Source of the DNA: a phage
Strand: one strand, 5' to 3'
DNA: 45,624 bases
Assembly: GCA_033193195.1 (NCBI GenBank)
Contig: GCA_033193195.1_4326.1
Notes under the pieces: model-generated
The model's input: the letters and a program-made list of their open reading frames with translations, nothing else
Told to the model about the DNA's origin: nothing
Databases searched by the model: none
Made by a program: the position numbers and the translations under genes
In this document: positions 1 through 45,624 of the stretch, piece after piece
Position numbering within the stretch: position 1 is the stretch's first letter
Layout of the letters: the number at the start of each line of letters is the position of its first letter

Positions 1-24
1 AAAAAAACGAGAGAGGATTTCAAA

Positions 25-696
25 ATGGTTGTTTGGTCTTTATTTGATGGTTCAGGGCTGGCTGTGAAAGATTGGGCTGAGGCTGGTCACTAGTGCTACT
101 GTTTCAACTTTGATGAGTCTGACCACGGTAGTTACGGGGATTTAAATGCAAAATTTGAACATGAGAACATCACCTACGTTAATGCCTGGATAGATGGCAA
201 CTTCGACTTTGATGTGAAGCCTGATATCATTTTAGCGTTCCCGCCGTGTACGGATTTAGCCGTGAGCGGGTCAAGGCACTTTGAGCGAAAGCGACTGGTT
301 AACCATAACTTCCAGATTGAAGCTGCGGATACATGTAAAGTTGCTTTTAACTTGGCTAATAAGTACGAAGTCCCATACATGATTGAGAATCCAATCAGCG
401 TACTGTCATCACTCTGGAGAAAGCCTAATAAGACTTTCCACCCATATGAATACGGAGGCTATTTGCCGGAAGATGATTTACACCCGTTTTTTAGCGACCT
501 AATAAAGCCAAGAGACGCATATCCTAAGAAGACATGCATTTGGTATGGCAATGGGTTTAAATGGCCAGAGGCGATTCCTGTGGACGTTAACGATGGATTC
601 TCTGACCAATACAAGAAGCTTGGTGGGAAGAGTAAGAAGACAAAGGTAATTCGCAGTCTAACTCCTCGCGGTTTTGCAAAAGCAGTCTTCATAGCA

Positions 697-714
<18 letters not shown>
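25..714 (+). pseudogene. DNA (cytosine-5) methyltransferase-like gene interrupted by in-frame TAG at 91..93
   Basis: ATG 25 preceded by GAGAGG; N-term MVVWSLFDGSG (motif I-like), then TAG at codon 23, same frame continues to AFPPCTDLAVSG (PC motif IV-like) and MIENP (ENV-like); track ORF 214..714 is the downstream part. Confidence 0.5.
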
Positions 715-1012
<298 letters not shown>

Positions 1013-1013
<1 letters not shown>

Positions 1014-1948
1014 TGGCTCAGGGTATCTATATAGACCTTAATGACGGAAGGAATCCAATGACAATTACCGCAGGGATGAGGGCGTTAAACTTCGCTGGAA
1101 ACTTTAACGTTAATAGTGGTGGCTTTAGTAAGACATTCTCAATTCAGGGAAATGAAGGTGCATCACGTTTTTTAATTCCTAATAATGGTGCCTTCAGCTT
1201 CGAACTTGACAGGGGTGTTGAGGTTTATTATATAAGTGGATTTTCATCAACACCTACATCTGGGACAATCTCAATAGGTTCAGAGAATGGATATTCTGAC
1301 AGGGTCACGTCATTTTCAGGGACTGTTGTTGAGGTCTTGATGGCATCAAGCGGCCAGGGCATATACGTTGCTGATAGTTGTGATTTTGCATCAATAACAA
1401 CTGCTGGCAGGTTGCTAATATGCAAGTACTCTAAAAGGGTAACTTTTACAGGCTCATTCAATCTCCCTATTTATGGAATACCGTTCGGTAAGTGGGATAA
1501 TGATGGAGTTTCAGTTGAGTACAACGGAAGCGGCCAGCTTATTTGCACAAACATAAACACAGGAAATACTGGTGACACCCCAGGAAGTGTAACTATGGAC
1601 CTTGTGATATTTCAGATGGTTGCACCAACGCCTGGGCCTGGCATAAACATTTTCAACTCTAACAATGTTTGCACATTCTCAACATTGACAAGACCATTGG
1701 TTGTGTCTGGATTTATAAGTCTGTCAGGAAGCAATCAATACATAGGTAGTTCATACTTCCCAATACTTAGATGTGGGTTTAACACCAGGGCGACACGTGC
1801 TTACAAGGAGTTGCGAAATAAGGGAATTGTTATGTCCGGTGGATACGTTAGATCTGGTACTGGATCAAGGATTGTGAGATACGAGATTGGTAATAGACCA
1901 GATGTAACCATATCAACTCCATTGCCATACTTGCCTGATATGTATTAA
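1013..1948 (+). CDS. hypothetical protein (beta-rich, Gly/Ser-rich)
   Basis: ATG 1013 overlaps upstream stop (TAATG) with AAGGAG upstream; track start 1004 is GTG. Confidence 0.45.
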
Positions 1949-1952
1949 AGAT

Positions 1953-1975
1953 AAAGCCCCTTTCGGGGCTTTTAT
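1953..1975. terminator. bidirectional rho-independent terminator between convergent genes
   Basis: hairpin AAGCCCC-TTTC-GGGGCTT flanked by T/A runs. Confidence 0.6.
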
Positions 1976-1976
1976 G

Positions 1977-4900
1977 TTAGAACGTGCCTACAATAACTTT
2001 CCCTCCATTCGGTAGGTTAACCGTGATTCCATTGCCGTTAATCTGAACCGTATTGTTAGTTCCGTTAAATGCAAAGTTACCACTATCTGCGTAAAGCCTT
2101 CCATGAATTTCTGCATTACCAGACTTCTCAATCCTCCACCCAGCACTTCCTTGAACAAAGTTGTTTGATTGAATCGAGTTACCAATCTTCGCGTTAGTGA
2201 TTGAACCATCCTGAATCACTGTGCTTTGAATGAATACCTGATTACCTTCAACTACGAAAGGCAATGACCACTGACCGGAACCTGAACTAACACCGTTACT
2301 GATTGCGAACCTGTTAGCATCAAAGATGACCTGACTACGAACATTGCCATCAGAACCAGTTAGCGCCATACTCATGCCAGAACTGTACTCAACGCCATTG
2401 TATTTGAGGCCAAGTTTAATCCCGTACTGAGCACCAATTGAATCGGCAGTAACGTAAGTGTCCAGCTTCTCATTTAACGCAGCCTCATTATCACCTAGCC
2501 TTGCAGATAAAGCAGTGTCCGCAGTGGTCCTTGCTTGCGTCTCTTCCGCTAGCGCCGTATCAATCCTTGTCAATGAAGCTACAATCTCATCATCAATCTG
2601 CGCCTTAAGCTGCGTCAGAGCCTCTACGCGAGCCCTTTCTTCATCGGCGATAAGATTCACAGCCTGAACAAATTCGGCCTTCCTCTTGCCGTTTTCCTTC
2701 GTCATTCTACGCACGTCACCATCATTAGCCAGGGCGTTCTCAATTATTGATTCCGCTTGCGCCTGAATAGCTCCGTTTGACTCAATGGCATTCTGTTGGA
2801 GATACTTGAACCCATCTGAGTTTTCTATATCAACCTTAATATCACCAATGATTGACGACACATCATCGCTTGCCATACCCCTTACAAAATCAGTCCATGG
2901 TGAGACGTTACCAATCTTGTCAATCAGTCGCGCCCTGTACCAGATGACCTTTCCAGCAGGAAGTGTAGTATGCCAGTACTCGTAACTCGGGTAAGGCACC
3001 AGAGTCAGAAGGCTAGCATTCTCTGGTGTATAAGTACCATCACCATTGTCGGCTACTTGCTGCAATTCAGTGTATGACGTATCGGCTGAGTTTTCAGGAA
3101 ATCCCCACTTAACCCTAATGCCGAATATTTCATCATCTGAAGCGGTGATTACTGTAGGTGAAGAAGGGGTCCCAATCTTGCCTGTGAGGCTTACTGAAAC
3201 AATGTCAGACCATGCGGATACGTTTTCAGTATCAGAAACGGCCCTTACGCGAACCTGGTAAATTCCGGCATAGATACCTTCAATATCAACCTCTGTGCTT
3301 GCTGTGCGCGGCACGTTAATCCAGTTTCCGTTCTCCTTGCGCCACTGGACCGTGTAGGTTTTCGCGTACTGAACCTTGTCCCACGTGATTACCATTGTCT
3401 CAACTGATAAACCCTGAACAACCTTACTGTAACTGCTAACCTGAACATTCTCTGGTGCCAGCAGTGTATCCGGCTCGACGATTGAAGTCGGCCTATCAGT
3501 AATGTTTACGCCGTAATCAATTTCGTCGTATTTGTTAGGGTCGTACTCAACCGCTGTAATCGTGTAACCAAACGCATCATCTCCATCGCTGTCTGCTTTT
3601 TGAATACCGGTCACAACATATTGCTGAAGAGCAAGATTTTCCTTATCAATCGCAAATACTGTGTCAGGCTGAGGAGTAAAGCTAAACGCTGTATTAAGTT
3701 GCAGCGTCATACCATCTTCAGATACAGATGCAATGGTCCTGTACTCTGGCATTCCATCAGGCTTGTTAATAAGAATCCTGTCGCCAGCAGCAGCGTCAAT
3801 CTTAAAGGGTACGAAAACCTGCAACCCACTAACAGACTCAATACGCCCAGAAAGATTAAGCGTGTAGTTGCTAGACCATGCCTGGTCATTAACTGCAATC
3901 ACTTCACCAATCATTGGGATCATGCCTTCCAGACCAGTAGTGAAACTGATTGTCTCACTGCGCAAGTTTGTCTTTAACAGCCATCGACCGCGTCTGTTTG
4001 CCTCACTCCTGCGTGTACATCCAATAGCGGTAAGGTCAACAGGGTTGTAACCAAAACGCCTTGTTGCCTCTAACTCGAATACTGGCTCAACATCCTGTTG
4101 GTATGAGTTTTCAACGTCATCAAACTGAACGTTGGCAACCGTGTAAAGTGACTTATCGCTACCAAATGTACGGTTAAAAACACCATCAACAACGTTGTCA
4201 TTGGTGAATACGTACGATGGTTGACGCGGCTTATCGACAACAATCCCTATCTGCTCGCCGTCATAGAATGTCAGCCCACGGAAGATAGAGCAAATATCAC
4301 GGATTACCTGATATGCTTCAACTTTCTGCTGAATGACAACATCACACAGGTAGCGCGGCTCAACTCCACCCTTACCATCTGGAACCATCTGGTCACAGAA
4401 TTGCGCCGCCTCATACAGACCCCACTTATCAATAGTAATGCCAAGCTCTCGCTGGTCAAGTCCGTAACGCTGATTCGTCACCAAGTCGTAAAGAACCCAC
4501 GCCGGGTTATTGGAATACGCCATCTTAAAGGTGCCGTTCCAGGTTCCGCTGTAAGTCCTTGTCTCTGGGTTGTAGTTATTTGGAACGCGAATCAACTTCC
4601 ACTTCTTCTTGATTGAAATCGTCGGGATTCCGTTAGGGAAGAGGTCAGAACTGAACTCAACGTAAACCAGAGCTGTAAGTGGGTAGCGGAATTTAGCATC
4701 AATTACTTCCTGATAGGTCGTAATTTGCATGTCGTTAACCAGCGTCGAACTTTCTGAATCTGCCGTGATCTTACGAACCCTCACCAACGCACTCGAGAAC
4801 TCAGCAGGAAGGTTAACCCTGATACTTCTGTCGTACCCGCTAGTTGTCTTGCCATTAACTACTCCGCGCGTGTACTCAGTGTATGTAGCGCCATCAACGG

Positions 4901-5348
4901 ACAGGTCAATCGCATACTCGCAAGTGGTACCGTTAAGATCTCCGTTACTTTCCTGATTAATCAGACGAGGCCAAAACAGCTTAACCCTAATCGCTGATAG
5001 CTGGGTGTTATTAACAGCAATGATGTAAGGAGTTGAGTTTTTAATCTCCCTGTTCACTTGCACTTCCGAGTTAGCACCCTCTAGCCCGGCAATGTAATCC
5101 TGACTCTGTGTGCCAGGGCGAAACTCTGCCGTTACACCCTCGTAGTTGTATGTGCCATTCTGGTTCTGTACAGGAACGTCAGCAAGGTAAAGGTCCTTTA
5201 GGGAGAATGAGCTATCAACCTCACCATCAGAAACAGCTAGCAAAACCTTAACCTTGTTTACGGATATCAGGTTATCAGGCTGCTCTACAGGTTGGTGCTG
5301 CTTTGGCTGTCCGCCCTTACTTCCATAAATCTTAATTTCTTCCGCCAT
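1977..5348 (-). CDS. central tail fibre / host specificity protein (lambda J-like)
   Basis: 1123-1136 aa, last gene of M-L-K-I-J-like block; start 5348 chosen for GGAG 9 nt upstream (track start 5387 has no SD). Confidence 0.7.
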   Translation of the reverse strand: MAEEIKIYGSKGGQPKQHQPVEQPDNLISVNKVKVLLAVSDGEVDSSFSLKDLYLADVPVQNQNGTYNYEGVTAEFRPGTQSQDYIAGLEGANSEVQVNREIKNSTPYIIAVNNTQLSAIRVKLFWPRLINQESNGDLNGTTCEYAIDLSVDGATYTEYTRGVVNGKTTSGYDRSIRVNLPAEFSSALVRVRKITADSESSTLVNDMQITTYQEVIDAKFRYPLTALVYVEFSSDLFPNGIPTISIKKKWKLIRVPNNYNPETRTYSGTWNGTFKMAYSNNPAWVLYDLVTNQRYGLDQRELGITIDKWGLYEAAQFCDQMVPDGKGGVEPRYLCDVVIQQKVEAYQVIRDICSIFRGLTFYDGEQIGIVVDKPRQPSYVFTNDNVVDGVFNRTFGSDKSLYTVANVQFDDVENSYQQDVEPVFELEATRRFGYNPVDLTAIGCTRRSEANRRGRWLLKTNLRSETISFTTGLEGMIPMIGEVIAVNDQAWSSNYTLNLSGRIESVSGLQVFVPFKIDAAAGDRILINKPDGMPEYRTIASVSEDGMTLQLNTAFSFTPQPDTVFAIDKENLALQQYVVTGIQKADSDGDDAFGYTITAVEYDPNKYDEIDYGVNITDRPTSIVEPDTLLAPENVQVSSYSKVVQGLSVETMVITWDKVQYAKTYTVQWRKENGNWINVPRTASTEVDIEGIYAGIYQVRVRAVSDTENVSAWSDIVSVSLTGKIGTPSSPTVITASDDEIFGIRVKWGFPENSADTSYTELQQVADNGDGTYTPENASLLTLVPYPSYEYWHTTLPAGKVIWYRARLIDKIGNVSPWTDFVRGMASDDVSSIIGDIKVDIENSDGFKYLQQNAIESNGAIQAQAESIIENALANDGDVRRMTKENGKRKAEFVQAVNLIADEERARVEALTQLKAQIDDEIVASLTRIDTALAEETQARTTADTALSARLGDNEAALNEKLDTYVTADSIGAQYGIKLGLKYNGVEYSSGMSMALTGSDGNVRSQVIFDANRFAISNGVSSGSGQWSLPFVVEGNQVFIQSTVIQDGSITNAKIGNSIQSNNFVQGSAGWRIEKSGNAEIHGRLYADSGNFAFNGTNNTVQINGNGITVNLPNGGKVIVGTF

Positions 5349-5395
5349 ATCACATAGCTCCGCATTTGTTTTGACCATTTGTGCCATTCTACACT

Positions 5396-5421
5396 AAATA
5401 AAAAACCCGCACTAGGCGGGT
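5396..5421 (-). terminator. hairpin plus T-run between I-like and J-like genes (possible attenuator)
   Basis: CCCGC-ACTAG-GCGGG followed by T6 on minus strand. Confidence 0.45.
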
Positions 5422-5427
5422 CTTAAT

Positions 5428-6003
5428 TTAAGCGATATCTTCTGAGTAACTCCCAGCACTAAATACAGAGCCGCCAACACTTCGATAACCGTATGGCAAA
5501 CATATTGGGTATCCAGCAGCTACAGTGTTAACAGCCGACCCGAATGCGTATGAAGCCCTGTTTTGCGCAGACTCCTGCGTCTTTAATCCAGTTGCTTGTG
5601 GGGAAAGTAACTGAGCTACACCGCCAGCAGCTAGTGAGATACCAGCACCAAGAACAGCGGTTGCAATACCACCAGTAAGGAAGAAGCTAGCACCAATGAG
5701 CGCCGCACCTATTACTGTCTGGAATAACCCTCCGCTTTTTCTTCCTTGAGGTATTGGCATAATACGAATCTCACCAACTACCTTAAAATCCTTGATACGA
5801 TGTTCATTAAGGTTCTTCCCGTCAGCAAATATTGCGAACCTAGTCCTTTGTCCAGCATGGCTTTGCATGAACTCTTTAAATGCTGGAATGTTTACCGATA
5901 ATGCTCGAAGTGCTTCCGGTACAGACTCCACGCACAACTCATGGACTTTCCCGTACCTTCTGCCAAGTGACAAGCCCAGCTTAACCTTAATCAGTCTCTG
6001 CAT
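5428..6003 (-). CDS. tail assembly protein (lambda I-like)
   Basis: position after K-like gene; hydrophobic Gly/Ala-rich C-terminal half. Confidence 0.5.
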   Translation of the reverse strand: MQRLIKVKLGLSLGRRYGKVHELCVESVPEALRALSVNIPAFKEFMQSHAGQRTRFAIFADGKNLNEHRIKDFKVVGEIRIMPIPQGRKSGGLFQTVIGAALIGASFFLTGGIATAVLGAGISLAAGGVAQLLSPQATGLKTQESAQNRASYAFGSAVNTVAAGYPICLPYGYRSVGGSVFSAGSYSEDIA

Positions 6004-6745
6004 TGTAATTTGCTCCTTCTGGTAAATCTTTGTGGCGAACGATTCGAACCGTGCGCTCGCGCCAGTAATCGCTATAAGTATCTACTTTACTCATCTTTCC
6101 GTAAAGGTGATGCAGGAACTTGTTATCTCCAATGTAGATTCCTGCGTGGTTTGTCGTCTCACTTTGAATCTGCATCATAATCATGGAGCCAACTGGAATA
6201 TCATCAGTTTCTACTAGCTCAAATCCTTCCTTAATCCAATTCTCGTCATAGATATTTTCGCCATACTCCTTGTTCCACCATGGATAATTAACGCGGTAAT
6301 CAGCCAGTTTAACGCCGTGTTTTGCGTGGAATGACATTATCAATCCCCAGCAATCGAAGCTACCCAAACCCCACGGTCTTCCTGCTAGCGGCATATCAAC
6401 TGGTTCAAGGATTCGCAGATCTCCTTCCGGGTAACTAACGATGACATATGGAATCTCGCACTCATTGCAACTGCATATGTCTGCCGGGCTAGGCCTTGTA
6501 GTTGCACCATCTCCAGTGTGTGAGTGAGCTACGTAAACAATTGACTCGCTGTAGCCAAGATTAAAGACAATATTCATGTACTCACTGGCGTCAAGAATGA
6601 ACTCATTTTCAGGGTCTTTCGATGCGTTGGTGATTCTATGGTATTTTTGTGCCATGCCTTTTTGGGTGACTACGCCGCAGCACTCGTTTGGGTAATCCTC
6701 TTTTGCGTGGCGCATGATTTCTAGTTTAACTTTTGGTGTAAGCAT
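5987..6745 (-). CDS. tail tip assembly protein K-like (JAB/MPN + NlpC/P60)
   Basis: E..CCG, AHSHTGDGATTRPSPAD (HxH..S..D JAMM-like), DCWGLI Cys and downstream His; start 6745 with AAGGAG. Confidence 0.7.
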   Translation of the reverse strand: MLTPKVKLEIMRHAKEDYPNECCGVVTQKGMAQKYHRITNASKDPENEFILDASEYMNIVFNLGYSESIVYVAHSHTGDGATTRPSPADICSCNECEIPYVIVSYPEGDLRILEPVDMPLAGRPWGLGSFDCWGLIMSFHAKHGVKLADYRVNYPWWNKEYGENIYDENWIKEGFELVETDDIPVGSMIMMQIQSETTNHAGIYIGDNKFLHHLYGKMSKVDTYSDYWRERTVRIVRHKDLPEGANYNAETD

Positions 6746-6755
6746 TTTAGACTCC

Positions 6756-7511
6756 TTAGTTCTGGTTATTCTTGGCTTGCAAGCTAGCAGAGGCACAACC
6801 TCCAAATGATAGCTGGTTGTTTTCACCAAACCTTAACTTACATGCATCAACAGTTCCGGCGCAGAAATCCAGGCCAGGGTCATCAACCGGATTATTGTCT
6901 TTATCAAAGTATCGATTCCCGGCATAATCACAACCGTTACCACTACGATACCAGCCACGGGAAGCGAAGTAGCATACTGACTGGACTAACCTCGCTGGAA
7001 TATAAATGCCATCCATATCAATTGGGCTAGATAACTCAAAAGAGGCAGTTTTGTAGTCAACCTGCTTTGGACGCTCAATAAAGTAAACCATCTTACGATA
7101 ATCACCATCTGCAATGCTGCCGTCCTCATTGATATTATCCCTGATAGTAACCCAAATTGTCACCTTAGCCTGAACCATGCCATTATACTGACGTATTAGC
7201 GCGGAAACAGCCTGGTCTACGTTTGATAAAATTAGCGTGAGCTTGTTTGCTTTGCCGTCAGAAGTAAGATTAATGCCGCTAATACCGAAAGGCCTGGCTC
7301 CATACTCTTCTCCACGGAAAGTGATTGTCTTGGATGGTAGTGGCTGGCCGGACGCTTGGGCTTGCATGATTTCTTCAGGCGTGTATGAGATGTTCTCCCC
7401 ATGAAACCTGTAAACCCTTGCCCCGAATTTACTTCCGTCAACCTCAATAAGCGTAACTACTTCACCAGGAAAAAGTGATTGAAGCTGGTTTTCAAACTTT
7501 AAACTTGCCAT
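6756..7511 (-). CDS. minor tail protein L-like
   Basis: position; C-terminal Cys cluster (CDYAG..CAGTVDAC..GGC) as in gpL-type proteins. Confidence 0.65.
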   Translation of the reverse strand: MASLKFENQLQSLFPGEVVTLIEVDGSKFGARVYRFHGENISYTPEEIMQAQASGQPLPSKTITFRGEEYGARPFGISGINLTSDGKANKLTLILSNVDQAVSALIRQYNGMVQAKVTIWVTIRDNINEDGSIADGDYRKMVYFIERPKQVDYKTASFELSSPIDMDGIYIPARLVQSVCYFASRGWYRSGNGCDYAGNRYFDKDNNPVDDPGLDFCAGTVDACKLRFGENNQLSFGGCASASLQAKNNQN

Positions 7512-7520
7512 ATTCTCTCC

Positions 7521-7546
7521 AATAAAAAAGGCCCTCTATGGGCCTT
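7521..7546 (-). terminator. hairpin plus T-run between M-like and L-like genes
   Basis: AGGCCC-TCTAT-GGGCCT followed by T6 on minus strand. Confidence 0.45.
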
Positions 7547-7549
7547 AGT

Positions 7550-7900
7550 TTAACCCATTGAAGTAAAAACTTCAGTAAATTGCATGCTAACAGTCTGGAC
7601 TTCTTTTGTGCTAGGAGTGACGCTGATACTATCCTGCTGAATAACAAACAGCTTTAATTCACCCTGTGGCGTAGTCCATGCGAAAGGTTTTACAATGTGA
7701 TCAAAGCAGAAGTTCATTACTGCCTCCCACTCACGACCAACGTAGCTAACCGTATACGTCCTTTTGTTTGTCCTGTATCCTCCAGTACCCCTTTGTTCAA
7801 AGCCGTTGCCAAAGGATACAATTCTAACGTTGTTCTTGTTACTAAATAATGATCCACCGTTGAGAACGTTCAAGCACCAGTTAAATGTTTGCAATGCCAT
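7550..7900 (-). CDS. minor tail protein M-like
   Basis: 116 aa immediately after tape measure gene. Confidence 0.55.
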   Translation of the reverse strand: MALQTFNWCLNVLNGGSLFSNKNNVRIVSFGNGFEQRGTGGYRTNKRTYTVSYVGREWEAVMNFCFDHIVKPFAWTTPQGELKLFVIQQDSISVTPSTKEVQTVSMQFTEVFTSMG

Positions 7901-7931
7901 TTAAAATCCTTAGGGGCCGAAGCCCCGTTAA

Positions 7932-10913
7932 TTAGTTGTAACCCCTCAGATAAGCAAAGGCTCTTCCGCCCTGCTGGAATGACTTGCTGATTTCCTCAGC
8001 AACGATAACCTTAACTCCAGATTCTATCGCCTTAGCATCATTTCCGCCACCAATTCCAGAGTTTACGTTAACCGTCACGCCGCCAACACTGACATTCGTG
8101 CCACCAACAACTCCACCATTAGCATAGCCAGAGGGCCCACCAACAGCGCCGCCATTTGCATAACCTCGCATTAGCTTGTACAGGTTCTTAACGCCAATCC
8201 TGCTTGTAGCTTCTTTTGTGAATACAAACTCACCGCGGTGCACAGTTCCAGCAGGTTGATACTTCCCGCCGTCTCCAGTGTAGCCGCCGCCAGCAAAGCC
8301 AATTGCTGACTTTATTGACTCAAAGGCACTACCTGCTCCAGTGTCACCACCAAAGCTCTTAATTGTAGATTCAATAGCCTTTACCAAAAGTAGCTGAGTT
8401 GCAATTTTCGCAATCATTTTCAGTATGTTTGCCGTGAACTCCCTGAAATTAGTCTCTCCAGTGGTTACAAGGTTTGTAATCTGGTCGGTAATTCCATCAA
8501 AAGCTGCGACAGTCAAATCCTTAGCAATTTGGTTGAAGTCAGTGTACTTCTCAGTTAAGTCAGCAAGCGTTGAAGTTACACCAGCTTGCCAGTCTGACCT
8601 TAGGTTATCTTCCTGCCTGTAGTATTCTTTTCTTGCTTCCAGCAGATTCTGGAAATCAACATCATCTACAGAGCCACCCTTGTTTACCTGATTGGACTCT
8701 AGCGCCTTAAGTTCTCCTGCCCTTTGCCGCTCCCTTTCGGATAGACCCGCAGCAAGTGAAACATTCTTCGCCTCATTGGTAATCTGTATTGTCTTCTTAA
8801 GGTTGTCATCAAGTAACTTGTTTGACCTCTCCTGAAGCACAATCTGGTCACCAAGTTCAGCCTTCTGTTTAGCCTGTTCAAGAATGATATTCTTCTGCGC
8901 AAGTAGCTTAGCCTGTAATTTTGTAAGCGTACCATCCGCTTTCCTTTGCTCAAGTATTGCAAACTTAGCTTCCTCCTGGAATAGCTGCTTGCGTTCGTTA
9001 CTTATTACATCGTTTATCGTCCTGTGCTCTTGTAAAACCTTTAGCTGAGCCTGAAGTGCAAGAACGCCAGATTCATAAGATAAGGTTAAATCCCTTTCTT
9101 CTTTTACTGCCTTGTTCCTCTCACTCCTCGCTTTCTTTATCCCATCAAGCTCATCAGCTAGCGCCTTCCTTCTTGCTGCAAATTCCTTATCTGTTGATGG
9201 TTTGTTGCCAGTTAGGTTGATATCGCTGTTTTCCTTAACATATCCCATCTCTCCCTTTCTGATCCTAGCATCTCGCTCAGCGATGCTTCTTGCTAACTCC
9301 TCGTTTTGCTTCTTGGCTGCATCGACAACCTTTTGCTGCTCAGCAATTATGCCGTTACCTACATCACCAAGCCCCGGTATTGACTGAAGCGTCTTGGTTG
9401 CAGCGATAGCAAATTCACCAAGAAGAATGTCGCCTGAGTTTATAAACGACCTTATCTGCTCAATCGTACCAGCAACAACGTCAGTTATTAAGTTAAGAGC
9501 ACCAAGTGTGCGCTTGCCGATTCTATCCCAAATGTCGCTTACAAACTTTCTGAAGCTATTCCATGCACTTTCAAGGGGGTTAAGGCTTAGCGCAACATCT
9601 TCCAGCCTATTCTCCATAACGTTAGCGAATAGCTCAGTAGCTGCCGTTACAGCTTCTGTCTCTCCTGCTGTCTTCCTCAAGTTCTCTATGTGTTTTAACT
9701 GTCCGGACTGAAGGAAGTTAAATTGCTTATCAAGCTCAGCAAGGCCTTTAACCGGGTCTTTTGTGATCTTGTCAAAGTACCCAAGTATAGTTTTTGAATC
9801 CGTTGATGTAACAGTTGCCCACTGAGCAGTTGCTTTGGTTATCTTATCTATCTGCGTAAGCGTTAGATTACCGTTTGCTACAAGACTATTCGCTATCTCT
9901 TGGATGAGTCCGCGCGTGGCTAGCGTGGAACTCTCAATGCTATCAACAACCTGGTTTATTTGCCCTGTTGATGTGATTGTTGAGTTTCCAACCAGCGTTA
10001 TTGTTGCTGCTAGCTCTCGTGCGTTCCTATCAGCCTGATAAGCAGCAATACCCAAGGCCCCAAGAGCCAGACCCAGAGTCCCAACAACCGCCGTTAATGG
10101 GTTAATGGCTGCCAGTGCAAACCTTGCTGTATTGCCGATACCACCAAAACTATCCTTAATCTGACCGCCCTGCTGGACTGCTACAAGCCAGATTGGCATG
10201 CCGCTAGCAAGAGATGTAACGATATCTGTAATCTGCGCTGGAAGCTGTCGAATTGCTTGCTTGTATTGACCGGCACTAAGCCCAGACTTAACAAAAGCGG
10301 AGCTTTGCTTCTGCAATTGTACCGCAGATGCCTCGGCAGCCTTTCCAATCCTGTCGATAATCGGTGCAGCCTGGTCACTAACTCCTAGCTGAGCAGCCTT
10401 AAGCTGAAGAAGTTCAGTCCTTGTCAGGCTTGCTGCATTCGCCTCGTTCTCAAGAGATTGAATGAACTTTTGCGCTGCTGTTGTTGCTTTCTCTTTATCT
10501 ATTGATGCCTGTAGTGCAGCCCTGCCTTCTTCGCTAAGAGCGGCTTTAGACCTGTTTAGCTTATTGATTTGAGTTTCAATAACAGAGCCAAGCCTGAAGA
10601 ATTCATCATCAGGAACTATCCCGGATTCAAATGCTTTGTCCAAATCTGTTGCTGCTTTCTGCAACTTCAGGAATTTAGCAGCGGTTGGGTCTATGGCTTG
10701 CTGAAGTGATGCGAAAGATTTGCGCTGCTCCTCAAGCTGCCTTGCAGTGTCCCTTGCTTGAGTCTTGGCTACAAGTTCGGCGTTGACGAAGCTATTAATG
10801 CCTGTTGCAGCTTGCTCGTTTGCTTGCCTGAATTTCTGTAAGGATTGCGTACCCTTATCGACCTGAGCTACGTCGACGGCTAGCGTGATACCAGCAATTT
10901 CGTTAGTTGCCAT
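7932..10913 (-). CDS. tail tape measure protein
   Basis: 993 aa, long coiled-coil-type Ala/Gln/Lys-rich regions, Gly-rich C-terminus, follows G/G-T chaperone pair. Confidence 0.85.
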   Translation of the reverse strand: MATNEIAGITLAVDVAQVDKGTQSLQKFRQANEQAATGINSFVNAELVAKTQARDTARQLEEQRKSFASLQQAIDPTAAKFLKLQKAATDLDKAFESGIVPDDEFFRLGSVIETQINKLNRSKAALSEEGRAALQASIDKEKATTAAQKFIQSLENEANAASLTRTELLQLKAAQLGVSDQAAPIIDRIGKAAEASAVQLQKQSSAFVKSGLSAGQYKQAIRQLPAQITDIVTSLASGMPIWLVAVQQGGQIKDSFGGIGNTARFALAAINPLTAVVGTLGLALGALGIAAYQADRNARELAATITLVGNSTITSTGQINQVVDSIESSTLATRGLIQEIANSLVANGNLTLTQIDKITKATAQWATVTSTDSKTILGYFDKITKDPVKGLAELDKQFNFLQSGQLKHIENLRKTAGETEAVTAATELFANVMENRLEDVALSLNPLESAWNSFRKFVSDIWDRIGKRTLGALNLITDVVAGTIEQIRSFINSGDILLGEFAIAATKTLQSIPGLGDVGNGIIAEQQKVVDAAKKQNEELARSIAERDARIRKGEMGYVKENSDINLTGNKPSTDKEFAARRKALADELDGIKKARSERNKAVKEERDLTLSYESGVLALQAQLKVLQEHRTINDVISNERKQLFQEEAKFAILEQRKADGTLTKLQAKLLAQKNIILEQAKQKAELGDQIVLQERSNKLLDDNLKKTIQITNEAKNVSLAAGLSERERQRAGELKALESNQVNKGGSVDDVDFQNLLEARKEYYRQEDNLRSDWQAGVTSTLADLTEKYTDFNQIAKDLTVAAFDGITDQITNLVTTGETNFREFTANILKMIAKIATQLLLVKAIESTIKSFGGDTGAGSAFESIKSAIGFAGGGYTGDGGKYQPAGTVHRGEFVFTKEATSRIGVKNLYKLMRGYANGGAVGGPSGYANGGVVGGTNVSVGGVTVNVNSGIGGGNDAKAIESGVKVIVAEEISKSFQQGGRAFAYLRGYN

Positions 10914-10926
10914 GTTGTCTCCATAA

Positions 10927-10952
10927 TAAAAAAGCCACCCCGAAGGATGGCT
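10927..10952 (-). terminator. imperfect hairpin plus T-run upstream of tape measure gene
   Basis: AGCCACC-CCGAA-GGATGGCT then T6 on minus strand; overlaps stop of 10951..11202. Confidence 0.4.
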
Positions 10953-11202
10953 ATTTCTTGGCGTTCATCATATCTAAGGCTTTAGCCTCAAGTATTCTGA
11001 TGTCGTTAAGTACCATTTCGTCATCATCTATTTTATAGACTTTGAATAAGAATGGAAGGCAATTATAATCAAGGCCTGTGGCACCGCAAGCCCCTACTCG
11101 CCATTGAGTTGACATGGCACAGTACACATCCCAGCTTTGCATCATTGTTTCATCGAAGTATAACTCTTCAGGCTCCTCACCTTCATAATCGGAACGTTTC
11201 AT
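10951..11202 (-). CDS. tail assembly chaperone T-like segment (expressed as G-T fusion by -1 frameshift)
   Basis: ORF in -1 frame relative to 11265..11579; that frame is open from slippery site to this ORF. Confidence 0.6.
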   Translation of the reverse strand: MKRSDYEGEEPEELYFDETMMQSWDVYCAMSTQWRVGACGATGLDYNCLPFLFKVYKIDDDEMVLNDIRILEAKALDMMNAKK

Positions 11203-11264
11203 TCCGATAGCTTCGAGTTCAGCATCCGTTGGCGGTGACTGGTATTGTAAGTATACTGCGCGTT

Positions 11265-11579
11265 TTAGTTTTTTACTCGCTGACCTGCTAGCGCTTTCAT
11301 GTAGCTATCCATCAGTGATGGAACGGCACCAGGGAAAAGGTTGGCAAACTCATCTACGTTCTCATCGGTAAATGGTTCTTCTAAATCCCAGTCAGAGCAG
11401 ATTTCGTTAATCAATTCTTTAGTGCTGAAGTTTTCACGATTAAGAATCTCCTGAAGTTCAGATGATTTCTTGTGCTTAACTGTTAGTACCACCTCTGCAT
11501 CTTCACCATTCGCTAACTGAAACTTAACCGGAAGTTTAAAGTCAGGCAGCGCCTTAAGTGAAAGTTTAAATTTTGCCAT
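11265..11579 (-). CDS. tail assembly chaperone G-like
   Basis: 104 aa acidic protein between major tail and tape measure; ends at slippery site. Confidence 0.65.
   Translation of the reverse strand: MAKFKLSLKALPDFKLPVKFQLANGEDAEVVLTVKHKKSSELQEILNRENFSTKELINEICSDWDLEEPFTDENVDEFANLFPGAVPSLMDSYMKALAGQRVKN
11268..11274 (-). other. -1 programmed frameshift slippery heptamer A_AAA_AAC
   Basis: minus-strand GTA AAA AAC TAA; -1 frame reads KKLKRAVYLQYQSPPTDAELEAIG then MKRSDYEGEE.. Confidence 0.6.
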
Positions 11580-11614
11580 CTCGTTATCTCCTTTGTTTGT
11601 GTTGAATGATTATA

Positions 11615-11863
11615 TTACTTTGATTCGTTTTTTACAATGTTGTGAGCAACTTCGGTGCACACCTCGCGACCATAATGCAGAATCTGATTTGTCTTATCGC
11701 CAGCTACTTTTTCACAATGAGAATATGCACTATTAAATTCATGTTCATACTTTATTGCATCAGAGTTTGCGGTTTCGCCACCAGTTGGGTTAACAATCTG
11801 AATTGCCAGGTAGAAAGCACCAAGAGCAGCAGCAAGTTTGATGATGTTTTTAACGTTGTTCAT
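11615..11863 (-). CDS. small secreted or membrane protein (moron-like insert)
   Basis: N-terminal hydrophobic signal-like segment; own family promoter upstream. Confidence 0.5.
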   Translation of the reverse strand: MNNVKNIIKLAAALGAFYLAIQIVNPTGGETANSDAIKYEHEFNSAYSHCEKVAGDKTNQILHYGREVCTEVAHNIVKNESK

Positions 11864-11896
11864 TTCACTAATATCTCATTTCGTTTCGATGAATGA

Positions 11897-11941
11897 ACTA
11901 TACAGCAATCCGCGATTTGGTCTTTAACAAAAAGTGCTATC
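11897..11941 (-). promoter_or_regulatory. family promoter for 11615..11863
   Basis: minus-strand GATAGCACTTTTTGTTAAAGAC, TATAGT -10, CATCGAAACGAAA leader. Confidence 0.55.
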
Positions 11942-11943
11942 AA

Positions 11944-11967
11944 TAAAAAACCCTCCGAAGAGGGTTT
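11944..11967 (-). terminator. rho-independent terminator after major tail gene
   Basis: AACCCTC-TTCGG-AGGGTT then T6 on minus strand. Confidence 0.7.
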
Positions 11968-11971
11968 ATAT

Positions 11972-12631
11972 TTATGCCAGTTCAGAAGCTACAGAACTCA
12001 ACCTACCACGGATAGATACCGCGATGGATACCGTTTCGATTTCGTTAACACCAATGCTTGGGGTGTCGTTGAAAGCGATAGTGCCAGACTGGAGACGCAT
12101 CTCTCTAGCTCGAGGTACGAACAGACGAATAGCAACAGTAGTACCAGTTTCGTCATAGTTACGCAGAATCGGATATATCGGGTTGGTGTATTCGTGCGCA
12201 AACGTGTAGGTGTTGGTTACCGCAGACTTATAAGTTGGAATCTGCTGCTCACGTTCATCAGATAAACACTGGAAGTTAACGAACTGCTGTTCGCCGCCAT
12301 CAGTGGATACGTCCTGAACACAAGGAACTTCAAACCAAGTAAGAATCTTAACAACTTCACCAGTTAAGCCAGCTGGGAACTTAGTGGTGTTGGAGGTATC
12401 AATACCTTCAACAGTTACGGTTGAACCAGATACCTCGGTAACGCGAACTTGCTTATCAGCCAGCAGGGTCGAAGCTGAGCTGGTAAATAGCAGGTAATCA
12501 CCGCGTGCAATATCAGCAACGCTGGACAAAGTTAAAACAGGAGTAACAGCATTGGAAATTGCAGTTACGTCAATAGTAGCTCCCCTGGAGCCTTCTACGA
12601 AGACCTGAGTGCCATTACTAAGATGGGCCAT
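11972..12631 (-). CDS. major tail protein
   Basis: 219 aa immediately upstream of G/G-T chaperones, followed by strong terminator. Confidence 0.65.
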   Translation of the reverse strand: MAHLSNGTQVFVEGSRGATIDVTAISNAVTPVLTLSSVADIARGDYLLFTSSASTLLADKQVRVTEVSGSTVTVEGIDTSNTTKFPAGLTGEVVKILTWFEVPCVQDVSTDGGEQQFVNFQCLSDEREQQIPTYKSAVTNTYTFAHEYTNPIYPILRNYDETGTTVAIRLFVPRAREMRLQSGTIAFNDTPSIGVNEIETVSIAVSIRGRLSSVASELA

Positions 12632-12642
12632 ATATTTTCCTT

Positions 12643-13041
12643 TTAGTCAAGACGAACATAGAAACGAACTGGAATAAACCAGCCAGATTTTGACTTCACT
12701 ACTGGGTGAACCACGCCGCCCTCATAAATGTAGCCTGTGTCAAGCATTGTACCATCAGTCATGGATTCTGCCAATTGATTAGCAACCCTCCTTGCACTGT
12801 CGACACCATCACCTGGTGAGAAAAAGACGGATACCTGAACCATGCCAACATAGTACTTACACTTGCGACTCAGGCTGTAGGTTACGGTATCTGCCTCTGT
12901 GTAATCGTATTTCAGCCACATACCACCATTATTGGGAGGAGAGAAGGCTACGTTTTCATAGGAAATTGGATACCTGACTGGAAACGTTTTAACCAAATCA
13001 GTCACAAACCTCCTTGCTGCTAAGGATAGCTCATACTGCAT
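12643..13041 (-). CDS. tail terminator protein (U-like), positional call
   Basis: gene order only. Confidence 0.4.
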   Translation of the reverse strand: MQYELSLAARRFVTDLVKTFPVRYPISYENVAFSPPNNGGMWLKYDYTEADTVTYSLSRKCKYYVGMVQVSVFFSPGDGVDSARRVANQLAESMTDGTMLDTGYIYEGGVVHPVVKSKSGWFIPVRFYVRLD

Positions 13042-13487
13042 TATCTTTTACTCCTTGCTTCGGCAACTGCCTCTTCGAAGTATCTTCCTAACCTGATATT
13101 CACAACGCCAAGGACACCTGCTGGAGCTTGTTGTGACGCTCCATACTCAAGGTCAGAGGCGTAATCAAGCCTGTTAGTTATGTAGATAACCTTTGTCGCT
13201 GGTGAATTAGCCACAGCTCGAGCTTGCCTTGCCAGATACCTTTTTGTATCTCCACCTGTTTTGTCGTAATCATTCAGAGACTGGGCGGCTGGGGAGTTCG
13301 CTGTAATCTGCCAGTTAGCCTTAAACCTACCAGTATCAACAGGCGATAAATCAACGATGGCGTTAGCAGCCTTAATTACAGTGCCAGAAACAATATCAGA
13401 GAAGTTATCATCAGCTCTATCAATCCAATCAGCAATACTATTCGTAAATGTAGCCAACCCACCAATATTTCTAGCCATAGGTAGCAA
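13041..13487 (-). CDS. tail completion protein (Z-like), positional call
   Basis: gene order only. Confidence 0.4.
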   Translation of the reverse strand: MLPMARNIGGLATFTNSIADWIDRADDNFSDIVSGTVIKAANAIVDLSPVDTGRFKANWQITANSPAAQSLNDYDKTGGDTKRYLARQARAVANSPATKVIYITNRLDYASDLEYGASQQAPAGVLGVVNIRLGRYFEEAVAEARSKR

Positions 13488-13854
13488 CCCTCCTTAGAAT
13501 TGGTCTGTAAGCCACTATAGTTCCTGTTGGTTTGACTGGCCTCGGGTCGACTACAGTGTAAGTTTCATCGTCAACTATAATCCTGTAGCCCTGCAAGATT
13601 GGGACTTCAGAAGTGAAAATTCCACGCTTGTCACCAAACTGGATATATTCGCCATCAATATCTCTGGTTTTAATCTCCCTCACCAGCCCCTTGATTAATG
13701 CAGTGCCGCCAGCTACAGGAACCTCAACGCCGTCAACAATTTCGACACCACCTTTACCAGTATTCATCGTGAATGTACCATCGCCATCACTAAAGATATT
13801 GATGCCCGTGCGCATTAATGATTCTACTTGGGAGTAATTCATTGGCAACCGCAC
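13471..13854 (-). CDS. head-tail joining protein, positional call
   Basis: gene order only. Confidence 0.4.
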   Translation of the reverse strand: MRLPMNYSQVESLMRTGINIFSDGDGTFTMNTGKGGVEIVDGVEVPVAGGTALIKGLVREIKTRDIDGEYIQFGDKRGIFTSEVPILQGYRIIVDDETYTVVDPRPVKPTGTIVAYRPILRRVATYG

Positions 13855-14249
13855 TCACGCCCAGCGGACGTAATCAAGCCAAATCCGCCGCCTTTCTTGC
13901 GCAGGAGATTCCAGTAAAGTCTGCCCCACGGCGTAGCTGTCAATGATGATTGAGTTTGCGAGGTGGATTCATAGCTGATAGAAAATTCACCGCTCAGGGA
14001 GTAACTTGCCACCTTCTTGCCATAATCATCCAGCGACTCATTCTGCTTAAGCGCGCCATCAAGAAAGGCAATGTGCAGAGTGTATAGCGACAGCGCTTTA
14101 TAAGCATCATCACCAAACTTACTGGTGCAGATGTATAGCTTAGCTAACTCAAGCCATACGTCCAGCGTTTCATCTGGAATATTCTTAAGAGCAGGAACCA
14201 GCGACTTCATAAAGGCTAATGCTTGTTCGTTCATAAAACCTCCATACAA
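13839..14249 (-). CDS. head completion / connector protein, positional call
   Basis: gene order only. Confidence 0.4.
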   Translation of the reverse strand: MYGGFMNEQALAFMKSLVPALKNIPDETLDVWLELAKLYICTSKFGDDAYKALSLYTLHIAFLDGALKQNESLDDYGKKVASYSLSGEFSISYESTSQTQSSLTATPWGRLYWNLLRKKGGGFGLITSAGRECGCQ

Positions 14250-14275
14250 AAACGGACGCCTAAGCGCCCATTTGG

Positions 14276-14521
14276 TTATTTATATTCCTGACCAGTCTGA
14301 GCTTCGTCAATGGTCTTCGGTTCTTTGCGTTTTTTCTTACTGTTGATTTCCTGCGCCACTTCTTTAGTTGCCTTGTAGTCACCTTCAATAGCGAGCTTGC
14401 CTTCAGCAATCAGGCGCTTAAGTCCATCACAAAGTTCATTTGCTTCAATTGTGTCGCCTGGTAAGTATTTGGCACCATTATAAACAATCATGCATGCGCC
14501 AGTGTGTTCTAACTTAATCAT
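14276..14521 (-). CDS. hypothetical protein (head-proximal)
   Basis: 81 aa ORF in operon context. Confidence 0.4.
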   Translation of the reverse strand: MIKLEHTGACMIVYNGAKYLPGDTIEANELCDGLKRLIAEGKLAIEGDYKATKEVAQEINSKKKRKEPKTIDEAQTGQEYK

Positions 14522-14584
14522 TACTTGCTCCTTTGTTTATCTGATTTATTGATTATAACCCAACAGTTCCATTTGGTACAGATG

Positions 14585-14609
14585 TAAAAAAAGCCCTCTT
14601 AGGAGGGCG
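14585..14609 (-). terminator. rho-independent terminator after major capsid gene
   Basis: GCCCTC-CTAA-GAGGGC followed by T7 on minus strand. Confidence 0.75.
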
Positions 14610-14614
14610 ATTCA

Positions 14615-15562
14615 TTACTCAGTAAAGGTAATGCCTTTGATTACTGCGAAAGTTAGAGGCCTATAAATAACCAAGCCTGTGGACTTGGAAGTTACAGGGA
14701 ATCGGAAGTGCAAGTCGCGCGGCTGAGCAGGTAACACGTTAGTCGCTTCTGGAATCTCAATACTAGCATTTAATGCGTTCTTCTCAAATGCCAGTGCAGC
14801 TTTTCCATTTGCGCCATCGTAGTTATCCAGGACCTGCATGTAGCGCAAGGTGATACCTGGGTTATTGCGAGTAAATAACTCACCATAGCTTAAGGTTGTA
14901 TTATCAACCAGTCGCTGCATGTAGCGGCGAGCAGATGCTGGCAACAGAATGTCAGTTACATGGTGCAATCCTTGAGTACTGTTCTCAACCGCGTCAATCA
15001 TTGCGGTAATGTCGTTAACTGCGTTTTGCGGAACGCTCCAATTATGGGTTGCAACTACGTTGTTAATATTCGGATGGTTAAAAACACTTACGATTCCGTG
15101 CGGAGAAGAGCCGGACCATACCAGTTTATCGAGCAGGTTGTCGTGAGCCTCGAAAGCCAGAGCCTGTTTACGAGCAGACAATGGCTGACCAGTATCTGCG
15201 CCAACTTTAATCTCATCAACTGAGATCATAAACGCGTTACCAAAGCGGAATACTTTACCCTGCTTCTCTGTCATGAGCGCATCAACCAACGGCAGGTCGT
15301 CAGAGTAATCAGAGATAATCTGAGCAATACCAACACCATCAAACTCTGGATACTCGAAGTACTTCGCGTGACCAGGGATTTCATTGGTTACAGGAAAGAT
15401 ATTAACAACTGAGTTATCTGAGTATTCTTGTTCGTAAGCGCGATTCAGTGATGCGGTTAACTGCTTAACGGTCCAGATACCAGCAGCATCAGCCTTATCT
15501 ACACCCATTTGCTCAAGGTGAGCGGTGATTTTTGCTTGTTCTGCATCAAATTTAATGGCCAT
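14615..15562 (-). CDS. major capsid protein
   Basis: 315 aa, position after scaffold and decoration-like genes, strong terminator downstream. Confidence 0.7.
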   Translation of the reverse strand: MAIKFDAEQAKITAHLEQMGVDKADAAGIWTVKQLTASLNRAYEQEYSDNSVVNIFPVTNEIPGHAKYFEYPEFDGVGIAQIISDYSDDLPLVDALMTEKQGKVFRFGNAFMISVDEIKVGADTGQPLSARKQALAFEAHDNLLDKLVWSGSSPHGIVSVFNHPNINNVVATHNWSVPQNAVNDITAMIDAVENSTQGLHHVTDILLPASARRYMQRLVDNTTLSYGELFTRNNPGITLRYMQVLDNYDGANGKAALAFEKNALNASIEIPEATNVLPAQPRDLHFRFPVTSKSTGLVIYRPLTFAVIKGITFTE

Positions 15563-15670
15563 TCTTGTTTATTCCTTTTCAGTTAGGTATGTGCGAGTCA
15601 ATTATACACGACTTTGTGGTTGTTACAATAGCATCATACATGAGGATTAAATCTGGATGGCAAAAGACAC

Positions 15671-15693
15671 AAAAAACCTCCCGAAGGAGGCTT
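15671..15693 (-). terminator. rho-independent terminator
   Basis: CCTCC-TTCG-GGAGG then T6 on minus strand. Confidence 0.65.
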
Positions 15694-15711
15694 GTTTAAT
15701 TAATGATAATC

Positions 15712-16209
15712 TTACCTCTGCTTAACCTGAACTTCTACCAGAGGACCATCAACGATATCACCTTGAGTTGGCATTGCGCCATCTGCGGTTGCTGCGGGAA
15801 TGAATCCGCCAGCGAATGTCCAGCCAGTTGCCACGCTGCCAGCTTCTGTGTCTGCAACAACTACGCCAGTTGAATTCACAAAAACGGCAGTACCTAATTT
15901 TGGCGCTACTGTAAGGTTAGTGCGCATCCAGATTCGGCCAGCGGTCATTACGTTAACAGCCTCTTTCACTTTAGCGGTGCCATCTGGAGTCTCGTAATGA
16001 GAACGAACAACTACGCCACAAGCCGAGTTTGCATCAATACCAGTTGCAATAACGGATTTGTGACCATCAACTAACGATTCTAGCGTAGATACTTTAACAG
16101 CTACACCAACAGGAATTGCAGTGGCACCGCCAACTACACACGCGCCATCGATATTATACAGGGAGGTATCAGATATCATACCAGCCAGTGCTACAGAACG
16201 AATTGCCAT
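15712..16209 (-). CDS. head decoration-like protein (positional call)
   Basis: Gly/Ala/Val-rich 165 aa between scaffold and capsid genes. Confidence 0.4.
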   Translation of the reverse strand: MAIRSVALAGMISDTSLYNIDGACVVGGATAIPVGVAVKVSTLESLVDGHKSVIATGIDANSACGVVVRSHYETPDGTAKVKEAVNVMTAGRIWMRTNLTVAPKLGTAVFVNSTGVVVADTEAGSVATGWTFAGGFIPAATADGAMPTQGDIVDGPLVEVQVKQR

Positions 16210-16220
16210 TATCTATCTCC

Positions 16221-17342
16221 TTACTTTTTAATTTTTGCTAAACGAGCGCGCGGGTCTAATTTCTTAGGTGCGTCGGCAGCATCAGATTTGTAGGAAGCTG
16301 CGGTTGCCTTGCGAACTTCAGCCATTTTATCAGAATCTTTGGCAATGTCGAACGCTGCGTCGATGTATGCGTCGGACTTCTCGGAAACATCAAGGCCGGA
16401 AACTTCTTTAACGTATGCTGCTTTTATATCTTTAGCTTCCAGACCATCAGTCTTAACGCCAACCTCTGCGGCTACGGCAACCAGAGCGGCAAGCGCTTCA
16501 GCATCAGCTTTAGCGGCTTTGACTGCTTTCTCGATTTCAGCAGGCATTGCGTCCACCTTGGCTTTCAGTGCATCACGCTCAGCTTCAATGGAGTCAACCT
16601 TAGCTTTCTGTGCTTCAACAGCGGAGTTAATCTTGGAGATGTGGTCTGCAACTTCTTTGGACACCTCAACTTCAACAGAGTCAATCTTAATCTTAACTGT
16701 CATTTTGTTTTCCTTAGTATTTAAATCAACGTTGTCAGTATACGGGTTTTCTTGCTGCCCGTCCATATTTAGCTTAGCAATTCCAGCCCTACCCCTGAAG
16801 ACCATAGCTAAATGGTTTACCTTAATGTCTCTCTGGATTGCGTCGAACTCTTGCCAGTCAGTGGGTATATCCAAACCCTGCGTGTTGTCAGTCCTAAGAA
16901 TGTACTTACCAGTTGCCGGGTCGCCCCAACCTGGAGTTTCATCAAGAACTGCCGAGTAACCTACAGATAATTCCTTAGCGTTACCTGAGCGAGCCTCGTC
17001 AATAGCTTCTTGAGAGTATACGACAATTGGCGCAATTACCGTACTTCCTAGAGCCTCAGCTTTACCAGTTACCGAGCCGACCACTACGTCTTTAGCGTTA
17101 TCGGAGTTTACAAAGACGTGGTCAAGAGTCATTGGCTTACCCTGGTAACTGGCTAGCGACTCCTCTTTGAAGACTTCTTCTGCTGGCCTGAACTCTCGAA
17201 CAGTCGAACCGTCCTCTGTGAAATAAACCTGCACACCAACCCTTGCTACTACTGGCGTATCTACGAGAAAACCATTCTCGTCAATGGTGGCTTTGAATGT
17301 TGCTGTATCAAAGCGATTCTTATACATCCCAATTCTCCTCAC
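16221..17342 (-). CDS. scaffolding protein (possibly with N-terminal protease-like domain)
   Basis: C-terminal Ala/Lys/Glu-rich coiled-coil-like half; position after portal/minor head. Confidence 0.5.
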   Translation of the reverse strand: MRRIGMYKNRFDTATFKATIDENGFLVDTPVVARVGVQVYFTEDGSTVREFRPAEEVFKEESLASYQGKPMTLDHVFVNSDNAKDVVVGSVTGKAEALGSTVIAPIVVYSQEAIDEARSGNAKELSVGYSAVLDETPGWGDPATGKYILRTDNTQGLDIPTDWQEFDAIQRDIKVNHLAMVFRGRAGIAKLNMDGQQENPYTDNVDLNTKENKMTVKIKIDSVEVEVSKEVADHISKINSAVEAQKAKVDSIEAERDALKAKVDAMPAEIEKAVKAAKADAEALAALVAVAAEVGVKTDGLEAKDIKAAYVKEVSGLDVSEKSDAYIDAAFDIAKDSDKMAEVRKATAASYKSDAADAPKKLDPRARLAKIKK

Positions 17343-17375
17343 TAAAATCCATCGAATTCATCTTTCATCCTCATG

Positions 17376-18104
17376 TTATGACTCCCAATCCGGCACAGCC
17401 CAACAACGACAGCCGTATTCCTGACCAGGGAAGAGATCGTTACCGCCCAACCTGAAGCTTAGGCCCTCTTTCTTGAAATGGGTCATTCGCTCCCTTTCAT
17501 CAAGCATGCCGTGCCAAATGTAATGGGTAACACCAGCATCCTCTAGCCTCCTGCGCATGAACGTAGAGTTAATACTGGACGTGATGCCTGAGGCTATATT
17601 AGCAGTTCTCTTGCGGTAAATCTTGTACCTTTCGTTAATCTTAAGGTAGTCACCACTCTGTATGATTGATGCAGACTGAATAAAGTCGTCCTTGATATTG
17701 TTGAGTAACTTTTCAACGGACTTATTTGATGTGTAAAGCCACTGGTTTAAATCCGGCTGATACCAATCTTCATCTCCATTTATACCGTTAAGTCTCAAGT
17801 CCATAACTGACTGAACCGAGCCGCCACCGGTCTTGATTGCCAGCACAAGAAACTGCGATGAATTATACCTGTATATTGACGCTCCAATTGCCGGAAGTGT
17901 AGCTACAACAGAAGCTATAAGCGCTGCTATGATTGCGTCGAGATAATTATCTTCCTGCTCTAGCTCCTCGGCAGTGTCAATCTTAAGCCGCGTAGCTGAT
18001 TCTTTCATTGCAGATATTAGCTCAGTTACCGCAACGCTAAGGTTGCGGTTTACCTGATTCTCAATTGTCTGCGGGTACTTCCAGCGGGTCTTCACTGGTT
18101 TCAT
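17376..18104 (-). CDS. minor head / head morphogenesis protein
   Basis: position directly after portal gene. Confidence 0.45.
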   Translation of the reverse strand: MKPVKTRWKYPQTIENQVNRNLSVAVTELISAMKESATRLKIDTAEELEQEDNYLDAIIAALIASVVATLPAIGASIYRYNSSQFLVLAIKTGGGSVQSVMDLRLNGINGDEDWYQPDLNQWLYTSNKSVEKLLNNIKDDFIQSASIIQSGDYLKINERYKIYRKRTANIASGITSSINSTFMRRRLEDAGVTHYIWHGMLDERERMTHFKKEGLSFRLGGNDLFPGQEYGCRCWAVPDWES

Positions 18105-19365
18105 TGATTGTTACCTCTGTCTCAATTGAACCGTCACCAATCTTAACCTCAGGGGCTAATGCGCGCAAGGTATCTCGTGCTTCGTCTGCATCCATCACGC
18201 CGTTAGTGATAAGAGCAGTAATTGAATCAACGTTATTCTTCAGTGTTTCAGCGCGGTCTTTCTTCGATTCCTGAGCTAGAGGGTTAAACTCAACTGACCA
18301 TTCTTGCTCGGTTGTGATGAACGGGATTAAGAACCCAAGAACTGGAAGTAGCTCTTCGTTACGCTTGCGGTCAATCAACTTATGGAATGTCTCTAGCGCT
18401 GTGTTTTGGCTAGATGATAACCCGCCAACGTTACGACCCTTGAGAATGATTTCATGGATACCGCTCAGAGCAACAATTCTGTCGAACTTCTTATCGAGGA
18501 ATCCATCAATCCCACCAATATCCGAGTTAAGAACGCTGTACTCTTCAGCTTCAGCGTCGATACCAATCGCGCGACCAACGCCAGAGTTATCATCAACCTG
18601 GGCAAGCCTCAACCTGGCCGCACCAAAACCTTCCGCGTCGTCACACAGTTCAGCAAGGCCTTTAGCCTTCCACACCGCCTGCTGCTTGCGGCGCAATAAC
18701 TGAGTTGCCAGTTTCTCACACGTCTGATAATCCTTGATTGATTCAAGCAGGTCAGGAACCAGAACGCTAGCACCCCACCCGTCATTACCGCGACGCAATG
18801 AACTAGGAATCTTCTCGCCATCCATAATGTGAACTCGCGAGTAGTGCACATCATAAAACATGGCGCCACCTTCTGGCGTGATGCGGTACGTTAATGGCTT
18901 ACCGAATCGCACATTGCGAGGGTTTTCCTCCTTAGTCTGAACTCTTACCTGGCTACGCTCATAAACGCGAAGTGATTCAAGTTCCGCGCCTTCACGTACC
19001 GGGCTGGTTAGCGCACGATTGTCCTTAACGATAGCCACAATTGCAGAGCCGCCAAATAACCTCGCCCATGACCATGCGTCAGAGATTGACTCGTTAACCT
19101 TCAGGTAATCCCACCTGGACCAGAATTCACCTTCGTCATCAATACCATCGATATGGAAACCTGCGGCGATTGCTGTCTCCGGTATGGTGTCGACGATGCG
19201 GCGTACAATTGAGTTTGATGCGTACAGTGAATCAGCGAAAGGAGGTGTAAGATACGTGTTGCCAAAGTGCCCGTAAATCTCGCTACCATCACTGGGGCCA
19301 CCAAGAAATTGCGTGGCGTATGAATCTGCTTTTACCATTTTATTTGCTCCAATAAAAAGCCCCAT
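18061..19365 (-). CDS. portal protein
   Basis: 434 aa, downstream of terminase large subunit in packaging module. Confidence 0.7.
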   Translation of the reverse strand: MGLFIGANKMVKADSYATQFLGGPSDGSEIYGHFGNTYLTPPFADSLYASNSIVRRIVDTIPETAIAAGFHIDGIDDEGEFWSRWDYLKVNESISDAWSWARLFGGSAIVAIVKDNRALTSPVREGAELESLRVYERSQVRVQTKEENPRNVRFGKPLTYRITPEGGAMFYDVHYSRVHIMDGEKIPSSLRRGNDGWGASVLVPDLLESIKDYQTCEKLATQLLRRKQQAVWKAKGLAELCDDAEGFGAARLRLAQVDDNSGVGRAIGIDAEAEEYSVLNSDIGGIDGFLDKKFDRIVALSGIHEIILKGRNVGGLSSSQNTALETFHKLIDRKRNEELLPVLGFLIPFITTEQEWSVEFNPLAQESKKDRAETLKNNVDSITALITNGVMDADEARDTLRALAPEVKIGDGSIETEVTINETSEDPLEVPADN

Positions 19366-19376
19366 TTAGGGGCTTA
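19352..19376 (-). terminator. rho-independent terminator
   Basis: AGCCCC-TAAAT-GGGGCT then T5 on minus strand. Confidence 0.55.
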
Positions 19377-19396
19377 GTTTAGCATAGCTTTTATGG

Positions 19397-19750
19397 TTAC
19401 TCGAATTTTACTTCGAAATTGATTGATGATGTTTTCACTCCATTAAGTGTTAACTGGCGAACCTCCCTTCTGACTTCATAAAATGCCTCTTTAGTTACTA
19501 TGTTTTTGTTGATGAAGTATTTAATCCCAGCCTTTTCAACTTTAAAATTATCACCTTTAACGACAAAATCGGTAGGCTCTATAACTTCGAAATCATAAAC
19601 ACTAAGATTAATTACGCCAAAATAGCCTTTATCATCCTTAACTTTGACGTATTCATTATTACTTCCAGACGTTCTTGATAAGTCATAAATCTTACCAACG
19701 GTAAACTCAAAATAACCATCTTTTTTATACCCTTTAAATACTGCTTTCAT
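19397..19750 (-). CDS. hypothetical protein
   Basis: 117 aa with own family promoter upstream. Confidence 0.5.
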   Translation of the reverse strand: MKAVFKGYKKDGYFEFTVGKIYDLSRTSGSNNEYVKVKDDKGYFGVINLSVYDFEVIEPTDFVVKGDNFKVEKAGIKYFINKNIVTKEAFYEVRREVRQLTLNGVKTSSINFEVKFE

Positions 19751-19779
19751 TTTTTTACTCCTCTCGTTTGCGTGAAGTA

Positions 19780-19825
19780 ACTATAATCCATCCTTGGCGG
19801 AGTGTCTTTAGCAAAACGTGCTATT
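19780..19825 (-). promoter_or_regulatory. family promoter for 19397..19750
   Basis: minus-strand AATAGCACGTTTTGCTAAAGAC, TATAGT -10 22 nt downstream. Confidence 0.55.
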
Positions 19826-21440
19826 TGATGCCAGCGAGGCGCATCATCCTCGATTTAGGGTCTTCTGCAATGTTCAGTACCAGGTTGACAGCCATTGTCA
19901 AACAGTCTATCTGGTCATCGTGAACATGTGAATCATCTGCCGTGAATGCCGCAATCTCCGTTAGCAAGCCATTAAGCCAAGTAGCAGACTCCGGAAGGAT
20001 TACGTTACCAGCTTTAATCTGCGGTAATGCACTCATTACGCGAGTCAGCTTATCGTTATCTGGCACGTACGGCTCGATAGGCGTTCGCATAACCCTTCCG
20101 GCTGATTGAATCAGGCCAATACCAGAGGCTTTCTTCTCGATGATGATTTTACGAAGGATGCCATCTATCTGATTGGATGCCCTAGCCATCTTCTCGAAAT
20201 CCAATAACTCAGCCTCGAGCTCAGGAGCTTCAAATTTACCGCGTCGCTGGTCAAGCAGATAAATCTTCCCATCCTTATAACCCCATAGCTGCATGACGCT
20301 AAAGTCGCTGTAACTTTTGGTTGTCATCGCAGTATCAAGGACCATAAACCTGTAATCGTACTTAGCTGGCGGTCGCAGAGTGTCGCTAATGCGTTGAAGC
20401 CAGTCTACGTTAATCAGGTTGCCGCCAAGTGCTACTGGTTCTTGCTGATACTGGCTAAGGAATGTATAGCTATCAGAATCCCACATTGCAATTAGGTCGT
20501 GAACAGATTCCTTGCCAGGGAAATAGCTATAGTACCTAACACCATCACGCTCAATATATTCGCTTGATAGAACGTCATCAATGAATTGCTGCTTAATCCA
20601 GTCAGGAAGCGTGTCGACGTAATCCTCAGTTACGAGCGCCGGTATCTTAATCAAGTCGAAGCTAATACCCATACCGCCATTCATCATGAACCACGTACTA
20701 TCGTTCACATGAAGGCGCTGTTGGATAGAGATAATCGGCGTCGCCTTGCCTTTTACCGAGCTAGCCCTACGAGAACGTATGGTGTTCTTTAGCATCACAT
20801 GGTTGTTGGCACGGAATACAGCCGAAAGCATATCTGCAGGTTTGTCAAAATCATCTAACAGTACCGCACCACTATACGAATCGGTTATATATCCACCCCT
20901 TGCGCCTGTAATTTGGCCGCCAGTGGCTTTAGAGATTGACTCAAACCTGACCTTGCCATAGTCATCCAGGACCTGTAGCTCATCATCCTTACACGTACCA
21001 AACTTACATGGGAACAACTCCTGGAACTCAACAGACTTAATTAAGTCGCGCACACGCTTGGAGTTACGCTTAACCAGTGAGTCAGCATACGATATATTCA
21101 GGTTCCTTACCTTTCTCAACTTAACCATTGAGTAGGCTGGGAAGTGAATTGAGGCTATCTCTGTTTTTCCGCTACCTGGTGCTATGTTAATGATAGTGTC
21201 CTTGCGCTCACCTGCTATAATCTCGTCAATGATTCTGCAAAGGTATTTATGATGCCAGTTTGGGATGTACCGCTCTCCCTGAGTTAGCTGGAACCACACC
21301 CGCAAGAATCCCTCGAAGCTATGAGTGGATATCGCCTTAACCGCCATCTTTTCTGCTGGCGTCATTTCCTCCCAAACTAAATTAGCCATAATTTCACCAA
21401 TCCAACCATCACGCCAATTAAGAATCCAGTTGTGAAGCAT
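19821..21440 (-). CDS. terminase large subunit
   Basis: P-loop IAPGSGKT, C-terminal nuclease-like acidic residues, 539 aa. Confidence 0.85.
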   Translation of the reverse strand: MLHNWILNWRDGWIGEIMANLVWEEMTPAEKMAVKAISTHSFEGFLRVWFQLTQGERYIPNWHHKYLCRIIDEIIAGERKDTIINIAPGSGKTEIASIHFPAYSMVKLRKVRNLNISYADSLVKRNSKRVRDLIKSVEFQELFPCKFGTCKDDELQVLDDYGKVRFESISKATGGQITGARGGYITDSYSGAVLLDDFDKPADMLSAVFRANNHVMLKNTIRSRRASSVKGKATPIISIQQRLHVNDSTWFMMNGGMGISFDLIKIPALVTEDYVDTLPDWIKQQFIDDVLSSEYIERDGVRYYSYFPGKESVHDLIAMWDSDSYTFLSQYQQEPVALGGNLINVDWLQRISDTLRPPAKYDYRFMVLDTAMTTKSYSDFSVMQLWGYKDGKIYLLDQRRGKFEAPELEAELLDFEKMARASNQIDGILRKIIIEKKASGIGLIQSAGRVMRTPIEPYVPDNDKLTRVMSALPQIKAGNVILPESATWLNGLLTEIAAFTADDSHVHDDQIDCLTMAVNLVLNIAEDPKSRMMRLAGIK

Positions 21441-21509
21441 GTAGCTGCCATCATGTAATACACCAATAACGCCTTCATTAATTTGATCACGCCAATCTAC
21501 CCCATGTTA

Positions 21510-22034
21510 TTACAGCTTACTAATCACAGACTCCAGAGCTTCCTTCATCGTTTCGACGTCGTTAGCAGAAGAGTTATTGCTTATAGTGATCTCCTGCGGT
21601 TTGTCGATTCCAAGCTCCTTGGAAATCATGCCGGGGTTAACAATGCCAGACGCTGCCAGCTGATACTTCTGCTCTCGAATCACGGAATCAATGAATGTCA
21701 TCACATCGTCATAACCCGCAGACTTCCTCCATTTCTCAATGGCACTTGAAGTAACGCCGCAGTAAAGGCAGAACCCTGTTAACGTGAATACTCGTGGCTT
21801 ATGCACAAGGCTCTCAGTGACCACGCCCTGGAAGCTGGCCGTCTCAGCCGCTTTGATTGCATTATCCTCTGCCCATGAGAAGTATTTCACAGCCAAGTCG
21901 AATAACTGTTCTGGGGTCATGATTCTGTTTTTGGCTAGAGTTGTAATGTCGGAATATTTCTTGTTGTACATAGCCTTGAAGTTGCCAGAGCGAATCTTTT
22001 CTTGCGCATGGCTGGTGAAGTTTTCGTCTTTCAT
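21510..22034 (-). CDS. terminase small subunit
   Basis: 174 aa immediately upstream of large subunit. Confidence 0.6.
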   Translation of the reverse strand: MKDENFTSHAQEKIRSGNFKAMYNKKYSDITTLAKNRIMTPEQLFDLAVKYFSWAEDNAIKAAETASFQGVVTESLVHKPRVFTLTGFCLYCGVTSSAIEKWRKSAGYDDVMTFIDSVIREQKYQLAASGIVNPGMISKELGIDKPQEITISNNSSANDVETMKEALESVISKL

Positions 22035-22081
22035 TTTGTTACCTCCTTTGTTTAGAGATGCATTATATCATATAGCAAACG

Positions 22082-22105
22082 AAAAAAAGCCCTCAAGAAG
22101 AGGGC
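22082..22105 (-). terminator. rho-independent terminator
   Basis: GCCCTC-TTCTT-GAGGGC then T7 on minus strand. Confidence 0.6.
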
Positions 22106-22158
22106 AAAGTATCGAACAACAACGAGAGATAGAAAACAAACAGAGAGTAGAACTTCTT

Positions 22159-22347
22159 TTACTTTCGCTCACGAACGTAAGCTACTAGGAATTTGTGGTA
22201 ATCCGGGTCGGCACCAGACATTACCTTAACTTTCGCTACTGCTTCCTCTGAGGACTTAGCAGTAACCGACGCGATAAATTCTTGAGTGCAACTTTTGCAA
22301 CTACGACCCATTAATCGGATTGAAAGCTTAACATCCCAGAGCTGCAT
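22159..22347 (-). CDS. hypothetical protein
   Basis: 62 aa ORF. Confidence 0.4.
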   Translation of the reverse strand: MQLWDVKLSIRLMGRSCKSCTQEFIASVTAKSSEEAVAKVKVMSGADPDYHKFLVAYVRERK

Positions 22348-22540
22348 TTTTTATCTTACCGCTCTGATTGCTATAGTTTTGAGTTTCTCTTTCAAGCTCG
22401 AGATAACCTTTAATATCCGCGCTAACTGAAACCCCGCCAATCACACCCTTTAAGCATTTATGTTCACGGTCAAGTGTTGCGTTGAATTTTTGGGAAGTGC
22501 CGCTTTCAATATCTTTTACGATGATTGTTACTTTTTTCAT
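22328..22540 (-). CDS. hypothetical protein
   Basis: 70 aa ORF. Confidence 0.4.
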   Translation of the reverse strand: MKKVTIIVKDIESGTSQKFNATLDREHKCLKGVIGGVSVSADIKGYLELERETQNYSNQSGKIKNAALGC

Positions 22541-22571
22541 TTAATCCCCCAGGATTATTGGTTTCTTAATT

Positions 22572-22647
22572 TGGTGTTCCGCACTGGACTCGAACCAGTA
22601 ACTAAGACTTAGGAGGTCTTTGCGTTATCCTGTTACGCCAGCAGAAC
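22572..22647 (-). tRNA. tRNA-Arg (anticodon CCU, decodes AGG)
   Basis: 76 nt cloverleaf by hand: acceptor GTTCTGC/GCGGAAC (one G-U), D stem GCGT/ACGC with GG loop, anticodon stem AAGAC/GTCTT, loop CTCCTAA, T stem ACTGG/CCAGT, T loop TTCGAGT, encoded CCA. Confidence 0.8.
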
Positions 22648-22835
22648 AAATCCTTGAGTAGCGATTGCGCTATTGAAGGATTGCTGGTTACGCTTCCAGC
22701 GTCGAGTTTCTCGACCGATTTCGCCATATACGCTGCTTAGTGAGCTATGGACTTTGTGTTGCGCTCAGTGCGCCGTTGCCACTTGGTGGCCTCGTCTGTC
22801 TACAGTTGTTAATGTACCAGTCAGGGTTAGATGTG

Positions 22836-23036
22836 TCAACTTACTCTTTCGAATTTCCCATAATTCTGGTCATACGGGTAGTCAATGCTCACCAATTCGC
22901 CATTATCGCTGTAGCAGAATACGTGGCCAGTCTTCGATACCTTTTCGACCTGGTAATCGCATCCATATATGAAGTCATCCGATGCCGCCTTTGTGCACTT
23001 GATAGCATCGCCTTTCTTAATAATTTTATTTATCAA
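22836..23036 (-). CDS. hypothetical protein
   Basis: 66 aa ORF. Confidence 0.4.
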   Translation of the reverse strand: MINKIIKKGDAIKCTKAASDDFIYGCDYQVEKVSKTGHVFCYSDNGELVSIDYPYDQNYGKFERVS

Positions 23037-23257
23037 AACTCCTCAGTGATAAGCATCTTGCCACAATATTTGCACTCGTAAAATGAGCAACTCTCACCGA
23101 TTGATAGACCCTGTTTTGTTGACTCATAATACCCAGCATTTAGCGCTTTAATGTCAAAATCGTTAATGATTGACGTGAACGCGTAAACGTATCGATGTTT
23201 GTGATTATTGTCGTTATCACTCATAAAGGCTATTCCCATTCTCATCATGACCCACAC
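23033..23257 (-). CDS. hypothetical protein (Cys-containing)
   Basis: 74 aa ORF. Confidence 0.4.
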   Translation of the reverse strand: MWVMMRMGIAFMSDNDNNHKHRYVYAFTSIINDFDIKALNAGYYESTKQGLSIGESCSFYECKYCGKMLITEEF

Positions 23258-23453
23258 GCCCTCGACGATAGCCCGCTATCCACACAAACTTATCACGTGC
23301 GATTATCGTGGATACCGGCCCCCATATCTGAGTGATAAGCGCCGCAACAACCTTATCATCTTTCTTTTTTGCGCCCAATTTGCCGTATTCGTCATTCAGC
23401 TTGTCAGCCTGTCGCTTAACTGCGTTAAAGTATGCGTCGTCTAACCCGAACAT
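23217..23453 (-). CDS. hypothetical protein
   Basis: 78 aa ORF with family promoter upstream. Confidence 0.45.
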   Translation of the reverse strand: MFGLDDAYFNAVKRQADKLNDEYGKLGAKKKDDKVVAALITQIWGPVSTIIARDKFVWIAGYRRGRVGHDENGNSLYE

Positions 23454-23482
23454 TTTCTAACCTCTTGCTGTTTGATATATAA

Positions 23483-23528
23483 ATTATATGGCATCCATGC
23501 CTTTGGTGTTTAGCTATTCGTGCTGTTT
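23483..23528 (-). promoter_or_regulatory. family promoter for 23217..23453
   Basis: minus-strand AACAGCACGAATAGCTAAACAC, palindrome GGCATGGATGCC in spacer, TATAAT -10. Confidence 0.55.
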
Positions 23529-23975
23529 ATTTTATCTTCACGCTCCTTCCATAGATTCATCAGCTCGAAGTACATCATGGCAACCTCGCCAGTCTTAGCC
23601 TCATCCATCATCCGTTTAGCCCACTGGCTTTGTGTTTCGTAGTTATCCATTAGTAAACAAGAGCCTCGTGGTTTGCTATGTAAAGCTCCTCATCGTGCTT
23701 GTTTTTAATGAAGTACCCATTGCCATCTTCGCTAGGCTATGCATAGAATACGTCGCCATGCTTTAAGCGCGCCATATAATCATCCTGGCCAATGTATACG
23801 ATCTTAATCATGCAATCACCTCACTTAAATTATAGTTCGTTAGAATCGCTTTTAGCGTCATCTACGGCTGCTGAAATCATGTAAATAATCATGAAGCCCA
23901 AATGACCAGAGTAACTATGGCAATGCTTCAACCAGAACTTCATCCATCATTAACCCAGTATTCATTTCTCTATCC

Positions 23976-24398
23976 TCAGATTTTGTTAATTTGCTCAAAC
24001 TTCTCAAACCAGAAAACAACTGGATCCTCCACTATGGAGATGAGGCCGAACCGCTCTGCCGTGCGAAAATTCATGCTGCTCTTACGCCCGCGAGCGACTT
24101 GAAGAGACACCTGTTCCCTGAACATTTCAAGGGAATAGCAAGCTTTCATGAGGTTGCATGGAGCACATGCAGGGTAAAGGTTTTCCATTCGATCAGCTTG
24201 TGGTCGATTAAACTCACCTGTCGCCTTCAGCTTGAAAGTTCCTTTCTCCGCTGCCTTCATGCATACCTCAGATTTACGTAGCACCGGTTCAACATGGTCA
24301 GCATGCCAGCCTTTCTCAGGTAGTTCACACCCACAATAAGCGCAGCGACCACCGAACTTGCCCTTCAACTCTTCCCTTTGAGATTTGCTTAATTTCAT
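23976..24398 (-). CDS. HNH endonuclease
   Basis: CAYCGC..WHADHVEPV..N..CAPCN zinc/HNH motif pattern. Confidence 0.75.
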   Translation of the reverse strand: MKLSKSQREELKGKFGGRCAYCGCELPEKGWHADHVEPVLRKSEVCMKAAEKGTFKLKATGEFNRPQADRMENLYPACAPCNLMKACYSLEMFREQVSLQVARGRKSSMNFRTAERFGLISIVEDPVVFWFEKFEQINKI

Positions 24399-24408
24399 TT
24401 TATAAACC

Positions 24409-24588
24409 TTAAATTTTATTCAATTGATCAAGAATCTCGAAAGCCAGTTCTCGAGCTTGCTCTTCATTTAAGTGGATAGTATGAACCTCAGGTTCATCAT
24501 GCAAACCGAAAGCCTGGGCGATGATAAATGTTGTGTAACCATCGAAGTTGTTAGCCTGGAGCTTGGCGGCTGATTGTCTAAAACGCAT
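24409..24588 (-). CDS. hypothetical protein
   Basis: ATG 24588 after GAGGA; track start 24594 is TTG. Confidence 0.4.
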   Translation of the reverse strand: MRFRQSAAKLQANNFDGYTTFIIAQAFGLHDEPEVHTIHLNEEQARELAFEILDQLNKI

Positions 24589-24620
24589 CGTCAATTCCTC
24601 ATCTCGTTTTGATGGGATAA

Positions 24621-24664
24621 GTATAACAACCTATCCCAATTCATGTTTAGCAAAAAGTGCTATT
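24621..24664 (-). promoter_or_regulatory. family promoter for 24409..24588
   Basis: minus-strand AATAGCACTTTTTGCTAAACAT, TTATAC -10-like. Confidence 0.5.
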
Positions 24665-24764
24665 TCCATTCAGGAGTGACTTAGCTTTCCGATAAAACTC
24701 CATAGCCGCCTCAACCTCCTCCTCACCGTACCGAAAGTGGTATGGTAGTCTACTAGGATACCTA

Positions 24765-25286
24765 CTATTTAGTCTCCTTAATCATTTCCTGGTATGCGTT
24801 AATCATTGATACTGCACCCTTAAGTTCATCACCTTCAAGACCAGCGACGCTTGGTGATAGTTTCAACAATCGAGCCTTGAACCTTTCAATGGTAGCCGCC
24901 TCCCTCTCTTGCTCTGCTTTGCTTCTTGAGCCGGATTTTACAGCGCCAGGAACCAGGCTAAGTGATGCGCAGTATGTCTCACTCTCGCCCTCAAAGTCGG
25001 TAAAACTAAGTGAGAACCTTGAGCGCACGTCAGCCGCCTTAATCTCAGGCATTCGGCTTACGGTGTTTGAAACGTATGACGCTTTTAGTTTTGGCATGTG
25101 GTATTCACCACCAGGTAGAACCTCCTCACCACTTAGCGATACGAACGTCTCACGACTCATGCCGAAGTATTGACGAGCAATCATGGTCACAGGGACTGTG
25201 CACACTTTGTCTTCTGACTTGAGCGCCTGACTCGCCATGTATCGAATGATTTCACCCAAACTTACTGCTTCTTTATGTTCTGACAT
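24765..25286 (-). CDS. hypothetical protein, first gene of leftward unit from control region A
   Basis: 173 aa ORF; sigma70-like TTGATA-N16-TACCAT upstream. Confidence 0.5.
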   Translation of the reverse strand: MSEHKEAVSLGEIIRYMASQALKSEDKVCTVPVTMIARQYFGMSRETFVSLSGEEVLPGGEYHMPKLKASYVSNTVSRMPEIKAADVRSRFSLSFTDFEGESETYCASLSLVPGAVKSGSRSKAEQEREAATIERFKARLLKLSPSVAGLEGDELKGAVSMINAYQEMIKETK

Positions 25287-25886
25287 ATTCGTTACTCCTG
25301 ATTGGTTGCTCTTCGTTAAGATGAAACCATGGTATCATGAATATACGCGTTATCAAGTGTTATGTTGTGTTTATATCTGCATTGGTTACGCTTTTTGACC
25401 TCTCAGCCCAGCTATAGCTGGTGTAATTACCCTGTGTAAGATTTTACGCGGATTCGCCGGGGGTATGCATATGTATCTATATAGATAAAATTAGTAGTTT
25501 TCATAGAAAAACTATCGACCCATCAATACGACCAATCTACACCATATACATACATATATATAATAATAATAATAATATAGTAAAAGGTTGATATATATAG
25601 ATATTATTATGTAACCATTGCGTAATCTAGCGTGGTAGGCGTGTATGATTCTTCGGAAGCGCACCTCATATACACACCATAACTTCGATAACGTGTATAT
25701 CCAAATTGGCTCAGCAAGAATCAAAATCAACTTGTATGGTAGTTCATCCACCATTCATTCACCCTCACATCAATCATTGCAAATCCCGCAACAATCAAAA
25801 ACATCATTGCATTCGATGCAATATTGTTATATGTGCAATAGTAAGATTAATCATTGCAATATCTGCAACAATAGATAAATCCAACG
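25287..25886. promoter_or_regulatory. control region A: AT-rich noncoding divergent-promoter region, paralogous to 45108..45572
   Basis: shared blocks with region B (CAGCCCAGCTATAGCT; ATAATAATAATAATA..GGTTGATATATATAGATATTATTATGTAAC); palindrome TATCTATATAGATA; TTGCAA-core repeats 25760..25880. Confidence 0.6.
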
Positions 25887-25932
25887 AATAGCACTTTTTG
25901 CTAAAGACATTTAGGTATTGCGGAGTTATAGT
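25887..25932 (+). promoter_or_regulatory. family promoter for rightward early unit
   Basis: AATAGCACTTTTTGCTAAAGAC, TATAGT 25927..25932. Confidence 0.55.
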
Positions 25933-25959
25933 TCGCTCCTCAACAACGAGGAGGGATAT

Positions 25960-26154
25960 GTGAAGGTAAAAATAATAGCGCTAAGTAAGACAGATGGGTT
26001 TGACGATGACGAATACGAATTCTACGGCCTTGAACCTGGAGGTGTTTACGAGGTAGTGGCAATATACGAAGAACTTGAATCAATGGTGATAAAGAACAAG
26101 AATGGTAAACACGTAATGGTATACAACCACGAGGTAGAGTACTGTGAAGATTAA
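25960..26154 (+). CDS. small hypothetical protein (paralog of 26329 gene)
   Basis: GTG 25960 after GAGGAGGG; track ATG 25918 lies upstream of predicted -10. Confidence 0.45.
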   Translation: MKVKIIALSKTDGFDDDEYEFYGLEPGGVYEVVAIYEELESMVIKNKNGKHVMVYNHEVEYCED

Positions 26155-26328
26155 TAGAGAGGAGTTAAAACACGAATGCGACCTGATTGGATTGAACGAA
26201 GATTATACAGACATGGTGTTGCGCGGACGCATCGATATCGACCTTGCTAAGCAACTCCAGTAAGATGATGAGCATATGTGCTGTGATGGCCTTTGATGCG
26301 ACGACTGCATACCATTTTAAGGAATGAG

Positions 26329-26505
26329 ATGATGAAAATTAAGATTGTTAAGTTTGATACTATTTAAACACCAGAATATTACGGCATTGAGATTGGTGGT
26401 GTTTACGATGTATTCATGGAACACGAAAATGGAACTGTTGTAATAATGGATGGTAAAGCCAAGCCATTAGTTATCCACCCTGGAGAGTTTGAGGTAGTAA
26501 AATGA
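26329..26505 (+). pseudogene. small paralogous gene with in-frame TAA at 26365..26367
   Basis: MMKIKIVKFDTI-stop-TPEYYGIEIGGVYDV.. parallels KVKII..EFYGLEPGGVYEV of upstream gene; AAGGAA SD. Confidence 0.45.
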
Positions 26506-26705
26506 AACTATTATGCACTAACATAATTAAAGACTTTAACGATGCCTTCAATAAGGGTTCTGAATACAACGCTACCGAGTTTAAAAATAATATGCGCCTT
26601 GTTACCGGCGAACGTCCACACAAGCATCACAACACGTTCCATGCGCTTAAATGCCTTGATTACGTAATCATCCACGGCATCGCAACTTTCAAGGTGATTG
26701 AATAA
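26502..26705 (+). CDS. hypothetical protein
   Basis: 67 aa, ATGA overlap with upstream gene. Confidence 0.5.
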   Translation: MKLLCTNIIKDFNDAFNKGSEYNATEFKNNMRLVTGERPHKHHNTFHALKCLDYVIIHGIATFKVIE

Positions 26706-26869
26706 TGCTTTTACCATCTGAGATAAACTATTTCGATCTGGAAGTCATAAGTGCTTACAGCGGAAAGGGTTGGCCTTGCGGGGACTGGTTTAACGAGGAC
26801 CTGCTTGAGTCTCACGAGATTATGTTGAAGGCAATTGAGAAGGCCAGAAAAAATAGCACTAATTGCTAA
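26705..26869 (+). CDS. small hypothetical protein ending inside promoter element (..KNSTNC)
   Basis: TAATG overlap start; stop TAA is part of AATAGCACTAATTGCTAA. Confidence 0.4.
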   Translation: MLLPSEINYFDLEVISAYSGKGWPCGDWFNEDLLESHEIMLKAIEKARKNSTNC

Positions 26870-26896
26870 AACTCACCGCCACTGATGGCGTATATT
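26852..26896 (+). promoter_or_regulatory. family promoter
   Basis: AATAGCACTAATTGCTAAAAC, TATATT 26891..26896, leader CATCGAAACGAAAGAGAG. Confidence 0.55.
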
Positions 26897-26928
26897 TACT
26901 CCATCGAAACGAAAGAGAGCAAGAGATC

Positions 26929-27090
26929 ATGTTCGACAACTTTTATGACGAGATGGAAGAGGCGGTTCTCAGGGCGTCGCTAGATGGTAAGATTTACGGT
27001 TTAGTTCAGAAGTTTGATAAGATTGTTGTGCGTATTGTGCGCAAATCAGTACCAAACAAATTCATGTTGACAACTAAGAGATTAAAATAA
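26929..27090 (+). CDS. small hypothetical protein
   Basis: ATG 26929 downstream of predicted start site; track start 26863 lies inside the promoter. Confidence 0.45.
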   Translation: MFDNFYDEMEEAVLRASLDGKIYGLVQKFDKIVVRIVRKSVPNKFMLTTKRLK

Positions 27091-27479
27091 TGACTACTAC
27101 GATAACCAAAAATTTCATTAGCAACGACAACAAGCTATTTAAAGCTCGCGTTAAAAAGATTCACCAGTGGGTTAACGGTGTCGCTGAGGAAGTTGAATTT
27201 GAGCAAATCAAAAAAGACGGCAAATGGATCAACCTGGAAGAACGTGGAAAATACATTAAAACCAAAACTCTTTACTGCACAAAGGTTAACCATAAGTCTG
27301 GCGTTAAGAAAGACTTCAAAGAAGGTAAGCGATACCAGGTCAACATGCATAGCGGACTTGGTCAGTCAGCTGGATACATTTACGATGAAGATGGCAACGC
27401 CTGGCAGCTATATCGCAGCGAATATGTTGGCTTTTATACGTTGTGTGAAACTTACCACTTTGAGGCTCAATACAAATGA
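27090..27479 (+). CDS. hypothetical protein
   Basis: 129 aa ORF. Confidence 0.5.
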   Translation: MTTTITKNFISNDNKLFKARVKKIHQWVNGVAEEVEFEQIKKDGKWINLEERGKYIKTKTLYCTKVNHKSGVKKDFKEGKRYQVNMHSGLGQSAGYIYDEDGNAWQLYRSEYVGFYTLCETYHFEAQYK

Positions 27480-27646
27480 AATTATACATTGTAAGTGGTT
27501 GCACACACTATGATGGAAGCGAAGTGATTGCCGCTTTCGATGAAGAATTCAAAGCACAGGAGTTTAAATATAACAAAGAAATATCTTCAGAAAATCACTT
27601 TGACTACTACAAGATAGATTGCATCTTACTAAATAGCACTAATTGA
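27476..27646 (+). CDS. small hypothetical protein ending inside promoter element (..LNSTN)
   Basis: ATGA overlap start; 56 aa; stop TGA within AATAGCACTAATTGA. Confidence 0.35.
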   Translation: MKLYIVSGCTHYDGSEVIAAFDEEFKAQEFKYNKEISSENHFDYYKIDCILLNSTN

Positions 27647-27676
27647 TAATGCATTATAAGCGGCTATTGATATAAT
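27632..27676 (+). promoter_or_regulatory. family promoter for 27706 gene
   Basis: AATAGCACTAATTGATAATG, TATAAT 27671..27676. Confidence 0.55.
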
Positions 27677-27705
27677 GGCCGCTCAGAACAACACGGAGAG
27701 AAGTA

Positions 27706-29289
27706 ATGTTTGATTTCAACGAAGATAAACTATCTGTTGAGCAGGTTATGGCAATCGCTGCCAATGAAAACCTACCACCGCTTCGCGTGGCTATTAATGC
27801 CAATGGCTATCGACATTCTCAATCGTTCTGGAAAGCACCTGTCGAGATTGATACAGGTAATGATAAGTATCCAGTAATCTCACTCGGTAATGATATTGAT
27901 GTTGTTGGTAAGCTATCGGCTAATATCGCTCGCTCGGTTCAGTTCCCTGAGTCGTCAGCTTACATGCACTTTCTTGGTTGTGTTTCTGCTGCAATGCTTG
28001 GGCGTTTTACTGTCGAGTATCATGGAACCCAACAGCCAACATCTTTGTACGTGGTAACAAGTCAGCCGCCTTCAACTGGTAAATCAGCCATTAACTCGCT
28101 ATCAATTGCGCCGATGATTGCTGAGACTGAGCGGTTGAATAAAGTACGTAAACGTGATCGAAAAAAGATTATTGCTAAACTGTCCGCTCTGGCTAAAGAG
28201 ATGAAGCAGGAGAAATCACCTTCTGAAATGGCTTCACTTTTTGAGGAGAAGGAGGATTTAGAGGAGAAGCTCGAGAAGCTATGCGATATAGTATTCCCTG
28301 TCTCCGATACTACTCCGGAAGGTCTTGCGCGAATCAACAATCGCCAGGGTAATTTTGCGGTAATCTCTGATGAGGCTACTAGCGTCAACTCACTGTTAGG
28401 CATGACTTACGGTGATGGCTCGAAGAAAACGAACAGCGAGCTCGTGCTGAAAGCATGGGATGCAGGTAATGTGTCAATTGCCCGTGCGAACGCAGAAAAT
28501 AACATGAGCTTTGTGGCTATGGGATGCATCTCCGTAATTGCTCAGGATGAAACAATCAATGCCATTATGAATGCTGGTGCGCGTGGTATTGGTGTATCTG
28601 AGCGTTTCCTTCTGGTGCGTGAAAAATCATTTCTTGGCGAACGTGTATTTGTTGATGAAAATGGTGATTCAACCTATGAGGCTATTGATGACGGCCTGAA
28701 AGCAGACTATTTCCGTCTTGTTCATGAGATTATGAATGAAGTTGAAGTGAAACTTACTGTAAGCGCGTCATCAATGCGTTACCTTAACCGCGCTCGTCAA
28801 GAGATGGAGCCTCATCTTGGTGATGGTGGCAAGTATTCTCACACAATGTTGCGCGGTGCTCTTGGTAAGTTTGATAAGCAAGCAATCCGCATCGCTTCTG
28901 TTCTGCACGTAATTCGTAACTGGTTCTCACCAGCCGGATCCAGCCCTCAAAAGTCAAGAGAGATTGAACTGGATACAATGCAGGAAGCGGTTATGATTTT
29001 CAACGAACTAAGCAAGACTTATTTATCATCCGCTAGTGCTGCTGGTCATGCTGGTGACAATGCCGAGATGAACAAGCTGGTTGATATCCTGATTAAGCAG
29101 GGCAAGAATGGTAAAGGTGTTGTTGGTGTTCGCTCGTTGTATGAGGCTGCACGCAAGGTTAAACCTTTTGAAGCTCAGGCTGGAATTATGACTCGCATTA
29201 AGGACCACTTGATTCCTATGCTTGATGAGAAAAACTACACATGCCTGATTGGTGATAAAATTTACATTAATCCACTATTGCTGGGGTAA
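27706..29289 (+). CDS. P-loop NTPase, possibly replication-associated
   Basis: QPPSTGKS Walker A-like motif, 527 aa. Confidence 0.5.
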   Translation: MFDFNEDKLSVEQVMAIAANENLPPLRVAINANGYRHSQSFWKAPVEIDTGNDKYPVISLGNDIDVVGKLSANIARSVQFPESSAYMHFLGCVSAAMLGRFTVEYHGTQQPTSLYVVTSQPPSTGKSAINSLSIAPMIAETERLNKVRKRDRKKIIAKLSALAKEMKQEKSPSEMASLFEEKEDLEEKLEKLCDIVFPVSDTTPEGLARINNRQGNFAVISDEATSVNSLLGMTYGDGSKKTNSELVLKAWDAGNVSIARANAENNMSFVAMGCISVIAQDETINAIMNAGARGIGVSERFLLVREKSFLGERVFVDENGDSTYEAIDDGLKADYFRLVHEIMNEVEVKLTVSASSMRYLNRARQEMEPHLGDGGKYSHTMLRGALGKFDKQAIRIASVLHVIRNWFSPAGSSPQKSREIELDTMQEAVMIFNELSKTYLSSASAAGHAGDNAEMNKLVDILIKQGKNGKGVVGVRSLYEAARKVKPFEAQAGIMTRIKDHLIPMLDEKNYTCLIGDKIYINPLLLG

Positions 29290-29292
29290 TTT

Positions 29293-29628
29293 ATGTACCT
29301 GCTCGACCTGTATAATTTCTGCGAAGGATACAAGAACTTCAACCGCCAGCACCTGGCAAGATTCATCTATAAGCACAAGGATTGCGCAAGGATGGCCAAG
29401 GCTGCCGGGGTTGATGAAAGGTATTTTGCCTCAAGTTGCTCGAAGGAGTTTATGGCGAGAATGCTTACGGCTGGGTATCTTGATGGAGTTAATGGAGTGT
29501 ACTGGTGTAAGGGTTCAATTAAGCGACCATTTCAGTTTGAATTCATGAGCCTTGAAGGTAGGTCCAGTGATTACGTCAGTGAGATGATGAACATAGCCAA
29601 CATGAGTGATGACGAATTGTTTGCATAA
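29293..29628 (+). CDS. hypothetical protein
   Basis: 111 aa ORF. Confidence 0.5.
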   Translation: MYLLDLYNFCEGYKNFNRQHLARFIYKHKDCARMAKAAGVDERYFASSCSKEFMARMLTAGYLDGVNGVYWCKGSIKRPFQFEFMSLEGRSSDYVSEMMNIANMSDDELFA

Positions 29629-29632
29629 AAAT

Positions 29633-29660
29633 AGCCCCATTACGGGGCTTTTTTGTTTTT
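29633..29660. terminator. bidirectional terminator between convergent units
   Basis: AGCCCC-ATTA-CGGGGCT followed by T6GT5. Confidence 0.65.
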
Positions 29661-30026
29661 CCTGAATATCATTAAGAGCAGAATGATGATGACGCAAAAC
29701 ATGATTCCACTCCCAATCCACGGGATTGCAGACGAATCATTGTTGGTGATTTCAATCTTCTCAGCCGTGATTGTTGATGCCTTGATTGAGTTATCAGAAG
29801 TCTTTTTACCGCTTGAACTATCAAGAGTGTCAACCTTAGAGTTCTTCACTTCAGCCTTTGCGCTGGAACTTGAATCAACCTTATTAGTTAGCCCTACTCC
29901 AACCTTGTTATTCTCCGCACCTGCTTGAGCGCTAATCTCTGGCTTACTACCAATCAACCCGGTCAGCGCATGAGTTGCCGAGCAACCAGAAAGTATAATT
30001 ACCTCAGCAATTAACGCAGCCTTCAT
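29640..30026 (-). CDS. candidate unimolecular spanin (lipoprotein signal + C-terminal TMD)
   Basis: N-term lipobox ILSGC, C-term hydrophobic IPWIGSGIMFCVIIILLLMIF, adjacent to endolysin. Confidence 0.55.
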   Translation of the reverse strand: MKAALIAEVIILSGCSATHALTGLIGSKPEISAQAGAENNKVGVGLTNKVDSSSSAKAEVKNSKVDTLDSSSGKKTSDNSIKASTITAEKIEITNNDSSAIPWIGSGIMFCVIIILLLMIFRKNKKAP

Positions 30027-30508
30027 TTACCCACCCCACTTAAGCATAATTTAATCTCCTCGTTGCGCCTGTTAACTAGACCTTTAACAACTTTTAGCTT
30101 GCCATTTACTCGAGCTTTATTCCAGGAGGCGAGAGCATTACAACCCTCTTCAATCTTGCCCTGATTAATCAGCCTTACTGCCGTTGACTTCCTCATTGCA
30201 GCGCCACCAACGTTGTAGCTAAAGCTGATTAACGCCGCCCTTGTCTGTGGAGAGATTGGGTAAGTTACTGCATCCTGCACATACTTTCCATGAATCTGGA
30301 TGTGTTTCTCCAGTAAGTTCCTGCACTCCCTTGCACTGTACTTTTTACCCCACACCACATCAGGACCAGTGATACCTGAACAAACCGTAGGAATGCCTGA
30401 AATGTCCATGTAAGGCTTGTATTCCACACCTTCTACTAGCTCAATAATCGGCGCTGCGATGTATATTGCTGCTGCCGTCGCTGCACTAATTACCAGCTTC
30501 TGCTTCAT
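30023..30508 (-). CDS. endolysin, lysozyme-like with N-terminal SAR-type segment
   Basis: weakly hydrophobic Ala/Gly-rich N-term; E-x8-D-x5-T catalytic spacing. Confidence 0.75.
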   Translation of the reverse strand: MKQKLVISAATAAAIYIAAPIIELVEGVEYKPYMDISGIPTVCSGITGPDVVWGKKYSARECRNLLEKHIQIHGKYVQDAVTYPISPQTRAALISFSYNVGGAAMRKSTAVRLINQGKIEEGCNALASWNKARVNGKLKVVKGLVNRRNEEIKLCLSGVGK

Positions 30509-30723
30509 TACTTACTCCTAATATTGATAGCTGTTTTTAAATCTCCTGACTCTAGCGCTTTCCTGATTGCCTGACTGTCCTTAAACTTCCAATATGCTCC
30601 CCACAGCCCGAAAACAACAAGAGCCACAAGGCTGATTATTGCTATAGTCATTTGACCAGTTGCGGCACCAGTTACAGCGGCTCCGCCGGTTGATGCCGTG
30701 GCGGCGTTAATTACTTCCCTCAT
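30508..30723 (-). CDS. holin candidate
   Basis: 71 aa from ATG 30723 with GGTGA SD; one strong TMD; TAATG overlap with endolysin. Confidence 0.55.
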   Translation of the reverse strand: MREVINAATASTGGAAVTGAATGQMTIAIISLVALVVFGLWGAYWKFKDSQAIRKALESGDLKTAINIRSK

Positions 30724-30796
30724 GTGATCACCTTTAAATCCTAATTTGTCAATACATAGTGCAAATATCATACATTAGGCGGTGGCAAATTATAAG

Positions 30797-30824
30797 CAAA
30801 AAAAGGGGAGCCAAAAGGCCCCCC
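30797..30824 (-). terminator. hairpin plus T-run
   Basis: GGGGGGCC-TTTT-GGCTCCCC then T7 on minus strand. Confidence 0.5.
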
Positions 30825-30850
30825 GCATGCAAATCTATGTTTTTGATGTG

Positions 30851-31024
30851 TTAATCTTCGATAATAAATTCCACCAAAGAGCCATCAATCGGCGCAAGGA
30901 TGTGAGTCATATCGTCACCGTAAACTTTGTAGTAACCGTCACCTAGAGACTCTGCGCTGTACGGCTGGTTTTCGGTGAACGGCAGTGTCTTTGAGTTGTT
31001 TTTAACGCAGTATAATTTAGTCAT
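30851..31024 (-). CDS. small hypothetical protein (57 aa, not in track)
   Basis: ATG 31024 after GAGGA; family promoter upstream. Confidence 0.4.
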   Translation of the reverse strand: MTKLYCVKNNSKTLPFTENQPYSAESLGDGYYKVYGDDMTHILAPIDGSLVEFIIED

Positions 31025-31055
31025 TTTTGAATCCTCTGTTGTTTTCGATGTAGTA

Positions 31056-31100
31056 ATTATGCCGGATTACTCCGGCGATTGTTTAGCAATTCGTGCTATT
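31056..31100 (-). promoter_or_regulatory. family promoter overlapping 3' end of dNMP kinase gene
   Basis: minus-strand AATAGCACGAATTGCTAAACAA, CATAAT, leader CATCGAAAACAAC. Confidence 0.5.
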
Positions 31101-31637
31101 GATTGCACTAATTACTTTTTCTGAAGTTCTTTTAATATCACCTTCAATAACATCAACATCAATCTCTCTTGCGCAGACGCAACTAAGGTATGACCTACTA
31201 TCTCCTTCGAAAGTATAACCAGGTCTGTGAAGCCTAATCAATGTAACCTCAACACCGTTGCCAATCAGTGGTTCGATTTCACTCGCAAATCCACCGTCTG
31301 AACAAATGTAGCATCCATCACCAAGTGATTGCGCTAGCCTTTTACCGAAAACATCATCACCAAAGACTGGCTTCATAACTGACTCACTAATCCAAATCAT
31401 AAATTCACGAACCGTCATTCCACCAAGAAATTCATGTGGTGATTCTTTGTACTCTCGGTCATCGTAATTCTTAATAAATTCATCAAACTCATCGCTTGAT
31501 AGTATTCCTTTTGCAACATTAAACATTGGTGACTTGAATGAAACCTTATCCTTGCAAATTCCAAGATTAACAATGATATCTGCAACTGTATCTTTTCCAG
31601 CACCAGGGGGTGCATTAAGGATGATTAACTTTTTCAT
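31083..31637 (-). CDS. deoxynucleoside monophosphate kinase-like P-loop kinase
   Basis: ILNAPPGAGKDT Walker A; start 31637 with GGAGA; ends ..NSTNC inside promoter element. Confidence 0.5.
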   Translation of the reverse strand: MKKLIILNAPPGAGKDTVADIIVNLGICKDKVSFKSPMFNVAKGILSSDEFDEFIKNYDDREYKESPHEFLGGMTVREFMIWISESVMKPVFGDDVFGKRLAQSLGDGCYICSDGGFASEIEPLIGNGVEVTLIRLHRPGYTFEGDSRSYLSCVCAREIDVDVIEGDIKRTSEKVISAINSTNC

Positions 31638-31638
31638 T

Positions 31639-32112
31639 TTATTCTCCGTGAGATTCGCAGTCCTTTGGTAATTCTTTATATTCACAAACTGACATTACAG
31701 TATATCCGCAATTCCTTAGGTGACTGATAACATTAGGATTATCCTCAAAGATTATCACACTTGCTTTGTCACCATTACACAAATCATTTAGCCACATCTC
31801 TTTAATGATATAGTCATTTCTGTTATCCAATCTACTCCTCATATATATTCCATCATAATTAATATTATTATACTGAAGCCATTCAAGCGTCATACATTCG
31901 ACTTCGTCACTTCTTGAAGTCATGATGTAAACTGGCGATAACTCAGCTAACGCATTCATCATGTTTATCATTGGAATTATCGGTGAATCTCCAGAACAGG
32001 CTCTATTGTAATCACTCCAACTTGAAGTCAAGTGAAGGTCACTAGATGGTAATAGGTGGCTTCTATGTTCATTGTTAGCAATAGTTCCATCAATATCAAA
32101 CACGTAAATCAT
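31639..32112 (-). CDS. HAD-family 5'(3')-deoxyribonucleotidase-like
   Basis: N-terminal FDIDGTI (DxDGT) motif. Confidence 0.55.
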   Translation of the reverse strand: MIYVFDIDGTIANNEHRSHLLPSSDLHLTSSWSDYNRACSGDSPIIPMINMMNALAELSPVYIMTSRSDEVECMTLEWLQYNNINYDGIYMRSRLDNRNDYIIKEMWLNDLCNGDKASVIIFEDNPNVISHLRNCGYTVMSVCEYKELPKDCESHGE

Positions 32113-32167
32113 TACAACTCCCCATCTCGTTATCGTTTATTCATTTGGCCTCAATCCTTTGAGGCTT

Positions 32168-32187
32168 TATTAACAAAAAGTGCTATT
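32168..32187 (-). promoter_or_regulatory. family upstream element (no clear -10)
   Basis: minus-strand AATAGCACTTTTTGTTAATAA then hairpin GCCTCAAAGGATTGAGGC. Confidence 0.4.
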
Positions 32188-33319
32188 ACTTAAACATTTC
32201 AGGTCGGCAAGTGAATCGACCAACTTCACCGTACTCTGAGCTATAGATAATTACTGAGGCCTGACGATAAGAGCGATACCCTCTGTTTGAGCTGTACGCA
32301 TCTTTAGCACCCAACTGACCGTGTGACTCATCAATTCCAAGATTACCCTCAGTAACCGTCTGATGATGATAATGGCCACTATGTGTATAAACGTATTCAG
32401 CATTACCAAATGCTTTGCGATGGTCGCGCGCAAGAGTTGAAAGACGAGTGTCAGGCTTTCGCAATTCATGACCATGGCAGTAACCCAACAATGTTTTACC
32501 AAACTCCGTCACGTGAAGAGCGGCTGGTGAGACATCAACATTTACACGAGGCTCATCCATGTAGAAGGCAGCCATTGCAGCTCGAAGCCAAATCATCCCA
32601 GAAAGGTCGTGGTTGCCTGGTATAATCTGAACCTCAACCTCTTTATGCTTGTCAAGCATCTTACTGACGGCGCGGCGAGTTGCACGAACAGCTACGTAGA
32701 CAAGTTTATGATAACGGCTATCTTGATCAAGTACGTGCTTGCTGGTTGGAGTTACAGCTTCCATTCCATCCGAGTGAAGGAAGTCTCCACCAATCAGTAA
32801 TACGGCTTTTGATGAATTCGGGGCCTTAGCAACTGCATAATCAAAGTATTGGTTAAGCACTCGCTCTGCAATTTCTGTACTGTAGTTCTCCCCACACTCT
32901 GCATGGTGAGCCATTGCGCCAATATGCATATCAAACACGGGGTAGAGGCTCAAGGTGTCCTCATAGCTTGATTCACTGAGTGGTTTCGGAGTCTCTCGAG
33001 GGAGCTCATCTGTAAGCGCCTGAACAATCTGCTGAAGCATCTCTTCTTGTTTCTGTTCGTCGATGGAAGTTTTAACCCAGCGCAGCTTCTCATTACCATC
33101 CGCATCAATCATTGTTGAAGTGCCTTTAACAAGATAGCCATCAGGAACTAGCTTCTTGATGCCTTCATTACCATGCCCAACCCCACTCTTAGCCAACTTG
33201 CTACGACGAAGCTCAACGTTTCGAATGTTCATTCCGTACTTCTCTGCAATCGCCTTGTTAGTCAGGCCGTTTTTCAGTTCTTCGATCAACTGCTCGTTGG
33301 TAATCTTTGCTGCTGCCAT
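32186..33319 (-). CDS. metallophosphoesterase with N-terminal HTH-like segment
   Basis: GDFLHSDG and GNHD motifs typical of calcineurin-like phosphoesterases. Confidence 0.5.
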   Translation of the reverse strand: MAAAKITNEQLIEELKNGLTNKAIAEKYGMNIRNVELRRSKLAKSGVGHGNEGIKKLVPDGYLVKGTSTMIDADGNEKLRWVKTSIDEQKQEEMLQQIVQALTDELPRETPKPLSESSYEDTLSLYPVFDMHIGAMAHHAECGENYSTEIAERVLNQYFDYAVAKAPNSSKAVLLIGGDFLHSDGMEAVTPTSKHVLDQDSRYHKLVYVAVRATRRAVSKMLDKHKEVEVQIIPGNHDLSGMIWLRAAMAAFYMDEPRVNVDVSPAALHVTEFGKTLLGYCHGHELRKPDTRLSTLARDHRKAFGNAEYVYTHSGHYHHQTVTEGNLGIDESHGQLGAKDAYSSNRGYRSYRQASVIIYSSEYGEVGRFTCRPEMFK

Positions 33320-33400
33320 TTTTAAGTCCTTAGTTCATCACGATAAAATATAAGATAGTAAAGCTAACCAGTGGTGCTAATGCTGCTAGGGCTACGTACC

Positions 33401-33652
33401 TCATTCAACCTCTTTTAACCAGAAATCCAACAAATCAGCACTAATTGCTAATTTTTGGTCCATGTCTGTCATGCACAGATTACCGCACGCTGGAGAGTAG
33501 TAAATCTGTACCCATTTACCGTCCTTCGTCTTCGCGTTAACATCCACATAGTCAGGTGGAAACCAGTCATCAATAGGTATCGCTATAAACCTGGCTCCGC
33601 TACTACCATGCACTAAATCATAATGCTTTGGCTGGAAATCTAATCCAAACAT
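33401..33652 (-). CDS. hypothetical protein
   Basis: 83 aa ORF. Confidence 0.4.
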   Translation of the reverse strand: MFGLDFQPKHYDLVHGSSGARFIAIPIDDWFPPDYVDVNAKTKDGKWVQIYYSPACGNLCMTDMDQKLAISADLLDFWLKEVE

Positions 33653-33654
33653 AA

Positions 33655-33897
33655 TTAACCCTTCGTTATCTTAAATTTGAATCCCTTCTCTTTCAGGAAC
33701 TCATTCGTGTTTATCGTGACGCCAGGTTTAACCCTGAGATACTTGCGCGGCCTTTCATCCATGTACGTAAACTTACCGTTGAAGATGACACTGATATCTT
33801 TTATATCGAAGTACTTAGATATCATCTTAATGTCGTCCTGAATGCCAGCCTCTGCGCAGTGGGCCCAGACTGCGTCCCGTCCTGTTTCAACTATCAT
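33655..33897 (-). CDS. hypothetical protein
   Basis: 80 aa ORF. Confidence 0.4.
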   Translation of the reverse strand: MIVETGRDAVWAHCAEAGIQDDIKMISKYFDIKDISVIFNGKFTYMDERPRKYLRVKPGVTINTNEFLKEKGFKFKITKG

Positions 33898-34018
33898 AAG
33901 CCGTATGCCAATTTCAGATATTCACGAGCGCACATCCATGACCACTCTGATTTATTCTTAACCGCATCAATCGCATAAACTTGCGCAATCTCGAACATCT
34001 CCTTATCTACGATTTTCA

Positions 34019-34240
34019 TTATTCAAAATCCTCCGGGCAATCTTTTTTCATATCTGCGATATCTGCAACCATGCGGTCGCGCCACGTTTCGATATCGGTT
34101 CGCAAGTAATCTTCCTCAAAACTGTAATCAAGGCACCAGGCCAAATCCCAAACATCACCTTTATATCCAGCCTTGTGTAATTCCTGGGCCGACATCGCCT
34201 GAAAGAGTTCCCATTGCTTGTCAAAAGTTAAAATTGCCAT
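34019..34240 (-). CDS. hypothetical protein
   Basis: 73 aa ORF. Confidence 0.4.
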   Translation of the reverse strand: MAILTFDKQWELFQAMSAQELHKAGYKGDVWDLAWCLDYSFEEDYLRTDIETWRDRMVADIADMKKDCPEDFE

Positions 34241-34245
34241 TACTC

Positions 34246-34440
34246 TTATACCTCATCAAATTTTTCGCCGAATTCGTTTTTAACAGTTTCCAGATCATAT
34301 TTGTAAGTTGGGCTAACTTCGAATGCATATGTGCAGTCTTCAATGTCAACCAAAACATAACCATCTTCAGTTACTTGCATCTCGTAGATGTAGCCAGTCT
34401 TGCGTGATTCGTAGAATTTACCAGTATAGATAGTAGCCAT
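34246..34440 (-). CDS. hypothetical protein
   Basis: 64 aa; family promoter and leader directly upstream. Confidence 0.45.
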   Translation of the reverse strand: MATIYTGKFYESRKTGYIYEMQVTEDGYVLVDIEDCTYAFEVSPTYKYDLETVKNEFGEKFDEV

Positions 34441-34478
34441 TTTCTTTCTCTCTTTGTGTGTTTCGTTTCGATGAGTTG

Positions 34479-34525
34479 ATAATACACCAACTCACCAATT
34501 CGTCTTTAGCAATTCGTGCTATTTT
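34479..34525 (-). promoter_or_regulatory. family promoter for 34246..34440
   Basis: minus-strand AATAGCACGAATTGCTAAAGAC, TATTAT, CATCGAAACGAAACACAC. Confidence 0.6.
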
Positions 34526-34938
34526 CTTATCATCTCTGCGAATGCCGCAAGAAAACCCTCTCTTCCATAAGCAACCGCTGCGAAACCGCCTGATTCCCTT
34601 ACGCTTTTTAGGAATGACTTTTGCTCATTGCTAACTGGGCTTGCTTGCGTTTTGCCAGCCCTCTTTAACTCTATGGCGCCAAATGGATAACCGCCACGCA
34701 ATGACTCAGGTATCAAGAATAAGCAGTCTGAAACACCTTTAAGGAGGCCCTTAGCCTGGTCTTTCCTTGCCTGGCCAATGCTCTTTTTATTTTCGTTAAT
34801 CGTGTGCCAGTAAACAATCTGCGGATAGTTGTATTTCACCCAGTCAGAGCAAAATATTTGTTCGTCATCTTCCTTTGGGCATGACTTTACAGGGCCGCCG
34901 TAGAACTCGATGTAATCAATTTTGTCTGTAATTTTCAT
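34519..34938 (-). CDS. VRR-NUC-like PD-(D/E)xK nuclease
   Basis: D..LFLIPE..GAIELK motif pattern; stop TAG lies inside promoter element. Confidence 0.5.
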   Translation of the reverse strand: MKITDKIDYIEFYGGPVKSCPKEDDEQIFCSDWVKYNYPQIVYWHTINENKKSIGQARKDQAKGLLKGVSDCLFLIPESLRGGYPFGAIELKRAGKTQASPVSNEQKSFLKSVRESGGFAAVAYGREGFLAAFAEMIRK

Positions 34939-34939
34939 G

Positions 34940-36649
34940 TTAATCCTCCATCGTGAATGATTTGTTGGCGATAATGTCTTGAGACTTCTGGTTTTTACGG
35001 TGTGTGATTCTCAATGGGGCACGGAATAGATGTGCATTTGTCATAATCATTCTAGCATTACGCAATCTGCCAATTCTGAATGCCTCAGTCCTGTTATCGA
35101 TGTGTGTTAAGCAGAAAGCCTTCCATTTAACAGAGCAAACGCGATGGTCTGATTCAGGGAAGAATGTTTCATAAGCTCGGAACTTATCTCCACTATGAGC
35201 CATTACCTCATATGAAGCAACGATCCCTGACTGGTTCTTTGTTAACCCAATCTTGAAGTCATAAACTCGCAACCAGTCCCCCTTACGATACATTTTTCCT
35301 GATAACTTAGCATTCGGGTCTATGAGCATCTCACCACAGCATCTGCAATTCTTAGCTGCAATATCATTCTTCTCACCGCATCCTTTCTTAATGATAGCTT
35401 TGGTCTGTGGGTCCACTATATCTTCACACAGTCTAAACTGAAAGAAGTGCTCACAGCGCTTCCCGTCAATTACGTTATTGCAGCGCCTGGCTAATGGAGA
35501 GTTCACATAAGAGCATGCCTGACAGATTCTTGGCTCACCAACACGCTTTCTTGCTGACCTAAATTTCTGGTCTTGTACCTCTTCTATAATTGGGTCGAAG
35601 TAAAGTTCAGCCATATCATCAAGCGTTCCAGCAAAATCAAGAACAACATGGTCATCTTTTACCATTCCAGCTTCTTTGTGCTTCTTCTTAAGGATACGCA
35701 TACCACGACCAAGCAACTGAATGAGTAGAGTAATGCTACCAACCTTCCTCAGGATAATGCTTGTATCCCACGGGGGGCAGTTTACGCCAGTTGTGAGGCA
35801 ACCAATCTGAAATATGAACTTATATTCTCCGTTGGCTGCCTTCTCAAGTATCTCTCTACGCTTATTCTCACCAGTGGAGTTGGTAACTATCGCCCAAGTA
35901 ACACCTTCTGGAAGTGCGGCTGCCGCCTCCTCGCAATGCTGTTTGCTAGCGCAAGTTACCAATGCAGCATTCCTTGTTTCCATAAACCTAGCAGCAAATC
36001 CCATTATCTTTTGTGTCATCGTTTGGTTTTCGTGAATCTTTGCAGCCATCGCATCCATTTCTTTCTTGCTGAAGTCCTTAACCCCATCACTTCCATCAGG
36101 AGTGAACTCACTAAGGTCGTAGCCCAAATCACCAACTTCACCGTAGACAGTAGGAACAACGAACCCCAAGTCAACAAGGTAGCTGGTTGGCACTTGCATT
36201 ACAGTTTTGCGCCAGAATCCACGGACATTTGGGTTACTAACTACAATGTGGTCGTTGTTACGGTACGGGCTACCAGTTAACCCAAAGATACGAAGTTCGC
36301 GACCGTACTTCTCCTTGCATCGACGCTTCATTTCGGTAATGATTAACGTGTATTGCGCGCGACCAGTGCCAAGAAGCCCGGTATTCACACCATCCTTAAA
36401 GACCATCTCACCCTTCTTCGTGCTCATCTGCTCGAATGTTTCCTCATTCTCTTCAGCTTCTACGATATCCATATGGTCCACCATGTGGCAATTATGTGCC
36501 ACGACCCCGTCAGCAATGAAATTATGGTGCTCAGGCATCTCTATATCCCAAACAAGTTCCTTGCCAATGGGTGAGATGTCTTTAATTTTGCTTGATTTTG
36601 TATTCCACGCCATTTTACATGTGCTTACTAATTCTCTTAAAAAACTCAT
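34940..36649 (-). CDS. SF2 helicase C-terminal fragment preceded by intein C-terminal splicing segment
   Basis: N-term ..ELVWDIEMPEHHNFIADGVVAHN then CHMVDH; helicase motifs LTGSP and QLLGRGMR; C-terminal Cys-rich zinc-finger-like region; ATG 36649 with GAGG upstream. Confidence 0.75.
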   Translation of the reverse strand: MSFLRELVSTCKMAWNTKSSKIKDISPIGKELVWDIEMPEHHNFIADGVVAHNCHMVDHMDIVEAEENEETFEQMSTKKGEMVFKDGVNTGLLGTGRAQYTLIITEMKRRCKEKYGRELRIFGLTGSPYRNNDHIVVSNPNVRGFWRKTVMQVPTSYLVDLGFVVPTVYGEVGDLGYDLSEFTPDGSDGVKDFSKKEMDAMAAKIHENQTMTQKIMGFAARFMETRNAALVTCASKQHCEEAAAALPEGVTWAIVTNSTGENKRREILEKAANGEYKFIFQIGCLTTGVNCPPWDTSIILRKVGSITLLIQLLGRGMRILKKKHKEAGMVKDDHVVLDFAGTLDDMAELYFDPIIEEVQDQKFRSARKRVGEPRICQACSYVNSPLARRCNNVIDGKRCEHFFQFRLCEDIVDPQTKAIIKKGCGEKNDIAAKNCRCCGEMLIDPNAKLSGKMYRKGDWLRVYDFKIGLTKNQSGIVASYEVMAHSGDKFRAYETFFPESDHRVCSVKWKAFCLTHIDNRTEAFRIGRLRNARMIMTNAHLFRAPLRITHRKNQKSQDIIANKSFTMED

Positions 36650-37629
36650 CTTGTGCCGACCTCGTTGTTATTGATACTGAGTAAAGCTCTCTCTTTTTCT
36701 TGCCGCAAATATAGCTTATAACCTTAACTCCGTCATTAGCAATAAATGCTATTAGCGCATCAACTACTGATTGAACTTCACGCCTGCTAAATGATTCGGT
36801 GTGGATTTCTACAACCCTCCCCCCTGAGCTTACAGTGCAATGACCATCATCACCAAAGTAAGCAGCCCAACCAACTGGATCAAGCTCTCTGCATATCTTT
36901 CCAATATCGTAACCATCCTTAGAATTTCCGTACTTATCAGCATATGAATCCAGAACTTTCGTACATGATGTTGATACGCAAAACCAGTTGTCGCCAAATC
37001 CAGGGTTTTTCTTCTCCCTGTATCTAGGGTTTAGTTTTGCAAACCTTTCAACCTTGCTTAGTGCGTGCTCCTTATTTCCATATTCCAAGATAGCCTATGC
37101 GTTCCTTTTTCTGTATTTTTAATCAAGCAACCATCACCAGCCATTGCCGCAAGAATGTTTTGATGTAAAAAGTCATCAACCTCCATTTATGGGTTGACGG
37201 TTGAATTATGATGCCCCGTTCTGTAATCCAAATAGAAATCGAAAGGGTTCTTAAGAAGTACGCCTAACCCCTTGCTTGAATGCGGCATAACTTTTTCACC
37301 ACAGCCACACTTGCACGCAGAAGCTTTTTCGTAAATTTGTCCTGCGAGCCGTCTAGCGACAGATTCATCCCAATACGAAGTTTTCCCGCTTCTACCCAGC
37401 AGCCGTTCGAATAAAGTTTGTGTGTACTCGTGCATTTTATTTCCTCTCCGCTTTCTAATTTAATTGATAATACATGTCTTACACCATTAGTAAAAACTCT
37501 TTTTGGCTTATGATAGAAGTAATCACCAGTGCTTTCGTTTATGCATTTTATTTTATGATTGATAAGGTCTTCGCTATCAATCCTCATCATCCCTGAATCG
37601 GTGGTTATCATCGTGTCTCCAGTTAAGCA
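36491..37629 (-). other. intein inserted in helicase DECH motif; LAGLIDADG endonuclease core disrupted
   Basis: blocks CLTGDTMITT and CTSTHKL..W in N-extein frame; ILAAMAGDGC and WAAYFGDDGHC in two other frames; in-frame TAA 37187..37189; length 1139 bp is not a multiple of 3. Confidence 0.7.
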
Positions 37630-38073
37630 CTCATCTATCGCGATAACAGCAGGAGCATAGTCACCAAGCCCCTTAAACAAGCCGTTAGCAGCCGTTCCCT
37701 CACTAGCCACTATGGTTGGATAGTAAACTGATTTAACGTTAAGGCCAGCGCAATAGACGCTATTACGGATGCCGAAATTACGAAGTTCCTCTGCGTTCTG
37801 GCTGATAATCTCTGACTGGCGAGATAGGACCATGTAAGGAAGGCCAAGCTGTTCCATTCGTTTCCCAATCATGGCGAGTATAATTGTCTTACCAGCAGAC
37901 ACCGACAGGTCTGCGATGAATGGCGCTTCGTACTTGCCAATAGCCTTACCGATTGCGTCAAATGTCACGCACTGGAATTCGTAAGGCGTTATGTCTCCAA
38001 ACTGGTAATCTTTCTGAATCTGTTTAATTTTCTCTTTATCAAAGTTCGCCACTAAGCGCTCTACTGGAAGCAT
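37264..38073 (-). CDS. SF2 helicase N-terminal fragment fused to intein N-terminal splicing segment
   Basis: Walker A SVSAGKT, ..VIAIDE then CLTGDTMITT; stops 121 codons into intein. Confidence 0.75.
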   Translation of the reverse strand: MLPVERLVANFDKEKIKQIQKDYQFGDITPYEFQCVTFDAIGKAIGKYEAPFIADLSVSAGKTIILAMIGKRMEQLGLPYMVLSRQSEIISQNAEELRNFGIRNSVYCAGLNVKSVYYPTIVASEGTAANGLFKGLGDYAPAVIAIDECLTGDTMITTDSGMMRIDSEDLINHKIKCINESTGDYFYHKPKRVFTNGVRHVLSIKLESGEEIKCTSTHKLYSNGCWVEAGKLRIGMNLSLDGSQDKFTKKLLRASVAVVKKLCRIQARG

Positions 38074-38112
38074 TTTAAATATCCCTACAGTTTGTTAGTT
38101 CGTTGCATTGCT

Positions 38113-38158
38113 GTATAATAACAATTATCGAACCTATTGTTTAACAAAAAATGCTATT
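38113..38158 (-). promoter_or_regulatory. family promoter for helicase N-fragment gene
   Basis: minus-strand AATAGCATTTTTTGTTAAACAAT, TTATAC/TATTAT -10-like. Confidence 0.5.
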
Positions 38159-38169
38159 GAGGTAATGAG

Positions 38170-38643
38170 ATGTGTGAAATTGACAAGCGAACTATCAACG
38201 GCAATAACGGAACCATCCGCACGCAAGACAAGAAACAGCGCAAACGACCGTCAGGCTACTACGTATTGAAAGATGAAGTAAAGGCTGGGCTACGAGCTCG
38301 TCTGGAGATGGTTCTTGATTTCTACGGCACGAAGGCCAATATCGCCAAGCAGTTAAATGTATCTCACCAGACTGTAGAGCAATGGTTTGATCGCGGGATG
38401 ATTTCGGCTAGAGGTGCCCAGAGGGCTCACAATGCATACAAGCGAAATAAGGAAGGCTTTAGAGCTACGTTCTGCCGACCAGACCTGCAATTCGACGGAA
38501 ACGGTAAGCCATTAACGCTTAGATGCAAGAAACGCCATATGCTGCGGGTTGTTACCGAAGCTGAACTAGCAACAAAGCCACCATGTCGACCATGGCGCAA
38601 GAATAAGATTGCCAACGAAGCAGCACGAAAAGCTAAAGATTAA
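38170..38643 (+). CDS. HTH DNA-binding protein, candidate transcription regulator
   Basis: GTKANIAKQLNVSHQTVEQWFDRG helix-turn-helix-like segment; GAGGTAA SD. Confidence 0.55.
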   Translation: MCEIDKRTINGNNGTIRTQDKKQRKRPSGYYVLKDEVKAGLRARLEMVLDFYGTKANIAKQLNVSHQTVEQWFDRGMISARGAQRAHNAYKRNKEGFRATFCRPDLQFDGNGKPLTLRCKKRHMLRVVTEAELATKPPCRPWRKNKIANEAARKAKD

Positions 38644-38649
38644 ATAATT

Positions 38650-38680
38650 GGATGTGCCATAATCGGTACATCCTTTTTTA
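38650..38680 (+). terminator. rho-independent terminator
   Basis: GGATGTGCC-ATAATC-GGTACATCC then T6. Confidence 0.6.
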
Positions 38681-38694
38681 TTGGGGAGAAGAAA

Positions 38695-39174
38695 ATGAAC
38701 TGGCATGATTATTTTTACTATGTAGATGGCAAATTGCATTGAAAGATTAGCACTGCAAGACGTGTTAAGGTTGGCGATGAGTGCAACTCACTATCTACAT
38801 CTGGCTATTACAAAGTGTCTGTTAATGGCTTTAGGACTTATGTACATAGAGTTGTGTGGGAGATGTTTAATGGAGAACTTCAAAATGGCGACTACATTGA
38901 TCATATAAACCATAACAAATTAGATAACAGAATAGAAAACCTAAGAGTAACAACAAATCAAGGTAACTCAAGAAATTGCAAGCTTAGCGTTTTATCAACA
39001 ACTGGTTATTGTGGAGTGGCAAAGCTAAATCACGGAAAATTTAAGGCTTACATCAAGGTTGACGGCAAGCAGCTACACCTTGGTAACTTCGATACTCCAG
39101 AGCAGGCGTATAAAGTAAGAATTGAAGCAGAGAGAAAATACAACTTTCACGAAAATCACGGTTTAAGCAAATGA
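38695..39174 (+). pseudogene. HNH-AP2 homing endonuclease-like gene with in-frame TGA at 38740..38742
   Basis: MNWHDYFYYVDGKLH-stop-KISTARRVKVGD (Trp expected in G.L.WK motif); HRVVWEMFNGEL..DHINHNKLDNRIENLR HNH; YCGVAKLNHGKFKAYIKVDGKQLHLGNF AP2-like; GGGAGA SD. Confidence 0.65.
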
Positions 39175-40094
39175 ATTACGATAAGAATGAAGTTATACCT
39201 AAGATGGCCGGATTGTGGAAATCATTTTATGCAAAGGAACTTGGTTGGAATGATAGACACCTAAGTAAGAAGCACGGACCATGCCCATACTGCTTTGGCA
39301 CTGACAGATTCAGATTTACCGACGAAATAGGCAGTGAAAAAGGAAATGGCGCGGCAATTTGTTCGAAATGCGGAAGTGACTCCGGTATAGGGTGGGTCAT
39401 GAAGTGCACTGGATTGTCCTTCGCCGATTCAGTAAATTTGCTTGGTGACTGGCTGAACTTAACACCAATTGAGGTTATAGTTAAAGCTAACAAGCAAGCA
39501 TCAAGAACGCTGCGTTATAAAATGGGCGCTCAAGTAGACCACAAGAAAGTTCTTGAGGTCATGAAGAGGACTCAGCGAGTTGAATCTAGTCCACTCACGA
39601 CATACGAGGGTATTTATGACGAGTTTGGTTTTGATGTTGGTATAGCTAAAAATGGTTCAATGATTCACGCAATCCCTTGTTCGATGGTTTATGAAGATGG
39701 GCTTAGTGATGAGTTCTGTAACGTAATGTTTATTGATGAGGATTCAAATGTTAAGTTCCTTGCTGGTGATTACACTCGTGATTCTGTTTCCGTTATTGGT
39801 TCTAAGCAGGATGATAGTTATACTTATGTTGTTGACAATTATATTGATGGCATACGTGTTCACCTTGCTACTGGTGGGCGCGAAGTGTTTGTTGCTTTCT
39901 CCTGTTACAATATGGAGATGGTTATCCACCGAGACAAGTCAAGGAAGTTCAGAATTGCTTGCCGTGATTCTGATATCGATATCCTTGCTGTTGCTGACGA
40001 TAGGTGTGTTGATGTGGTGATTCCTAACGACGGTAAGTCATTTAAAACAGGCATACGAAAGAAAGTGTACAAAGCCAACGACTTGCTAAACTAA
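39171..40094 (+). CDS. DNA primase (zinc-ribbon + TOPRIM-like)
   Basis: HGPCPYCFGTDRFRF..CSKCGSDSG zinc-binding pattern; acidic D.D and DG motifs in C-terminal half. Confidence 0.6.
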   Translation: MNYDKNEVIPKMAGLWKSFYAKELGWNDRHLSKKHGPCPYCFGTDRFRFTDEIGSEKGNGAAICSKCGSDSGIGWVMKCTGLSFADSVNLLGDWLNLTPIEVIVKANKQASRTLRYKMGAQVDHKKVLEVMKRTQRVESSPLTTYEGIYDEFGFDVGIAKNGSMIHAIPCSMVYEDGLSDEFCNVMFIDEDSNVKFLAGDYTRDSVSVIGSKQDDSYTYVVDNYIDGIRVHLATGGREVFVAFSCYNMEMVIHRDKSRKFRIACRDSDIDILAVADDRCVDVVIPNDGKSFKTGIRKKVYKANDLLN

Positions 40095-40116
40095 CCTCCT
40101 TCGGGAGGTTTTTTAT
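40093..40116 (+). terminator. rho-independent terminator
   Basis: AACCTCC-TTCG-GGAGGTT then T6. Confidence 0.75.
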
Positions 40117-40137
40117 TGCCTGAAAGATGGTAGAATG

Positions 40138-40160
40138 AATTTTAGCAATTCGTGCTATTT
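40138..40160. promoter_or_regulatory. orphan copy of family element in opposite orientation to the downstream gene
   Basis: TTTAGCAATTCGTGCTATTTT with no consensus -10 in either direction. Confidence 0.4.
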
Positions 40161-40179
40161 TACAAATGGAGACTTTACA

Positions 40180-42714
40180 ATGGCAATTTATGACTTAGGA
40201 ACAGCATCACTAGCCTCAAATGGCGAGGTTACTGGCGTAGGTACTACATGGAAAGCACCTCTTACACTGATTCGTGTAGGTGCTACTATCATTTTCAAAA
40301 CCAGCCCTCTGAAAATTTACACCATCTCTGAAATCATCAGCGATACTCAGGTTAATGTTTATAATCCAAGTTCTGAAACTGTTCCCGCTGGTACTGGTTA
40401 CGCAATTCTTGCTCATGATGGAATTACTGTTCAGGGGTTGGCGCAGGATGTTGCGGAAACATTGCGTTACTACCAGTCAAAAGAGACTTCTATTGAAAGT
40501 CTACTGCAATTTATTGGTCAAGATACTTTTGATTGGCCTCGTTTTGAACAACTGGCAACTCAGTCAACTACCGGAGCTGCCGAGGCGCTTGCTAGTCAGA
40601 TCTCTGCCGCTGAGAGTGCCTCTACAGCGGTAGGTGCTAGCAATAACGCACAAAATTCATATAACAGGACGGTTGAAGCAATAAATGCGGCTGGAAATAC
40701 AGCGGCTGTTGCTTACTTTGCTAATCACGGAATAGGTAGCACGACAACGCCATTACTTACCTCTTTAGATTGGCAAACAATGCAATTTTATTCCGGAGGT
40801 CGTTATCAGTGCACACTTGGGAATATGTTAAACACCCCAAAAGAAATTAGTTCAATGTTTCCGGTTTCAACAACTCCTATTTGTATTGATGTTATTGCAA
40901 CTAGGGGTGTTAATTCGGCTAATGTATTAAGGTTATCTCCGTCTACTGGGTCAAACTCAAATTTTAGGATTGCAGATGTCACAATTTCTGGTGCGACTGG
41001 ATCTAGGGTTTTTTATGTAAGGGAAGTACTAAGCTTGCCTGGCGGTGATGCTGCAACTGGTGGATCAAGCGCGTCAAGGGTTAGGGGGTTGCTTGATGTT
41101 TACTCAAAATCCGAGACGTTTCAAAAATCATTGAATCTTTCAGACATTGCAGATAAGTCCGTGGCAAGAACCAACCTTGATGTTTACTCAAAGGGTGAGG
41201 TGTCATCAATTTTAAATACAGATTCAAAAAGCACATCAAGCTATAGAGGCTCAATATCTTCAGCAATAGAAGCCGCTGGCGATGGCGGGTCGGTAGTTAT
41301 AAGCCCGGGAACTTATGAGAGTAATAACTACTCCTTTGCTGGCAGTAACATATCAGGCTCTGGATATAATACCGTAATAAGTGTTAAACCTTTTGAAACC
41401 GGACTCACCTCAACGCTATCTGTTCCGCACTGGAGGCAAAAGCATTTATCGGATTTGCAGTTTACAGGTACTGCAATACAAGGTAATAACGGCTTTCAAT
41501 TCCCGGATGACCCTTATGCTGGAAGGGTTGTATTGGATAGGCTTTACTTCAATGACCTGGATGTTGGTATAAGGAAAAATGCTGGCAACATTGGAAATAC
41601 CTACAGAAACGTAAGTATTAGAAATGCGAATTACGGGTATCGAGCCAAAGCTCATGACAAAATGCATATAGGAGCGGACACTTTATACGGATACCACTCA
41701 GATACAATCTATCAATATTCAGTAATGCTAGATGCGACAAGCACAAGTAGCGCAACGAACCCTGTTGCTGGAGGAATTGGTGGGTGGTGGATTAGGGATT
41801 CAATAATGGAGGCCTCTGCTGGCGGCGGTATAAGGTTAAAGAATAAACCTGGAGATTGCCCAACATCACCTTGCGGATTGTCTAACGTATGGTTTGAAGC
41901 GATAGCAACTGGGGGAGCAATTAACGTAGGTGAGGGAGCTGAACTCCCAAGGGTTTTGAAGCTCATCGATACGTCCGTTTTCTTTGCTGAGCATTCTTAT
42001 ATTAATAACATTGAGTTATCAAATTCAAACCTTGTTACTTACGGTTGCAGGTTTGATAACGCTGATGGGCATCAAAGTTTCTCTCTTGATTCGAACAGTA
42101 TTATTTTTGCTAAGGATGCATACCTGAATGGATCTTCAACATCAAGCGTTATAGTTGAGTCACTGGTATCACAGACAGCCAAGATAACGGGTACATCTGA
42201 CTTATCTGTTAGAGGATATGTTACTAAAGGTCGAGTTTTTAATCCCGATTCCGGAACTGTTTTAGTCAGGAGGCCTTTTGGTACTGGTGGGAACAACTTT
42301 GGTGGAACAGGGTCGTCAATTGAAGGTTCTGATACAAGGGGTATACACTCGCAATCATCTGGATACTACGAATTTGCTGGTGCGGCTCAGTACGAATTGA
42401 TAAATGGTGGCTTTAATATAACTTCCGGAAAATGGTATGCTTGGGGTATTTCTGCAAACAGGATTCAAGGCGGTGCTGATGGTATTATAAACATTTTTGG
42501 TAGCGCATCATTAGGCCGTGTGTTTACTGAGGGTGGTAAGTGGGTTCATACATTTGGCGTTGGTCAGGCTTCGGTTTCTGGCGTTGCAAACCTTAACATT
42601 AACCTCAATGGATTAACTGGTATGGTATTAAGCCTTGCTGATTATTTTGTTGTAGAATTTGATAATCAAAGGGACGCCTTGATATTTGCAAACTCAAGAG
42701 TTTCTCTTGCATAA
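40180..42714 (+). CDS. tail fibre / tailspike-like protein (lateral fibre candidate)
   Basis: 845 aa, Gly/Ser/Thr/Asn-rich repeats; start 40180 with GGAGA SD (track start 40135 lies inside the motif). Confidence 0.55.
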   Translation: MAIYDLGTASLASNGEVTGVGTTWKAPLTLIRVGATIIFKTSPLKIYTISEIISDTQVNVYNPSSETVPAGTGYAILAHDGITVQGLAQDVAETLRYYQSKETSIESLLQFIGQDTFDWPRFEQLATQSTTGAAEALASQISAAESASTAVGASNNAQNSYNRTVEAINAAGNTAAVAYFANHGIGSTTTPLLTSLDWQTMQFYSGGRYQCTLGNMLNTPKEISSMFPVSTTPICIDVIATRGVNSANVLRLSPSTGSNSNFRIADVTISGATGSRVFYVREVLSLPGGDAATGGSSASRVRGLLDVYSKSETFQKSLNLSDIADKSVARTNLDVYSKGEVSSILNTDSKSTSSYRGSISSAIEAAGDGGSVVISPGTYESNNYSFAGSNISGSGYNTVISVKPFETGLTSTLSVPHWRQKHLSDLQFTGTAIQGNNGFQFPDDPYAGRVVLDRLYFNDLDVGIRKNAGNIGNTYRNVSIRNANYGYRAKAHDKMHIGADTLYGYHSDTIYQYSVMLDATSTSSATNPVAGGIGGWWIRDSIMEASAGGGIRLKNKPGDCPTSPCGLSNVWFEAIATGGAINVGEGAELPRVLKLIDTSVFFAEHSYINNIELSNSNLVTYGCRFDNADGHQSFSLDSNSIIFAKDAYLNGSSTSSVIVESLVSQTAKITGTSDLSVRGYVTKGRVFNPDSGTVLVRRPFGTGGNNFGGTGSSIEGSDTRGIHSQSSGYYEFAGAAQYELINGGFNITSGKWYAWGISANRIQGGADGIINIFGSASLGRVFTEGGKWVHTFGVGQASVSGVANLNINLNGLTGMVLSLADYFVVEFDNQRDALIFANSRVSLA

Positions 42715-42742
42715 AAAAAGCCCCGAAAGGGGCTTTATCTTT
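42713..42742. terminator. bidirectional terminator
   Basis: A7-AGCCCC-GAAA-GGGGCT-TTATCTTTT. Confidence 0.7.
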
Positions 42743-42744
42743 TA

Positions 42745-43176
42745 TCAGAATGGAATATCTCCGTCGAATGTGTTTTGCTGTTGTGGTTGTTGCTGTTGCT
42801 GTTGCGGTTGATGGCGCTGTTGTTGCTCTGTATTTTTATGTTGCTGTACACCATCACCACGCTGACTAAACTCAAGACGAGGATTGTTCATGTTAATTGT
42901 TATGTAAGTCTTGCCATCTTTATCTCGAACATCTAATGCTAACGTCTCACAACTTACGCTAACAATCTTCCCTTCCTGAAACGCCTCGTTATACCATGCA
43001 AGCATTGATTCCTTTGCGAAGAAGACGGCACGATAGTTGCTATACTGAGATTGACCATCTTTATCCTTGTAACGCTCACTTAAATCAACCGCGTACATCT
43101 TCCAACTTCCATTTGCATTCTGACCTTCTTTAGTGAAAGGAGCGCGACGGATAACACCAGTGATTACATGACTCAT
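42745..43176 (-). CDS. single-stranded DNA-binding protein
   Basis: OB-fold-like N-terminal half, Gln/Pro-rich linker, acidic C-terminal tail DGDIPF. Confidence 0.8.
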   Translation of the reverse strand: MSHVITGVIRRAPFTKEGQNANGSWKMYAVDLSERYKDKDGQSQYSNYRAVFFAKESMLAWYNEAFQEGKIVSVSCETLALDVRDKDGKTYITINMNNPRLEFSQRGDGVQQHKNTEQQQRHQPQQQQQQPQQQNTFDGDIPF

Positions 43177-43216
43177 TTTCTTTCTCTCTTAATGTTGGGG
43201 CCGCAGCCCCGTTAAA

Positions 43217-43867
43217 TTAGAATGTGTCGATTTCTTGAGATTGCACTTCAACTTTTTCTTCTTGAACAGACTTTTGTGCAACCTGTTTAGGTTTTGCAGG
43301 ATTGAAGCCGTTAGTTGCATTAGCCTGAATCTCTGCCTTACGCTCAATAATGTGAGGCTCAAGCACTAACCAGCCGGCTGGATCAAGTGACTGCTTCGCC
43401 TCTTTGTAAACATCACGGAGGTCATCAAGAGTACTGCACTTAGCCAAGTCTTTCTTGAATGAGTTGATGCCTTTAACTGCTAACTGACCATCATCATCTG
43501 CCTGGCTTAAACCTAACGCCGCTGTGATTGCGTAACGGCGAGCGTATGTAAGTGATGACCCATAACCTTGAGCATCTTGCTTACTGATTGGGACGATTGT
43601 CAGGAAGCTAACCCACTCCCCAGACTCTGCGTGATAAACGGTTGTTTCAACCTTAATACGAGTGCTTACATCATCATCAATCATCGACTGAAACATCACC
43701 AGTCCGCTATCAGCCAAGCCTGGCTCTACAGCTGCTAAAACATCATCTAAAGTAGCGTACTTATTCTTGAGGTGTGAGTTCTGCTTAGACTTTTCAGCCT
43801 TAGCAAACTTTGATTTAGCCTCGAATAACGCCTTCAATACTTGCTTGTTTTGCTCAGAAGTTTTCAT
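43217..43867 (-). CDS. Erf-like single-strand annealing protein
   Basis: start 43867 downstream of predicted start site; central region typical of Erf-type annealases by eye. Confidence 0.5.
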   Translation of the reverse strand: MKTSEQNKQVLKALFEAKSKFAKAEKSKQNSHLKNKYATLDDVLAAVEPGLADSGLVMFQSMIDDDVSTRIKVETTVYHAESGEWVSFLTIVPISKQDAQGYGSSLTYARRYAITAALGLSQADDDGQLAVKGINSFKKDLAKCSTLDDLRDVYKEAKQSLDPAGWLVLEPHIIERKAEIQANATNGFNPAKPKQVAQKSVQEEKVEVQSQEIDTF

Positions 43868-43897
43868 TCCCCATCTCTCTTTCGTTTCGATGGGGTA

Positions 43898-43944
43898 ATG
43901 ATACCCCACCTGTTAATTTTGTCTTTAGCAATTAGTGCTATTTT
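43898..43944 (-). promoter_or_regulatory. family promoter for annealase/SSB unit
   Basis: minus-strand AATAGCACTAATTGCTAAAGAC, TATCAT, CATCGAAACGAAAGAGAG. Confidence 0.6.
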
Positions 43945-44909
43945 AGAAGTTCTTGATACTGCTTACTTACCCACTCAGGAATCATCAAATCTTGCTCTGT
44001 AATCCCATTGCTATACCCAGGCCATACATCAAGCTTCTTGCACTGTTTGTATGTTGCTAGTGCCTCTAAATATTGTAAGCGCCCAATGCGAAGCTGCTCA
44101 TCCGTAAGCGTGTAGCACATAGGTAAGTAAGGCTCCGTTTTTTCCTGCACCAGAAGTCGAGCCACAACCTTACGCTTCTCGCTGAATGCCTTCACAAACA
44201 AATCACGCTGAAGGCTCATCTTGCAAAGGTATCCATGGTCATAAGCCGACTTACCAAATCCTCTAGGACTTGCATCTGCTGTGGTTTTGTAGTCATGGAT
44301 ATAGACAACGCCATCAACAACATCTACGTGATCAAGCCTAACCTTAACACCACACCCAAGAATCTCACCAAAGATTGATAGCTCTTTCTGTGCTGTTGGT
44401 GAGTTAATAATCGCATCGTAAGCTGGGATATTAGTCAGAACCTCGCGCATTGAGATTACCTTATCGTAATCTTTCGCAGTAACGAGCTCTTTGCCACTAA
44501 TTAACGCCTTAGCGCTCTCCTGCTGCTCAATTAACCATTTAACAGGCCAATCCTCACCAGATTTATACATCATCTCCACGAGCTCGCTATATCCCTTCCC
44601 TGACGTGCCTGAAACTCCAACTTTTTTAAGCGCTGCGGATAAAGCCGTTTGGCTAGTAATCAATCCTTCCACTTCGTCAAAGTCAGTAGCTCGCATGTAT
44701 GTTGAGTCAAACACCTCGCGCTCTAGCATCATGCAGTGACTTAGTGTGCCAAACTTAAGTGCTGCGCTAGAGTTATTGAGCTGCTTAAACTTCCATTTAG
44801 CTGGTGAGGTAGCAAGAATCTCAGCCAGTGAAGAGCCAGAGATATGGTCTTGCTCTTCGTGATATGATTCATTTGTTAGCTCGTCGTTCGTATAAACTTT
44901 AAATGTCAT
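43938..44909 (-). CDS. recombination exonuclease (PD-(D/E)xK-type)
   Basis: D..VYIHDYKTT core; paired with annealase and SSB. Confidence 0.5.
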   Translation of the reverse strand: MTFKVYTNDELTNESYHEEQDHISGSSLAEILATSPAKWKFKQLNNSSAALKFGTLSHCMMLEREVFDSTYMRATDFDEVEGLITSQTALSAALKKVGVSGTSGKGYSELVEMMYKSGEDWPVKWLIEQQESAKALISGKELVTAKDYDKVISMREVLTNIPAYDAIINSPTAQKELSIFGEILGCGVKVRLDHVDVVDGVVYIHDYKTTADASPRGFGKSAYDHGYLCKMSLQRDLFVKAFSEKRKVVARLLVQEKTEPYLPMCYTLTDEQLRIGRLQYLEALATYKQCKKLDVWPGYSNGITEQDLMIPEWVSKQYQELLK

Positions 44910-44912
44910 GGT

Positions 44913-45107
44913 TCAATCCTTAATTTTAACAATCTTAATAGCTTTCAAATCTTCTTCAGTGAAGTATCCTGTCAGCAACTCCTTGGCCTCTTCCTTTGTC
45001 TCGAATTGGTCGGCTTCAGATTTGTTGGTAGTGTATCCAGCGGGGCCACCAAAGTAGCAATCGCCGAACAGTGCGTTGTTTTTCTCTTTAATAATGAAGT
45101 ATGGCAT
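44913..45107 (-). CDS. hypothetical protein, first gene of leftward unit from control region B
   Basis: 64 aa; TTGGAC..ATCATT promoter-like and ATCGAAAGCACGC leader upstream. Confidence 0.45.
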   Translation of the reverse strand: MPYFIIKEKNNALFGDCYFGGPAGYTTNKSEADQFETKEEAKELLTGYFTEEDLKAIKIVKIKD

Positions 45108-45572
45108 TTCTCTATCTCTCTATTTTTGCGTGCTTTCGATTAGTTAATGATGCCGCACGCAAGACACACAGTCCAATTGGTATCACCGATTAATTAATCA
45201 AGTATACGCGTATAAATCCGTAACTACGTGTAGACATTGCCATTAGTTACGTTTTTCACCACTTCAGCCCAGCTATAGCTCAATGTAAATAGTGCGTATA
45301 CCGTGTATACCGATTTTTGCGGAGGGTGCATAGGTATATGCGCCACGCAATACTGTATAAAATCACATTATATAAAAATTATAACCGGAACACTCCAGAA
45401 CAGTAGTTACATGATATACACAGTAATATATATAATAATAATAATAAGAGTAAATGGTTGATATATATAGATATTATTATGTAACTATGGCGTATCAAAG
45501 CGTAACTAGGCGTATACGATTTCCCGCTGATGCATATGGTATACATAGAGTTACATCGGTTACGCGTAACCA
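45108..45572. promoter_or_regulatory. control region B: AT-rich noncoding divergent-promoter region paralogous to region A
   Basis: same conserved blocks as 25380..25650; palindrome GGTTACGCGTAACC at 45558..45571. Confidence 0.6.
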
Positions 45573-45615
45573 ACAGCACGAATAGCTAAAACTAATCCGC
45601 AAAACCATGTATAGT
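45573..45615 (+). promoter_or_regulatory. family promoter at window end, oriented toward window start
   Basis: AACAGCACGAATAGCTAAAAC, TATAGT 45610..45615. Confidence 0.5.
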
Positions 45616-45624
45616 TGGTCACAC

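Follow-up and report, generated by a model that had tools for sequence, protein, structure and literature searches.

The direct repeat (DR) examined here probably forms part of a promoter cassette without a -35 element, in which the upstream element doubles as a backstop stop codon and as a module junction. Genes end within or against this repeat in the genome under study and throughout its relatives. It is a real example of genome compaction, and not a new system.

The DNA analysed, called the window below, is the whole stretch of 45,624 nucleotides (NCBI GenBank assembly GCA_033193195.1, contig GCA_033193195.1_4326.1). It is the complete, circularly permuted genome of a T1-like coliphage (Drexlerviridae, Braunvirinae), with about 90% identity to phage ES (Drexlerviridae, Braunvirinae), about 84% to TR2 (Christensenvirus) and about 75% to Rtp, and its gene order is that of Rtp and T1. 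Seventeen copies of AATAGCAC-NNN-TTGNTAA are present (general pattern ATAGCACNNNTTGNTAA, with up to two substitutions allowed) compared with 1.4 in shuffled sequences. A scan with up to three mismatches gave 15 motif matches against 0.15 expected, and the general pattern added the copies at 11924-11941 (-) and 38141-38158 (-). The 18-mer is the core of the 21-nt direct repeat of T1-like phages, whose consensus, aaATAGCACnnnTTGnTAAAA, occurs in many copies per genome, as it does in the window. All but two of the 17 copies are co-oriented with the downstream gene, and in the window the ATG follows the motif start by 74-86 nt. The copies are as follows.

697..714 (+): DR copy at the end of the DNA methyltransferase-like ORF
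11924..11941 (-): DR copy in the tail-gene region
19808..19825 (-): DR copy at the end of the large terminase
23510..23527 (-): DR variant AACAGCACGAATAGCTAA, at the end of the 46-aa gene 23510..23650
24647..24664 (-): DR copy of promoter type; the upstream gene 24765..25286 stops 101 nt earlier, without overlap
25887..25904 (+): DR copy, putative first promoter of the rightward early gene block, without a credible upstream gene
26852..26869 (+): the DR copy studied, read through in frame 1 by 26705..26869
27632..27649 (+): DR variant ..TTGATAA, putative promoter of the helicase gene 27706..29289
31083..31100 (-): DR copy, downstream boundary of the pnk + dNMP-kinase cassette
32170..32187 (-): DR copy, upstream boundary of the pnk + dNMP-kinase cassette
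33434..33451 (+): putative degenerate copy (ATCAGCACTAATTGCTAA), on the strand opposite the neighbouring genes and lacking promoter parts
34506..34523 (-): DR copy at the end of the VRR-NUC-type gene
36736..36753 (-): DR copy wholly within ORF 36615..37088, in frame 2
38141..38158 (-): DR copy (AATAGCATTTTTTGTTAA), predicted to drive a helicase gene
40142..40159 (-): perfect DR copy, inverted, without -10 or leader
43925..43942 (-): DR copy at the end of exonuclease VIII (RecE-like)
45572..45589 (+): DR variant in a divergent region; putative promoter and upstream boundary of the methyltransferase cassette

The methyltransferase cassette runs over the window end into position 1, and the copy at 25887..25904 corresponds to the right end of the Rtp genome. 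The copy at 11924..11941 has its Rtp counterpart at 16302; a major-tail-type ORF (11972..12631) ends after a T-run 31 nt before it and thus does not overlap. Within the motif, TAG at positions 3-5 and TAA at positions 16-18 lie in two different frames, frame 2 being open, and the invariant core is AGCAC/TTG, while position 15 is C in 65%, T in 29% and A in 4% of copies. The motif also holds a partial dyad, TAGCA-N5-TGCTA; as the dyad is imperfect and position 15 is variable, a symmetric dimer site is not established.

Nine conserved window genes end in or at a DR, five of them in frame 1 at TAA or TGA and four at, or directly before, the motif TAG. Each matches a PHROG family (methyltransferase, phrog_1312, phrog_4548, phrog_3002, dNMP kinase, the VRR-NUC-type phrog_824, DNA repair exonuclease, exonuclease VIII and TerL).

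214..714 as listed (+): DNA methyltransferase-like ORF, ending ..ANSTNR, TAA 712-714
19821..21440 (-): large terminase (TerL), ending at the motif TAG 19823-19821, terminal K from aAA
23510..23650 (-): phrog_1312 gene, 46 aa, ending ..INSTNS
26705..26869 (+): phrog_4548 gene, 54 aa, ending ..KNSTNC, TAA 26867-26869
27476..27646 (+): 56-aa ORF, ending ..LNSTN at TGA, motif positions 13-15
31083..31685 (-): dNMP kinase, ending ..INSTNC
32186..33319 (-): DNA repair exonuclease, TAA using motif bases 1-2, with the motif TAG directly after
34519..34938 (-): VRR-NUC-type gene (phrog_824), stop is the motif TAG
43938..44909 (-): exonuclease VIII (RecE-like), stop is the motif TAG

An earlier note on this DNA had described ORFs running into an element with stops in two frames, giving recurrent NSTNx C-termini, and had called the packing unusually tight. 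On rechecking the positions all of its ORF ends are correct, the recurrent termini are the translated motif (frame 1 reads AAT AGC ACK AAT TGC TAA), and both the two-frame stops and the tight packing hold. The large terminase stop at the motif TAG is a further case, missed in that note. The methyltransferase-like ORF has an ATG at 25 and an in-frame TAG at 91-93. Altogether, nine of the 15 promoter-type copies in the window overlap a CDS stop and one more lies inside an ORF, the LAGLIDADG_2-like 36615..37088, which reads through the DR in frame 2, the sole stop-free frame. This DR (36736..36753) is followed by TATATT and then by ATG 36649 of the C-terminal helicase half. No group I intron was found in the split helicase, and the split looks intein-related.

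In the mechanism that we propose, the invariant core would supply TAG (3-5) and TAA (16-18) in two frames to upstream genes. In genomes without spare intergenic DNA, upstream genes would be pushed against the DR and so use its stops. Entry in frame 3 would add a terminal lysine (aAA TAG) and entry in frame 1 a tail N-S-T-(N/F)-(C/R/S), while frame-2 genes would bring their own stop, TA/A or T/AA, closing at the DR edge.

The overlap was assessed in T1, Rtp and TLS, which have independent published annotations. Among their 238 CDS stops, 39 overlap a motif copy, compared with about 1.06 expected for random copy placement, and the DR's own TAG accounts for 20 of the 31 TAG stops in the three genomes. 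Counted by motif, a CDS stop is present in 39 of 55 promoter-type copies (20 at TAG, 8 at TAA, 9 at the edge and 2 elsewhere inside), and in TLS alone 14 annotated stops overlap a DR copy. A protein-seeded locus search returned 7 close relatives only, and a DNA-pattern scan of IMG/VR was used for a bigger sample. This gave 400 distinct DR contexts, partly related to one another, of which 297 (74%) overlap a stop. Counting by upstream-protein cluster, which lessens but does not abolish this phylogenetic dependence, 101 of 140 clusters show the overlap. The stop overlap is thus a family trait, not a peculiarity of the window genome.

The DR TAG serves as stop in 170 of the 400 copies (frame 3) and the TAA in 46 (frame 1), with a further 34 + 28 frame-2 genes ending exactly at the motif edge. 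By cluster, frame 3 (80) far exceeds frame 1 (24) and frame 2 (22, all with their own edge stop), the latter two being about equal. NSTNx is therefore a minority mode across the family, and AAA-TAG, with a single terminal lysine, is the usual one. The frame-3 excess fits selection for the shortest added tail, although it could stem from something else, for example the spacing of the ribosome to a downstream hairpin.

Downstream of the repeat the geometry is fixed. In 15 of the 17 window copies the repeat is separated by exactly 21 nt from a downstream TATAAT-like hexamer with the conserved CATCGAAAC leader behind it, and this spacing is kept in nearly all copies of the window, T1, Rtp and TLS. 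The consensus of 361 distinct contexts has G at -14, TATAAT and CAtcgAAAc, and a purine lies 7 nt past the (G)nTATAAT hexamer, inside the CATCGAAAC leader. In divergent intergenic regions without an upstream gene the DR cassettes are the sole promoter-like elements (25887, 38141 and 45572 in the window; T1 48752; TLS 49783). The studied copy and the candidate DR-binding protein discussed below provide the following features.

26870..26931 (+): cassette after DR 26852..26869, with a GC hairpin at 26877-26890 and a -10-like TATATT at 26891-26896
38170..38643 (+): HTH protein, phrog_2856 'transcriptional regulator', homologue of T1 gp23 and Rtp52

The next gene after this cassette runs from ATG 26929 to 27090, and its transcript is predicted to start at A 26903 within CATCGAAACGAAAGAGAG. 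The hairpin was flagged as terminator-like, with the -10 acting as its T-rich tail. Generalising, a cassette of about 75 nt would comprise the DR, a variable 21-nt spacer usually holding a GC hairpin, the (G)nTATAAT -10, a start about 7 nt further on in CATCGAAAC, and a short Shine-Dalgarno leader to the ATG. With the start so predicted the DR would span about -51 to -34, its dyad centred near -42. As this is the position of a class II activator, the most likely role of the DR is to recruit host sigma-70 RNA polymerase by way of a DNA-binding factor. The earlier note had held that genes end within the next gene's promoter element; the ends and the promoter-like anatomy stand, while the label of promoter is a reading of this geometry.

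No -35-like hexamer is found 16-18 nt from the -10, a generic scan giving only weak TAAACA / AAGACA matches. The generic sigma-70 scan of the region was not enriched (47 sites compared with 39.8 +/- 6.3 in shuffles), nor was the generic terminator scan over its shuffles, and an Rfam search matched no family to the cassettes and found only a tRNA. Three other promoter architectures were considered. TTGCTA as a -35 was ruled out by its 22-nt spacer to the -10 in every copy, and an extended -10 by the lack of a conserved TG 3 nt before the hexamer, only the G at -14 being conserved. MerR-like spacer-twisting or cruciform-shortening was dropped, as the spacers differ among copies and the arithmetic misses 17-bp spacing.

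The conserved phage HTH protein would be the obvious candidate for the DR-binding factor, a role we infer for it; its Cro/CI-type Pfam hits are sub-threshold. The DR at 38141..38158 begins at a distance of 12 nt from the start codon of the divergently oriented HTH gene, and the same regulator-adjacent layout is seen in T1 (36443), Rtp (35293) and TLS (35842), at 10-12 nt in all four genomes. The inverted DR at 40142..40159 occupies about +1..+18 of an extended -10 promoter (TGgTAGAAT, 40128-40136) before the tail-fibre gene, and is likewise placed in T1 (34901) and Rtp (33761). The major head gene of T1 and TLS is preceded by a canonical promoter whose spacer and -10 hold a DR, a would-be repressing position. 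The inverted and regulator-adjacent copies suggest that the DR is a protein-binding site besides being a promoter part.

The spacer hairpins allow a different reading, in which the DR and hairpin act in read-through transcripts as a 3'-end, attenuator or processing signal. The overlap would then itself be functional: the position of the terminating ribosome would set hairpin folding, and placement of the stop in the DR would be selected. The region from spacer to -10 is far more structured than controls, with a mean MFE of -10.8 compared with -4.7 for shuffles and -5.7 for random genomic 40-mers (mean z -2.9). Upstream genes ending in the DR go with stronger hairpins (-13.0, -12.1, -10.3) than are seen where no upstream gene exists or it stops earlier (-7.1, -9.7; p = 0.0008, kinship ignored), and the stem begins a median of 8 nt after the DR in frame-1 copies and 4 nt in frame-3 copies (p = 0.001, kinship ignored). 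Three such hairpins are annotated as rho-independent terminators in the T1 record, and a 5-bp UAGCA...UGCUA stem is possible within the DR, in which C or T at position 15 keeps a G-C or G-U pair. However, the 8 nt past the stems hold only 1.2-2.2 T, so that most of the hairpins do not qualify as canonical terminators; the 5-bp stem is weak, A at position 15 breaks the putative pair in some copies, and the nearly invariant arms leave no covariation to test. The same DR stands at first promoters without upstream transcription, and strict 21-nt spacing to the -10 hexamer is a DNA-level property. We consider coupling at the RNA level unlikely.

The DR also coincides with the joints of genome mosaicism. 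Of 160 internal blastn HSP ends, 19 fall at or in a DR compared with 1.5 expected at random, although the DR is a conserved island at gene boundaries and HSP ends there are partly expected under any gene-level mosaicism. Window positions 27632..31100 align with Rtp exactly from DR to DR, and the methyltransferase and pnk + dNMP-kinase cassettes each lie between two DR copies at sites where Rtp or ES has a single copy. The junctions could result from recombination at the DR as a sequence shared by them, with promoter-gene-DR units gained, lost or swapped between copies and new gene-to-DR fusions created in arbitrary phase. Taken further, the DR could be mainly a target of recombination or homing (by RecE/Erf, or by HNH/LAGLIDADG endonucleases), its promoter surroundings and stops being secondary. 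Besides the breakpoints and the DR-bordered cassettes, this would suit the free-standing HNH genes that often directly follow a DR cassette (Rtp20, Rtp40, T1 ST15) and the copy within the LAGLIDADG-like window ORF. We think it distinctly improbable. Copies at orthologous junctions (VRR-NUC, TerL) persist over three subfamilies, which indicates a standing function and not insertion scars; a recombination site needs neither a fixed distance to -10 and leader nor orientation with transcription, and no DR-specific recombinase or endonuclease was identified.

The comparison proposed in the earlier note, of tails against the element in related genomes, showed that tails track the presence and phase of the DR and are absent where it is absent. 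In Rtp and ES the orthologues of 26705..26869 run into the same motif and end ..ARNSTNC, whereas those of 23510..23650 in Rtp and TLS have neither motif nor tail. The TLS methyltransferase orthologue ends ..ANQK, and the dNMP kinases of T1 and TLS end ..INK and ..FLK, all at the motif TAG. TerL meets a DR in Rtp as well, while in T1 and TLS it has no motif there and ends ..KR. The AAA-TAG junction of the VRR-NUC gene is identical in ES, Rtp, T1 and TLS and is used by 23/23 cluster members; exonuclease VIII in Rtp and TLS closes with TA/A at the motif edge, one phase off the window. More than one junction phase occurs in 25 protein clusters. The tails are passive translations of the DR, by-products rather than functional peptides. 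Conservation across copies reaches 98-100% at motif positions 4-5 and 17-18 even though only the 170 and 46 contexts given above use the TAG and TAA as stops, so constraint runs one way. The proposal of joint coding and regulatory constraint thus survives in one direction only: the stop triplets at most do double duty, and the amino-acid tail looks unconstrained.

The converse, that NSTNC is a functional C-terminal peptide (for instance a tag for degradation or sorting) whose encoding preserves the DNA repeat, is very improbable and is effectively refuted by the frame distribution, frame 1 being used far less often than frame 3. Five unrelated window proteins, and about 19-24 unrelated clusters family-wide, do share an NSTNC-type tail, and the variable positions 3, 9 and 15 are third-codon positions in frame 1 with synonymous common variants (AAT/AAC, ACG/ACT/ACA, TGC/TGT), but with only six such positions this is not statistically significant. 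Moreover, DR copies exist without an upstream ORF and inverted, orthologues of one protein show ..K, no tail or NSTNC interchangeably, and the PHROG profile matches stop short of the motif-encoded tails. That the overlap is a product of chance or ORF calling, with spurious open frames running into a motif that necessarily stops two of three frames, can be dismissed almost with certainty given the family matches of all nine window ORFs, the 39 CDS ends against about one expected in independent annotations, and the frame-2 genes that, offered no motif stop, still close exactly at its edge.

The reading of the DR as a -35-less promoter cassette with a built-in stop and junction may extend further. 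It is conceivable, though doubtful, that the cassette is a general gene-cassette adaptor of a siphovirus family, with one HTH protein activating or repressing at the DR. In that event a unit of about 75 nt would end the upstream ORF, through its two-frame stops and the third-frame edge stop, supply a 3' hairpin and equip the next ORF with an activator-dependent promoter. Homologous DR-DR exchange would move promoter-gene-DR units within and between T1-like phages, making the repeat a functional analogue of T4 PeSLs or integron cassettes. The HTH protein would be an activator near -42 and a repressor near +1, as at the tail-fibre promoter, and the published question of the repeat's role would be answered.

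The overlap has practical consequences as well. It explains the ..NSTNC or ..K ends common to unrelated T1-like phage proteins, otherwise an annotation oddity, and a DR copy can serve to flag a gene end and the next predicted promoter, which aids the calling of small ORFs. For engineering, the DR offers a natural cassette boundary, and edits to the 3' end of a gene will also touch its neighbour's putative promoter element.

The repeat itself has been described in coliphage TLS, and also in T1, Rtp and Rogue1, as 21-nt direct repeats (DR1-DR18, aaATAGCACnnnTTGnTAAAA) with 21 copies in TLS, oriented with transcription about 76 nt before start codons and termed intergenic; its function was left open, with stoperator-like, enhancer-binding or UP-like roles suggested (Phage 2024;5:173, PMC11447400). 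Sequence, orientation, start-codon distance and copy number (17 compared with 21) are alike, the two phages are of one family, and the window element is the TLS repeat. The description as intergenic fits neither the window nor TLS itself. About three quarters of promoter-type copies hold the upstream gene's stop, which corrects the description and leaves the membership standing. No mention was found in that paper of the 21-nt link to the -10, the missing -35, stops within the repeat, the tails or the coincidence with mosaic junctions. Searches of the literature on promoters and start sites of Dhillonvirus, Drexlerviridae and T1-like phages found the motif described only in the TLS paper, although the stop overlap may be mentioned in the genome papers of T1 (Virology 2004) or Rtp (J Bacteriol 2006). 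Our analysis offers a testable hypothesis for the TLS repeat, namely that it is a site centred near -42 in a promoter lacking a -35 and may be bound by the HTH protein.

The stoperators of mycobacteriophage L5, cited in PMC11447400, resemble the DR as many oriented copies of a short asymmetric site between genes. They are, however, repressor sites of a temperate phage that block elongation, whereas the DR occurs in virulent phages, where it keeps a fixed distance to a -10 and leader; neither an integrase nor an immunity repressor was found among annotated relatives. The fixed -10 and leader link argues for a role in initiation over a transcription block. An UP element (A/T-rich, -40 to -60, bound by the alpha C-terminal domain of RNA polymerase and active only upstream of a promoter) would overlap the DR in position, but the invariant AGCAC/TTG core and the perfect copies at about +1 of the tail-fibre promoter would be left unexplained.

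Class II activator-dependent promoters, such as those bound by lambda cI at OR2/PRM near -42 or by CRP at -41.5, share with the DR cassette a poor or absent -35, a good, partly extended -10 and a partly dyad site near -42 of the start, here a predicted one. Unlike them, the DR has an imperfect dyad, and the same site also lies at about +1 of the tail-fibre promoter, where it would repress.

The promoter-early stem-loop (PeSL) cassettes of T4-type myoviruses (PMC2839356, PMC4122927) are likewise small composites of promoter and stem-loop repeated between mostly accessory genes. In both systems the cassettes mark the junctions at which related phages differ by indels or replacements, and genes lie between two copies. 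The promoters of PeSLs are strong, canonical sigma-70 ones and their terminators are proven, whereas the DR cassette lacks a -35 and carries its hairpin inside the promoter spacer or around the -10, mostly without a U-tract. We know of no PeSL that supplies the upstream gene's stop codon. PeSLs populate the hyperplastic regions of T4-like myoviruses and are associated with mini-circle formation, while the DR cassette, of different sequence, belongs to T1-like siphoviruses, an unrelated family.

The window has the gene order of a T1-like phage and shares ~90% identity over ~42 kb with Escherichia phage ES (Drexlerviridae, Braunvirinae), ~84% with TR2 (Christensenvirus) and ~75% with Rtp. As one open reading frame (ORF) and one promoter cassette run uninterrupted over its end into position 1, it is a complete, circularly permuted genome. 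A tRNA gene at 22575-22647 (-) (Rfam RF00005, 58.9 bits) lies at the place equivalent to an annotated tRNA-Arg(CCT) in the relative TR2.

The motif at which its genes end, AATAGCACKAATTGCTAA, was matched 15 times in the window with up to three mismatches (0.15 expected), and the more general form ATAGCACNNNTTGNTAA had 17 copies with up to two substitutions, against 1.4 in shuffles. This element belongs to a published direct repeat family of the Drexlerviridae. A 2024 reannotation of phage TLS described a 21-nt repeat, aaATAGCACnnnTTGnTAAAA, present in 21 copies oriented with transcription ~76 nt ahead of start codons, and found it also in T1, Rtp and Rogue1 (PMC11447400). The TLS paper detected almost no sigma-70 promoters in that phage, termed the repeats intergenic and left open what they do; stop codons in the repeat, or an overlap with it, are mentioned in neither the text nor the supplement (PMC11447400). 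We amend that description in one respect, in that the repeat is not strictly intergenic.

Alignment of the copies on the motif gives a fixed layout of motif, exactly 21 nt of variable sequence and a TATAAT-like hexamer, often preceded by a G at -14. About 6 nt 3' of the hexamer comes CATCGAAAC, followed by a purine-rich Shine-Dalgarno leader and the start codon, 74-86 nt from the start of the motif. A search for a -35-like hexamer 16-18 nt from the -10 in these cassettes found none, and the TTG within the motif is 22 nt away. A predicted transcription start 7 nt past the hexamer would place the motif at -51 to -34, and its partial dyad TAGCA-N5-TGCTA would then be centred near -42.

The ORF ends named in the earlier note were every one correct when checked in the window, and the large terminase, which it overlooked, has its stop in the motif as well. 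Frame 1 of the motif, read as AAT AGC ACK AAT TGC TAA, encodes the tail NSTNx, frame 3 stops at the TAG of positions 3-5 and frame 2 is open. The gene ends and other copies are:

214..714, ORF, frame 1, tail ..ANSTNR
23510..23650, ORF, frame 1, tail ..INSTNS
26705..26869, ORF, frame 1, tail ..KNSTNC
27476..27646, ORF, frame 1, tail ..LNSTN, a TGA variant
31083..31685, ORF, frame 1, tail ..INSTNC
34519..34938, ORF, stop is the TAG at motif positions 3-5
43938..44909, ORF, stop is the TAG at motif positions 3-5
19821..21440, large terminase, stop is the TAG at motif positions 3-5
32186..33319, ORF, stop is a TAA using motif bases 1-2
36736-36753, motif copy entirely within a LAGLIDADG-like ORF, in frame 2, the sole stop-free frame
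11924 and 24647, promoter-type copies with the upstream stop 31 and 101 nt away, respectively
25887, 38141 and 45572, promoter-type copies, predicted first promoters at divergent regions

The nine ORFs that terminate in or at the motif each match a phage protein family, with alignments finishing ahead of the motif-encoded residues. A degenerate copy, ATCAGCACTAATTGCTAA, at 33434-33451 (+) is antisense to the neighbouring minus-strand genes and lacks both a -10 and a leader; it may be a relic or a stand-alone binding site, or else match by chance.

That stop codons overlap the motif is confirmed; the overlap is strongly non-random and a general property of T1-like phages. Independent published annotations were used for T1 (of the Tunavirinae), Rtp (of the Braunvirinae) and TLS (of the Tempevirinae). 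In them the upstream coding sequence (CDS) has its stop in or at 39 of 55 promoter-type copies, namely at TAG 3-5 in 20, at TAA 16-18 in 8, on the 5' edge in 9 and at another internal position in 2. These make up 39 of the 238 CDS stops in the three genomes, against ~1.06 expected, and the motif's own TAG provides 20 of their 31 TAG stops. Chance, or an artefact of ORF calling, is excluded by these published CDS ends and by the family matches of the window ORFs. Scanning IMG/VR by pattern yielded 400 distinct contexts of promoter type, and in 297 of them (74%) the stop overlaps the motif.

Position of the upstream stop in 400 IMG/VR contexts
TAG at motif positions 3-5: 170
TAA at motif positions 16-18: 46
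Motif edge (bases 1-2 used): 62
Elsewhere within the motif: 19
Abutting the motif (0-9 nt upstream): 10
More than 10 nt upstream: 61
ORF reading through the motif: 13
No upstream ORF of at least 40 aa: 19

When the upstream proteins were collapsed into 140 clusters, 101 clusters ended in or at the motif. The junction phases were unequal (frame 3, 80 states; frame 1, 24; frame 2, 22), and the frame-2 cases all close with their own TA/A or T/AA at the motif edge, with 10 further cases reading through.

Comparison of orthologues showed that the C-terminal tails do co-vary with the element in related genomes. The 46-aa protein ends ..INSTNS in the window and ES, and ..EREKK in Rtp and ..KSRGL in TLS, both without a motif after it. 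The motif TAG gives TerL of the window, ES and Rtp the end ..AGIK or ..AGMK; in T1 and TLS, where the motif is absent, TerL ends ..KR. The dNMP kinase ends ..INSTNC in the window versus ..INK in T1 and ..FLK in TLS, and the methyltransferase ..ANSTNR versus ..ANQK in TLS. Exonuclease ends (..PEMFK, ..PKMFS, ..PEMF, ..PEMIA) reflect a junction shifting by 1-3 nt, the AAA-TAG junction of a VRR-NUC-type gene is kept in 5/5 genomes, and junctions in more than one phase occur within 25 protein clusters. Conservation of motif positions 4-5 and 17-18 is 98-100%, regardless of their use as stops. These orthologue tails, multi-phase clusters and use-independent stop positions indicate that the motif dictates the tail, not the reverse. 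The reading given in the earlier note was essentially right, with the correction that the constraint runs from regulatory motif to protein tail. Frame 3 adds one residue, frame 1 five and frame 2 ten or more; the order of phase use, frame 3 > frame 1 > frame 2, matches this length and fits weak selection against longer tails. A functional NSTNC peptide is excluded by the frame distribution and the orthologue comparisons. The most variable core positions, 3, 9 and 15, are third-codon positions of frame 1, where the common variants (AAT/AAC, ACG/ACT/ACA, TGC/TGT) are synonymous. Only ~12% of repeat copies are translated in frame 1, and the pattern, not significant with six such positions, is probably coincidence.

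Two processes, compaction and modular exchange, fit the abutment of genes on the motif. Intergenic DNA in T1-like phages amounts to roughly the cassette alone, and the cassette itself is overlapped too. In blastn comparisons of the window with ES, TR2, Rtp, T1 and TLS, 19 of 160 internal HSP ends fell at or in the motif, against 1.5 by random placement (maximum 7 in 2000 trials); the alignment of window 27632..31100 with Rtp spans exactly motif copy to motif copy. Two motif copies flank each of two gene cassettes, that of the methyltransferase (45590..end plus 1..696) and that of pnk and dNMP kinase (31101..32169), at places where just one copy is present in Rtp or ES; the flanks are homologous on both sides. 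The motif lies at module junctions, but a conserved island at gene boundaries attracts alignment ends under any mechanism, so that recombination within the motif is putative. Both accessory cassettes end in frame-1 tails, and core genes mostly use the neat TAG junction, an anecdotal observation.

Free-standing HNH endonuclease genes often lie directly 3' of a repeat cassette (Rtp 6315/6388 and 21392/21464; T1 41955/42028 and 46159), and in T1 a copy with AAA in place of TAA is read through by the HNH gene ST8. Homing-endonuclease mobility may be linked to the cassettes.

A coupling at the RNA level, in which termination of upstream translation is tied to a hairpin, has some support. GC hairpins of variable sequence are usually present in the 21-nt spacer of promoter-type cassettes or enclose the -10 (e.g. 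window 26877-26890, 31060-31077 and 32146-32163), with a mean MFE of -10.8 versus -4.7 for shuffles and -5.7 for random 40-mers. They are stronger where the upstream gene ends in the motif, and the stem starts later in frame-1 copies, although these comparisons ignore the relatedness of copies. Three cassette hairpins are annotated as terminators in the T1 record, and a simple scan flagged that of the 26852 cassette as terminator-like, the -10 being its T-rich tail. Most, however, lack a T-run, so that the RNA would have no U-tract, and the strict spacing of motif to -10 is a property of the DNA. The hairpins may be 3'-end stabilisers, attenuators or promoter-related.

Some copies are placed as a protein-binding site might be. 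At window 40128-40159 (+) an extended -10 promoter, TGgTAGAAT, is followed at ~+1 to +18 by a perfect inverted copy, ahead of the tail-fibre gene. The same arrangement occurs in T1 (~34901, TGaTAAAAT) and Rtp (~33761, TGcTACAAT); with the primase terminator on one side and the tail-fibre gene on the other, the copy occupies an operator-like position at ~+1 that is conserved across subfamilies. By sequence reading, the predicted canonical sigma-70 promoter ahead of the major head gene has its 16-nt spacer and part of its -10 made up of an inverted copy in T1 (15070-15087, TTGACG-N16-TATTAT) and TLS (15026-15043, TTGAAC-N16-TATATT); no counterpart was found in the window. A conserved HTH regulator gene has a copy beginning 10-12 nt from its start codon in 4/4 genomes. 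The inverted and regulator-adjacent placements are hard to explain by an UP element for the RNA polymerase alpha subunit. They suggest one factor that would activate at -42 and repress at +1, for which the HTH protein 38170..38643 (phrog_2856; sub-threshold Cro/CI-type Pfam hits) is no more than a candidate.

The helicase gene of the window (Rtp53/T1 gp22 homologue; 34940-38073, -) is split by a 1.15-kb insertion (~36481-37627) present in ES and absent from Rtp and TR2. Its N-terminal half (38073..37264) runs into intein N-block-like sequence (CLTGDTMI...; Pfam Intein_splicing positions 17-88) and its C-terminal half (36649..34940) opens with an intein C-block (...ADGVVAHN/C; positions 117-155). 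The region separating the halves contains two ORFs in different frames, one of 42 aa with a LAGLIDADG-like motif (ILAAMAGDGCL) and one of 157 aa that matches LAGLIDADG_2. The locus resembles a 'fractured gene', in which a split intein is accompanied by a free-standing homing endonuclease that seems to be frameshifted; the Pfam hits all fall just below curated cut-offs. The DNA methyltransferase-like gene (25-714, +) starts at ATG 25 (MVVWSLFDGSG...), has an in-frame amber TAG at 91-93 and is then open to 714 in the same frame; it may be a pseudogene or an amber allele, carry a sequencing error, or make a shorter product from an internal start.

The new findings are modest: that stop codons overlap a known repeat, that its geometry relative to the -10 is fixed and that it acts as a module junction. 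Judged from its geometry, the predicted promoter resembles class II activator-dependent promoters. The closest parallel to the way the cassette works as a system is given by the PeSL promoter/stem-loop cassettes through which T4-type phages shuffle modules (PMC2839356, PMC4122927). It is not itself a PeSL, having no canonical -35, another architecture and another phage family as its host.

Follow-up and report, generated by a model that had tools for sequence, protein, structure and literature searches.

At the centre of the locus analysed here lie three consecutive minus-strand genes for a holin, a SAR endolysin and a unimolecular spanin (u-spanin). The window (the whole stretch of DNA that was analysed, 45,624 nucleotides) is the complete genome of a T1-like E. 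coli phage of the family Drexlerviridae, subfamily Braunvirinae. The earlier note, made from the letters of the sequence, had placed a compact lysis cassette at 29640-30771, and the list of open reading frames for 28500-32000 has three minus-strand reading frames at precisely that location. The genes had been described as overlapping, which holds, with overlaps of merely 1 nt between holin and endolysin and 4 nt between endolysin and spanin: the holin stop and the endolysin start have one base in common (TAATG), and the endolysin stop and the spanin start have four (ATGA). Comparison with relatives gave dN/dS values of 0.05-0.10 for all three genes, and this strong purifying selection identifies them as real genes. 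Together they form a self-contained unit of about 1.2 kb flanked by two intrinsic terminators (Table 1).

Table 1. Coordinates of the lysis cassette and its flanking features, in order of position along the window.
Feature	Residues	Position	Strand	Description
Bidirectional intrinsic terminator		29633-29649	both	Common to the spanin gene and the convergent plus-strand gene 29293-29628
u-spanin gene	1-128	29640-30026	-	128 aa, T1 gp11 family; starts MKAALIAEVIILSGC
Spanin C-terminal TMD	~103-121	29664-29720	-	Followed by the basic tail RKNKKAP
Spanin periplasmic domain	16 to ~102		-	No Cys
Spanin lipobox LSGC	Cys15	29982-29984 (Cys15)	-	Ser16 at +2
Spanin lipoprotein signal peptide	1-14	29985-30026	-	
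Spanin Glu8	8	30003-30005	-	GAG, midway along the signal-peptide hydrophobic core (10 residues)
SAR endolysin gene	1-161	30023-30508	-	161 aa, GH24 muramidase
Endolysin catalytic residues	E26; D35; T41	30431-30433; 30404-30406; 30386-30388	-	
SAR domain	5-22	30443-30496	-	LVISAATAAAIYIAAPII; Ala-rich, hydrophobic, 50% A/G/S/T
Holin gene	1-71	30508-30723	-	71 aa, T1 gp13 homologue; charged C-terminus
Holin TMD2	25-45	30589-30651	-	Clear, Kyte-Doolittle 2.34
Holin candidate TMD1	4-23	30655-30714	-	Weakly hydrophobic, 80% A/G/S/T
Leader		30724-30804	-	81 nt; cassette promoter expected here
Leader motifs		30794-30789; 30772-30767; 30752-30747	-	TATAAT; TATGAT; conserved TTGACA
Upstream terminator-like hairpin		30805-30824	-	GGGGGGCC-TTTT-GGCTCCCC and a run of seven T; between the DUF7244 gene and the holin gene
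DUF7244 (SH3-clan) gene	1-57	30851-31024	-	57 aa, T1 gp14 homologue; just upstream, beyond the terminator

Nearly all of the 85 records matched when the cassette region was compared with phage genomes by megablast were Escherichia siphophages. The closest were Escherichia phages ES (OR466728) and AN_ECEAS (PP944860), with 97.9% nucleotide identity over 100% of the query, followed by TR1, TR2, TR3, phiA2-1 and IME542 with 83-87% identity to the cassette region; all seven are classified in the Drexlerviridae, Braunvirinae. The AN_ECEAS genome, in reverse orientation, is collinear with the window along most of its length. Over the cassette, ES and AN_ECEAS differ from the window at 16 nucleotides, and four of the affected codons alter the protein: A13V and S37A in the endolysin (window residue first), and E8A and H19S in the spanin, where the window has E8 (GAG) and H19 and the two relatives have A8 (GCG) and S19. 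In their records the spanin gene is labelled ‘hypothetical protein’, while for TR1, TR2, TR3 and phiA2-1, at 84-87% identity, the existing annotation reads ‘holin | lysozyme | u-spanin’ or ‘unimolecular spanin’. Furthermore, the exact cassette proteins are already public, both in an Escherichia coli assembly (NCBI HEF0535423-5, on a 45,654-bp contig) and in a Logan contig from run DRR502069. The cassette is thus already known, a textbook T1-type arrangement with near-identical sequenced relatives.

The first gene matches PHROG 2877 ‘holin’ (profile search, E 1e-36) and aligns with T1 gp13 at 54% identity across all 71 residues (pairwise BLASTP, E 2e-29), and the public 71-aa gene call carries the Pfam family PF27028 (Phage_T1_holin). 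The identification of this gene as a holin was therefore upheld, but its proposed start at 30771 was not, the conserved start being the ATG at 30723. Both the PHROG 2877 profile and the T1 gp13 alignment begin at residue 17 of the 87-aa reading frame (30508-30771, ATG 30771), and a good Shine-Dalgarno sequence, AAAGGTGAT (about 30735-30727), precedes ATG 30723. In phages ECH1 and PaulSarasin the extension is interrupted by an in-frame stop just upstream of the equivalent ATG, and in the alignment the conserved ‘IDK’ codons of the extension coincide with a conserved DNA hexamer, TTGACA. In the public annotation of the same contig the holin is likewise called at 71 aa. The 87-aa frame was rejected as a mechanical maximum, its extension showing no conservation at the coding level, and a holin/antiholin pair made from two starts was rejected on the same grounds. 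Some database records lengthen the holin to 87-97 aa.

Neither the holin nor the spanin was assigned a family in a search of a local copy of Pfam-A; weak matches to TatA_B_E (E 0.12) and Glyco_hyd_101C (E 0.16) were disregarded as chance. The topology of the holin is clear for its second transmembrane segment. The first candidate segment averages only about 0.8 in hydropathy, below the transmembrane threshold, and this stretch rich in small residues could be a SAR-like TMD1. The T1 gp13 family has been labelled as pinholins in the literature (PMC6139136; PMC13164509). The features of the window holin are consistent with that label and are no proof of it.

The second gene encodes a GH24 muramidase with strong matches to PF00959 (Pfam-A, E 1e-34) and PHROG 7 endolysin (profile search, E 4e-49), and with 48% identity to T1 gp12 (pairwise BLASTP, E 6e-47). 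The top PDB matches in a phmmer search were RrrD (4zpu, E 2e-27) and phage 21 R (3hde/3hdf, E ~1e-26). The SAR-like N-terminus noticed earlier was found again, with K2 and K4 preceding the hydrophobic stretch (Kyte-Doolittle maximum 1.85), and the noted E-x8-D-x5-T spacing occurs exactly once in the protein, at E26/D35/T41. These three residues are invariant among seven homologues. The alignment to R21 and RrrD begins within the SAR domain, at residue 11, and keeps the EG...D...T motif in register. The endolysin has no Cys before residue 43, leaving its SAR domain Cys-free, which excludes disulfide caging as in P1 Lyz and places the enzyme with the R21 type. A18-A19 is the sole small-residue pair in the N-terminus and is followed directly by Pro20. 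A proline at +1 blocks signal peptidase I, and the N-terminus is consistent with a SAR domain whose predicted non-cleavage follows from Pro20 after the A-A site.

The third gene encodes the 128-aa product in which the earlier note had recognised both a lipobox and a C-terminal transmembrane segment. Both are present: the lipobox is LSGC, its cysteine being Cys15, and the C-terminal region holds a strongly hydrophobic segment (19-residue Kyte-Doolittle maximum 2.74, within residues 97-125). The unimolecular architecture assigned to the product was likewise borne out, with both anchors on one protein and homology to T1 gp11 (37% identity across 118 residues, pairwise BLASTP, E 1e-23). Residues 4-125 are covered by PHROG 1804 ‘Rz-like spanin’ (profile search, E 2e-45). 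In alignments of the spanin L12, G14, C15 and S16 are invariant, and the +2 residue is a Ser, not an Asp, which predicts sorting to the outer membrane. The only cysteines are Cys15, predicted to be lipidated, and Cys111 within the TMD. An AlphaFold2 model built from a 35-sequence alignment (pLDDT 54, pTM 0.21) contained just the signal-peptide and TMD helices, with the C-terminal helix spanning residues 102-126 (pLDDT up to 85); gp11 has been reported to have a beta-rich periplasmic domain, and residues 25-101 of this model, at its low confidence (pLDDT 54), are without strands. No embedded or overlapping o-spanin frame was found in the other frames of the ORF list, and among minus-strand ORFs of at least 30 aa within 29640-30771 no other combined a signal sequence with a lipobox. 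A two-component spanin of the Rz/Rz1 type was rejected, there being no separate o-spanin gene among these ORFs.

Spanin homologues were found by tblastn in 1,123 phage records, mainly Klebsiella and Escherichia phages. A family set of 134 members, assembled from a cluster look-up and a homology search, showed the lipobox as LSGC in 108 and as LTGC in 18; Ser stood at +2 in 129 of the 130 members with a recognised lipobox, all 134 had a C-terminal TMD, and none had a periplasmic Cys. These family features match the published description of u-spanins (PMC6139136), which, unlike two-component spanins, have no periplasmic cysteine. In that study T1 gene 11 is described as the prototype unimolecular spanin, complementing the lysis defect of lambda Rz/Rz1 (Kongari et al., 2018; PMC6139136). 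The T1 gp11 family was the largest u-spanin family, in which all members but two shared their cassette with a pinholin and a SAR endolysin. Judged by its sequence, the 128-aa protein is a routine member of this family, the largest known among u-spanins, and the records of close relatives already describe the protein as such.

Homology to the T1 lysis genes and the expected sequence features back the combined reading of holin, SAR endolysin and u-spanin, and we put the probability that this is the standard lysis cassette of a T1-like siphophage, predicted to comprise a gp13-type holin, a SAR endolysin and a gp11-type u-spanin, at about 0.93. Several homologue records label the third protein merely as ‘lipoprotein’ or ‘hypothetical protein’, as might be expected if it were some other phage lipoprotein, for example a superinfection-exclusion protein of the Cor/Llp type whose C-terminus is hydrophobic by chance. 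We give this alternative next to no credence, given full-length homology to T1 gp11, which complements a lambda spanin defect (PMC6139136), the position of the gene as the last of the lysis cassette, translationally coupled (ATGA) to the endolysin, and the presence of a separate short lipoprotein ORF, a likely Cor-type candidate, beside the tail genes at 783-1013. Somewhat less remote, and still very improbable, is a conventional large-hole holin working with an endolysin whose N-terminus is cut off as a signal peptide or serves as a permanent anchor, in place of a pinholin and a SAR endolysin. Only one holin segment passes the standard hydropathy threshold, and the T1 record describes gp13 with a single TMD. 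On the endolysin side, however, the N-terminal segment is half A/G/S/T and free of Cys, the catalytic Glu follows it directly as in R21, the R21/RrrD alignment already starts at residue 11, and the sole A-A site has the Pro at +1 that would block signal peptidase I. The T1-family cassette has moreover been classed as pinholin plus SAR endolysin (PMC6139136; PMC13164509), although neither of these papers reports a measurement of hole size for the gp13 family.

A further reading retains the T1-type cassette but takes the spanin allele of this phage to be export-defective or attenuated, with outer-membrane disruption reliant on shear or delayed, a natural spanin-weak phenotype. Glu8 breaks a signal-peptide hydrophobic core of just 10 residues, at a position where ES and AN_ECEAS and all 14 other listed members of the 90% cluster of the window spanin have Ala. 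No other protein in the set of 134 family members has an acidic residue in the core, and in no other does one stand 7 residues before the Cys; where the signal peptide is acidic elsewhere, in five other members, the residue lies in the n-region and is separated from the Cys by a stretch that includes at least 8 uncharged residues directly after it. E8 is the sole reason why the window spanin does not match a lipobox pattern of the PROSITE PS51257 type, which 129 of the 134 relatives and T1 gp11 do match. A charge within the h-region of a signal peptide is a classical cause of impaired Sec export, which favours an attenuated spanin, and export and lipidation of this protein may be less efficient owing to Glu8. 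On the other side, some short lipoprotein signals tolerate polar residues. The E8 allele is, in addition, present on four assembled contigs, so that it is probably no one-off assembly error, and since one of the four is a full-length 45.6-kb genome, the phage that carries it replicates. Phages do not need spanins in shaken culture when divalent cations are lacking, and viability is therefore neutral with respect to a spanin defect. On balance we consider the attenuated reading unlikely, and the standard T1-type cassette described above is preferred.

The Glu8 allele could provide an inexpensive natural experiment on how much hydrophobic core is required in the signal peptide of a u-spanin. Were the allele fully functional, export and lipidation of a gp11-type spanin could proceed with an h-region divided into runs of 5 and 4 hydrophobic residues; were it defective, this would be a spanin-attenuated T1-like phage in natural circulation.

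The boundaries of the unit are of interest in relation to its upstream neighbour. At the downstream end, the stem of the bidirectional terminator overlaps the final spanin codons and stop codon. The upstream hairpin has 8 pairs, 7 of them GC, and an RNAfold energy of -19.1 kcal/mol. Seven phages belonging to three subfamilies have a hairpin with a T-run at the equivalent place, the stem being one of three unrelated sequences, and this retention despite unrelated stems argues that the terminator is functional; the lysis transcription unit probably has its upstream limit at this hairpin. A sigma-70 promoter scan returned 4 sites against 3.1 expected from shuffling, none of them in the holin leader, and by eye the TATAAT, TATGAT and TTGACA motifs of the leader did not make a convincing -35/-10 pair.

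Beyond the hairpin, the DUF7244 protein matches PF23896 over positions 1-57 of its 57 residues (E 6e-28) and is 40% identical to T1 gp14. The Drexlerviridae lysis module has been proposed to include, in an accessory role, this standalone SH3 (DUF7244) protein (Eremina et al., 2026; PMC13164509). In this phage its membership in the cassette appears uncertain. The protein is without any export signal, and together with the conserved terminator this argues modestly against a direct role in lysis; the 2026 proposal, which makes the SH3 protein a member of the lysis module, should be read with this terminator in mind. The joint reading, in which the Glu8 allele is functional or attenuated and the terminator and the lack of an export signal speak against a lysis role of the SH3 protein, is put forward as a doubtful one.

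For the steps that go beyond the gene structure, homology, motifs, topology signals and terminators established here, namely timing, hole size, lipidation and fusion, we infer the course of lysis, with the order of events taken from characterised prototypes. The 71-aa gp13-type holin, treated here as a pinholin, would build up in the inner membrane and then trigger, collapsing the membrane potential. The endolysin would by then have been exported by Sec and kept inactive by its uncleaved N-terminal SAR helix; upon depolarisation this helix would exit the bilayer, and the GH24 domain would refold as in phage 21 R and degrade the peptidoglycan. The gp11-type u-spanin, anchored in the outer membrane by the lipid on Cys15 and in the inner membrane by its C-terminal helix, would thereby be freed from the peptidoglycan mesh and could draw both membranes together, disrupting the outer membrane, probably by fusion. 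Outer-membrane disruption by u-spanins has been modelled as membrane fusion (PMC6139136). The consequence of the present analysis is mainly one of annotation, the appropriate names for the three genes being holin (T1 gp13 family, 71 aa), SAR endolysin and u-spanin (T1 gp11 family).

Compared with known systems, the cassette is closest in organisation to that of phage T1 (NC_005833, 42878-43982), in which gene 13 (holin), gene 12 (endolysin) and gene 11 (‘Rz-like spanin’) stand in the same order and are equally tightly coupled. Protein lengths in the window and in T1 are 71 and 71 aa for the holin, 161 and 162 aa for the endolysin, and 128 and 133 aa for the u-spanin. T1 gp11 and the window spanin have in common the LSGC lipobox, Ser at +2 and a C-terminal TMD, and T1 likewise has a terminator at the 3' end of gene 11 (both annotated and detected) and, upstream of the cassette, the gp14/DUF7244 gene with a terminator hairpin. 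The two phages differ in subfamily (Braunvirinae for the window, Tunavirinae for T1), in the spanin periplasmic domain, which has diverged, in Glu8, which is specific to the window allele, and in what lies upstream of the DUF7244 gene, where the window has kinase genes and T1 an HNH endonuclease.

The likeness to phage 21 (S21-68 pinholin/R21) lies in the pairing logic of a small holin with a SAR endolysin, and R21 is homologous to the window endolysin, with the same catalytic triad and a Cys-free SAR domain. The spanin of phage 21, in contrast, is a two-component Rz/Rz1 system, whereas the window has one gp11-type protein. P1 Lyz is also a GH24 SAR endolysin, with E-x8-D/C-x5-T spacing. It needs its SAR-domain Cys to un-cage the active site by disulfide isomerisation; this Cys is absent from the window endolysin, and P1 Lyz was not among the PDB matches of that protein, the foremost of which were RrrD and R21.

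The u-spanin of this phage differs from those of its nearest relatives within the signal peptide, where position 8 is occupied by Glu (GAG) as opposed to Ala (GCG). Among the 134 gp11-family members examined, only the u-spanin of the window had an acidic residue in the signal-peptide core, and the Glu8 allele was present on 4 public contigs. This substitution may weaken export of the u-spanin. Atypical lipoboxes (LYGC, LFGC and LPGC) were also observed in some gp11-family spanins (members P0087, P0089, P0117 and P0136), and the DTL spanin in RefSeq (L005 1513-1875) begins MCVALSGC, its signal peptide having been shortened because the start was called too late.

Features in and around the lysis cassette and near the start of the window
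Feature	Position	Strand	Remarks
76-aa ORF	783-1013	+	lipoprotein signal (12 protein letters not shown); adjoins tail-fibre gene
314-aa ORF	1004-1948	+	adjacent to 76-aa lipoprotein ORF
u-spanin codon 8, Glu8 (GAG)	30003-30005	-	within hydrophobic core of lipoprotein signal peptide
TTGACA hexamer	30747-30752	-	23-24 nt 5' of holin ATG
Terminator hairpin	30805-30824	-	between DUF7244/SH3 gene and holin
DUF7244/SH3 gene	30851-31024	-	57 aa; T1 gp14 homologue; directly upstream of holin
P-loop kinase-like protein	31083-31685	-	200 aa; GTG start; weak AAA_18 matches only
HAD-type polynucleotide kinase/phosphatase domain protein	31639-32112	-	PF25109, E 9e-15

Near-identical T1-like lysis genes were filed in database records under Campylobacter phage, Pseudomonas phage, Aeromonas veronii and Nitratidesulfovibrio liaohensis, and the window's own proteins are sourced from an E. 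coli isolate assembly. This distribution of records is what would be expected of T1-like phages occurring as laboratory contaminants.

Upstream of the holin, the TTGACA hexamer was kept in six of seven aligned phages, with T1 as the exception. The 87-aa ORF, the longest mechanical reading of the holin gene, has a spurious N-terminal extension, and the hexamer falls within it; a search for a matching -10 element found none. Braunvirinae, Tempevirinae and T1 all keep the structure of the hairpin that separates the holin from the DUF7244/SH3 gene, built from three different stem sequences. An accessory lysis role was put forward in 2026 for the DUF7244/SH3 protein (PMC13164509), which showed no signal sequence in this phage. 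The two kinase-type genes upstream of the SH3 gene overlap each other; kinases and SH3 are reported to occur together in only seven Drexlerviridae genomes (PMC13164509).

Near the start of the window, the 76-aa ORF is likely to encode a Cor-type superinfection-exclusion lipoprotein. By blastn, the closest relative, AN_ECEAS, had no match to the neighboring 314-aa ORF, to window positions 1-696 or to 1075-2001, and 17343-18122 and 38683-39440 likewise lacked a nucleotide match in that phage. The latter two stretches might represent variable accessory genes, or else alleles free of homing endonucleases. Compared with AN_ECEAS, the window is approximately 2.5 kb shorter.

Follow-up and report, generated by a model that had tools for sequence, protein, structure and literature searches.

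Repeated promoters in a T1-like phage genome resemble class II marbox promoters of the host

A short element that recurs throughout the genome of a T1-like phage is probably a near-perfect marbox, the site of the host activators MarA, SoxS and Rob, and its repeats would then be class II marbox promoters. The element, AATAGCACnnnTTGCTAAA, has 16 sites with at most two mismatches and one weaker site in the window, as we call the whole stretch of 45,624 nucleotides that was analysed. The repeat itself has already been published; the marbox reading is what we propose here.

The repeated element and its promoter context

The window covers nearly the complete genome of a virulent T1-like coliphage of the Drexlerviridae (Braunvirinae), and it shares about 93% identity with Escherichia phages AN_ECEAS and ES. 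Its genes lie in blocks alternating between both strands and comprise virion genes, lysis genes, a replication and recombination set (two helicases, a primase, Erf, a RecE-like nuclease and SSB) and many small ORFs; Pfam scans of 40 window proteins revealed no immunity repressor or integrase. Few coliphages and Klebsiella phages are as common as the T1-like ones, which are also notorious laboratory contaminants and candidates for phage therapy. Their genomes have almost no standard promoters, and the repeat has stayed unexplained since the genome papers of T1 and TLS. A generic sigma-70 promoter scan of the window gave 45 matches, not enriched over the shuffle mean of 44.9.

We searched the window with the motif AATAGCACNNNTTGCTAAA, allowing up to two mismatches and taking as coordinate the first motif base on its own strand.

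Plus strand, at most two mismatches: 697+, 25887+, 26852+, 27632+, 45572+
Minus strand, at most two mismatches: 11941-, 19825-, 23527-, 24664-, 31100-, 32187-, 34523-, 36753-, 38158-, 40159-, 43942-
Plus strand, weaker 17th site: 38619+

The original prediction had named about 15 near-identical copies, and all 15 of its positions hold the element; the site at 36753- is additional to them. With up to four mismatches, 23 matches were observed in the window against a mean of 7.5 in dinucleotide shuffles. The element had been said to point towards the downstream gene, as 14 of the 16 sites do, with 70–104 nt from motif start to start codon; the remaining two are 45572+, whose downstream region is cut off by the window end, and 40159-, which is oriented against the following gene. 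A TATAnT-like hexamer, expected about 22 nt past TTGCTA, was found 22–23 nt away in 15 of the 17 sites, which places it 17–19 nt past the end of the 20-bp element. Among 55 sites from the window phage, AN_ECEAS and T1, the gap between the element and the -10 is 18 nt in 39, 19 nt in 8 and 17 nt in 3. The candidate promoters of the window, with scores in bits from the ChIP-derived matrix introduced below and the genes that they would drive, are as follows.

34460..34522, minus strand: candidate marbox promoter at the centre of the finding; marbox ATAGCACGAATTGCTAAAGA at 34503-34522, -10 TATTAT at 34479-34484, 16.9 bits; predicted +1 A at 34472, leader ATCGAAACGAAAC, ATG at 34440
698..760, plus strand: candidate marbox promoter; ATAGCACGAATAGATAAAGA at 698-717, -10 TATGAT at 736-741, leader ATCGAAACGAAAC; lipoprotein gene 783..1013
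11878..11940, minus strand: candidate marbox promoter directly past the terminator of the major tail gene; -10 TATAGT at 11897-11902; 11615..11863 and tail genes
19761..19824, minus strand: candidate marbox promoter; ATAGCACGTTTTGCTAAAGA, identical at 16 of 20 positions to the E. coli mar marbox; -10 TATAGT, gap 19 nt; 19397..19750 and the portal gene
23464..23526, minus strand: candidate marbox promoter; ACAGCACGAATAGCTAAACA, a perfect match to the 20-bp consensus; -10 TATAAT
24601..24663, minus strand: candidate marbox promoter; ATAGCACTTTTTGCTAAACA, a perfect consensus match; -10 TATACT inside the inverted repeat TGGGATA/TATCCCA
25888..25951, plus strand: candidate marbox promoter, the first of the rightward block 25918..29628; -10 TATAGT, gap 19 nt
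26853..26915, plus strand: candidate marbox promoter; ATAGCACTAATTGCTAAAAC, 17.3 bits, the top score of the window; -10 TATATT
27633..27695, plus strand: candidate marbox promoter with a degenerate 3' half (TTGATAAT); -10 TATAAT between AGCGGC and GCCGCT; DUF3987 gene 27706..29289
31037..31099, minus strand: candidate marbox promoter, a perfect consensus match; -10 CATAAT; DUF7244, holin, endolysin and spanin genes
32124..32186, minus strand: candidate marbox upstream of the polynucleotide kinase/phosphatase gene; poor -10, CCAAAT; spacer containing the hairpin GCCTCAAaggaTTGAGGC
36689..36752, minus strand: candidate marbox promoter, a GCAT variant within the insert that splits the helicase; C-terminal helicase ORF 34940..36649
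38096..38157, minus strand: candidate marbox promoter; 37264..38073; on the opposite strand the site covers about +11..+32 of the Cro-like gene promoter TTGTTA-16-TATAAT (38092-38119)
38170..38643, plus strand: gene of a conserved Cro-like protein with a single HTH, the rival candidate binder
38620..38682, plus strand: weak 17th member; GCAGCACGAAAAGCTAAAGA, 14.1 bits; CATAAT 18 nt downstream, in the loop of the terminator hairpin 38650-38673; upstream of HNH and primase genes
40139..40158, minus strand: reversed candidate marbox without a -10 of its own, at about +2..+21 of the extended -10 promoter TGGTAGAAT (40128-40136), which serves the tail-fibre gene (ATG at 40180); repressor geometry
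43879..43941, minus strand: candidate marbox promoter, 17.3 bits; -10 TATCAT between GGGGTA and TACCCC; Erf recombinase gene
45573..45615, plus strand: candidate marbox promoter cut by the window end; -10 TATAGT at 45610-45615

The information profile of 35 distinct sites is conserved at -51..-33, at G-14, in the -10 hexamer, at CA (-1/+1) and over +1..+12, and is essentially flat at -32..-15 except for G-14. Conservation extends over the first 12 transcribed bases (ATCGAAACGAAA), after which comes an A-rich, U-poor leader; a mini-hairpin formed by the leader UCGAAACGA was ruled out, as the pairing is lost in variants. Of 49 sites, 29% have the -10 between the arms of a perfect inverted repeat of at least 6 bp and of variable sequence, against 4% in a control in which arms from different sites were paired (maximum 13% in 200 permutations). 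The inverted repeat at 38650-38673 is a true terminator; the others are not followed by a T-run.

TTGCTA had been judged too far from the -10 for a standard -35, and the distance of 22–23 nt is indeed too great, but the description of the element as an upstream one stands only in part, since it overlaps the core promoter. The -35 position itself is taken by the element's 3' end (TAAAgac), and no -35 hexamer exists; a long-spaced promoter with TTGCTA as its -35 was rejected on account of both the distance and the occupation of -35 by TAAAnn. Besides lacking a -35 hexamer, the promoters carry a conserved activator-type site, as had been proposed. Reading of the promoters by host RNA polymerase, the other part of that proposal, agrees with their sigma-70-type sequence (a conserved -10, G-14 and a fixed distance to the start codon) and also with the window having no gene for a phage RNA polymerase or sigma factor; the TLS genome likewise has neither (PMC11447400). 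Promoters of a single-subunit phage RNA polymerase (T3-like CTAAAG) were rejected: no polymerase gene is present, the genes lie on both strands and a sigma-70 -10 stands 18 nt downstream. A sigma-54 promoter has the form TGGCAC-N5-TTGC, with GG and GC doublets exactly 10 bp apart and no sigma-70 -10. It too was rejected, as the element reads TAGCAC-N3-TTGC (AG for GG and a spacer 2 bp shorter) and a conserved TATAnT follows.

The upstream site had further been described as UP-like, and here the sequence disagrees. The UP consensus is an A/T-rich tract at about -40 to -60 without G/C-specific positions; the element has no A/T tract, spans -51..-33 and carries invariant G, C, A and C at -47..-44 as well as G-38. 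A factor-independent upstream element, read by RNA polymerase itself through alpha-CTD and/or sigma region 4 and offsetting the missing -35, is for us very unlikely. The invariant core GCAC and TTG is not A/T-rich, we know of no RNA polymerase determinant that reads GCAC at -47..-44, and the element also works as a unit in reverse inside other promoters. The fixed register to the -10 and the A-rich 3' end (TAAA) at -36..-33 would suit direct reading, as would the basal activity that the promoters may have without an activator, given G-14 and a good -10. The UP-element idea was also raised by the authors of the TLS re-annotation (PMC11447400).

Correspondence with the host marbox

We compared the window with published consensus strings, which are independent of the phage sequences. 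The 20-bp marbox consensus is AYNGCACNNWNNRYYAAAYN (PMC2064960), and other forms are GCAHWWWWTGYYAAA (PMC6900184) and the 15-bp gcannwwntgnnaaa (PMC12052159). At up to one mismatch, the 20-bp form had 14 matches in the window against 1.2 expected from shuffling; 12 of the 14 were phage repeats, so that 12 of the 16 repeats fit the consensus at this threshold. The 15-bp form had 10 perfect matches, all of them phage repeats, against 0.8 expected. A weight matrix was derived from only 73 Salmonella MarA/SoxS/Rob/RamA ChIP-seq sites (PMC10268841), and its 12 best window positions were phage repeats, scoring 14.9–17.3 bits. The top repeats outscored 79–100% of the bound chromosomal sites, and 14 window positions reached the upper quartile of the ChIP sites, compared with 0.8 expected from shuffles. 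A single base separates several phage 15-mers from in vivo bound sites, as it does GCATTTTTTGTTAAA from GCATTTTTTGCTAAA of ypeC. The variation among the repeats sits at degenerate positions of the consensus, namely the nnW spacer (GAA, TTT, TAA or GTT) and the first Y of RYYAAA, which is C or T.

The placement of the element corresponds as well. A class II marbox is a forward site overlapping the -35 (PMC6900184, PMC12052159), and class II promoters have no recognisable -35 (PMC10268841). With respect to both the -10 and the gene, 15 of the 17 phage sites are in forward orientation (GCAC distal, AAA proximal) and overlap the -35. The phage promoters combine the sequence features of the class: a consensus match, forward orientation, the distance to the -10, and a sigma-70-type -10 without a -35. 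The original prediction had called the promoters analogous in logic, not in sequence, to activator-dependent phage middle promoters. This was an understatement, since the sequence itself agrees with one particular known site, a host marbox placed as in class II promoters.

The closest known counterpart is micF, which in E. coli K-12, read directly, has ACAGCACTGAATGTCAAAAC, 18 nt, TAGAAT and a start 8 nt past the hexamer. Like the phage promoters, micF and other class II promoters have an asymmetric 20-bp site with GCAC and YAAA 7 bp apart, in forward orientation and in place of the -35; at micF, too, 18 nt lead to a sigma-70 -10 and the site is centred at about -41 (PMC8811837, PMC9178005). 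In the cryo-EM structure with RNA polymerase, Rob contacts positions -47, -45, -38, -37, -35 and -34 of micF, prevents sigma region 4 from binding the -35 and makes contact with alpha-CTD (PMC9178005). The RamA complex on micF is arranged like that of Rob, with the site again centred at about -41 (PMC8811837). If the phage transcripts start 7 nt past the -10, the phage bases at the contacted positions are G-47, A-45, G-38, Y-37, A-35 and A-34. The phage differs from the micF class in that its sites are nearer the consensus than most chromosomal ones, with binding to them predicted, and are repeated 16–21 times in a virulent genome of 46–50 kb, each with the conserved leader ATCGAAACGAAA.

Two other known systems share part of this design. 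The marbox of E. coli marRAB, the DNA of the MarA crystal structure 1BL0, reads ATGCCACGTTTTGCTAAATC in reverse and is identical to the phage site at 19805-19824 at 16 of 20 positions, including the whole GTTTTGCTAAA stretch, but it lies in reverse orientation upstream of a -35 (class I). The middle promoters of T4 resemble those of the phage in having a good -10, no -35, a box containing TGCT and an activator that displaces sigma region 4, the last being proposed for the phage. The T4 MotA box, centred at -30 and separated from the -10 by 11–13 bp, depends on the phage proteins MotA and AsiA. In contrast, the phage box ends 18 nt from the -10 (its TGCTA ends 22–23 nt away), and no match to the MotA or AsiA families was found in Pfam scans of 40 window proteins.

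On the model of the solved Rob, SoxS and RamA complexes on micF, each phage promoter would be a unit of four parts: an asymmetric 20-bp site, ATAGCAC-nnW-TTGYTAAA-nn, at about -50..-31; the lack of a -35 hexamer; G at -14 with a TATAnT -10; and a predicted start at the A of CATCGAAACGA (CATCG), 7 nt past the -10. A monomer of the host MarA/SoxS/Rob family, or RamA in Klebsiella, would place its two helix-turn-helix motifs on GCAC (-47..-44) and YAAA (-36..-33). Its contact with the DNA would substitute for that of sigma region 4 on the -35, and by touching alpha-CTD and sigma region 4 it would recruit the E. coli sigma-70 RNA polymerase. One host-dependent type of promoter would in this way drive most early, replication and lysis transcription units and some structural ones. 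From the sequences, we infer that host proteins would bind the sites and that transcription would depend on them. A search of literature that takes in few subscription journals found no binding, transcription-start or genetic data for T1-like phages and no link of a marbox or Rob to them, and the search returned nothing relevant on Drexlerviridae transcriptomes or start sites.

Candidate binding proteins

The small, probably early genes bear the site at their promoters, which fits an activator present in the cell at infection. Several considerations weigh against the host proteins. The phage motif is far tighter than the host consensus, with ATA before GCAC and TT before G nearly invariant, and could reflect a different, more specific protein. 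Furthermore, MarA and SoxS are scarce without stress, making dependence on them a risk for a virulent phage. The same risk attaches to Rob, which is largely sequestered without inducers (PMC10268841). A MarA homologue encoded by the phage itself was not found: tblastn with MarA, SoxS and the Rob N-terminus (approximate query sequences) against the window, AN_ECEAS and T1 returned nothing below E = 0.1, and there was no AraC/HTH_18 protein among the 40 window proteins compared with Pfam.

The 38170..38643 product, put forward earlier as one candidate binder, has 157 residues and one helix-turn-helix and is the only recognisable regulator of the phage. The element would then be the operator of this Cro-like protein (ST23 in T1, gp58 in TLS and Rtp52), bound by a dimer on TAGCA-N5-TGCTA near -42 that would activate the promoters, as lambda CI does at PRM, or shut them off, and would repress at the reversed sites. 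The element contains a 5+5 bp dyad, its arms separated by one helical turn, that could accommodate a helix-turn-helix dimer. The confident structural model (pLDDT 87) has its best matches in the dimeric all-alpha Cro proteins of Xfaso1, N15 and P22. The gene is a core gene of the family, 50–85% identical across T1, TLS, Rtp and KP36 and confined to T1-like contigs; its start codon is always adjoined by a site, at about +11..+32 of its own promoter, a position suggestive of autoregulation. Retention of the motif in a Drexlerviridae phage recorded on Vibrio (Vc1) also speaks for a phage-encoded binder and counts against the host proteins.

Other observations make us regard this operator as unlikely. 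The halves of the element are unequally conserved, the left arm having an invariant G that is matched by C or T at the symmetry-related position in about half of the sites, and a palindromic operator would need neither the strict orientation nor the fixed 18-nt register to the -10. The recognition-helix residues differ between phages with an identical DNA motif, and the site stands at the promoters of presumably the earliest genes, before any phage protein is made. An operator would also leave the position-by-position match to the marbox as a coincidence. With a single HTH facing an asymmetric, oriented element whose variation falls exactly at the degenerate marbox positions, the Cro-like product is a possible binder but the weaker candidate.

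Relatives, reversed copies and a possible switch

The element is shared by relatives of the window phage, with 8–21 copies per genome in T1, TLS, Rtp, Klebsiella phage KP36 and Vibrio phage Vc1. At up to one mismatch, AYNGCACNNWNNRYYAAAYN had 21 matches in TLS (1.5 expected), 16 in Rtp (1.0) and 13 in KP36 (0.8); T1 had 21 and Vc1 had 9, with about 1 expected in each, and there were none in the lambda genome. Vc1, which keeps the motif, belongs to the Drexlerviridae and is recorded on Vibrio cholerae. The 2024 re-annotation of TLS by German, Kropinski, Misra and co-workers described a 21-nt direct repeat, aaATAGCACnnnTTGnTAAAA, in 21 copies (PMC11447400). The repeats are oriented with transcription about 76 nt before start codons and were noted, as unpublished observations, in T1, Rtp and Rogue1 too; stoperators, enhancer sites and UP-like elements were named as candidate functions (PMC11447400). 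The TLS repeats are the same element as in the window phage, with the same orientation rule and start-codon distance. The marbox, the fixed 18-nt gap to the -10, the reversed copies in late promoters and the leader are not mentioned in that paper.

Like the phage sites, the stoperators of mycobacteriophage L5 are short, asymmetric, present in many copies and oriented with transcription. They differ in being bound by a prophage repressor and in having no fixed distance to promoters, whereas the window phage is virulent and its sites are locked to the -10. It is highly improbable that the phage sites are stoperator-like roadblocks or, alternatively, a decoy array that would sequester the MarA, SoxS and Rob of the host and thereby blunt its stress response. 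Many copies in one orientation relative to transcription would agree with roadblocks, as the TLS authors noted for stoperators (PMC11447400), and 16–21 strong sites per genome, scoring as high as the best chromosomal sites or higher, would make an effective sponge upon phage replication. However, a virulent phage in which neither an immunity repressor nor an integrase was seen argues against these roles, and neither function needs an exact 18-nt gap to the -10 or a start-codon distance of about 75 nt.

Under the marbox reading, the reversed copies would take on a role of their own. T1, AN_ECEAS and Rtp share the arrangement seen at 40139-40158 in the tail-fibre promoter. The major head gene of T1 and that of TLS are preceded by near-consensus promoters (TTGACG-16-TATTAT in T1 and TTGAAC-16-TATATT in TLS) whose spacer is a reversed copy, and the GTGCTAT end of the marbox provides the TG and the beginning of the -10. 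Repression by MarA at an overlapping site was reportedly described by Schneiders and Levy in 2006. More generally, MarA represses where its site overlaps the core promoter (PMC12052159), and a protein on the reversed phage sites would act as a repressor. The two orientations together suggest a switch, with one protein turning early promoters on and some late promoters off.

A broader view, possible if doubtful, is that T1-like phages wire their whole transcription programme to MarA, SoxS and Rob. Forward marboxes would activate the early, replication and lysis promoters, and reversed ones, placed in otherwise strong late promoters (of the tail-fibre gene here and of the major head gene in T1 and TLS), would repress late structural genes, with titration or decay of the activator serving as a timer without a phage-encoded regulator. 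Replicating phage DNA, with 16–21 top-affinity sites per copy, would titrate the activator. MarA and SoxS are short-lived and might also decay after host shut-off. As the activator was lost, the early promoters would fade and the late promoters would open. Phage growth would then be tied to bile, antibiotics and oxidative stress in the gut. Levels of TolC, the receptor of TLS, are also raised by the MarA/SoxS/Rob regulators.

The best-supported identification of the repeats is a consensus class II marbox promoter, a known kind of promoter in what would be an unexpected place. If it is correct, the expression of these phages would depend on MarA, SoxS, Rob and RamA, the host drivers of multidrug resistance, and the question of function could be addressed with existing strains and proteins. 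The phages would also be a source of compact, very strong class II marbox promoters. Antibiotics, salicylate, bile and oxidative stress should then change phage yield, and clinical strains with mar- or ram-type resistance may be better, or different, hosts.

Leader and -10 region of the marbox promoters

The promoters that follow the marbox, a 20-bp repeat read as a putative site for host MarA/SoxS/Rob, share their first ~12 transcribed bases, ATCGAAACGAAA (predicted +1 to +13), after which come an A-rich, U-poor leader and then a weak GAGAG/GAGG ribosome-binding site. No base pairing within the ATCGAAACGAAA leader was preserved among the leader variants. The conserved leader could act on promoter escape, start-site choice or translation. 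Immediately upstream, the -10 hexamer is flanked by an inverted repeat that lies in the spacer and discriminator and is variable in sequence, with arms such as TGAGTTG, TGGGATA, GGGGTA and AAGGCC. At 29% of 49 sites, the arms around the -10 pair perfectly over 6 bp or more, compared with 4% in controls made of mismatched-partner arms. As no T-run lies 3' of these repeats, they are not ordinary terminators.

Examples of leaders and -10-flanking repeats (window coordinates except the last line)
34460-34472 (-), conserved leader, +1 to +13
748-760 (+), conserved leader, +1 to +13
43879-43891 (-), conserved leader, +1 to +13
34473-34494 (-), inverted repeat, spacer/discriminator
24614-24636 (-), inverted repeat, spacer/discriminator
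43892-43910 (-), inverted repeat, spacer/discriminator
Phage T1 sites 1450, 2269, 3535, 4344 and 4864, inverted repeats

Marboxes combined with other elements

In phages T1 and TLS, a reversed marbox supplies the spacer and TG of strong extended -10 promoters, which precede the major head gene in both phages and a tail chaperone gene in T1.

Reversed marboxes in strong extended -10 promoters
T1, 15060-15095
T1, 18831-18860
TLS, 15015-15050

The head-gene leaders of T1 and TLS contain a small hairpin with a T-run behind it, an arrangement that, judged by its sequence, looks like an attenuator. Terminator and promoter elements also overlap, as read from the DNA, at window 38650-38682 (+), behind the Cro-like gene, which encodes a single-HTH protein: in the loop of its intrinsic terminator (GGATGTGCC-ATAATC-GGTACATCC, then TTTTTT) lies CATAAT, the -10 hexamer of a weak predicted marbox promoter that comes next. 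A further marbox-like sequence, ATGGCACAAATGGTCAAAAC (5369-5388, -; 14.7 bits with a matrix built from Salmonella ChIP-seq sites), lies where the large tail-tip (J-like) gene is annotated to begin, and it is kept in Rtp and in the close Escherichia phage relative AN_ECEAS; a -10 at 18 nt from it is absent.

Window ends, split helicase gene and homing endonucleases

In the alignment with AN_ECEAS, window sites 697+ and 45572+ have a single counterpart, near 18475-18493, and two promoter copies therefore flank extra DNA here. This DNA spans the window ends (1-714 and 45572-45624) and includes a DNA methyltransferase-like ORF (214..714; phrog_757). The helicase gene at 34940-38073 (-), one ORF in T1 (ST22), is split: ST22 residues 3-150 align with 38070-37627 and residues 136-669, in another frame, with 36532-34943. 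The 1.1-kb insert contains a HINT/intein-like fragment, a LAGLIDADG remnant and a predicted marbox promoter (36733-36752), which could drive the second half of the gene. Several homing-endonuclease genes or remnants are present in the window, as is usual in T1-like phages.

Homing-endonuclease genes or remnants
23976-24398 (-), HNH
38815-39174 (+), HNH
36615-37088 (-), LAGLIDADG, in the helicase insert

The motif in other phages

Two large, myovirus-sized phage records (132 and 152 kb), KP869112.1 (87828-87895) and OR062526.1 (144603-144662), each carry one whole promoter unit with 82-87% identity, which could reflect either the transfer of a gene cassette or an artefact of assembly. Within the Drexlerviridae, Vibrio phage Vc1, whose recorded host is Vibrio cholerae, retains eight motif copies (e.g., 5712-5730, -, and 22013-22031, +), including a reversed marbox before the major capsid gene. 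This points to one of three things: a marbox-type binder exists in the Vc1 host, the host record is questionable, or the motif is recognised by a factor of the phage.

Follow-up and report, generated by a model that had tools for sequence, protein, structure and literature searches.

The canonical split inteins, the cyanobacterial DnaE inteins such as Npu and Ssp, are encoded as halves at distant loci without any endonuclease remnant. A different arrangement has been described as fractured genes, in which a free-standing endonuclease gene lies between the two halves of a split intein, as in gp41-1, NrdJ-1, IMPDH-1, and others (Dassa et al. 2009, NAR, PMC2677866). In these cases, the endonucleases are GIY-YIG or Vsr-like and never LAGLIDADG, a non-coding gap of 27–51 nt precedes them, and their 3' ends overlap the start of the IntC ORF by 6–69 bp; the model derived from them includes a stage at which the endonuclease has been lost (PMC2677866). 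A second oddity is found among actinobacteriophage inteins, which may harbor out-of-frame or antisense homing endonucleases (Gosselin, Arsenault & Gogarten, bioRxiv 10.1101/2025.01.02.630785), with the 'hidden' HNH of ShiLan as another example (PMC11855218). The inteins of Gosselin et al. are contiguous and contain frame-3 endonuclease-VII-like genes or antisense LAGLIDADG/Vsr genes; the authors propose that a free-standing endonuclease invaded the intein and warn of mistaking such loci for decaying inteins (10.1101/2025.01.02.630785).

Here, we analysed a stretch of 45,624 nt of phage DNA (the window), in which a fractured SF2 (RadD-like, DExH) replication helicase gene of a T1-like coliphage (Drexlerviridae, Braunvirinae) joins these two recently recognised oddities. 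Judging from the sequences, the locus probably encodes a trans-splicing split intein of the fractured-gene kind with a nested LAGLIDADG_2 endonuclease gene in the -1 frame, which is dead in the window.

A helicase gene in two open reading frames

The helicase gene of the window consists of two ORFs on the minus strand, 38073..37264 for the N-half with IntN and 36649..34940 for IntC with the C-half. The N-ORF (269 aa) contains the Walker A motif SVSAGKT and reaches ..VIAIDE, directly followed by CLTGDTMITT.. (block A), block B in ..CTSTHKLYSNGCWVEAGKLRIGMNL, and a TAG stop at 37266..37264. The C-ORF (569 aa) contains ..KIKDISPIGKELVWDIEMPEHHNFIADGVVAHN joined to CHMVDH.. and then the helicase motifs LTGSP and QLLGRGMR. 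A GAGG at 36660..36663 on the minus strand, a weak SD, precedes the ATG of the C-ORF (36649..36647) by a spacer of 10 nt, and SD-like purine runs are found 7–10 nt before the conserved Met in other lineages. Both ORFs had been recognised with these motifs in the first-pass annotation, which was made from the letters of the window. In GenBank, the helicase halves bear the names 'minor tail protein' and 'putative single-stranded DNA binding protein'.

The N-extein (37630..38073, minus strand), assigned by NCBIfam and by collinearity with phage CY1, covers helicase residues 1–148 from the Walker A motif to the ..IDE of the DExH box. The C-extein (34940..36490, minus strand) begins with the +1 Cys, which completes DE-CH, continues through LTGSP, QLLGRGMR, and the Helicase_C domain (Pfam Helicase_C, NCBIfam RadD-like, CY1 collinearity), and ends in a Zn-ribbon-like C-terminal region with a TAA stop at 34942..34940. 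NCBIfam places the helicase in the RadD/YejH-like class of SF2. The insert of 1139 nt (37629..36491) lies within DExH motif II, and its excision creates the IDE-CHMVDH junction with an intact DECH box, as the annotation had claimed. Phage CY1 has an insert-free helicase, likewise of 664 aa, to which the predicted spliced product (664 aa) aligns as a single block without gaps at 83% identity. Counts of internal promoters and terminators were not above those of shuffled sequence, so a single transcript for the locus is not contradicted, and a search for self-splicing introns gave no Rfam match at E ≤ 1 across 36300..37800.

The two halves of the intein

IntN comprises 121 codons (37264..37629, minus strand) with Cys1 in block A (CLTGDTM), block B (CTSTH, 37434..37420), and a basic tail (..KKLLRASVAVVKKLCRIQARG) running to the TAG stop. 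IntC comprises 53 codons (36491..36649, minus strand), in which the head MSFLRELVSTCKMAWNTKSS is followed by blocks F/G with the terminal His-Asn, so that the C-terminal splicing end reads ..VVAHN with Cys at +1. The NCBI curated intein models recognised both halves: TIGR01445, for the class 1 N-terminal splicing region, matched N-ORF residues 149–221 with 34.6 bits (cutoff 24.5), and TIGR01443, for the C-terminal splicing region, matched C-ORF residues 34–54 with 27.1 bits (cutoff 15.6). When joined, IntN and IntC aligned over their full length with the Spl DnaX mini-intein (7cfv; E = 1e-17 over residues 2–131), and the split falls in the loop where endonucleases are usually inserted. The sequence match to inteins is far beyond chance. 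As the best sequence match to the joined core, 7cfv supports the assignment at the level of the fold, and it differs from the present intein in being contiguous and engineered and in having DnaX as the host protein.

Cys1, the T-x-x-H of block B, His-Asn, and the +1 Cys are kept in the window and all relatives. The length of IntN varies only from 118 to 123 aa across all split relatives, and the start Met of IntC is kept in most split lineages. A neighbour-joining tree of IntN, calculated without support values, is suggestive only. The window resembles the DnaE inteins in the split at the endonuclease-insertion loop, in the sizes of the cores (about 95–100 aa for IntN and about 34 aa for IntC), in the class 1 catalytic residues, and in having no functional endonuclease left. 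Unlike in DnaE, the halves in the window are separated by only 614 nt, are probably on one transcript, and have a decaying endonuclease between them; moreover, the basic tail of about 25 aa in IntN and the head of about 20 aa in IntC are alternate-frame readings of the ends of the endonuclease gene. The charge complementarity between the basic IntN tail and the acidic IntC core is suggestive only, and the charge polarity of the DnaE halves is the opposite. For the IntN tail (..RASVAVV..) and for the IntC head (..MAWNTKS..), conservation is not separable from the constraint on the overlapping endonuclease (CKCGCG, NGVEYKI). In the IntC head of the window, the Trp codon found in all other members seen has become one for Cys (TGG to TGT at 36617); the conservation of this Trp elsewhere may only reflect the overlapping endonuclease codons.

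Across the insert, the intein frame contains 22 stops in the window and 6–17 in the relatives, the latter equalling the expectation from synonymous shuffles. With stops at chance level, neither read-through nor repair could yield a cis-splicing intein. A 1-nt deletion has furthermore shortened the insert of the window to 1139 nt and put the halves into different frames, so only trans-splicing could rebuild the helicase. The locus thus has the geometry of a naturally split intein proposed in the first-pass annotation, with separate IntN and IntC ORFs fused in frame to one extein each, a start of its own for the C-half, a broken endonuclease, and no possibility of read-through.

An endonuclease gene nested in the -1 frame

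The annotation had regarded the middle of the insert as a decayed in-frame endonuclease domain. The relatives contradict this part: they carry an intact I-SceI-type LAGLIDADG gene of about 280 aa in the -1 frame, overlapping both intein halves, which we found in the coliphages ES and AN_ECEAS, five Pectobacterium phages, and more than 10 metagenomic lineages. In ES, it is a separate ORF of 284 aa with its own SD and an ATG within block B. The ATG sits on the block B Cys codon (A-TGC-AC), 57 codons before the IntN stop, and its position is kept even in homologs at 24% identity. In the window, an SD-like GGAGAGG (37443..37449, minus strand) stands 7 nt before this ATG (37435..37433) within the IntN codons for S-G-E, and a purine-rich element occupies the same place in every lineage. 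At the other end, the gene overlaps the start of the IntC ORF by 68 nt in ES, 71 nt in Abuela, and 35 nt in the window, where a premature stop shortens it. All 20 detectable clusters of endonuclease homologs are stand-alone ORFs of 167–294 aa, and in-frame versions inside a long protein were found in none of them. Variants of 201 aa exist as well (P0043–P0045).

Pfam LAGLIDADG_2 (PF03161, cutoff 25 bits) scored 29.2 bits for ES, 33.1 for Abuela, 37.1 for L009, and 89.2 for L012. A PDB sequence search with the endonuclease gave no significant match; a fold search with an AlphaFold model of the Ymer homolog (pLDDT 83) instead identified the free-standing enzymes I-WcaI and I-SceI as the best matches (E = 4e-9 and TM 0.70 for I-WcaI). 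In the relatives, two LAGLIDADG motifs with acidic residues lie in one frame of a single polypeptide.

In the window, the gene is a pseudogene in three segments on the minus strand. Segment 1 (37187..37435) begins at the ATG, overlaps IntN by 172 nt, includes CKCGCG (37315..37298), and ends at a TAA (37189..37187) that is TCA in ES. Segment 2 (37058..37186) carries the first motif, ILAAMAGDG (37156..37130), and loses its frame at a 1-nt deletion (GG at 37079..37078, GGG in ES and AN_ECEAS). Segment 3 (36615..37088), with the second motif WAAYFGDDG (36869..36843), stops early at a TAA (36617..36615, GAA in ES), and the fragment scored 24.8 bits against the LAGLIDADG_2 cutoff of 25. These three lesions of the window lineage leave no intact endonuclease ORF. 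The alignment to homologs, recommended in the annotation for locating indels, thus revealed one window-specific deletion and two TAA codons, one of which, at 37187..37189, had already been listed. The two LAGLIDADG motifs do lie in different frames in the window, as had been noted, because of the window-specific deletion; as a general state of the element, this does not hold. A pattern scan of viral contigs across the TAA site and a megablast against complete E. coli genomes found nothing, and a look-up via the neighbouring VRR-NUC protein returned only the contig of the window itself and a short contig ending before the insert.

It is extremely unlikely that sequencing or assembly indels mask an ordinary intein that splices in cis and has a LAGLIDADG domain in frame. 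The deletion does affect a short run of G, and a single read set may underlie all assemblies of this contig. However, adding the base back merely restores the state of ES, in which 10 stops interrupt the intein frame although the insert has 1140 nt (380 codons); the expectation that resequencing might restore an in-frame intein of about 380 codons is therefore not borne out. The TAA at 37189..37187 is a substitution, and the broken ORF is identical in NCBI, Logan, and ENA. For the split itself, the question is already settled against sequencing errors by its recurrence in genomes sequenced independently, from Pakistan, from Denmark, and from many metagenomes.

Wherever a relative has kept its endonuclease intact, the length of the insert is divisible by 3 and the N- and C-halves share a frame. 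This could indicate two programmed frameshifts, -1 in the first overlap and +1 in the second, producing an IntN-endonuclease-IntC precursor that splices in cis, and G-AAA-AAG strings do occur in the first overlap of both the window and ES. This divisibility is explained by every segment coding in some frame. The lineages share no slippery heptamer in the first overlap, the endonuclease gene is equipped with a conserved SD and ATG of its own, 57 codons upstream of the IntN stop, and the route is impossible in the window (TAA and frameshift) and in L011 (deletion), yet the halves remain intact in both. We consider frameshifting hardly credible as the way this helicase is made.

Conservation of the split and proposed stages of the family

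The same stop after IntN and Met before IntC are found in ES, AN_ECEAS, the five Pectobacterium phages, and the lineages L006–L011 and L013–L017. N-halves ending just past IntN form about 23 clusters at 50% identity. The split is compatible with viability, being present in eight phages that have been cultured and form plaques. The intein halves, the endonuclease, and the exteins are mostly under purifying selection in split lineages (dN/dS 0.02–0.35). The values, obtained by the Nei-Gojobori method for short segments of 26–64 codons in which recombination can distort them, come from comparisons among L006/7/8 and between Abuela and Amona, the window lineage having too few substitutions since the death of its endonuclease. 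The IntN-only segment gave 0.07 in L006/7/8 and, as an exception, 0.80 in Abuela/Amona; IntC-only gave 0.08–0.35, the endonuclease 0.08–0.14, and the exteins 0.00–0.05 at dS 0.26–1.4, in lineages all carrying the split. In the 5' overlap, dS falls to 0.05–0.13, compared with 0.21–0.48 in most non-overlapping segments, as dual coding predicts. In L006/7, the similar dS of intein and extein indicates that they diverged together. Signatures of mobility are also present: the window differs from ES by about 1% in the insert and some 900 nt downstream and by 5–20% in the flanks, and L010 and L011 share 98.8% identity in IntN with only 81% in the adjacent extein.

That these phages need the helicase is our assumption. 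Phages can do without some of their replication genes in the laboratory, and the endonuclease of the window shows clear decay, so the ORFs might be remnants of a dead or dispensable helicase for which a host helicase substitutes. This seems highly improbable to us, since both exteins are intact at all of the more than 15 loci and under the strong constraint given above, the predicted spliced product is free of gaps against an insert-free homolog, and the unconstrained middle of the intein frame gained its 6–17 stops over the same period. Sequencing indels and a dead helicase, the two alternatives left by the first-pass annotation, are strongly disfavoured by the recurrence of the same split in cultured phages sequenced independently and in more than 10 divergent lineages, available as DNA sequences, under purifying selection. 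The conservation of the layout under selection in many distant phages argues that it is a working arrangement rather than a wreck.

The intein halves might also serve as dimerisation modules only, with the helicase halves assembling non-covalently and working unligated. The endonuclease-split NrdA of Aeromonas phage Aeh1, reported to work in this way, provides a precedent (PMC3045599), and the basic IntN tail and acidic IntC core would favour association. Against such an assembly, the residues needed only for the chemistry (Cys1, the block B Thr/His, the penultimate His, the terminal Asn, and the +1 Cys) persist in every split lineage over a range of 34% to 99% identity, dN/dS in the intein-only segments is 0.07–0.35 in most comparisons, and an appendage of 170 residues inside DExH motif II would probably disturb the ATPase site. 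We regard it as unlikely. With trans-splicing as the preferred reading, the two half-proteins would be co-translated from a single transcript, IntN and IntC would associate to form the complete HINT fold, and splicing in trans would produce the 664-aa helicase with its DECH box. In the relatives, the endonuclease would cut insert-free helicase alleles and thereby promote the homing of the whole cassette, and the window would represent a stage after homing, with an endonuclease pseudogene and with intact splicing halves and exteins.

Like the fractured genes of Dassa et al., which are mostly phage DNA-metabolism genes, the locus has N-extein-IntN, an endonuclease ORF, and IntC-C-extein in this order on one strand, and the endonuclease 3' end overlaps the IntC start. 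Unlike in those cases, the endonuclease is an I-SceI-type LAGLIDADG enzyme that begins inside IntN instead of after a spacer, the host is an SF2 DExH helicase and not gp41/DnaB, NrdA/J, DnaE, IMPDH, ligase, or terminase, and cultured coliphages and Pectobacterium phages are among the members, which do not come from metagenomic reads alone. As in the inteins of Gosselin et al., the endonuclease lies within the intein region in another frame, which is -1 in all members; unlike the window clade, those cases include no sense-strand LAGLIDADG gene in the -1 frame, no split, and no enterobacterial phages. Their open intein frame is absent from the window and its clade. It is present in the contiguous relatives L012 and L021, where it remains open over the nested endonuclease gene (in L012, 0 stops compared with 10.6 ± 2.0 expected, and none of 2000 shuffles reached 0). 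L012 and L021 thus fit the concept of Gosselin et al., to which the window clade adds a closed intein frame and, with it, the split. On the best reading of these sequences, the locus is a trans-splicing split intein of the fractured-gene kind in a new form, with a LAGLIDADG gene overlapping in the -1 frame.

We are inclined to think that these loci form a large, apparently undescribed family, in which the stages of the birth of a split intein are all seen in living members. The family might have started from a contiguous intein in which selection keeps the frame open across the nested gene (L012, L021); closure of the frame would then have produced an obligate split intein that is still homing (ES, Abuela, and the rest, possibly of a single origin), followed by decay of the endonuclease, as in the window, and finally by its deletion, as in L011, where the halves are intact. 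Automated pipelines would label such loci as pseudogenes. One conserved triple-overlapping arrangement with a measurable dual-coding constraint, in which contiguous, split, decaying, and deleted states coexist, offers a system for testing the breakage of genes by homing endonucleases, the origin of split inteins and their persistence beyond a dead endonuclease, and the translation of three ORFs that overlap. Few natural split inteins exist, and protein ligation makes heavy use of them; the diverse clusters of N-halves, found in phages of E. coli and Pectobacterium that are easy to grow, can be exploited directly. If our reading is true, the family would supply new, probably orthogonal, natural split inteins, and the long-standing model that endonuclease invasion breaks genes and creates split inteins would become directly testable in culturable coliphages.

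A probable split intein and its exteins

The helicase gene on the minus strand of the window is divided between two ORFs. The N-ORF (38073..37264, minus strand, 269 aa) encodes the 148 N-terminal residues of an SF2 helicase, with the Walker A sequence SVSAGKT, as far as ..VIAIDE, and continues in-frame into a 121-residue N-terminal intein half (IntN), which begins CLTGDTM.., contains block B CTSTH, and ends at a TAG stop. The C-ORF (36649..34940, minus strand, 569 aa) has an ATG start with GAGG 10 nt upstream and opens with a 53-residue C-terminal half (IntC) running to ..VVAHN, followed by CHMVDH.. and the remaining helicase with LTGSP, QLLGRGMR, and Helicase_C. The insert between the two extein parts (37629..36491, minus strand) measures 1139 nt. 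Three minus-strand ORF fragments are found in the middle: 37435..37187, 37186..37058 (containing ILAAMAGDG), and 37088..36615 (containing WAAYFGDDG). We rechecked the window sequence, and every sequence statement of the first-pass annotation was correct, coordinates included.

Both window halves were recognized by the NCBI curated domain models, with 34.6 bits for intein_Nterm (cutoff 24.5) and 27.1 bits for intein_Cterm (cutoff 15.6). The joined cores of IntN and IntC aligned from end to end with the Spl DnaX mini-intein, whose structure is known (E = 1e-17), placing the break at the loop that usually receives the endonuclease insertion. The class-1 catalytic residues are present as a full set, divided between the two ORFs. 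The conceptual spliced product is a RadD/YejH-like helicase of 664 aa, which aligns in one ungapped block at 83% identity with the 664-aa helicase of CY1, a phage whose gene has no insert. The splice junction reads IDE|CHMVDH in the window versus IDEAHMVDH in CY1, and DECH is native in another insert-free homologue, P0059. Because the insert matched no Rfam family, we rejected the possibility of an intron.

A separate endonuclease gene and its decay

The coliphages ES (OR466728) and AN_ECEAS (PP944860), both Drexlerviridae/Braunvirinae, contain the entire 3.2 kb at 95% identity, with the N-ORF stop and C-ORF start identical to those of the window. Both have TCA instead of TAA at 37189..37187, GGG instead of GG at 37079..37078, and GAA instead of TAA at 36617..36615. 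Because these replace the three lesions of the window, the middle of ES is a single ORF of 284 aa that carries both LAGLIDADG motifs and, relative to the intein, is read in the -1 frame. The block B Cys codon supplies its ATG (AA-ATG-CAC), GGAGAGG lies 7 nt upstream of this start, and the ORF shares 172 nt with IntN and 68 nt with the C-ORF. The ES insert has 1140 nt (380 codons) with 10 stops in the intein frame, so resequencing could not bring back an in-frame intein, and an in-frame intein hidden by sequencing errors was thereby ruled out. The earlier interpretation of a decayed in-frame endonuclease domain with frames scrambled by indels does not hold, since the relatives have a separate -1-frame endonuclease ORF. 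Its core proposal, a natural split intein, is upheld as the probable reading by the same stop, start, and layout in the relatives. That the split itself is a sequencing artefact is extremely improbable. The window derives from a 45,654-bp contig of an E. coli isolate assembly, and the identical broken ORF is found in NCBI (TPA proteins HEF0535435-7), in Logan (run DRR502069), and in ENA. The GenBank names in ES are misleading: 'minor tail protein' for the N-half (1528..2337 of the ES locus, L001) and 'putative single-stranded DNA binding protein' for the C-half (3130..4662); the N-half of the Pectobacterium phage Abuela is annotated as 'hypothetical protein'.

The endonuclease scored above the gathering cutoff of Pfam LAGLIDADG_2 (25 bits) in ES (29.2), Abuela (33.1), and two further loci, L009 (37.1) and L012 (89.2). 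An AlphaFold model of the homologue from Pectobacterium phage Ymer (mean pLDDT 83) displayed a duplicated alpha-beta-beta-alpha-beta-beta-alpha core. The N-terminal roughly 60 residues, encoded by the IntN overlap, were predicted as helix with moderate confidence (pLDDT 56-79). The best fold matches were I-WcaI and I-SceI (TM 0.70-0.72), which are free-standing or intron-encoded, with the intein-embedded PI-PfuI and PI-SceI ranked behind them. This fold fits a scenario in which a free-standing endonuclease gene would have invaded a mini-intein, as Dassa et al. 2009 modelled.

Divergence between the window and ES is about 1% over the insert and the next ~900 nt downstream, but 5-12% on the upstream side and as much as ~20% farther downstream. 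Comparing window 34900..38100 with L001 1501..4701, we obtained a mosaic identity profile: per 100 nt there are 0-3 differences between the insert and about 35750, 5-12 at positions upstream of 37630, and 6-23 once past 35700 in the downstream direction. The low-difference tract is asymmetric, reaching into the C-extein only, as would be expected of one-sided co-conversion. In another pair of loci, L010 and L011, IntN is 98.8% identical at the DNA level and the adjacent extein 81%. Recent lateral transfer accompanied by co-conversion would fit both patterns. In L011 (2809..3435) a deletion of about 514 nt has cut the endonuclease down to a 55-codon stub and a C-terminal remnant, and the insert is now 626 nt; its N-half and C-half are intact, though in different frames. 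The same contrast in identity to L010 indicates that both transfer and deletion in L011 are recent. The window is at an earlier stage of decay than L011. Compared with P0044, a close relative sharing its 'SGGRV', the window has four extra changes (a frameshift, R->I, G->C, and GAA->TAA), all damaging the endonuclease frame.

At 37187..37192 an ATG directly follows the nonsense codon (TAAATG, ..NP* MEVDDF..), and 201-aa endonuclease variants starting at MEVDDF occur on other 45-48-kb contigs (P0041, P0043, P0044, and P0046). Several of them probably share the TAA of the window, and they may represent a two-piece or N-terminally truncated endonuclease produced via termination-reinitiation. The single coding-strand G->T change at 36617 converts GAA to TAA in the endonuclease and, within the IntC head, also Trp to Cys (STWKMAW becomes STCKMAW), where Trp is invariant in all other family members seen. 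A 119-aa HNH_3 endonuclease gene (38815..39174, plus strand, 66 bits) sits between the primase gene and a 157-aa Cro/HTH-like ORF (38170..38643). Only ~58 nt occupy this position in ES and AN_ECEAS, indicating a second, free-standing homing-endonuclease insertion beside the helicase locus. In another relative, L008, a 194-aa ORF (5331..5915), HNH-like by eye, lies between the helicase C-half and a VRR-NUC gene, and is missing from that position in its close relatives L006 and L007.

Distribution, nested relatives, and selection

Five Pectobacterium phages (Abuela, Amona, Ymer, Koroua, and Sabo) have the same three-ORF layout, frame relations, and a 1140-nt insert, with a 42%-identical endonuclease. 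Further lineages were drawn from IMG/VR and Logan/ENA contigs, with endonuclease identities to ES of 66-69% (L006-L008, L015), 54% (L013), 45% (L014, L016, L017), 38-44% (L010, L011), and 37% (L009). All these split lineages have the endonuclease ATG on the block B Cys codon, the IntN stop 118-123 codons into the intein, and a Met start 53-56 codons ahead of the +1 Cys; lineages with an intact endonuclease have inserts of 1122-1149 nt, always divisible by 3. Searching 1.8 billion cluster representatives exhaustively with the N-ORF returned ~23 clusters at 50% identity of 236-313-aa proteins terminating right after IntN. The sampled clusters end in ..KLLRA[SV]xAVV.., which corresponds to the CKCGCG codons of the endonuclease read in the +1 frame. 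The endonuclease family is a small one: 5.8 billion proteins yielded 20 clusters, all stand-alone ORFs of 167-294 aa. The split arrangement is ancient and widespread.

Contiguous relatives carry the endonuclease as a nested gene. L012, on a 91-kb contig, encodes a different DExH helicase with its intein in one ORF (1724..4531, 935 aa), within which a 316-aa endonuclease, 24% identical, lies in the -1 frame (2785..3735, LAGLIDADG_2 89 bits) and starts at the block B ATG. The intein frame is open over the full 1197-nt insert, with 0 stops against 10.6 +/- 2.0 expected, a count reached in 0 of 2000 synonymous shuffles. Selection seems to hold this 'junk' linker frame open over another gene. L012 also encodes a family A DNA polymerase (3..1865) with a conventional intein containing in-frame LAGLIDADG_3 (52.6 bits), so canonical and nested-gene inteins coexist in one genome. 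L021 has a contiguous ORF (501..3410, 969 aa) with a 405-codon intein, two CxCGCG-type motifs, and a nested 323-aa ORF in the -1 frame that begins with the block B ATG (LAGLIDADG_2 81.8 bits). In L020 (501..2945) the same DExH site is occupied by a contiguous intein of 270 aa, and its nested +1-frame ORF (217 aa, from about 994) is DUF559/Vsr-like (29.5 bits, cutoff 20.6), a second endonuclease class out of frame at this site. In a neighbour-joining tree of IntN, crude and without support values, all 16 split members formed one clade with the contiguous members outside, a hint that the split arose once.

Split members have 6-17 intein-frame stops across the endonuclease, equal to the synonymous-shuffle expectation, and this frame is thus unconstrained there. 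Double programmed frameshifting as the way of expressing the helicase is very improbable, because no slippery site is conserved and the events are impossible in the window and in L011. We estimated dN/dS by the Nei-Gojobori method for L006/L007/L008 and Abuela/Amona, all with the split; the values are rough because the segments are short. IntN-only segments gave 0.07 (L006/L007/L008) and 0.80 (Abuela/Amona), endonuclease-only segments 0.08-0.14, IntC-only segments 0.08-0.35, and the exteins 0.00-0.05. In L006/L007 the intein and the exteins have similar dS values (about 0.4), indicating that both diverged together with the split already present. In the IntN/endonuclease overlap, dS is 0.05-0.13 in both frames versus 0.21-0.48 in most non-overlapping segments, as predicted for dual coding. 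All parts are conserved and under purifying selection, and the endonuclease is a pseudogene in the window. Next to these values, a dead or dispensable helicase is improbable; non-covalent assembly of the helicase halves without ligation is somewhat less so, though still unlikely.

Relation to fractured genes and possible mechanism

The arrangement comes nearest to the 'fractured genes' that Dassa et al. 2009 described (PMC2677866). Those cases involve GIY-YIG or Vsr-like endonucleases, preceded by a 27-51-nt non-coding gap, in other host proteins and are known from metagenomic reads only. Out-of-frame and antisense endonucleases were described in 2025 in contiguous actinophage inteins (bioRxiv 10.1101/2025.01.02.630785), but without a sense-strand -1-frame LAGLIDADG endonuclease or the combination with a split. 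Our non-exhaustive literature search, which took in the Ymer phage genus paper and that of the BASEL collection, found no description of the split helicase case.

The three overlapping ORFs would be co-transcribed; promoter- or terminator-like sites were not in excess at the window locus. Translation might initiate independently at the two internal ATGs, after which IntN and IntC would associate and trans-splicing would produce a helicase with the DECH box, while in the relatives the endonuclease would drive homing.

Follow-up and report, generated by a model that had tools for sequence, protein, structure and literature searches.

A premature opal codon in a free-standing HNH-AP2 homing endonuclease gene of a T1-like phage: probable recent pseudogenization within a captured primase leader

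The stretch of phage DNA analyzed here (the window; 45,624 nt) carries on its plus strand, at positions 38695..39174, a gene for a free-standing homing endonuclease with an HNH_3 core and an AP2 fold. Its 159 codons are broken at codon 16: the frame opens with the ATG at 38695 (MNWHDYFYYVDGKLH), meets a TGA at 38740-38742, continues with KISTARRVKVGDECNS...DHINHNKLDNRIENLR..., and closes with the terminal TGA at 39172-39174, exactly as the original prediction had described it. The same gene is annotated in relatives as an intact 480-nt CDS. It is a separate ORF, associated with neither an intron nor an intein, and is seated between the Shine-Dalgarno (SD) sequence and the ATG of a DNA primase gene.

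With the codon-16 stop read as Trp, the window's HNH protein matches Pfam HNH_3 (PF13392) over residues 49-93 (38839..38973, plus strand; E 4e-18, 65.2 bits against a cut-off of 24.8), a catalytic core of the His-Me finger type resembling that of I-HmuI. All seven family-invariant residues of this core and its DH...N...N motif (H51, D69, H70, N82, L83, N91 and N94) are intact in the window's frame. Likewise, the family profile matches I-HmuI (PDB 1U3E; E 8.6e-09), which is also the top Foldseek match of the AlphaFold model used in this work, that of a 98%-identical orthologue (pLDDT 90) and not of the window's own protein. Residues ~106-148 (39010..39138, plus strand) are assigned to an AP2/ERF-fold DNA-binding domain of three strands and a helix. 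Although the Pfam AP2 model (PF00847) finds no match in the window's own copy at E<=1, the AP2-like segment noticed earlier is backed by its family: 21 of 38 members match Pfam AP2 (best E 4.3e-08), the family profile matches the plant AP2/ERF structures WRI1 (7.7e-08), TEM1 (6.3e-05) and ERF096 at positions 106-156, and the orthologue model superposes on AtERF1 (1GCC) with 0.8 A rmsd over 49 columns (TM 0.70, target-normalised). At the N-terminus, the G.L.WK motif invoked in the original prediction does correspond to a family consensus, GxLxWK, but its Trp is a majority residue only, being replaced by S, N, R, Y or F in distant members. The codon is TGG in every one of the ~98%-identical orthologues, and Trp16 forms the end of an N-terminal beta-hairpin in the orthologue model.

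Immediately upstream, 3' of a regulator gene, lies a terminator-like hairpin followed by a T-run (GGATGTGCC...GGTACATCC; 38650..38682, plus strand), whose counterpart in phage EC3a is annotated as a terminator and which is the final left-side sequence common to phages with an empty site. Next comes the SD sequence GGGGAG (38683..38688, plus strand), with a predicted dG of -8.5 kcal/mol against the anti-SD. This sequence is the SD of the primase in the empty-site siblings L023 and L026, and that of the HNH gene in the window; the 25 nt 5' of the start codon are identical in the two settings. This capture of the primase ribosome-binding site had gone unnoticed in the earlier reading of the DNA. 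The primase gene itself (Zn_Ribbon_Prim; 39171..40094, plus strand) begins within the HNH stop codon, the resulting ATGA overlap (39171..39174, plus strand) being a translational-coupling arrangement. Its own SD is nearly gone in HNH-bearing phages (dG -2.4, versus -7.1 to -8.5 in empty-site phages).

The inserted DNA can be delimited as a mobile cassette of 476 bp (38695..39170, plus strand), bounded by a 5-nt ATGAA microhomology. It is missing in siblings L023 and L026 as well as in AN_ECEAS, ES, Rogue1, JeanPiccard/Bas02 and others, and the empty sites of L023, L026 and AN_ECEAS are otherwise collinear with the window, the insertion measuring exactly 476 bp. Since siblings with an identical regulator protein have no copy of the HNH gene, it is selfish and dispensable, in agreement with the original prediction. 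Seven annotated orthologues are known from Drexlerviridae/Braunvirinae under the names "HNH endonuclease" or "putative homing endonuclease": TR1 (UVD31762.1), IME542 (QAU04374.1), DTL (ATW61831.1), EC3a (AQN32375.1), AugustePiccard/Bas01 (QXV76171.1), phiA2-1 (WRH07494.1) and RobRod40 (WWD13296.1). They share with the window the location between regulator and primase, the ATGA overlap with the primase, and 98.3-99.0% nucleotide identity across the HNH gene; unlike the window's copy, they are uninterrupted, codon 16 being TGG. In these phages, regulator and primase are only 79-89% and 76-94% identical to those of the window, respectively. A tract spanning 38650..39500 (plus strand), in which each of the seven HNH-bearing GenBank phages is 96-100% identical to the window, takes in the HNH gene and the first ~330 nt of the primase and has sharp edges, identity beyond them being 55-88%. 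Such a pattern suggests co-conversion during homing. AN_ECEAS was considered as the primase backbone and rejected, as the window's primase differs from its counterpart there along the whole length and has that of phiA2-1 as its closest relative; the co-conversion argument consequently rests on the seven HNH-bearing phages. The cassette appears to have spread by cleavage in or near the 5' region of the primase. Among phages with an identical regulator protein, four states of the locus can be seen: empty, intact, opal (the window), and ochre plus frameshift. The last of these, in L024, is an independent decay with a G60V change, a CAA>TAA ochre and a +1 insertion.

The premature opal codon (38740..38742, plus strand) derives from an ancestral TGG (Trp16) by a G>A change at 38742, and the base following it is A (UGA-A). 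TGG stands at codon 16 in 11/11 independent relatives, and an extant intact protein of 159 aa (P0069) differs from the window's product only by Trp16, so the TGG to TGA change that had been proposed as the most parsimonious is the one that occurred. All four IMG/VR contigs carrying the gene likewise have TGG; a scan of JGI metagenomes with a conserved 3'-end pattern gave zero matches. Relative to intact relatives, the window's copy has the TGA and one private synonymous change, while its Tyr118 is common to some intact alleles. No further damage is found 3' of the stop, where the other private change is the synonymous one; on the sequence, such an undamaged remainder is consistent with a very recent event and also with continued selection. 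The family additionally includes a truncated member of 92 aa (P0061); its cluster at 90% comprises 68 sequences from 37 contigs. As the opal codon is a single-base departure from every relative, in a contig from a bacterial isolate or short-read assembly, a sequencing or assembly error with TGG as the real sequence might be suspected. This is very unlikely, given that a 1586-bp contig from another run, DRR502114, matches the window letter for letter with the TGA included (the runs possibly representing one phage stock), that two different assemblers, giving the NCBI TPA contig of 45,624 bp and the Logan contig of 45,654 bp, agree on the TGA, and that both runs share five further private substitutions within this 1.6 kb. 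The original prediction was to be abandoned if resequencing gave TGG; an identical TGA sequence in two different runs instead indicates that the stop is no sequencing error.

The opal codon is not the only lesion in this genome. As had been noticed before, codon 23 of a Dcm-like C5-cytosine methyltransferase gene is an amber TAG (91..93, plus strand), arising by GAG>TAG (G>T) relative to a sibling genome; the gene is intact, at 229 aa, in siblings L022 and L023. On the minus strand, a LAGLIDADG endonuclease ORF lying between two halves of a helicase intein carries two ochre codons, one from GAA (36615..36617) and one from TCA (37187..37189), together with a 1-nt deletion, and is worse decayed than in the sibling. 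The "decayed intein endonuclease" of the original prediction holds for this separate ORF, but the two splicing halves of the split intein look intact. Premature stops relative to AN_ECEAS are also present in two small annotated ORFs (23737-23739 and 23915-23917) and in an unannotated ORF (25523-25525), a further one (26261-26263) falls close to the 3' end of a small ORF that is poorly conserved, and another, at 26294, is not a single-step change. An ochre codon said to interrupt a paralog could not be located; no pair of paralogues reaches E<1e-4 in the window, and the HNH gene is present there as a single copy. Finally, the claim that four nonessential or selfish genes had been inactivated is borne out as regards stops in dispensable genes, but such stops, counting those in unannotated frames, number about eight and not four, as counted in a tblastn scan that was limited by a dominant-ORF filter and from which several remaining stops 5' of true starts were discarded.

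These stops have a common signature. All eight are single steps from the codons of relatives, six by G:C>T:A and two by G:C>A:T changes, and the three stop types can accordingly be attributed to one mutational cause. It had been argued that three different stop codons speak against a single suppressor or recoding system; indeed, no such system was found, but the stops share one mutational spectrum. A comparison that covered 13.6 kb and used a single sibling with two outgroups yielded 43 lineage-private substitutions (24 C>A, 9 C>T, 5 T>C, 3 T>G and 2 T>A), with a substitution rate at G:C sites 4.3 times that at A:T sites. Nonsense changes were as frequent as expected without selection (3 observed versus 2.9), missense changes were depleted (19 versus 27.6), and synonymous changes were enriched (16 versus 7.3), some clustered synonymous differences being possible recombination patches. 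The spectrum would fit a mixture of 8-oxoguanine-like and deamination-like damage.

The reading we favor, and consider highly probable, is that the window contains a freshly inactivated homing endonuclease gene, brought in by homing and struck by a single G>A change (TGG>TGA) within a lineage-wide, G:C-targeted mutational spectrum. A free-standing HNH(HNN)-AP2 gene would have invaded a Braunvirinae (T1-like) lineage by homing, landing exactly between the primase SD and its start codon. A private burst of substitutions, both 8-oxoguanine-like and deamination-like, would then have generated TAG, TAA and TGA codons in dispensable genes, hitting those that tolerate stops (the methyltransferase, the intein-associated LAGLIDADG ORF, small ORFs and the HNH gene), while essential genes would have retained missense and synonymous changes only. 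Among these events, the one transition from TGG (Trp16) to TGA would recently have knocked out the endonuclease, and the window's allele would belong to the phase of the homing-endonuclease life cycle in which the gene degenerates. The SD and ATG are intact, but translation begun there ends after 15 residues, so that neither the His-Me finger nor the AP2 domain is made, and nuclease activity has presumably been lost in the opal allele. Since UGA is leaky in E. coli and can be misread by Trp-tRNA(Trp), a trace of wild-type protein may nevertheless be produced. With TGA at codon 16, the locus is best filed as a pseudogene of the family and not as an active member. It is a real yet ordinary case of recent pseudogenization, affecting a type of selfish gene that is already known.

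The position of the gene raises the possibility of effects beyond the endonuclease. Because the HNH gene has taken over the primase ribosome-binding site, a stop within it could be polar on an apparently essential gene: a primase lacking its own SD and overlapping the HNH stop should be translated less if HNH translation were fully blocked. Against this expectation, the opal-bearing phage persists in at least two samples. It is tempting to suggest that ribosomes arrive at the SD-less primase start by way of HNH translation, a "translational addiction" in which only lesions that keep up the flow survive. Such an arrangement would explain both observed decays, the UGA at a Trp codon in the window and the ochre of L024, where an ATG 1 nt after the TAA opens the remainder of the HNH frame, which runs on to the primase start. 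We regard this as improbable; if true, it would mean that the selfish gene cannot simply die. Closely allied, and a little less probable still, is the idea that the leaky UGA acts as an attenuator, misreading by Trp-tRNA supplying a trickle of enzyme and of ribosomes for the primase, with the allele tolerated or even favored. The stop does stand in a UGA-A context, reportedly a weak termination signal. UGA is the leakiest stop codon of E. coli, read through in competition between Trp-tRNA(Trp) and RF2 (PMC10570021), and the residue so inserted would be the ancestral Trp. The capture of the primase SD by the HNH gene, with a weak primase start (dG -2.4) overlapping the HNH stop, would lend such leakage a use, the rest of the ORF is undamaged, and the decay in L024 (TAA, then ATG 1 nt on) could also keep ribosomes flowing. 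The stop is nonetheless private to the lineage, codon 16 showing no conserved stop and reading TGG in all eleven independent relatives; the RNA 3' of the UGA folds no better than shuffled sequences (MFE z-score +0.75), and an Rfam search of the window returned no matches, so neither a stimulatory structure nor a known element accompanies it. Moreover, the mutation fits a genome-wide random spectrum that struck unrelated genes too, two examples do not establish a constraint on lesion type, and the AU-rich leader of the primase may initiate unaided.

Two other translational accounts fare worse. Re-initiation past the stop could yield a truncated but active enzyme, since both the HNH core (49-93) and the AP2 domain lie 3' of it, and gene callers do report remnant ORFs: one of 119 aa with a GTG start (38815..39174, plus strand) from the Logan gene caller, its product being present in a third run as well, and one of 103 aa from Met57 (38863) from PGAP. 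The GTG at 38815 has no SD (dG -1.5), however, and the GGGAG before Met57 abuts the ATG at an unusable spacing, with a product from Met57 also lacking the invariant H51. Both remnants miss strands 7-10 and 13-16, which are packed on the core in the model and have as their counterpart in I-HmuI the N-terminal sheet region that contacts DNA, and no full-length family member begins near either start. Re-initiation of this kind is thus highly improbable. Recoding of UGA as Trp or Sec, or its reading by a phage suppressor, would account for a stop at a Trp position much as in code-4-type reassignment, but is effectively refuted. The host is E. coli, a tRNA search of the window found tRNA-Arg(CCU) alone and no suppressor, and the Rfam search detected no SECIS element. 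TGA terminates genes in the window, including the HNH gene itself, TAG and TAA interrupt other genes as well, and the sibling genome reads TGG.

Freshly inactivated endonuclease genes of this kind have clear counterparts. Free-standing HNN-AP2 endonucleases, some in degenerate copies, have been described in phages T1, Rtp, T5, Xp10, OP1 and Xop411, and their degeneration is known in T1, T5 and Xanthomonas phages (PMC2248197). The window's gene resembles them in its two-domain architecture, its free-standing nature, the occurrence of multiple insertion sites per genome, and stepwise degeneration after invasion; in those cases, however, the decay is older and domains are truncated, whereas the window holds one fresh nonsense codon, with the intact parent and the empty site still observable on near-identical backbones. 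Phage T4 likewise has defunct HNH homing endonuclease genes and co-conversion (PMC2988022). Its I-TevIII and seg/mob genes resemble the window's case in that free-standing or decayed HNH genes sit beside conserved genes of DNA metabolism, flanking markers are co-converted, and stop and start codons of neighbors overlap (PMC2988022, PMC2790892). At T4 nrdA/mobE, the endonuclease gene is the downstream, coupled partner; in the window, it lies upstream, having taken the primase SD, and it is the primase that is coupled. I-HmuI of Bacillus phage SPO1 (1U3E) has the same DH...N...N His-Me finger core and preceding beta-sheet region, but it is intron-encoded, is only ~21% identical, and has a different C-terminal DNA-binding region, said to be a helix-turn-helix domain, where the window's free-standing gene has AP2. 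Finally, the A1 protein of coliphage Q-beta is made by programmed UGA readthrough at a stop that is conserved and functional. As there, Trp-tRNA(Trp) reading UGA in E. coli would yield the full-length product; in contrast, the window's stop is private to one lineage, interrupts a selfish gene at codon 16, and comes with no accompanying signal.

Homing endonuclease genes pass through a cycle of invasion, fixation and degeneration whose textbook end is nonsense decay, and since earlier work already covers this gene family, including its AP2 domain and the way it degenerates in T1-like and T5-like phages, the case carries little weight as a discovery. The captured SD and the ATGA overlap do raise the question of whether a selfish gene can constrain its own loss by coupling to an essential gene. 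The mixture of stop types also shows how several interrupted genes can reflect one G:C-targeted mutational process and nothing translational, a caution for genome scans and for annotation pipelines, which here named the 103-aa and 119-aa remnants "HNH endonuclease". Lastly, empty, intact, one-mutation and three-lesion alleles occur beside an identical neighboring protein, and this clean natural series makes the locus convenient for measuring rates of homing, co-conversion and decay in Drexlerviridae.

The homing endonuclease gene opens with ATG at 38695 (+), continues through MNWHDYFYYVDGKLH to an in-frame TGA at 38740-38742, and then runs for 143 more sense codons to its terminal TGA at 39172-39174. 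The window itself belongs to a T1-like coliphage (Drexlerviridae, Braunvirinae). An uninterrupted 480-nt version of this coding sequence is annotated as "HNH endonuclease" or "putative homing endonuclease" between the transcriptional regulator and DNA primase genes of seven distinct GenBank phages (TR1, phiA2-1, IME542, DTL, EC3a, AugustePiccard, and RobRod40). In the alignment, all seven read TGG opposite the window's TGA, as expected from the original prediction of a TGG-to-TGA change at a conserved tryptophan. TGG is likewise found in four of four IMG/VR contigs, including an independent one from a metagenome, and at codon 16 of the related assemblies L022, L024, and L025. The Logan assembly of run DRR502069 (a 45,654-bp contig) matches the window exactly. 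Moreover, a separate run, DRR502114, yielded a 1,586-bp contig with the TGA that is identical throughout to window 38021-39606; the original prediction was to be abandoned if resequencing gave TGG at 38740-38742, and it therefore stands.

The 119-aa truncated product occurs on three contigs in total, and on the contig of the NCBI third-party E. coli assembly that equals the window in length (45,624 bp), PGAP calls a 103-aa "HNH endonuclease" from Met57. An intact 159-aa protein of the same 90% cluster (P0069) shares the window's Tyr118 and differs from its product at Trp16 alone. The intact parent allele is extant, with the stop as the sole protein-level difference from it. As far as can be judged from assemblies, the TGA is real. 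The observation behind the original prediction is confirmed and its interpretation supported; the event is an ordinary one, in which a single-nucleotide change has very recently turned a selfish gene of a known type into a pseudogene.

If Trp is put in place of the internal stop, the resulting 159-aa protein is a match to Pfam HNH_3 (E 4e-18). In an alignment of 38 family members, the N-terminal consensus is GxLxWK, its Trp being the majority residue and not an invariant one, and the invariant residues H51, D69, H70, N82, L83, N91, and N94 are all kept in the window's frame. Positions 30-115 of the family profile match I-HmuI, an HNH homing endonuclease (1U3E; E 8.6e-09), and positions 106-156 match the plant AP2/ERF domains WRI1, TEM1, and ERF096. 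Pfam AP2 is matched by 21 of the 38 members; a search of the window's own copy gave no AP2 match. In an AlphaFold model of a 98%-identical orthologue (pLDDT 90), Trp16 ends the N-terminal beta-hairpin and residues 108-148 form three strands and a helix. Foldseek with this model returned I-HmuI at the top and AP2 domains next, AtERF1 superposing at 0.8 A rmsd over 49 columns. The predicted label, HNH-AP2, is correct.

Such decay is an already known kind of event. Free-standing HNN/HNH-AP2 endonucleases, like the window's, were described in 2007 in T1, Rtp, T5, and Xanthomonas phages, together with their stepwise degeneration after invasion (PMC2248197). Likewise, the T4 classics include defunct HNH endonucleases, co-conversion, and stop/start overlaps of homing endonuclease genes with adjoining genes (PMC2988022). 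Ten GenBank records already carry an annotation of the intact orthologue.

The gene has also moved as a cassette. The window's nearest overall relatives, AN_ECEAS and ES (~92% identity), are both without it, while more distant phages have it. Identity to the seven carriers is 98.3-99.0% for the HNH gene, 79-89% for the regulator gene, and 76-94% for the primase gene. In 50-nt bins, a sharp-edged tract of 96-100% identity extends from ~38650 to ~39500, comprising the HNH gene and the 5' ~330 nt of the primase gene; this is the kind of tract that co-conversion during homing would be expected to leave (PMC2988022). Siblings with an empty site read ...TTATTGGGGAGAAGAAA-ATGAATTACGAT, that is, the Shine-Dalgarno (SD) sequence and then the primase start. 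In the window, 476 bp are inserted at the exact junction between the primase SD and ATG (window 38683-38697 and 39171-39174 versus 10509-10528 of the empty-site assembly L023), each of the two ORFs starting with ATGAA. Consequently, the former primase SD now serves the HNH gene (anti-SD pairing at dG -8.5 kcal/mol), while the primase itself is left with practically no SD (dG -2.4), its start codon overlapping the HNH stop (ATGA, 39171-39174). The captured SD and the ATGA overlap are common to all HNH-bearing relatives. A limited literature search found no description of this coupling orientation, with the homing endonuclease gene upstream on a captured SD and an essential gene downstream.

An exact-sequence lookup of the window's regulator protein returned phages with a 100% identical regulator that differ at the HNH locus. 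Specifically, the site is empty in L023 and L026, the 159-aa gene is intact in L022 and L025, the opal allele is present in the window (L021) and L017, and the gene is split into 62 + 96 aa in L024. Together these phages offer a population snapshot of the homing-endonuclease cycle. L024 (10526-11006 of DRR232302_8266) keeps TGG at codon 16 and has lesions of its own, namely a G60V missense change, an ochre at codon 63 (CAA>TAA), and, 9 nt beyond it, the insertion of one G (+1), so the HNH gene has decayed independently at least twice. One base on from this ochre lies an ATG (TAAAATG), which, owing to the insertion, reads the remaining HNH frame to the ATGA overlap. A third truncated member (P0061, 92 aa) lies on a 45,885-bp contig.

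With its SD captured by the cassette, the primase should be translated less once HNH translation is cut off at codon 16, as the ribosomes come free 429 nt before a start that is nearly SD-less. The phage is nevertheless present in at least two runs. In-frame restart sites downstream of the opal look poor, since the candidate GTG at 38815 has no SD, and at Met57 a GGGAG abuts the ATG, from which the product would be without the invariant H51. It is possible that the AU-rich primase leader initiates by itself, or that a low primase level is enough. Possibly, too, misreading of UGA by Trp-tRNA(Trp), the usual route of readthrough in E. coli (PMC10570021), sustains a trickle of ribosomes and wild-type enzyme. 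Selection to keep ribosomes flowing through the HNH gene to the primase, a "translational addiction", seems improbable; the TAAAATG stop-restart of L024 is compatible with it, but two cases of decay prove nothing.

There is no recoding of the opal. TGA ends other ORFs of the window, the HNH gene itself included, and the only tRNA is tRNA-Arg(CCU) at 22572-22647 (-); in AugustePiccard, a tRNA-Arg is annotated as reading AGA. Rfam at gathering thresholds found that tRNA alone in the window, with nothing at E<=1 in 38600-39300, and the 71 nt from the UGA onward fold no better than shuffles (z +0.75). The original prediction had reasoned that three stop types argue against a suppressor, rightly so; all of the stops fit one mutational spectrum.

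This spectrum was derived by comparison with L022 (45,621 bp), a near-sibling over most of the 20 kb compared (window 28170-45624 plus 1-3000), with differences polarized by two outgroups, L023 and AN_ECEAS. On the window's lineage, 43 substitutions were derived in 13.6 kb: 24 C>A (G:C>T:A), nine C>T (G:C>A:T), five T>C, three T>G, and two T>A. A different alignment gave a similar result, and the per-site rate at G:C pairs is 4.3x that at A:T pairs. When the observed spectrum was applied at random to the same coding sequences with no selection, 2.9 nonsense, 27.6 missense, and 7.3 synonymous changes were expected, versus 3, 19, and 16 observed; selection has filtered amino-acid changes in essential genes and has not purged dispensable genes of stops.

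Each of the window's premature stops lies a single G:C>T:A or G:C>A:T step from the codon of the relatives. The G:C>T:A class comprises GAG>TAG in the Dcm-like methyltransferase (codon 23, at 91, +) and in a small ORF (23739, -), GAA>TAA and TCA>TAA in the LAGLIDADG ORF (36617 and 37189, both -), TCA>TAA in a small ORF (26261, +), and GGA>TGA at 25525 (-); the G:C>A:T class comprises TGG>TAG in a small ORF (23917, -) and the HNH TGG>TGA (38740-38742, +). The opal is one of about eight stops from one spectrum in a mutation-laden phage lineage, and we infer that a single oxidative-damage-like process probably explains all three stop kinds. The G:C-targeted pattern is an 8-oxoG/mutY-like signature, possibly from a host with a mutator phenotype or from oxidative damage suffered by a persistent contaminating phage.

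The predicted amber in the Dcm-like C5-cytosine methyltransferase is borne out: TAG occupies 91-93 (+), with the AdoMet motif (FDGSG) on one side and the catalytic PPC motif on the other, versus an intact 229-aa gene in the siblings L022 and L023. The mutation also makes an 8-bp palindrome, CACTAGTG. Relative to AN_ECEAS, the stops at 23737-23739 and 23915-23917 (-) lie in the middle of two very small putative genes annotated side by side (53 and 44 aa), that at 25523-25525 (-) in an unannotated putative 58-aa ORF, and that at 26261-26263 (+) close to the 3' end of a putative small ORF only ~85% identical there.

A neighboring feature of more interest than the HNH gene is a helicase in three parts on the minus strand (~34940-38073). 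One ORF (37264-38073) encodes the N-extein (148 aa) and Int-N (121 aa), with the junction ...AIDE|CLTGDT...; a LAGLIDADG_2 ORF lies in a separate frame (remnant ~36615-37190; 201 aa in L022); and a third ORF (~34940-36650) encodes Int-C (~41 aa) and the C-extein, with the junction ...GVVAHN|CHM.... The intein is inserted within the DEAH box. Int-N and Int-C fused in silico match Pfam Intein_splicing at 47.8 bits versus a cut-off of 35.8, and AN_ECEAS, L022, and L024 carry this split too. On these grounds, the arrangement has the look of a "fractured gene" with a split intein that works, not of a dead gene. L023, L025, and most relatives have a 664-aa helicase without the intein. The window's arrangement differs from the "fractured genes" of Dassa et al. 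(2009, PMC2677866) in having a LAGLIDADG endonuclease in place of a GIY-YIG or Vsr-like one. Of the three parts, the endonuclease ORF alone shows further decay in the window, in line with the "decayed intein endonuclease" originally proposed.

Finally, the window turns up as a contig in a third-party assembly at NCBI labeled "Escherichia coli" (protein HEF0535439.1), and also in the Logan assemblies of runs DRR502069 and DRR502114, so a virulent T1-like phage genome travels inside bacterial sequencing runs, whether in a carrier state or through contamination in the laboratory. HNH copies elsewhere, truncated or intact, are also labeled as E. coli proteins. A whole-window search returned 15 "Campylobacter" records, and MG065688.1, "UNVERIFIED Campylobacter phage A110b", is a Braunvirinae coliphage-like genome with the same methyltransferase, probably reflecting a wrong host assignment or T1-like phage contamination.

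Follow-up and report, generated by a model that had tools for sequence, protein, structure and literature searches.

The lac O1 operator has its centre at +11. Other regulators of transcription are dimers of the Cro/cI fold for which activation takes place from about -42 and repression from sites that overlap, as is the case for lambda cI at OR2 (PRM/PR) and for the C-proteins of restriction-modification systems. Cro/cI-fold proteins typically are dimers on dyads whose half-sites lie one helical turn apart, and several of them both activate and repress. In mycobacteriophage L5, the prophage repressor binds to stoperators, asymmetric sites of 13 bp that act only when oriented with transcription, inside transcription units (literature cited in PMC11447400). 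Finally, UP elements, the sites of the alpha-CTD, are A/T-rich and located at -40 to -60, upstream of their promoter.

The closest described system is the direct repeat of the T1-like phages, known since the T1 genome paper. In phage TLS, this 21-nt repeat, aaATAGCACnnnTTGnTAAAA, is found at 21 sites and it also occurs in T1, Rtp, and Rogue1; the TLS repeats were catalogued in 2024 as DR1-DR18 by Kropinski and co-workers (PMC11447400). The repeats were described as pointing along transcription, about 76 nt before start codons, in a genome where only three sigma-70-like promoters were found, and roles as stoperator, enhancer site, or UP-like element were suggested, none being assigned (PMC11447400). 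The searchable literature yielded no usable transcription-start, binding, expression, or transcript-map data for T1-like phages.

The DNA studied here (the window, i.e., the whole stretch of 45,624 nucleotides that was analyzed) comes from such a phage. Indeed, the matches of the region 38000-42800 are Escherichia phages of the Drexlerviridae (T1-like), subfamily Braunvirinae, with AN_ECEAS and ES on top (90.5% identity). The window contains the repeat family of TLS. With up to three mismatches, the family 18-mer ATAGCACNNNTTGCTAAA has 17 copies (2.23 +/- 1.57 expected), a number reached in none of 100 shuffles. The core dyad TAGCA-N5-TGCTA occurs 15 times (2.04 expected) and a 23-mer version of the element three times (0.00 expected). 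Downstream of the 18-mer, at 19-21 nt, a [T/C]AnnnT hexamer is present in 14 of the 17 copies, against a chance rate of 0.108 per site, and after the hexamer of ordinary copies there is usually a leader resembling CATCGAAACGAAA, then an RBS and a gene. If the hexamer is set as -12 to -7, the centre of the dyad falls at about -42, in the place of the -35 hexamer, and the family promoters are devoid of a canonical -35. Canonical -35/-10 pairs are almost absent from the non-coding DNA of the window, where only seven sites match 10/12 positions, the promoters of the capsid and regulator genes among them. In T1, repeat and promoter are arranged in this way at about 20 sites.

The leader motif CATCGAAACGAAA itself, a few nt 3' of the -10 of repeat-type promoters, is found at about 12 sites in the window (for example 742-754, 26902-26914, 34461-34473, and 43880-43892) with unrelated genes downstream. 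Between repeat and leader, repeat-type promoters also carry strong inverted repeats whose sequence differs from promoter to promoter, the -10 often being in the loop or in the 3' arm. Their mean z score against shuffled sequences is -2.4 for 13 promoters of the window and -3.1 for 16 promoters of T1. Examples are at 43890-43906, 34470-34497, 27659-27680, 24608-24636, and 31049-31062 in the window, and there are many in T1. Since they mostly lack a T-run, they are not classic terminators. These variable inverted repeats may be the most unusual feature of the repeat-type promoters; the fibre promoter described below has no such hairpin.

One copy of the family lies between the primase and lateral tail fibre genes, within positions 40138-40160 (AATTTTAGCAATTCGTGCTATTT). 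Its 18-mer is identical to those at 31082 and 34505 (Table 1). The original prediction had recognized this element and placed it between a terminator of the primase gene and a fibre gene starting at 40180, in the orientation that elsewhere drives minus-strand genes, with no such gene behind it. This description holds. The stem and T-run of the terminator were recovered by a terminator scan, and the terminator is also kept in the junction alignment of relatives. Annotation of the relatives and alignment agree on the fibre start. Minus-oriented copies at 11923, 19807, 23509, 24646, 31082, 32169, 34505, 38140, and 43924 are each upstream of a minus-strand gene. Behind the fibre copy, the only candidate is a 57-aa antisense ORF (39905-40078) having a TTG start and a Shine-Dalgarno sequence 16 nt away; it is not conserved and was discarded.

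Table 1. Features of the fibre and regulator loci (window coordinates; +1 is the predicted or promoter-derived start)
Feature	Position	Strand	Remarks
Helicase gene		minus	next to regulator gene
Regulator promoter TTGTTA-16-TATAAT	38092-38119	plus	among the few canonical promoters of the genome
-10 of divergent helicase promoter, TATTAT	38120-38115	minus	overlaps regulator -10; upstream element is the repeat 38140-38157
Backwards repeat in regulator leader	38140-38157	minus	about +15 to +32, just before the Shine-Dalgarno sequence
Transcriptional regulator gene, 157 aa	38170-38643	plus	phrog_2856
HNH endonuclease gene			between regulator and primase genes
Primase gene	39171-40094	plus	stop codon 40092-40094
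Rho-independent primase terminator	40093-40116	plus	stem AACCTCCttcgGGAGGTT at 40093-40110, then T-run; terminator scan
Extended -10 TGgTAGAAT (TGGTAGAAT)	40128-40136	plus	TG 40128-40129, hexamer TAGAAT 40131-40136; motif scan
Family 18-mer copy ATAGCACnnnTTGCTAAA / ATAGCACGAATTGCTAAA	40141-40158	minus	zero mismatches; opposed to fibre gene
Predicted fibre mRNA start	40143	plus	7 nt past the -10 hexamer, +/- 2 nt; from standard -10 to +1 spacing
Palindromic core TAGCA-ATTCG-TGCTA	40143-40157		about +1 to +15 of predicted fibre transcript, centre about +8
Fibre Shine-Dalgarno GGAG	40168-40171	plus	from sequence
Fibre start codon ATG	40180-40182	plus	agrees with annotated starts in AN_ECEAS, AugustePiccard, CEB_EC3a
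Lateral tail fibre gene, 844 aa	40180-42714	plus	PHROG tail-fibre families, E 3e-134 and 3e-129
ssb, Erf, and exonuclease VIII genes		minus	after fibre gene

Like the published TLS repeats, the fibre copy is intergenic (between the primase stop at 40094 and the fibre start at 40180). It is identical to DR2, DR5, DR13, and DR15 over ATAGCACGAATTGCTAAA, and it matches aaATAGCACnnnTTGnTAAAA with zero mismatches over ATAGCACNNNTTGCTAAA, the flanks being aaa/a. Unlike them, it faces away from the sole adjacent gene, about 22 nt before the start codon of that gene, and has neither a -10 nor a leader of its own. Thus, a known repeat family is found here in a novel positional context.

An in-frame ATG at 40135, specific to the window, would add 15 codons to the fibre ORF and run through the repeat (40135-40179). 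This N-terminal extension was rejected, as that ATG is missing in relatives; hence, gene callers that choose the longest ORF may misplace the fibre start.

Could the copy nevertheless work as a promoter on its own strand? An antisense promoter, driving a minus-strand transcript into the primase gene, had been one of the proposals. The orientation fits, and some matches can be found: the 3' end of the repeat reads TGCTAAAAT (40147-40139), an extended -10 match present in this window only, TTGCCA-18-TAAAAT is found at 40186-40157, and a backwards copy of T1 (18833-18850) has TAAGAT at the family spacing. However, at the place where the family hexamer is expected the minus strand has GGCAAT (offset 20), with no [T/C]AnnnT at 19-21 nt. 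The same search extended to 27 distinct homologous junctions, from GenBank and IMG/VR loci, gave no -10 hexamer at offsets 18-22 and no TAnnnT at the family spacing in any of them. In the relatives, the T at -7 is mostly lost and the spacer is 20 nt. Neither TGCTAAAAT nor TTGCCA-18-TAAAAT is kept as a match in relatives, and both were set aside as promoter candidates, as was TGCTATTTT (40153-40161) as a plus-strand -10, for the same reason. Behind the copy, the minus strand reads the reverse complement of the terminator and then antisense primase sequence, with no conserved leader, RBS, gene, or ORF. A promoter scan gives 6 sites vs. 6.0 in shuffled sequences. Because the copy lacks a -10 here and in the 27 junctions, and because no conserved minus-strand ORF follows, it is not a promoter of the family type, and an antisense promoter appears very improbable. 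An UP element was also rejected: the one -10 that is conserved comes before the copy, not after it, and some positions of the family are always G or C (GCAC, TGC).

That conserved -10 is on the plus strand. It had been stated that no -10 consensus was present either way, which does not hold for the strand of the fibre gene. An extended -10, with TG at -15/-14, A at -11, and T at -7, lies immediately upstream of the repeat and is kept in all relatives of an alignment of 16 fibre junctions. These junctions were collected by protein similarity, not by motif, and cover Braunvirinae, Rogunavirinae, Tunavirinae, Tempevirinae, Nouzillyvirus, and Webervirus. All 16 carry TGnTAnnAT: no change is seen in TG, TA, or the last T, the A preceding that T is present in at least 90%, and the n positions vary. 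As the motif is common by chance, with 157 matches in the window, it is conservation, and not the match itself, that argues for this element. Four of the 16 junctions (Sf12, a Rogunavirinae contig, G29-2, and TSK1) have the extended -10 without the repeat; the element thus appears to be the ancestral fibre promoter, independent of the repeat. The fibre junction of TLS differs, with TTGCAT-17-CATAAT and only a decayed repeat-like stretch.

Taken from the alignment, the extended -10 is, with good confidence, the sigma-70 promoter of the fibre gene, needing neither a -35 nor the repeat. It resembles the extended -10 (TGn) class of sigma-70 promoters in having TGnTAnnAT, no required -35, and a plausible spacing of the Shine-Dalgarno sequence and start codon; in contrast with the known members of this class, its start is a predicted one. 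The annotation would be corrected in that the lateral tail fibre gene has its own conserved extended -10 promoter. This is relevant to fibre engineering in Drexlerviridae, for instance in the BASEL phages, the fibre being the determinant of host range.

Comparison of the junction among related phages, a check that had been suggested, shows the fibre copy conserved at the same place and in the same orientation in Braunvirinae, Tunavirinae (T1), Nouzillyvirus, and Henuseptimavirus. The core does not change among the 27 distinct junctions, except for one central C/A position and a TAACA half-site in Henu7, whereas the linker of 6-7 nt and the spacer upstream differ widely. The core follows the -10 after 6 nt in Braunvirinae, the window included, and in CJ19, after 7 nt in T1-type phages, and after 12 nt in Henu7. 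The variants of the fibre copy (TTAACA in Henu7, central C/A) are those also found among ordinary family copies, which indicates that one and the same DNA site is recognized. When IMG/VR was scanned for exact matches to the composite (extended -10, 6-7 nt, reversed repeat), 33 loci were obtained, 24 of which are T1-like, T1 and Rtp genomes included, and all 24 lie directly upstream of a fibre ORF. The other nine come from one sample (3300045988) and were set aside as unrelated sequence representing one site in another phage group. These nine contigs of 46-92 kb (L018, L028, L031, L034, L036, L037, L043, L045, and L049) share TGTTAAAATCATAAGTAGCAATTTGTGCTA, an exact composite match, and are unrelated to T1-like phages. 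A second composite in the window, at 43911-43940, has one mismatch and no plus-strand gene; it was discarded as a by-product of an ordinary minus-strand family promoter.

The repeat is missing at the fibre junction in Rogunavirinae, Hanrivervirus, Webervirus, and TLS, and is thus dispensable there. Its presence in both major clades of Drexlerviridae suggests, on comparative grounds, an old feature that was lost repeatedly. An invariant core beside a variable linker indicates purifying selection and argues against a scar or a neutral relic. Hence, the dyad at the fibre junction is very probably under selection as a DNA site. The suggestion that the copy could be a decoy or binding site survives in spirit, since a core that is invariant in 27 junctions next to a variable linker occupies what would be an operator position at a conserved promoter.

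The copy could also be a relic, the upstream half of a former divergent promoter of a minus-strand gene, which may still bind a factor with no effect on the fibre gene. Its orientation is that of minus-strand promoters, gene order near the fibre gene varies by lineage (TSK1 has ssb upstream, on the same strand), and several lineages lost the copy while the extended -10 stayed. On the other hand, a neutral remnant is expected to decay, as its -10 did, whereas this one has zero mismatches and a core that is invariant in junctions from at least four subfamilies or genera, adjacent to a linker saturated with changes. Its spacing to the plus-strand -10 is fixed as well, at 6-7 nt in most relatives (Henu7 being the exception). 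A relic is therefore unlikely.

The third proposal, a recombination scar at a module junction, may be extended to that of a linker: the shared 18-mer would serve as a module boundary for the exchange of fibre cassettes. The locus is syntenic across Drexlerviridae, where conservation of the fibre gene is confined to its 5' end (PMC8594841). In favor of the idea, it is also the most mosaic part of these genomes (PMC8594841). However, the mosaicism sets in past the conserved fibre N-terminus and thus away from the repeat, and the primase gene and the fibre 5' end already give far longer homology. A scar or linker would also leave unexplained the fixed spacing to the -10, the strict orientation, and a perfect copy at the same place across several lineages. 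This origin has hardly any probability.

Being at the extreme 5' end of the predicted transcript, the palindrome might instead act as RNA, as a 5'-terminal hairpin of the fibre mRNA with an effect on stability or translation. UAGCA and UGCUA can indeed pair around a 5-nt loop (-3.8 kcal/mol). Yet, this is a weak helix, and the leader as a whole does not exceed shuffled sequence in structure (z = +1.0). The Henu7 variant falls to 0.0 kcal/mol with no compensatory change, and the loop is conserved like the stem, as for a DNA site. The covariance models of Rfam 15 gave no match at E <= 1 over 39900-40400. An RNA element is improbable.

As to the protein that would bind the dyad, only one regulator is annotated in the window (38170-38643). 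AlphaFold2 models it with confidence (pLDDT 87), and a fold search with this model points to a helix-turn-helix fold of the Cro/cI/XRE type; the sequence search against the PDB was less informative, with only marginal matches to Cro (E 0.3). Homologues are found almost only on contigs of T1-like size. The regulator and fibre promoters have the same arrangement, in that no repeat is upstream and a backwards repeat is immediately downstream of each -10. For the regulator, a backwards repeat in the promoter or leader is present in Braun-, Roguna-, Tuna-, and Tempevirinae, and the layout of the regulator and helicase promoters recurs in CEB_EC3a, AugustePiccard, a Rogunavirinae contig, T1, and TLS ('P57' and 'DR11' in the latter). 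The Cro-fold regulator is thus the most likely factor on the repeat, as a candidate linked to it by circumstantial evidence. A host protein such as Lrp is an alternative that we keep as a lead. With the Lrp SELEX consensus YAGHAWATTWTDCTR, which is very degenerate, the fibre copy scores 12/15 and the family cores 12-13/15. Five of the seven window sites scoring at least 13 against it are family copies, and the consensus does not contain the invariant C of TAGCAC.

The divergent promoters at 38092-38157 overlap fully and share their -10 region, in a manner that resembles a genetic switch and that is kept in Braun-, Roguna-, Tuna-, and Tempevirinae. The plus-strand module has three promoters, one for the regulator, one for HNH and primase, and one for the fibre. 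The second has a degenerate forward repeat, GCAGCACGAAAAGCTAAA (about 38618-38673, plus strand), 20 nt upstream of CATAAT. This CATAAT is in the loop of the regulator terminator hairpin, so that terminator and promoter are fused, as they also are in G29-2, Henu7, and Sso008.

From the sequence, the positions, and their conservation, which are observed, we infer where transcription starts, that the dyad is bound, in which direction the factor acts, and which protein this factor is, as follows. The regulator would be made early, from its host-type promoter, and its dimer would bind the dyad. Where the dyad lies at about -42, it would stand in for the absent -35, and the bound factor would activate the approximately 14 family promoters. 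At its own promoter, the factor would favor the divergent helicase promoter and block its own transcription. At the fibre gene, a dimer centred at about +8, across the start site, would block binding or escape of the polymerase. The fibre is a virion protein that would be needed in few copies and whose gene lies amid replication genes; its expression would be lowered or timed, and a gene within the replication/recombination module would thereby gain an expression programme of its own. With the same dyad at about -42 and at about +8, a single factor could turn the family promoters on and, simultaneously, turn the fibre gene down or time it.

Tentatively, we favor this reading, in which the fibre copy is not a promoter but may be an operator, through which the factor of the family promoters, most likely the Cro-fold regulator, would repress or time the extended -10 fibre promoter. 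Against it, it is not obvious why a virion gene should be repressed with the activator of most promoters. The same conservation would also fit a positive or architectural site, where the factor aids the fibre promoter, for instance by keeping the polymerase or the factor nearby or by shielding the promoter from read-through of the primase terminator, and everywhere else the repeat goes with active promoters. However, the dyad at about +8 is inside the polymerase footprint, activation from such a position being rare among bacterial promoters, and the lineages devoid of the copy retain the same promoter. An aid to the promoter is thus distinctly unlikely.

The putative fibre operator can be compared with the systems mentioned above. 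As for operators of the lac O1 type, the site is symmetric, with half-sites one helical turn apart, and is located between -10 and +20 of a sigma-70 promoter. Unlike lac O1, its binding protein and the repression are only predicted, and the same site is used about 14 times near -42 in the same genome. The likeness to lambda cI and the C-proteins would reside in the modelled Cro/cI/XRE fold of the candidate regulator, in the family dyad near -42, which is also the position of class-II activators, and in the overlap between the regulator promoter and a divergent, repeat-dependent promoter. In contrast to lambda cI, the phage is virulent, with no lysogeny module, and there is a single site per promoter instead of tandem cooperative operators; activation and autorepression are here only deduced, which also sets the case apart from the C-proteins. 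Finally, the L5 stoperators share with the present family a short site in many copies across a phage genome and the importance of orientation. They differ from it since the repeats of this virulent phage are at a fixed distance upstream of -10 hexamers.

It is conceivable, if rather doubtful, that virulent T1-like phages run most of their transcription via one Cro-fold protein and one dyad, with activation from about -42 at some 14-20 promoters and repression from about +8 at the fibre gene or, at the gene of the protein itself, from about +15 to +32, where the dyad overlaps a divergent promoter. If so, a bifunctional master regulator would have as its operators the direct repeats known for 20 years, a natural experiment to this effect would be provided by the backwards copy at the fibre gene, and a switch of the lambda cI kind would exist in a phage without lysogeny. 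Opposite effects of the same protein at -42 and at +8 are the testable prediction. Because a role as promoter element is impossible for it, the fibre copy allows 'binding site' and 'promoter hexamer' to be told apart, and it gives clean access to what the T1-like repeats do.

Backwards copies are also found elsewhere. T1 has one at 15069-15086, ahead of a terminator that closely precedes the major capsid gene, where TLS has DR7; one at 103-120, at the left end of the genome; and, upstream of the gene for the tail chaperone, the one at 18833-18850, which has TAAGAT at the family spacing and might thus drive antisense transcription. With such differing contexts, one role shared by all backwards copies may be doubtful. 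In the window, a backwards copy with three mismatches, TCAGCACTAATTGCTAAT (33435-33452, plus strand), is contained in the 3'-terminal part of a gene on the minus strand (phrog_4596, 33401-33652). It precedes the DNA-repair exonuclease gene by about 115 nt and has no -10 at the family spacing. The capsid gene promoter of the window, TTGTAA-16-TATAAT (15601-15650, minus strand), has a -35 that overlaps a lone TGCTATT half-site, which may be a remnant of the backwards repeat that T1 has there.

Other features of the window were noted. The helicase gene is split (34940-38073, minus strand): 37264-38073 corresponds to positions 252-385 of phrog_16 and 34940-36649 to positions 392-761, the relatives having a single gene of 664 aa. 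Between the two parts, about 1.2 kb includes a 157-aa ORF without PHROG match (36615-37088) and an internal repeat-type promoter (36735-36752, with TATATT). This insert may be an intron, an intein, or a mobile insertion; a search at the Rfam gathering score gave no group I intron. A tRNA gene (22575-22647, minus strand; Rfam RF00005, 58.9 bits) is located in a region of small ORFs. Finally, 25367-25633 and 45228-45503, at the two strand-switch regions, contain stretches of about 100-270 nt that are 74-75% identical and very A/T-rich (TATATATAATAATAATAATA...), and these may be origin or early-promoter regions.
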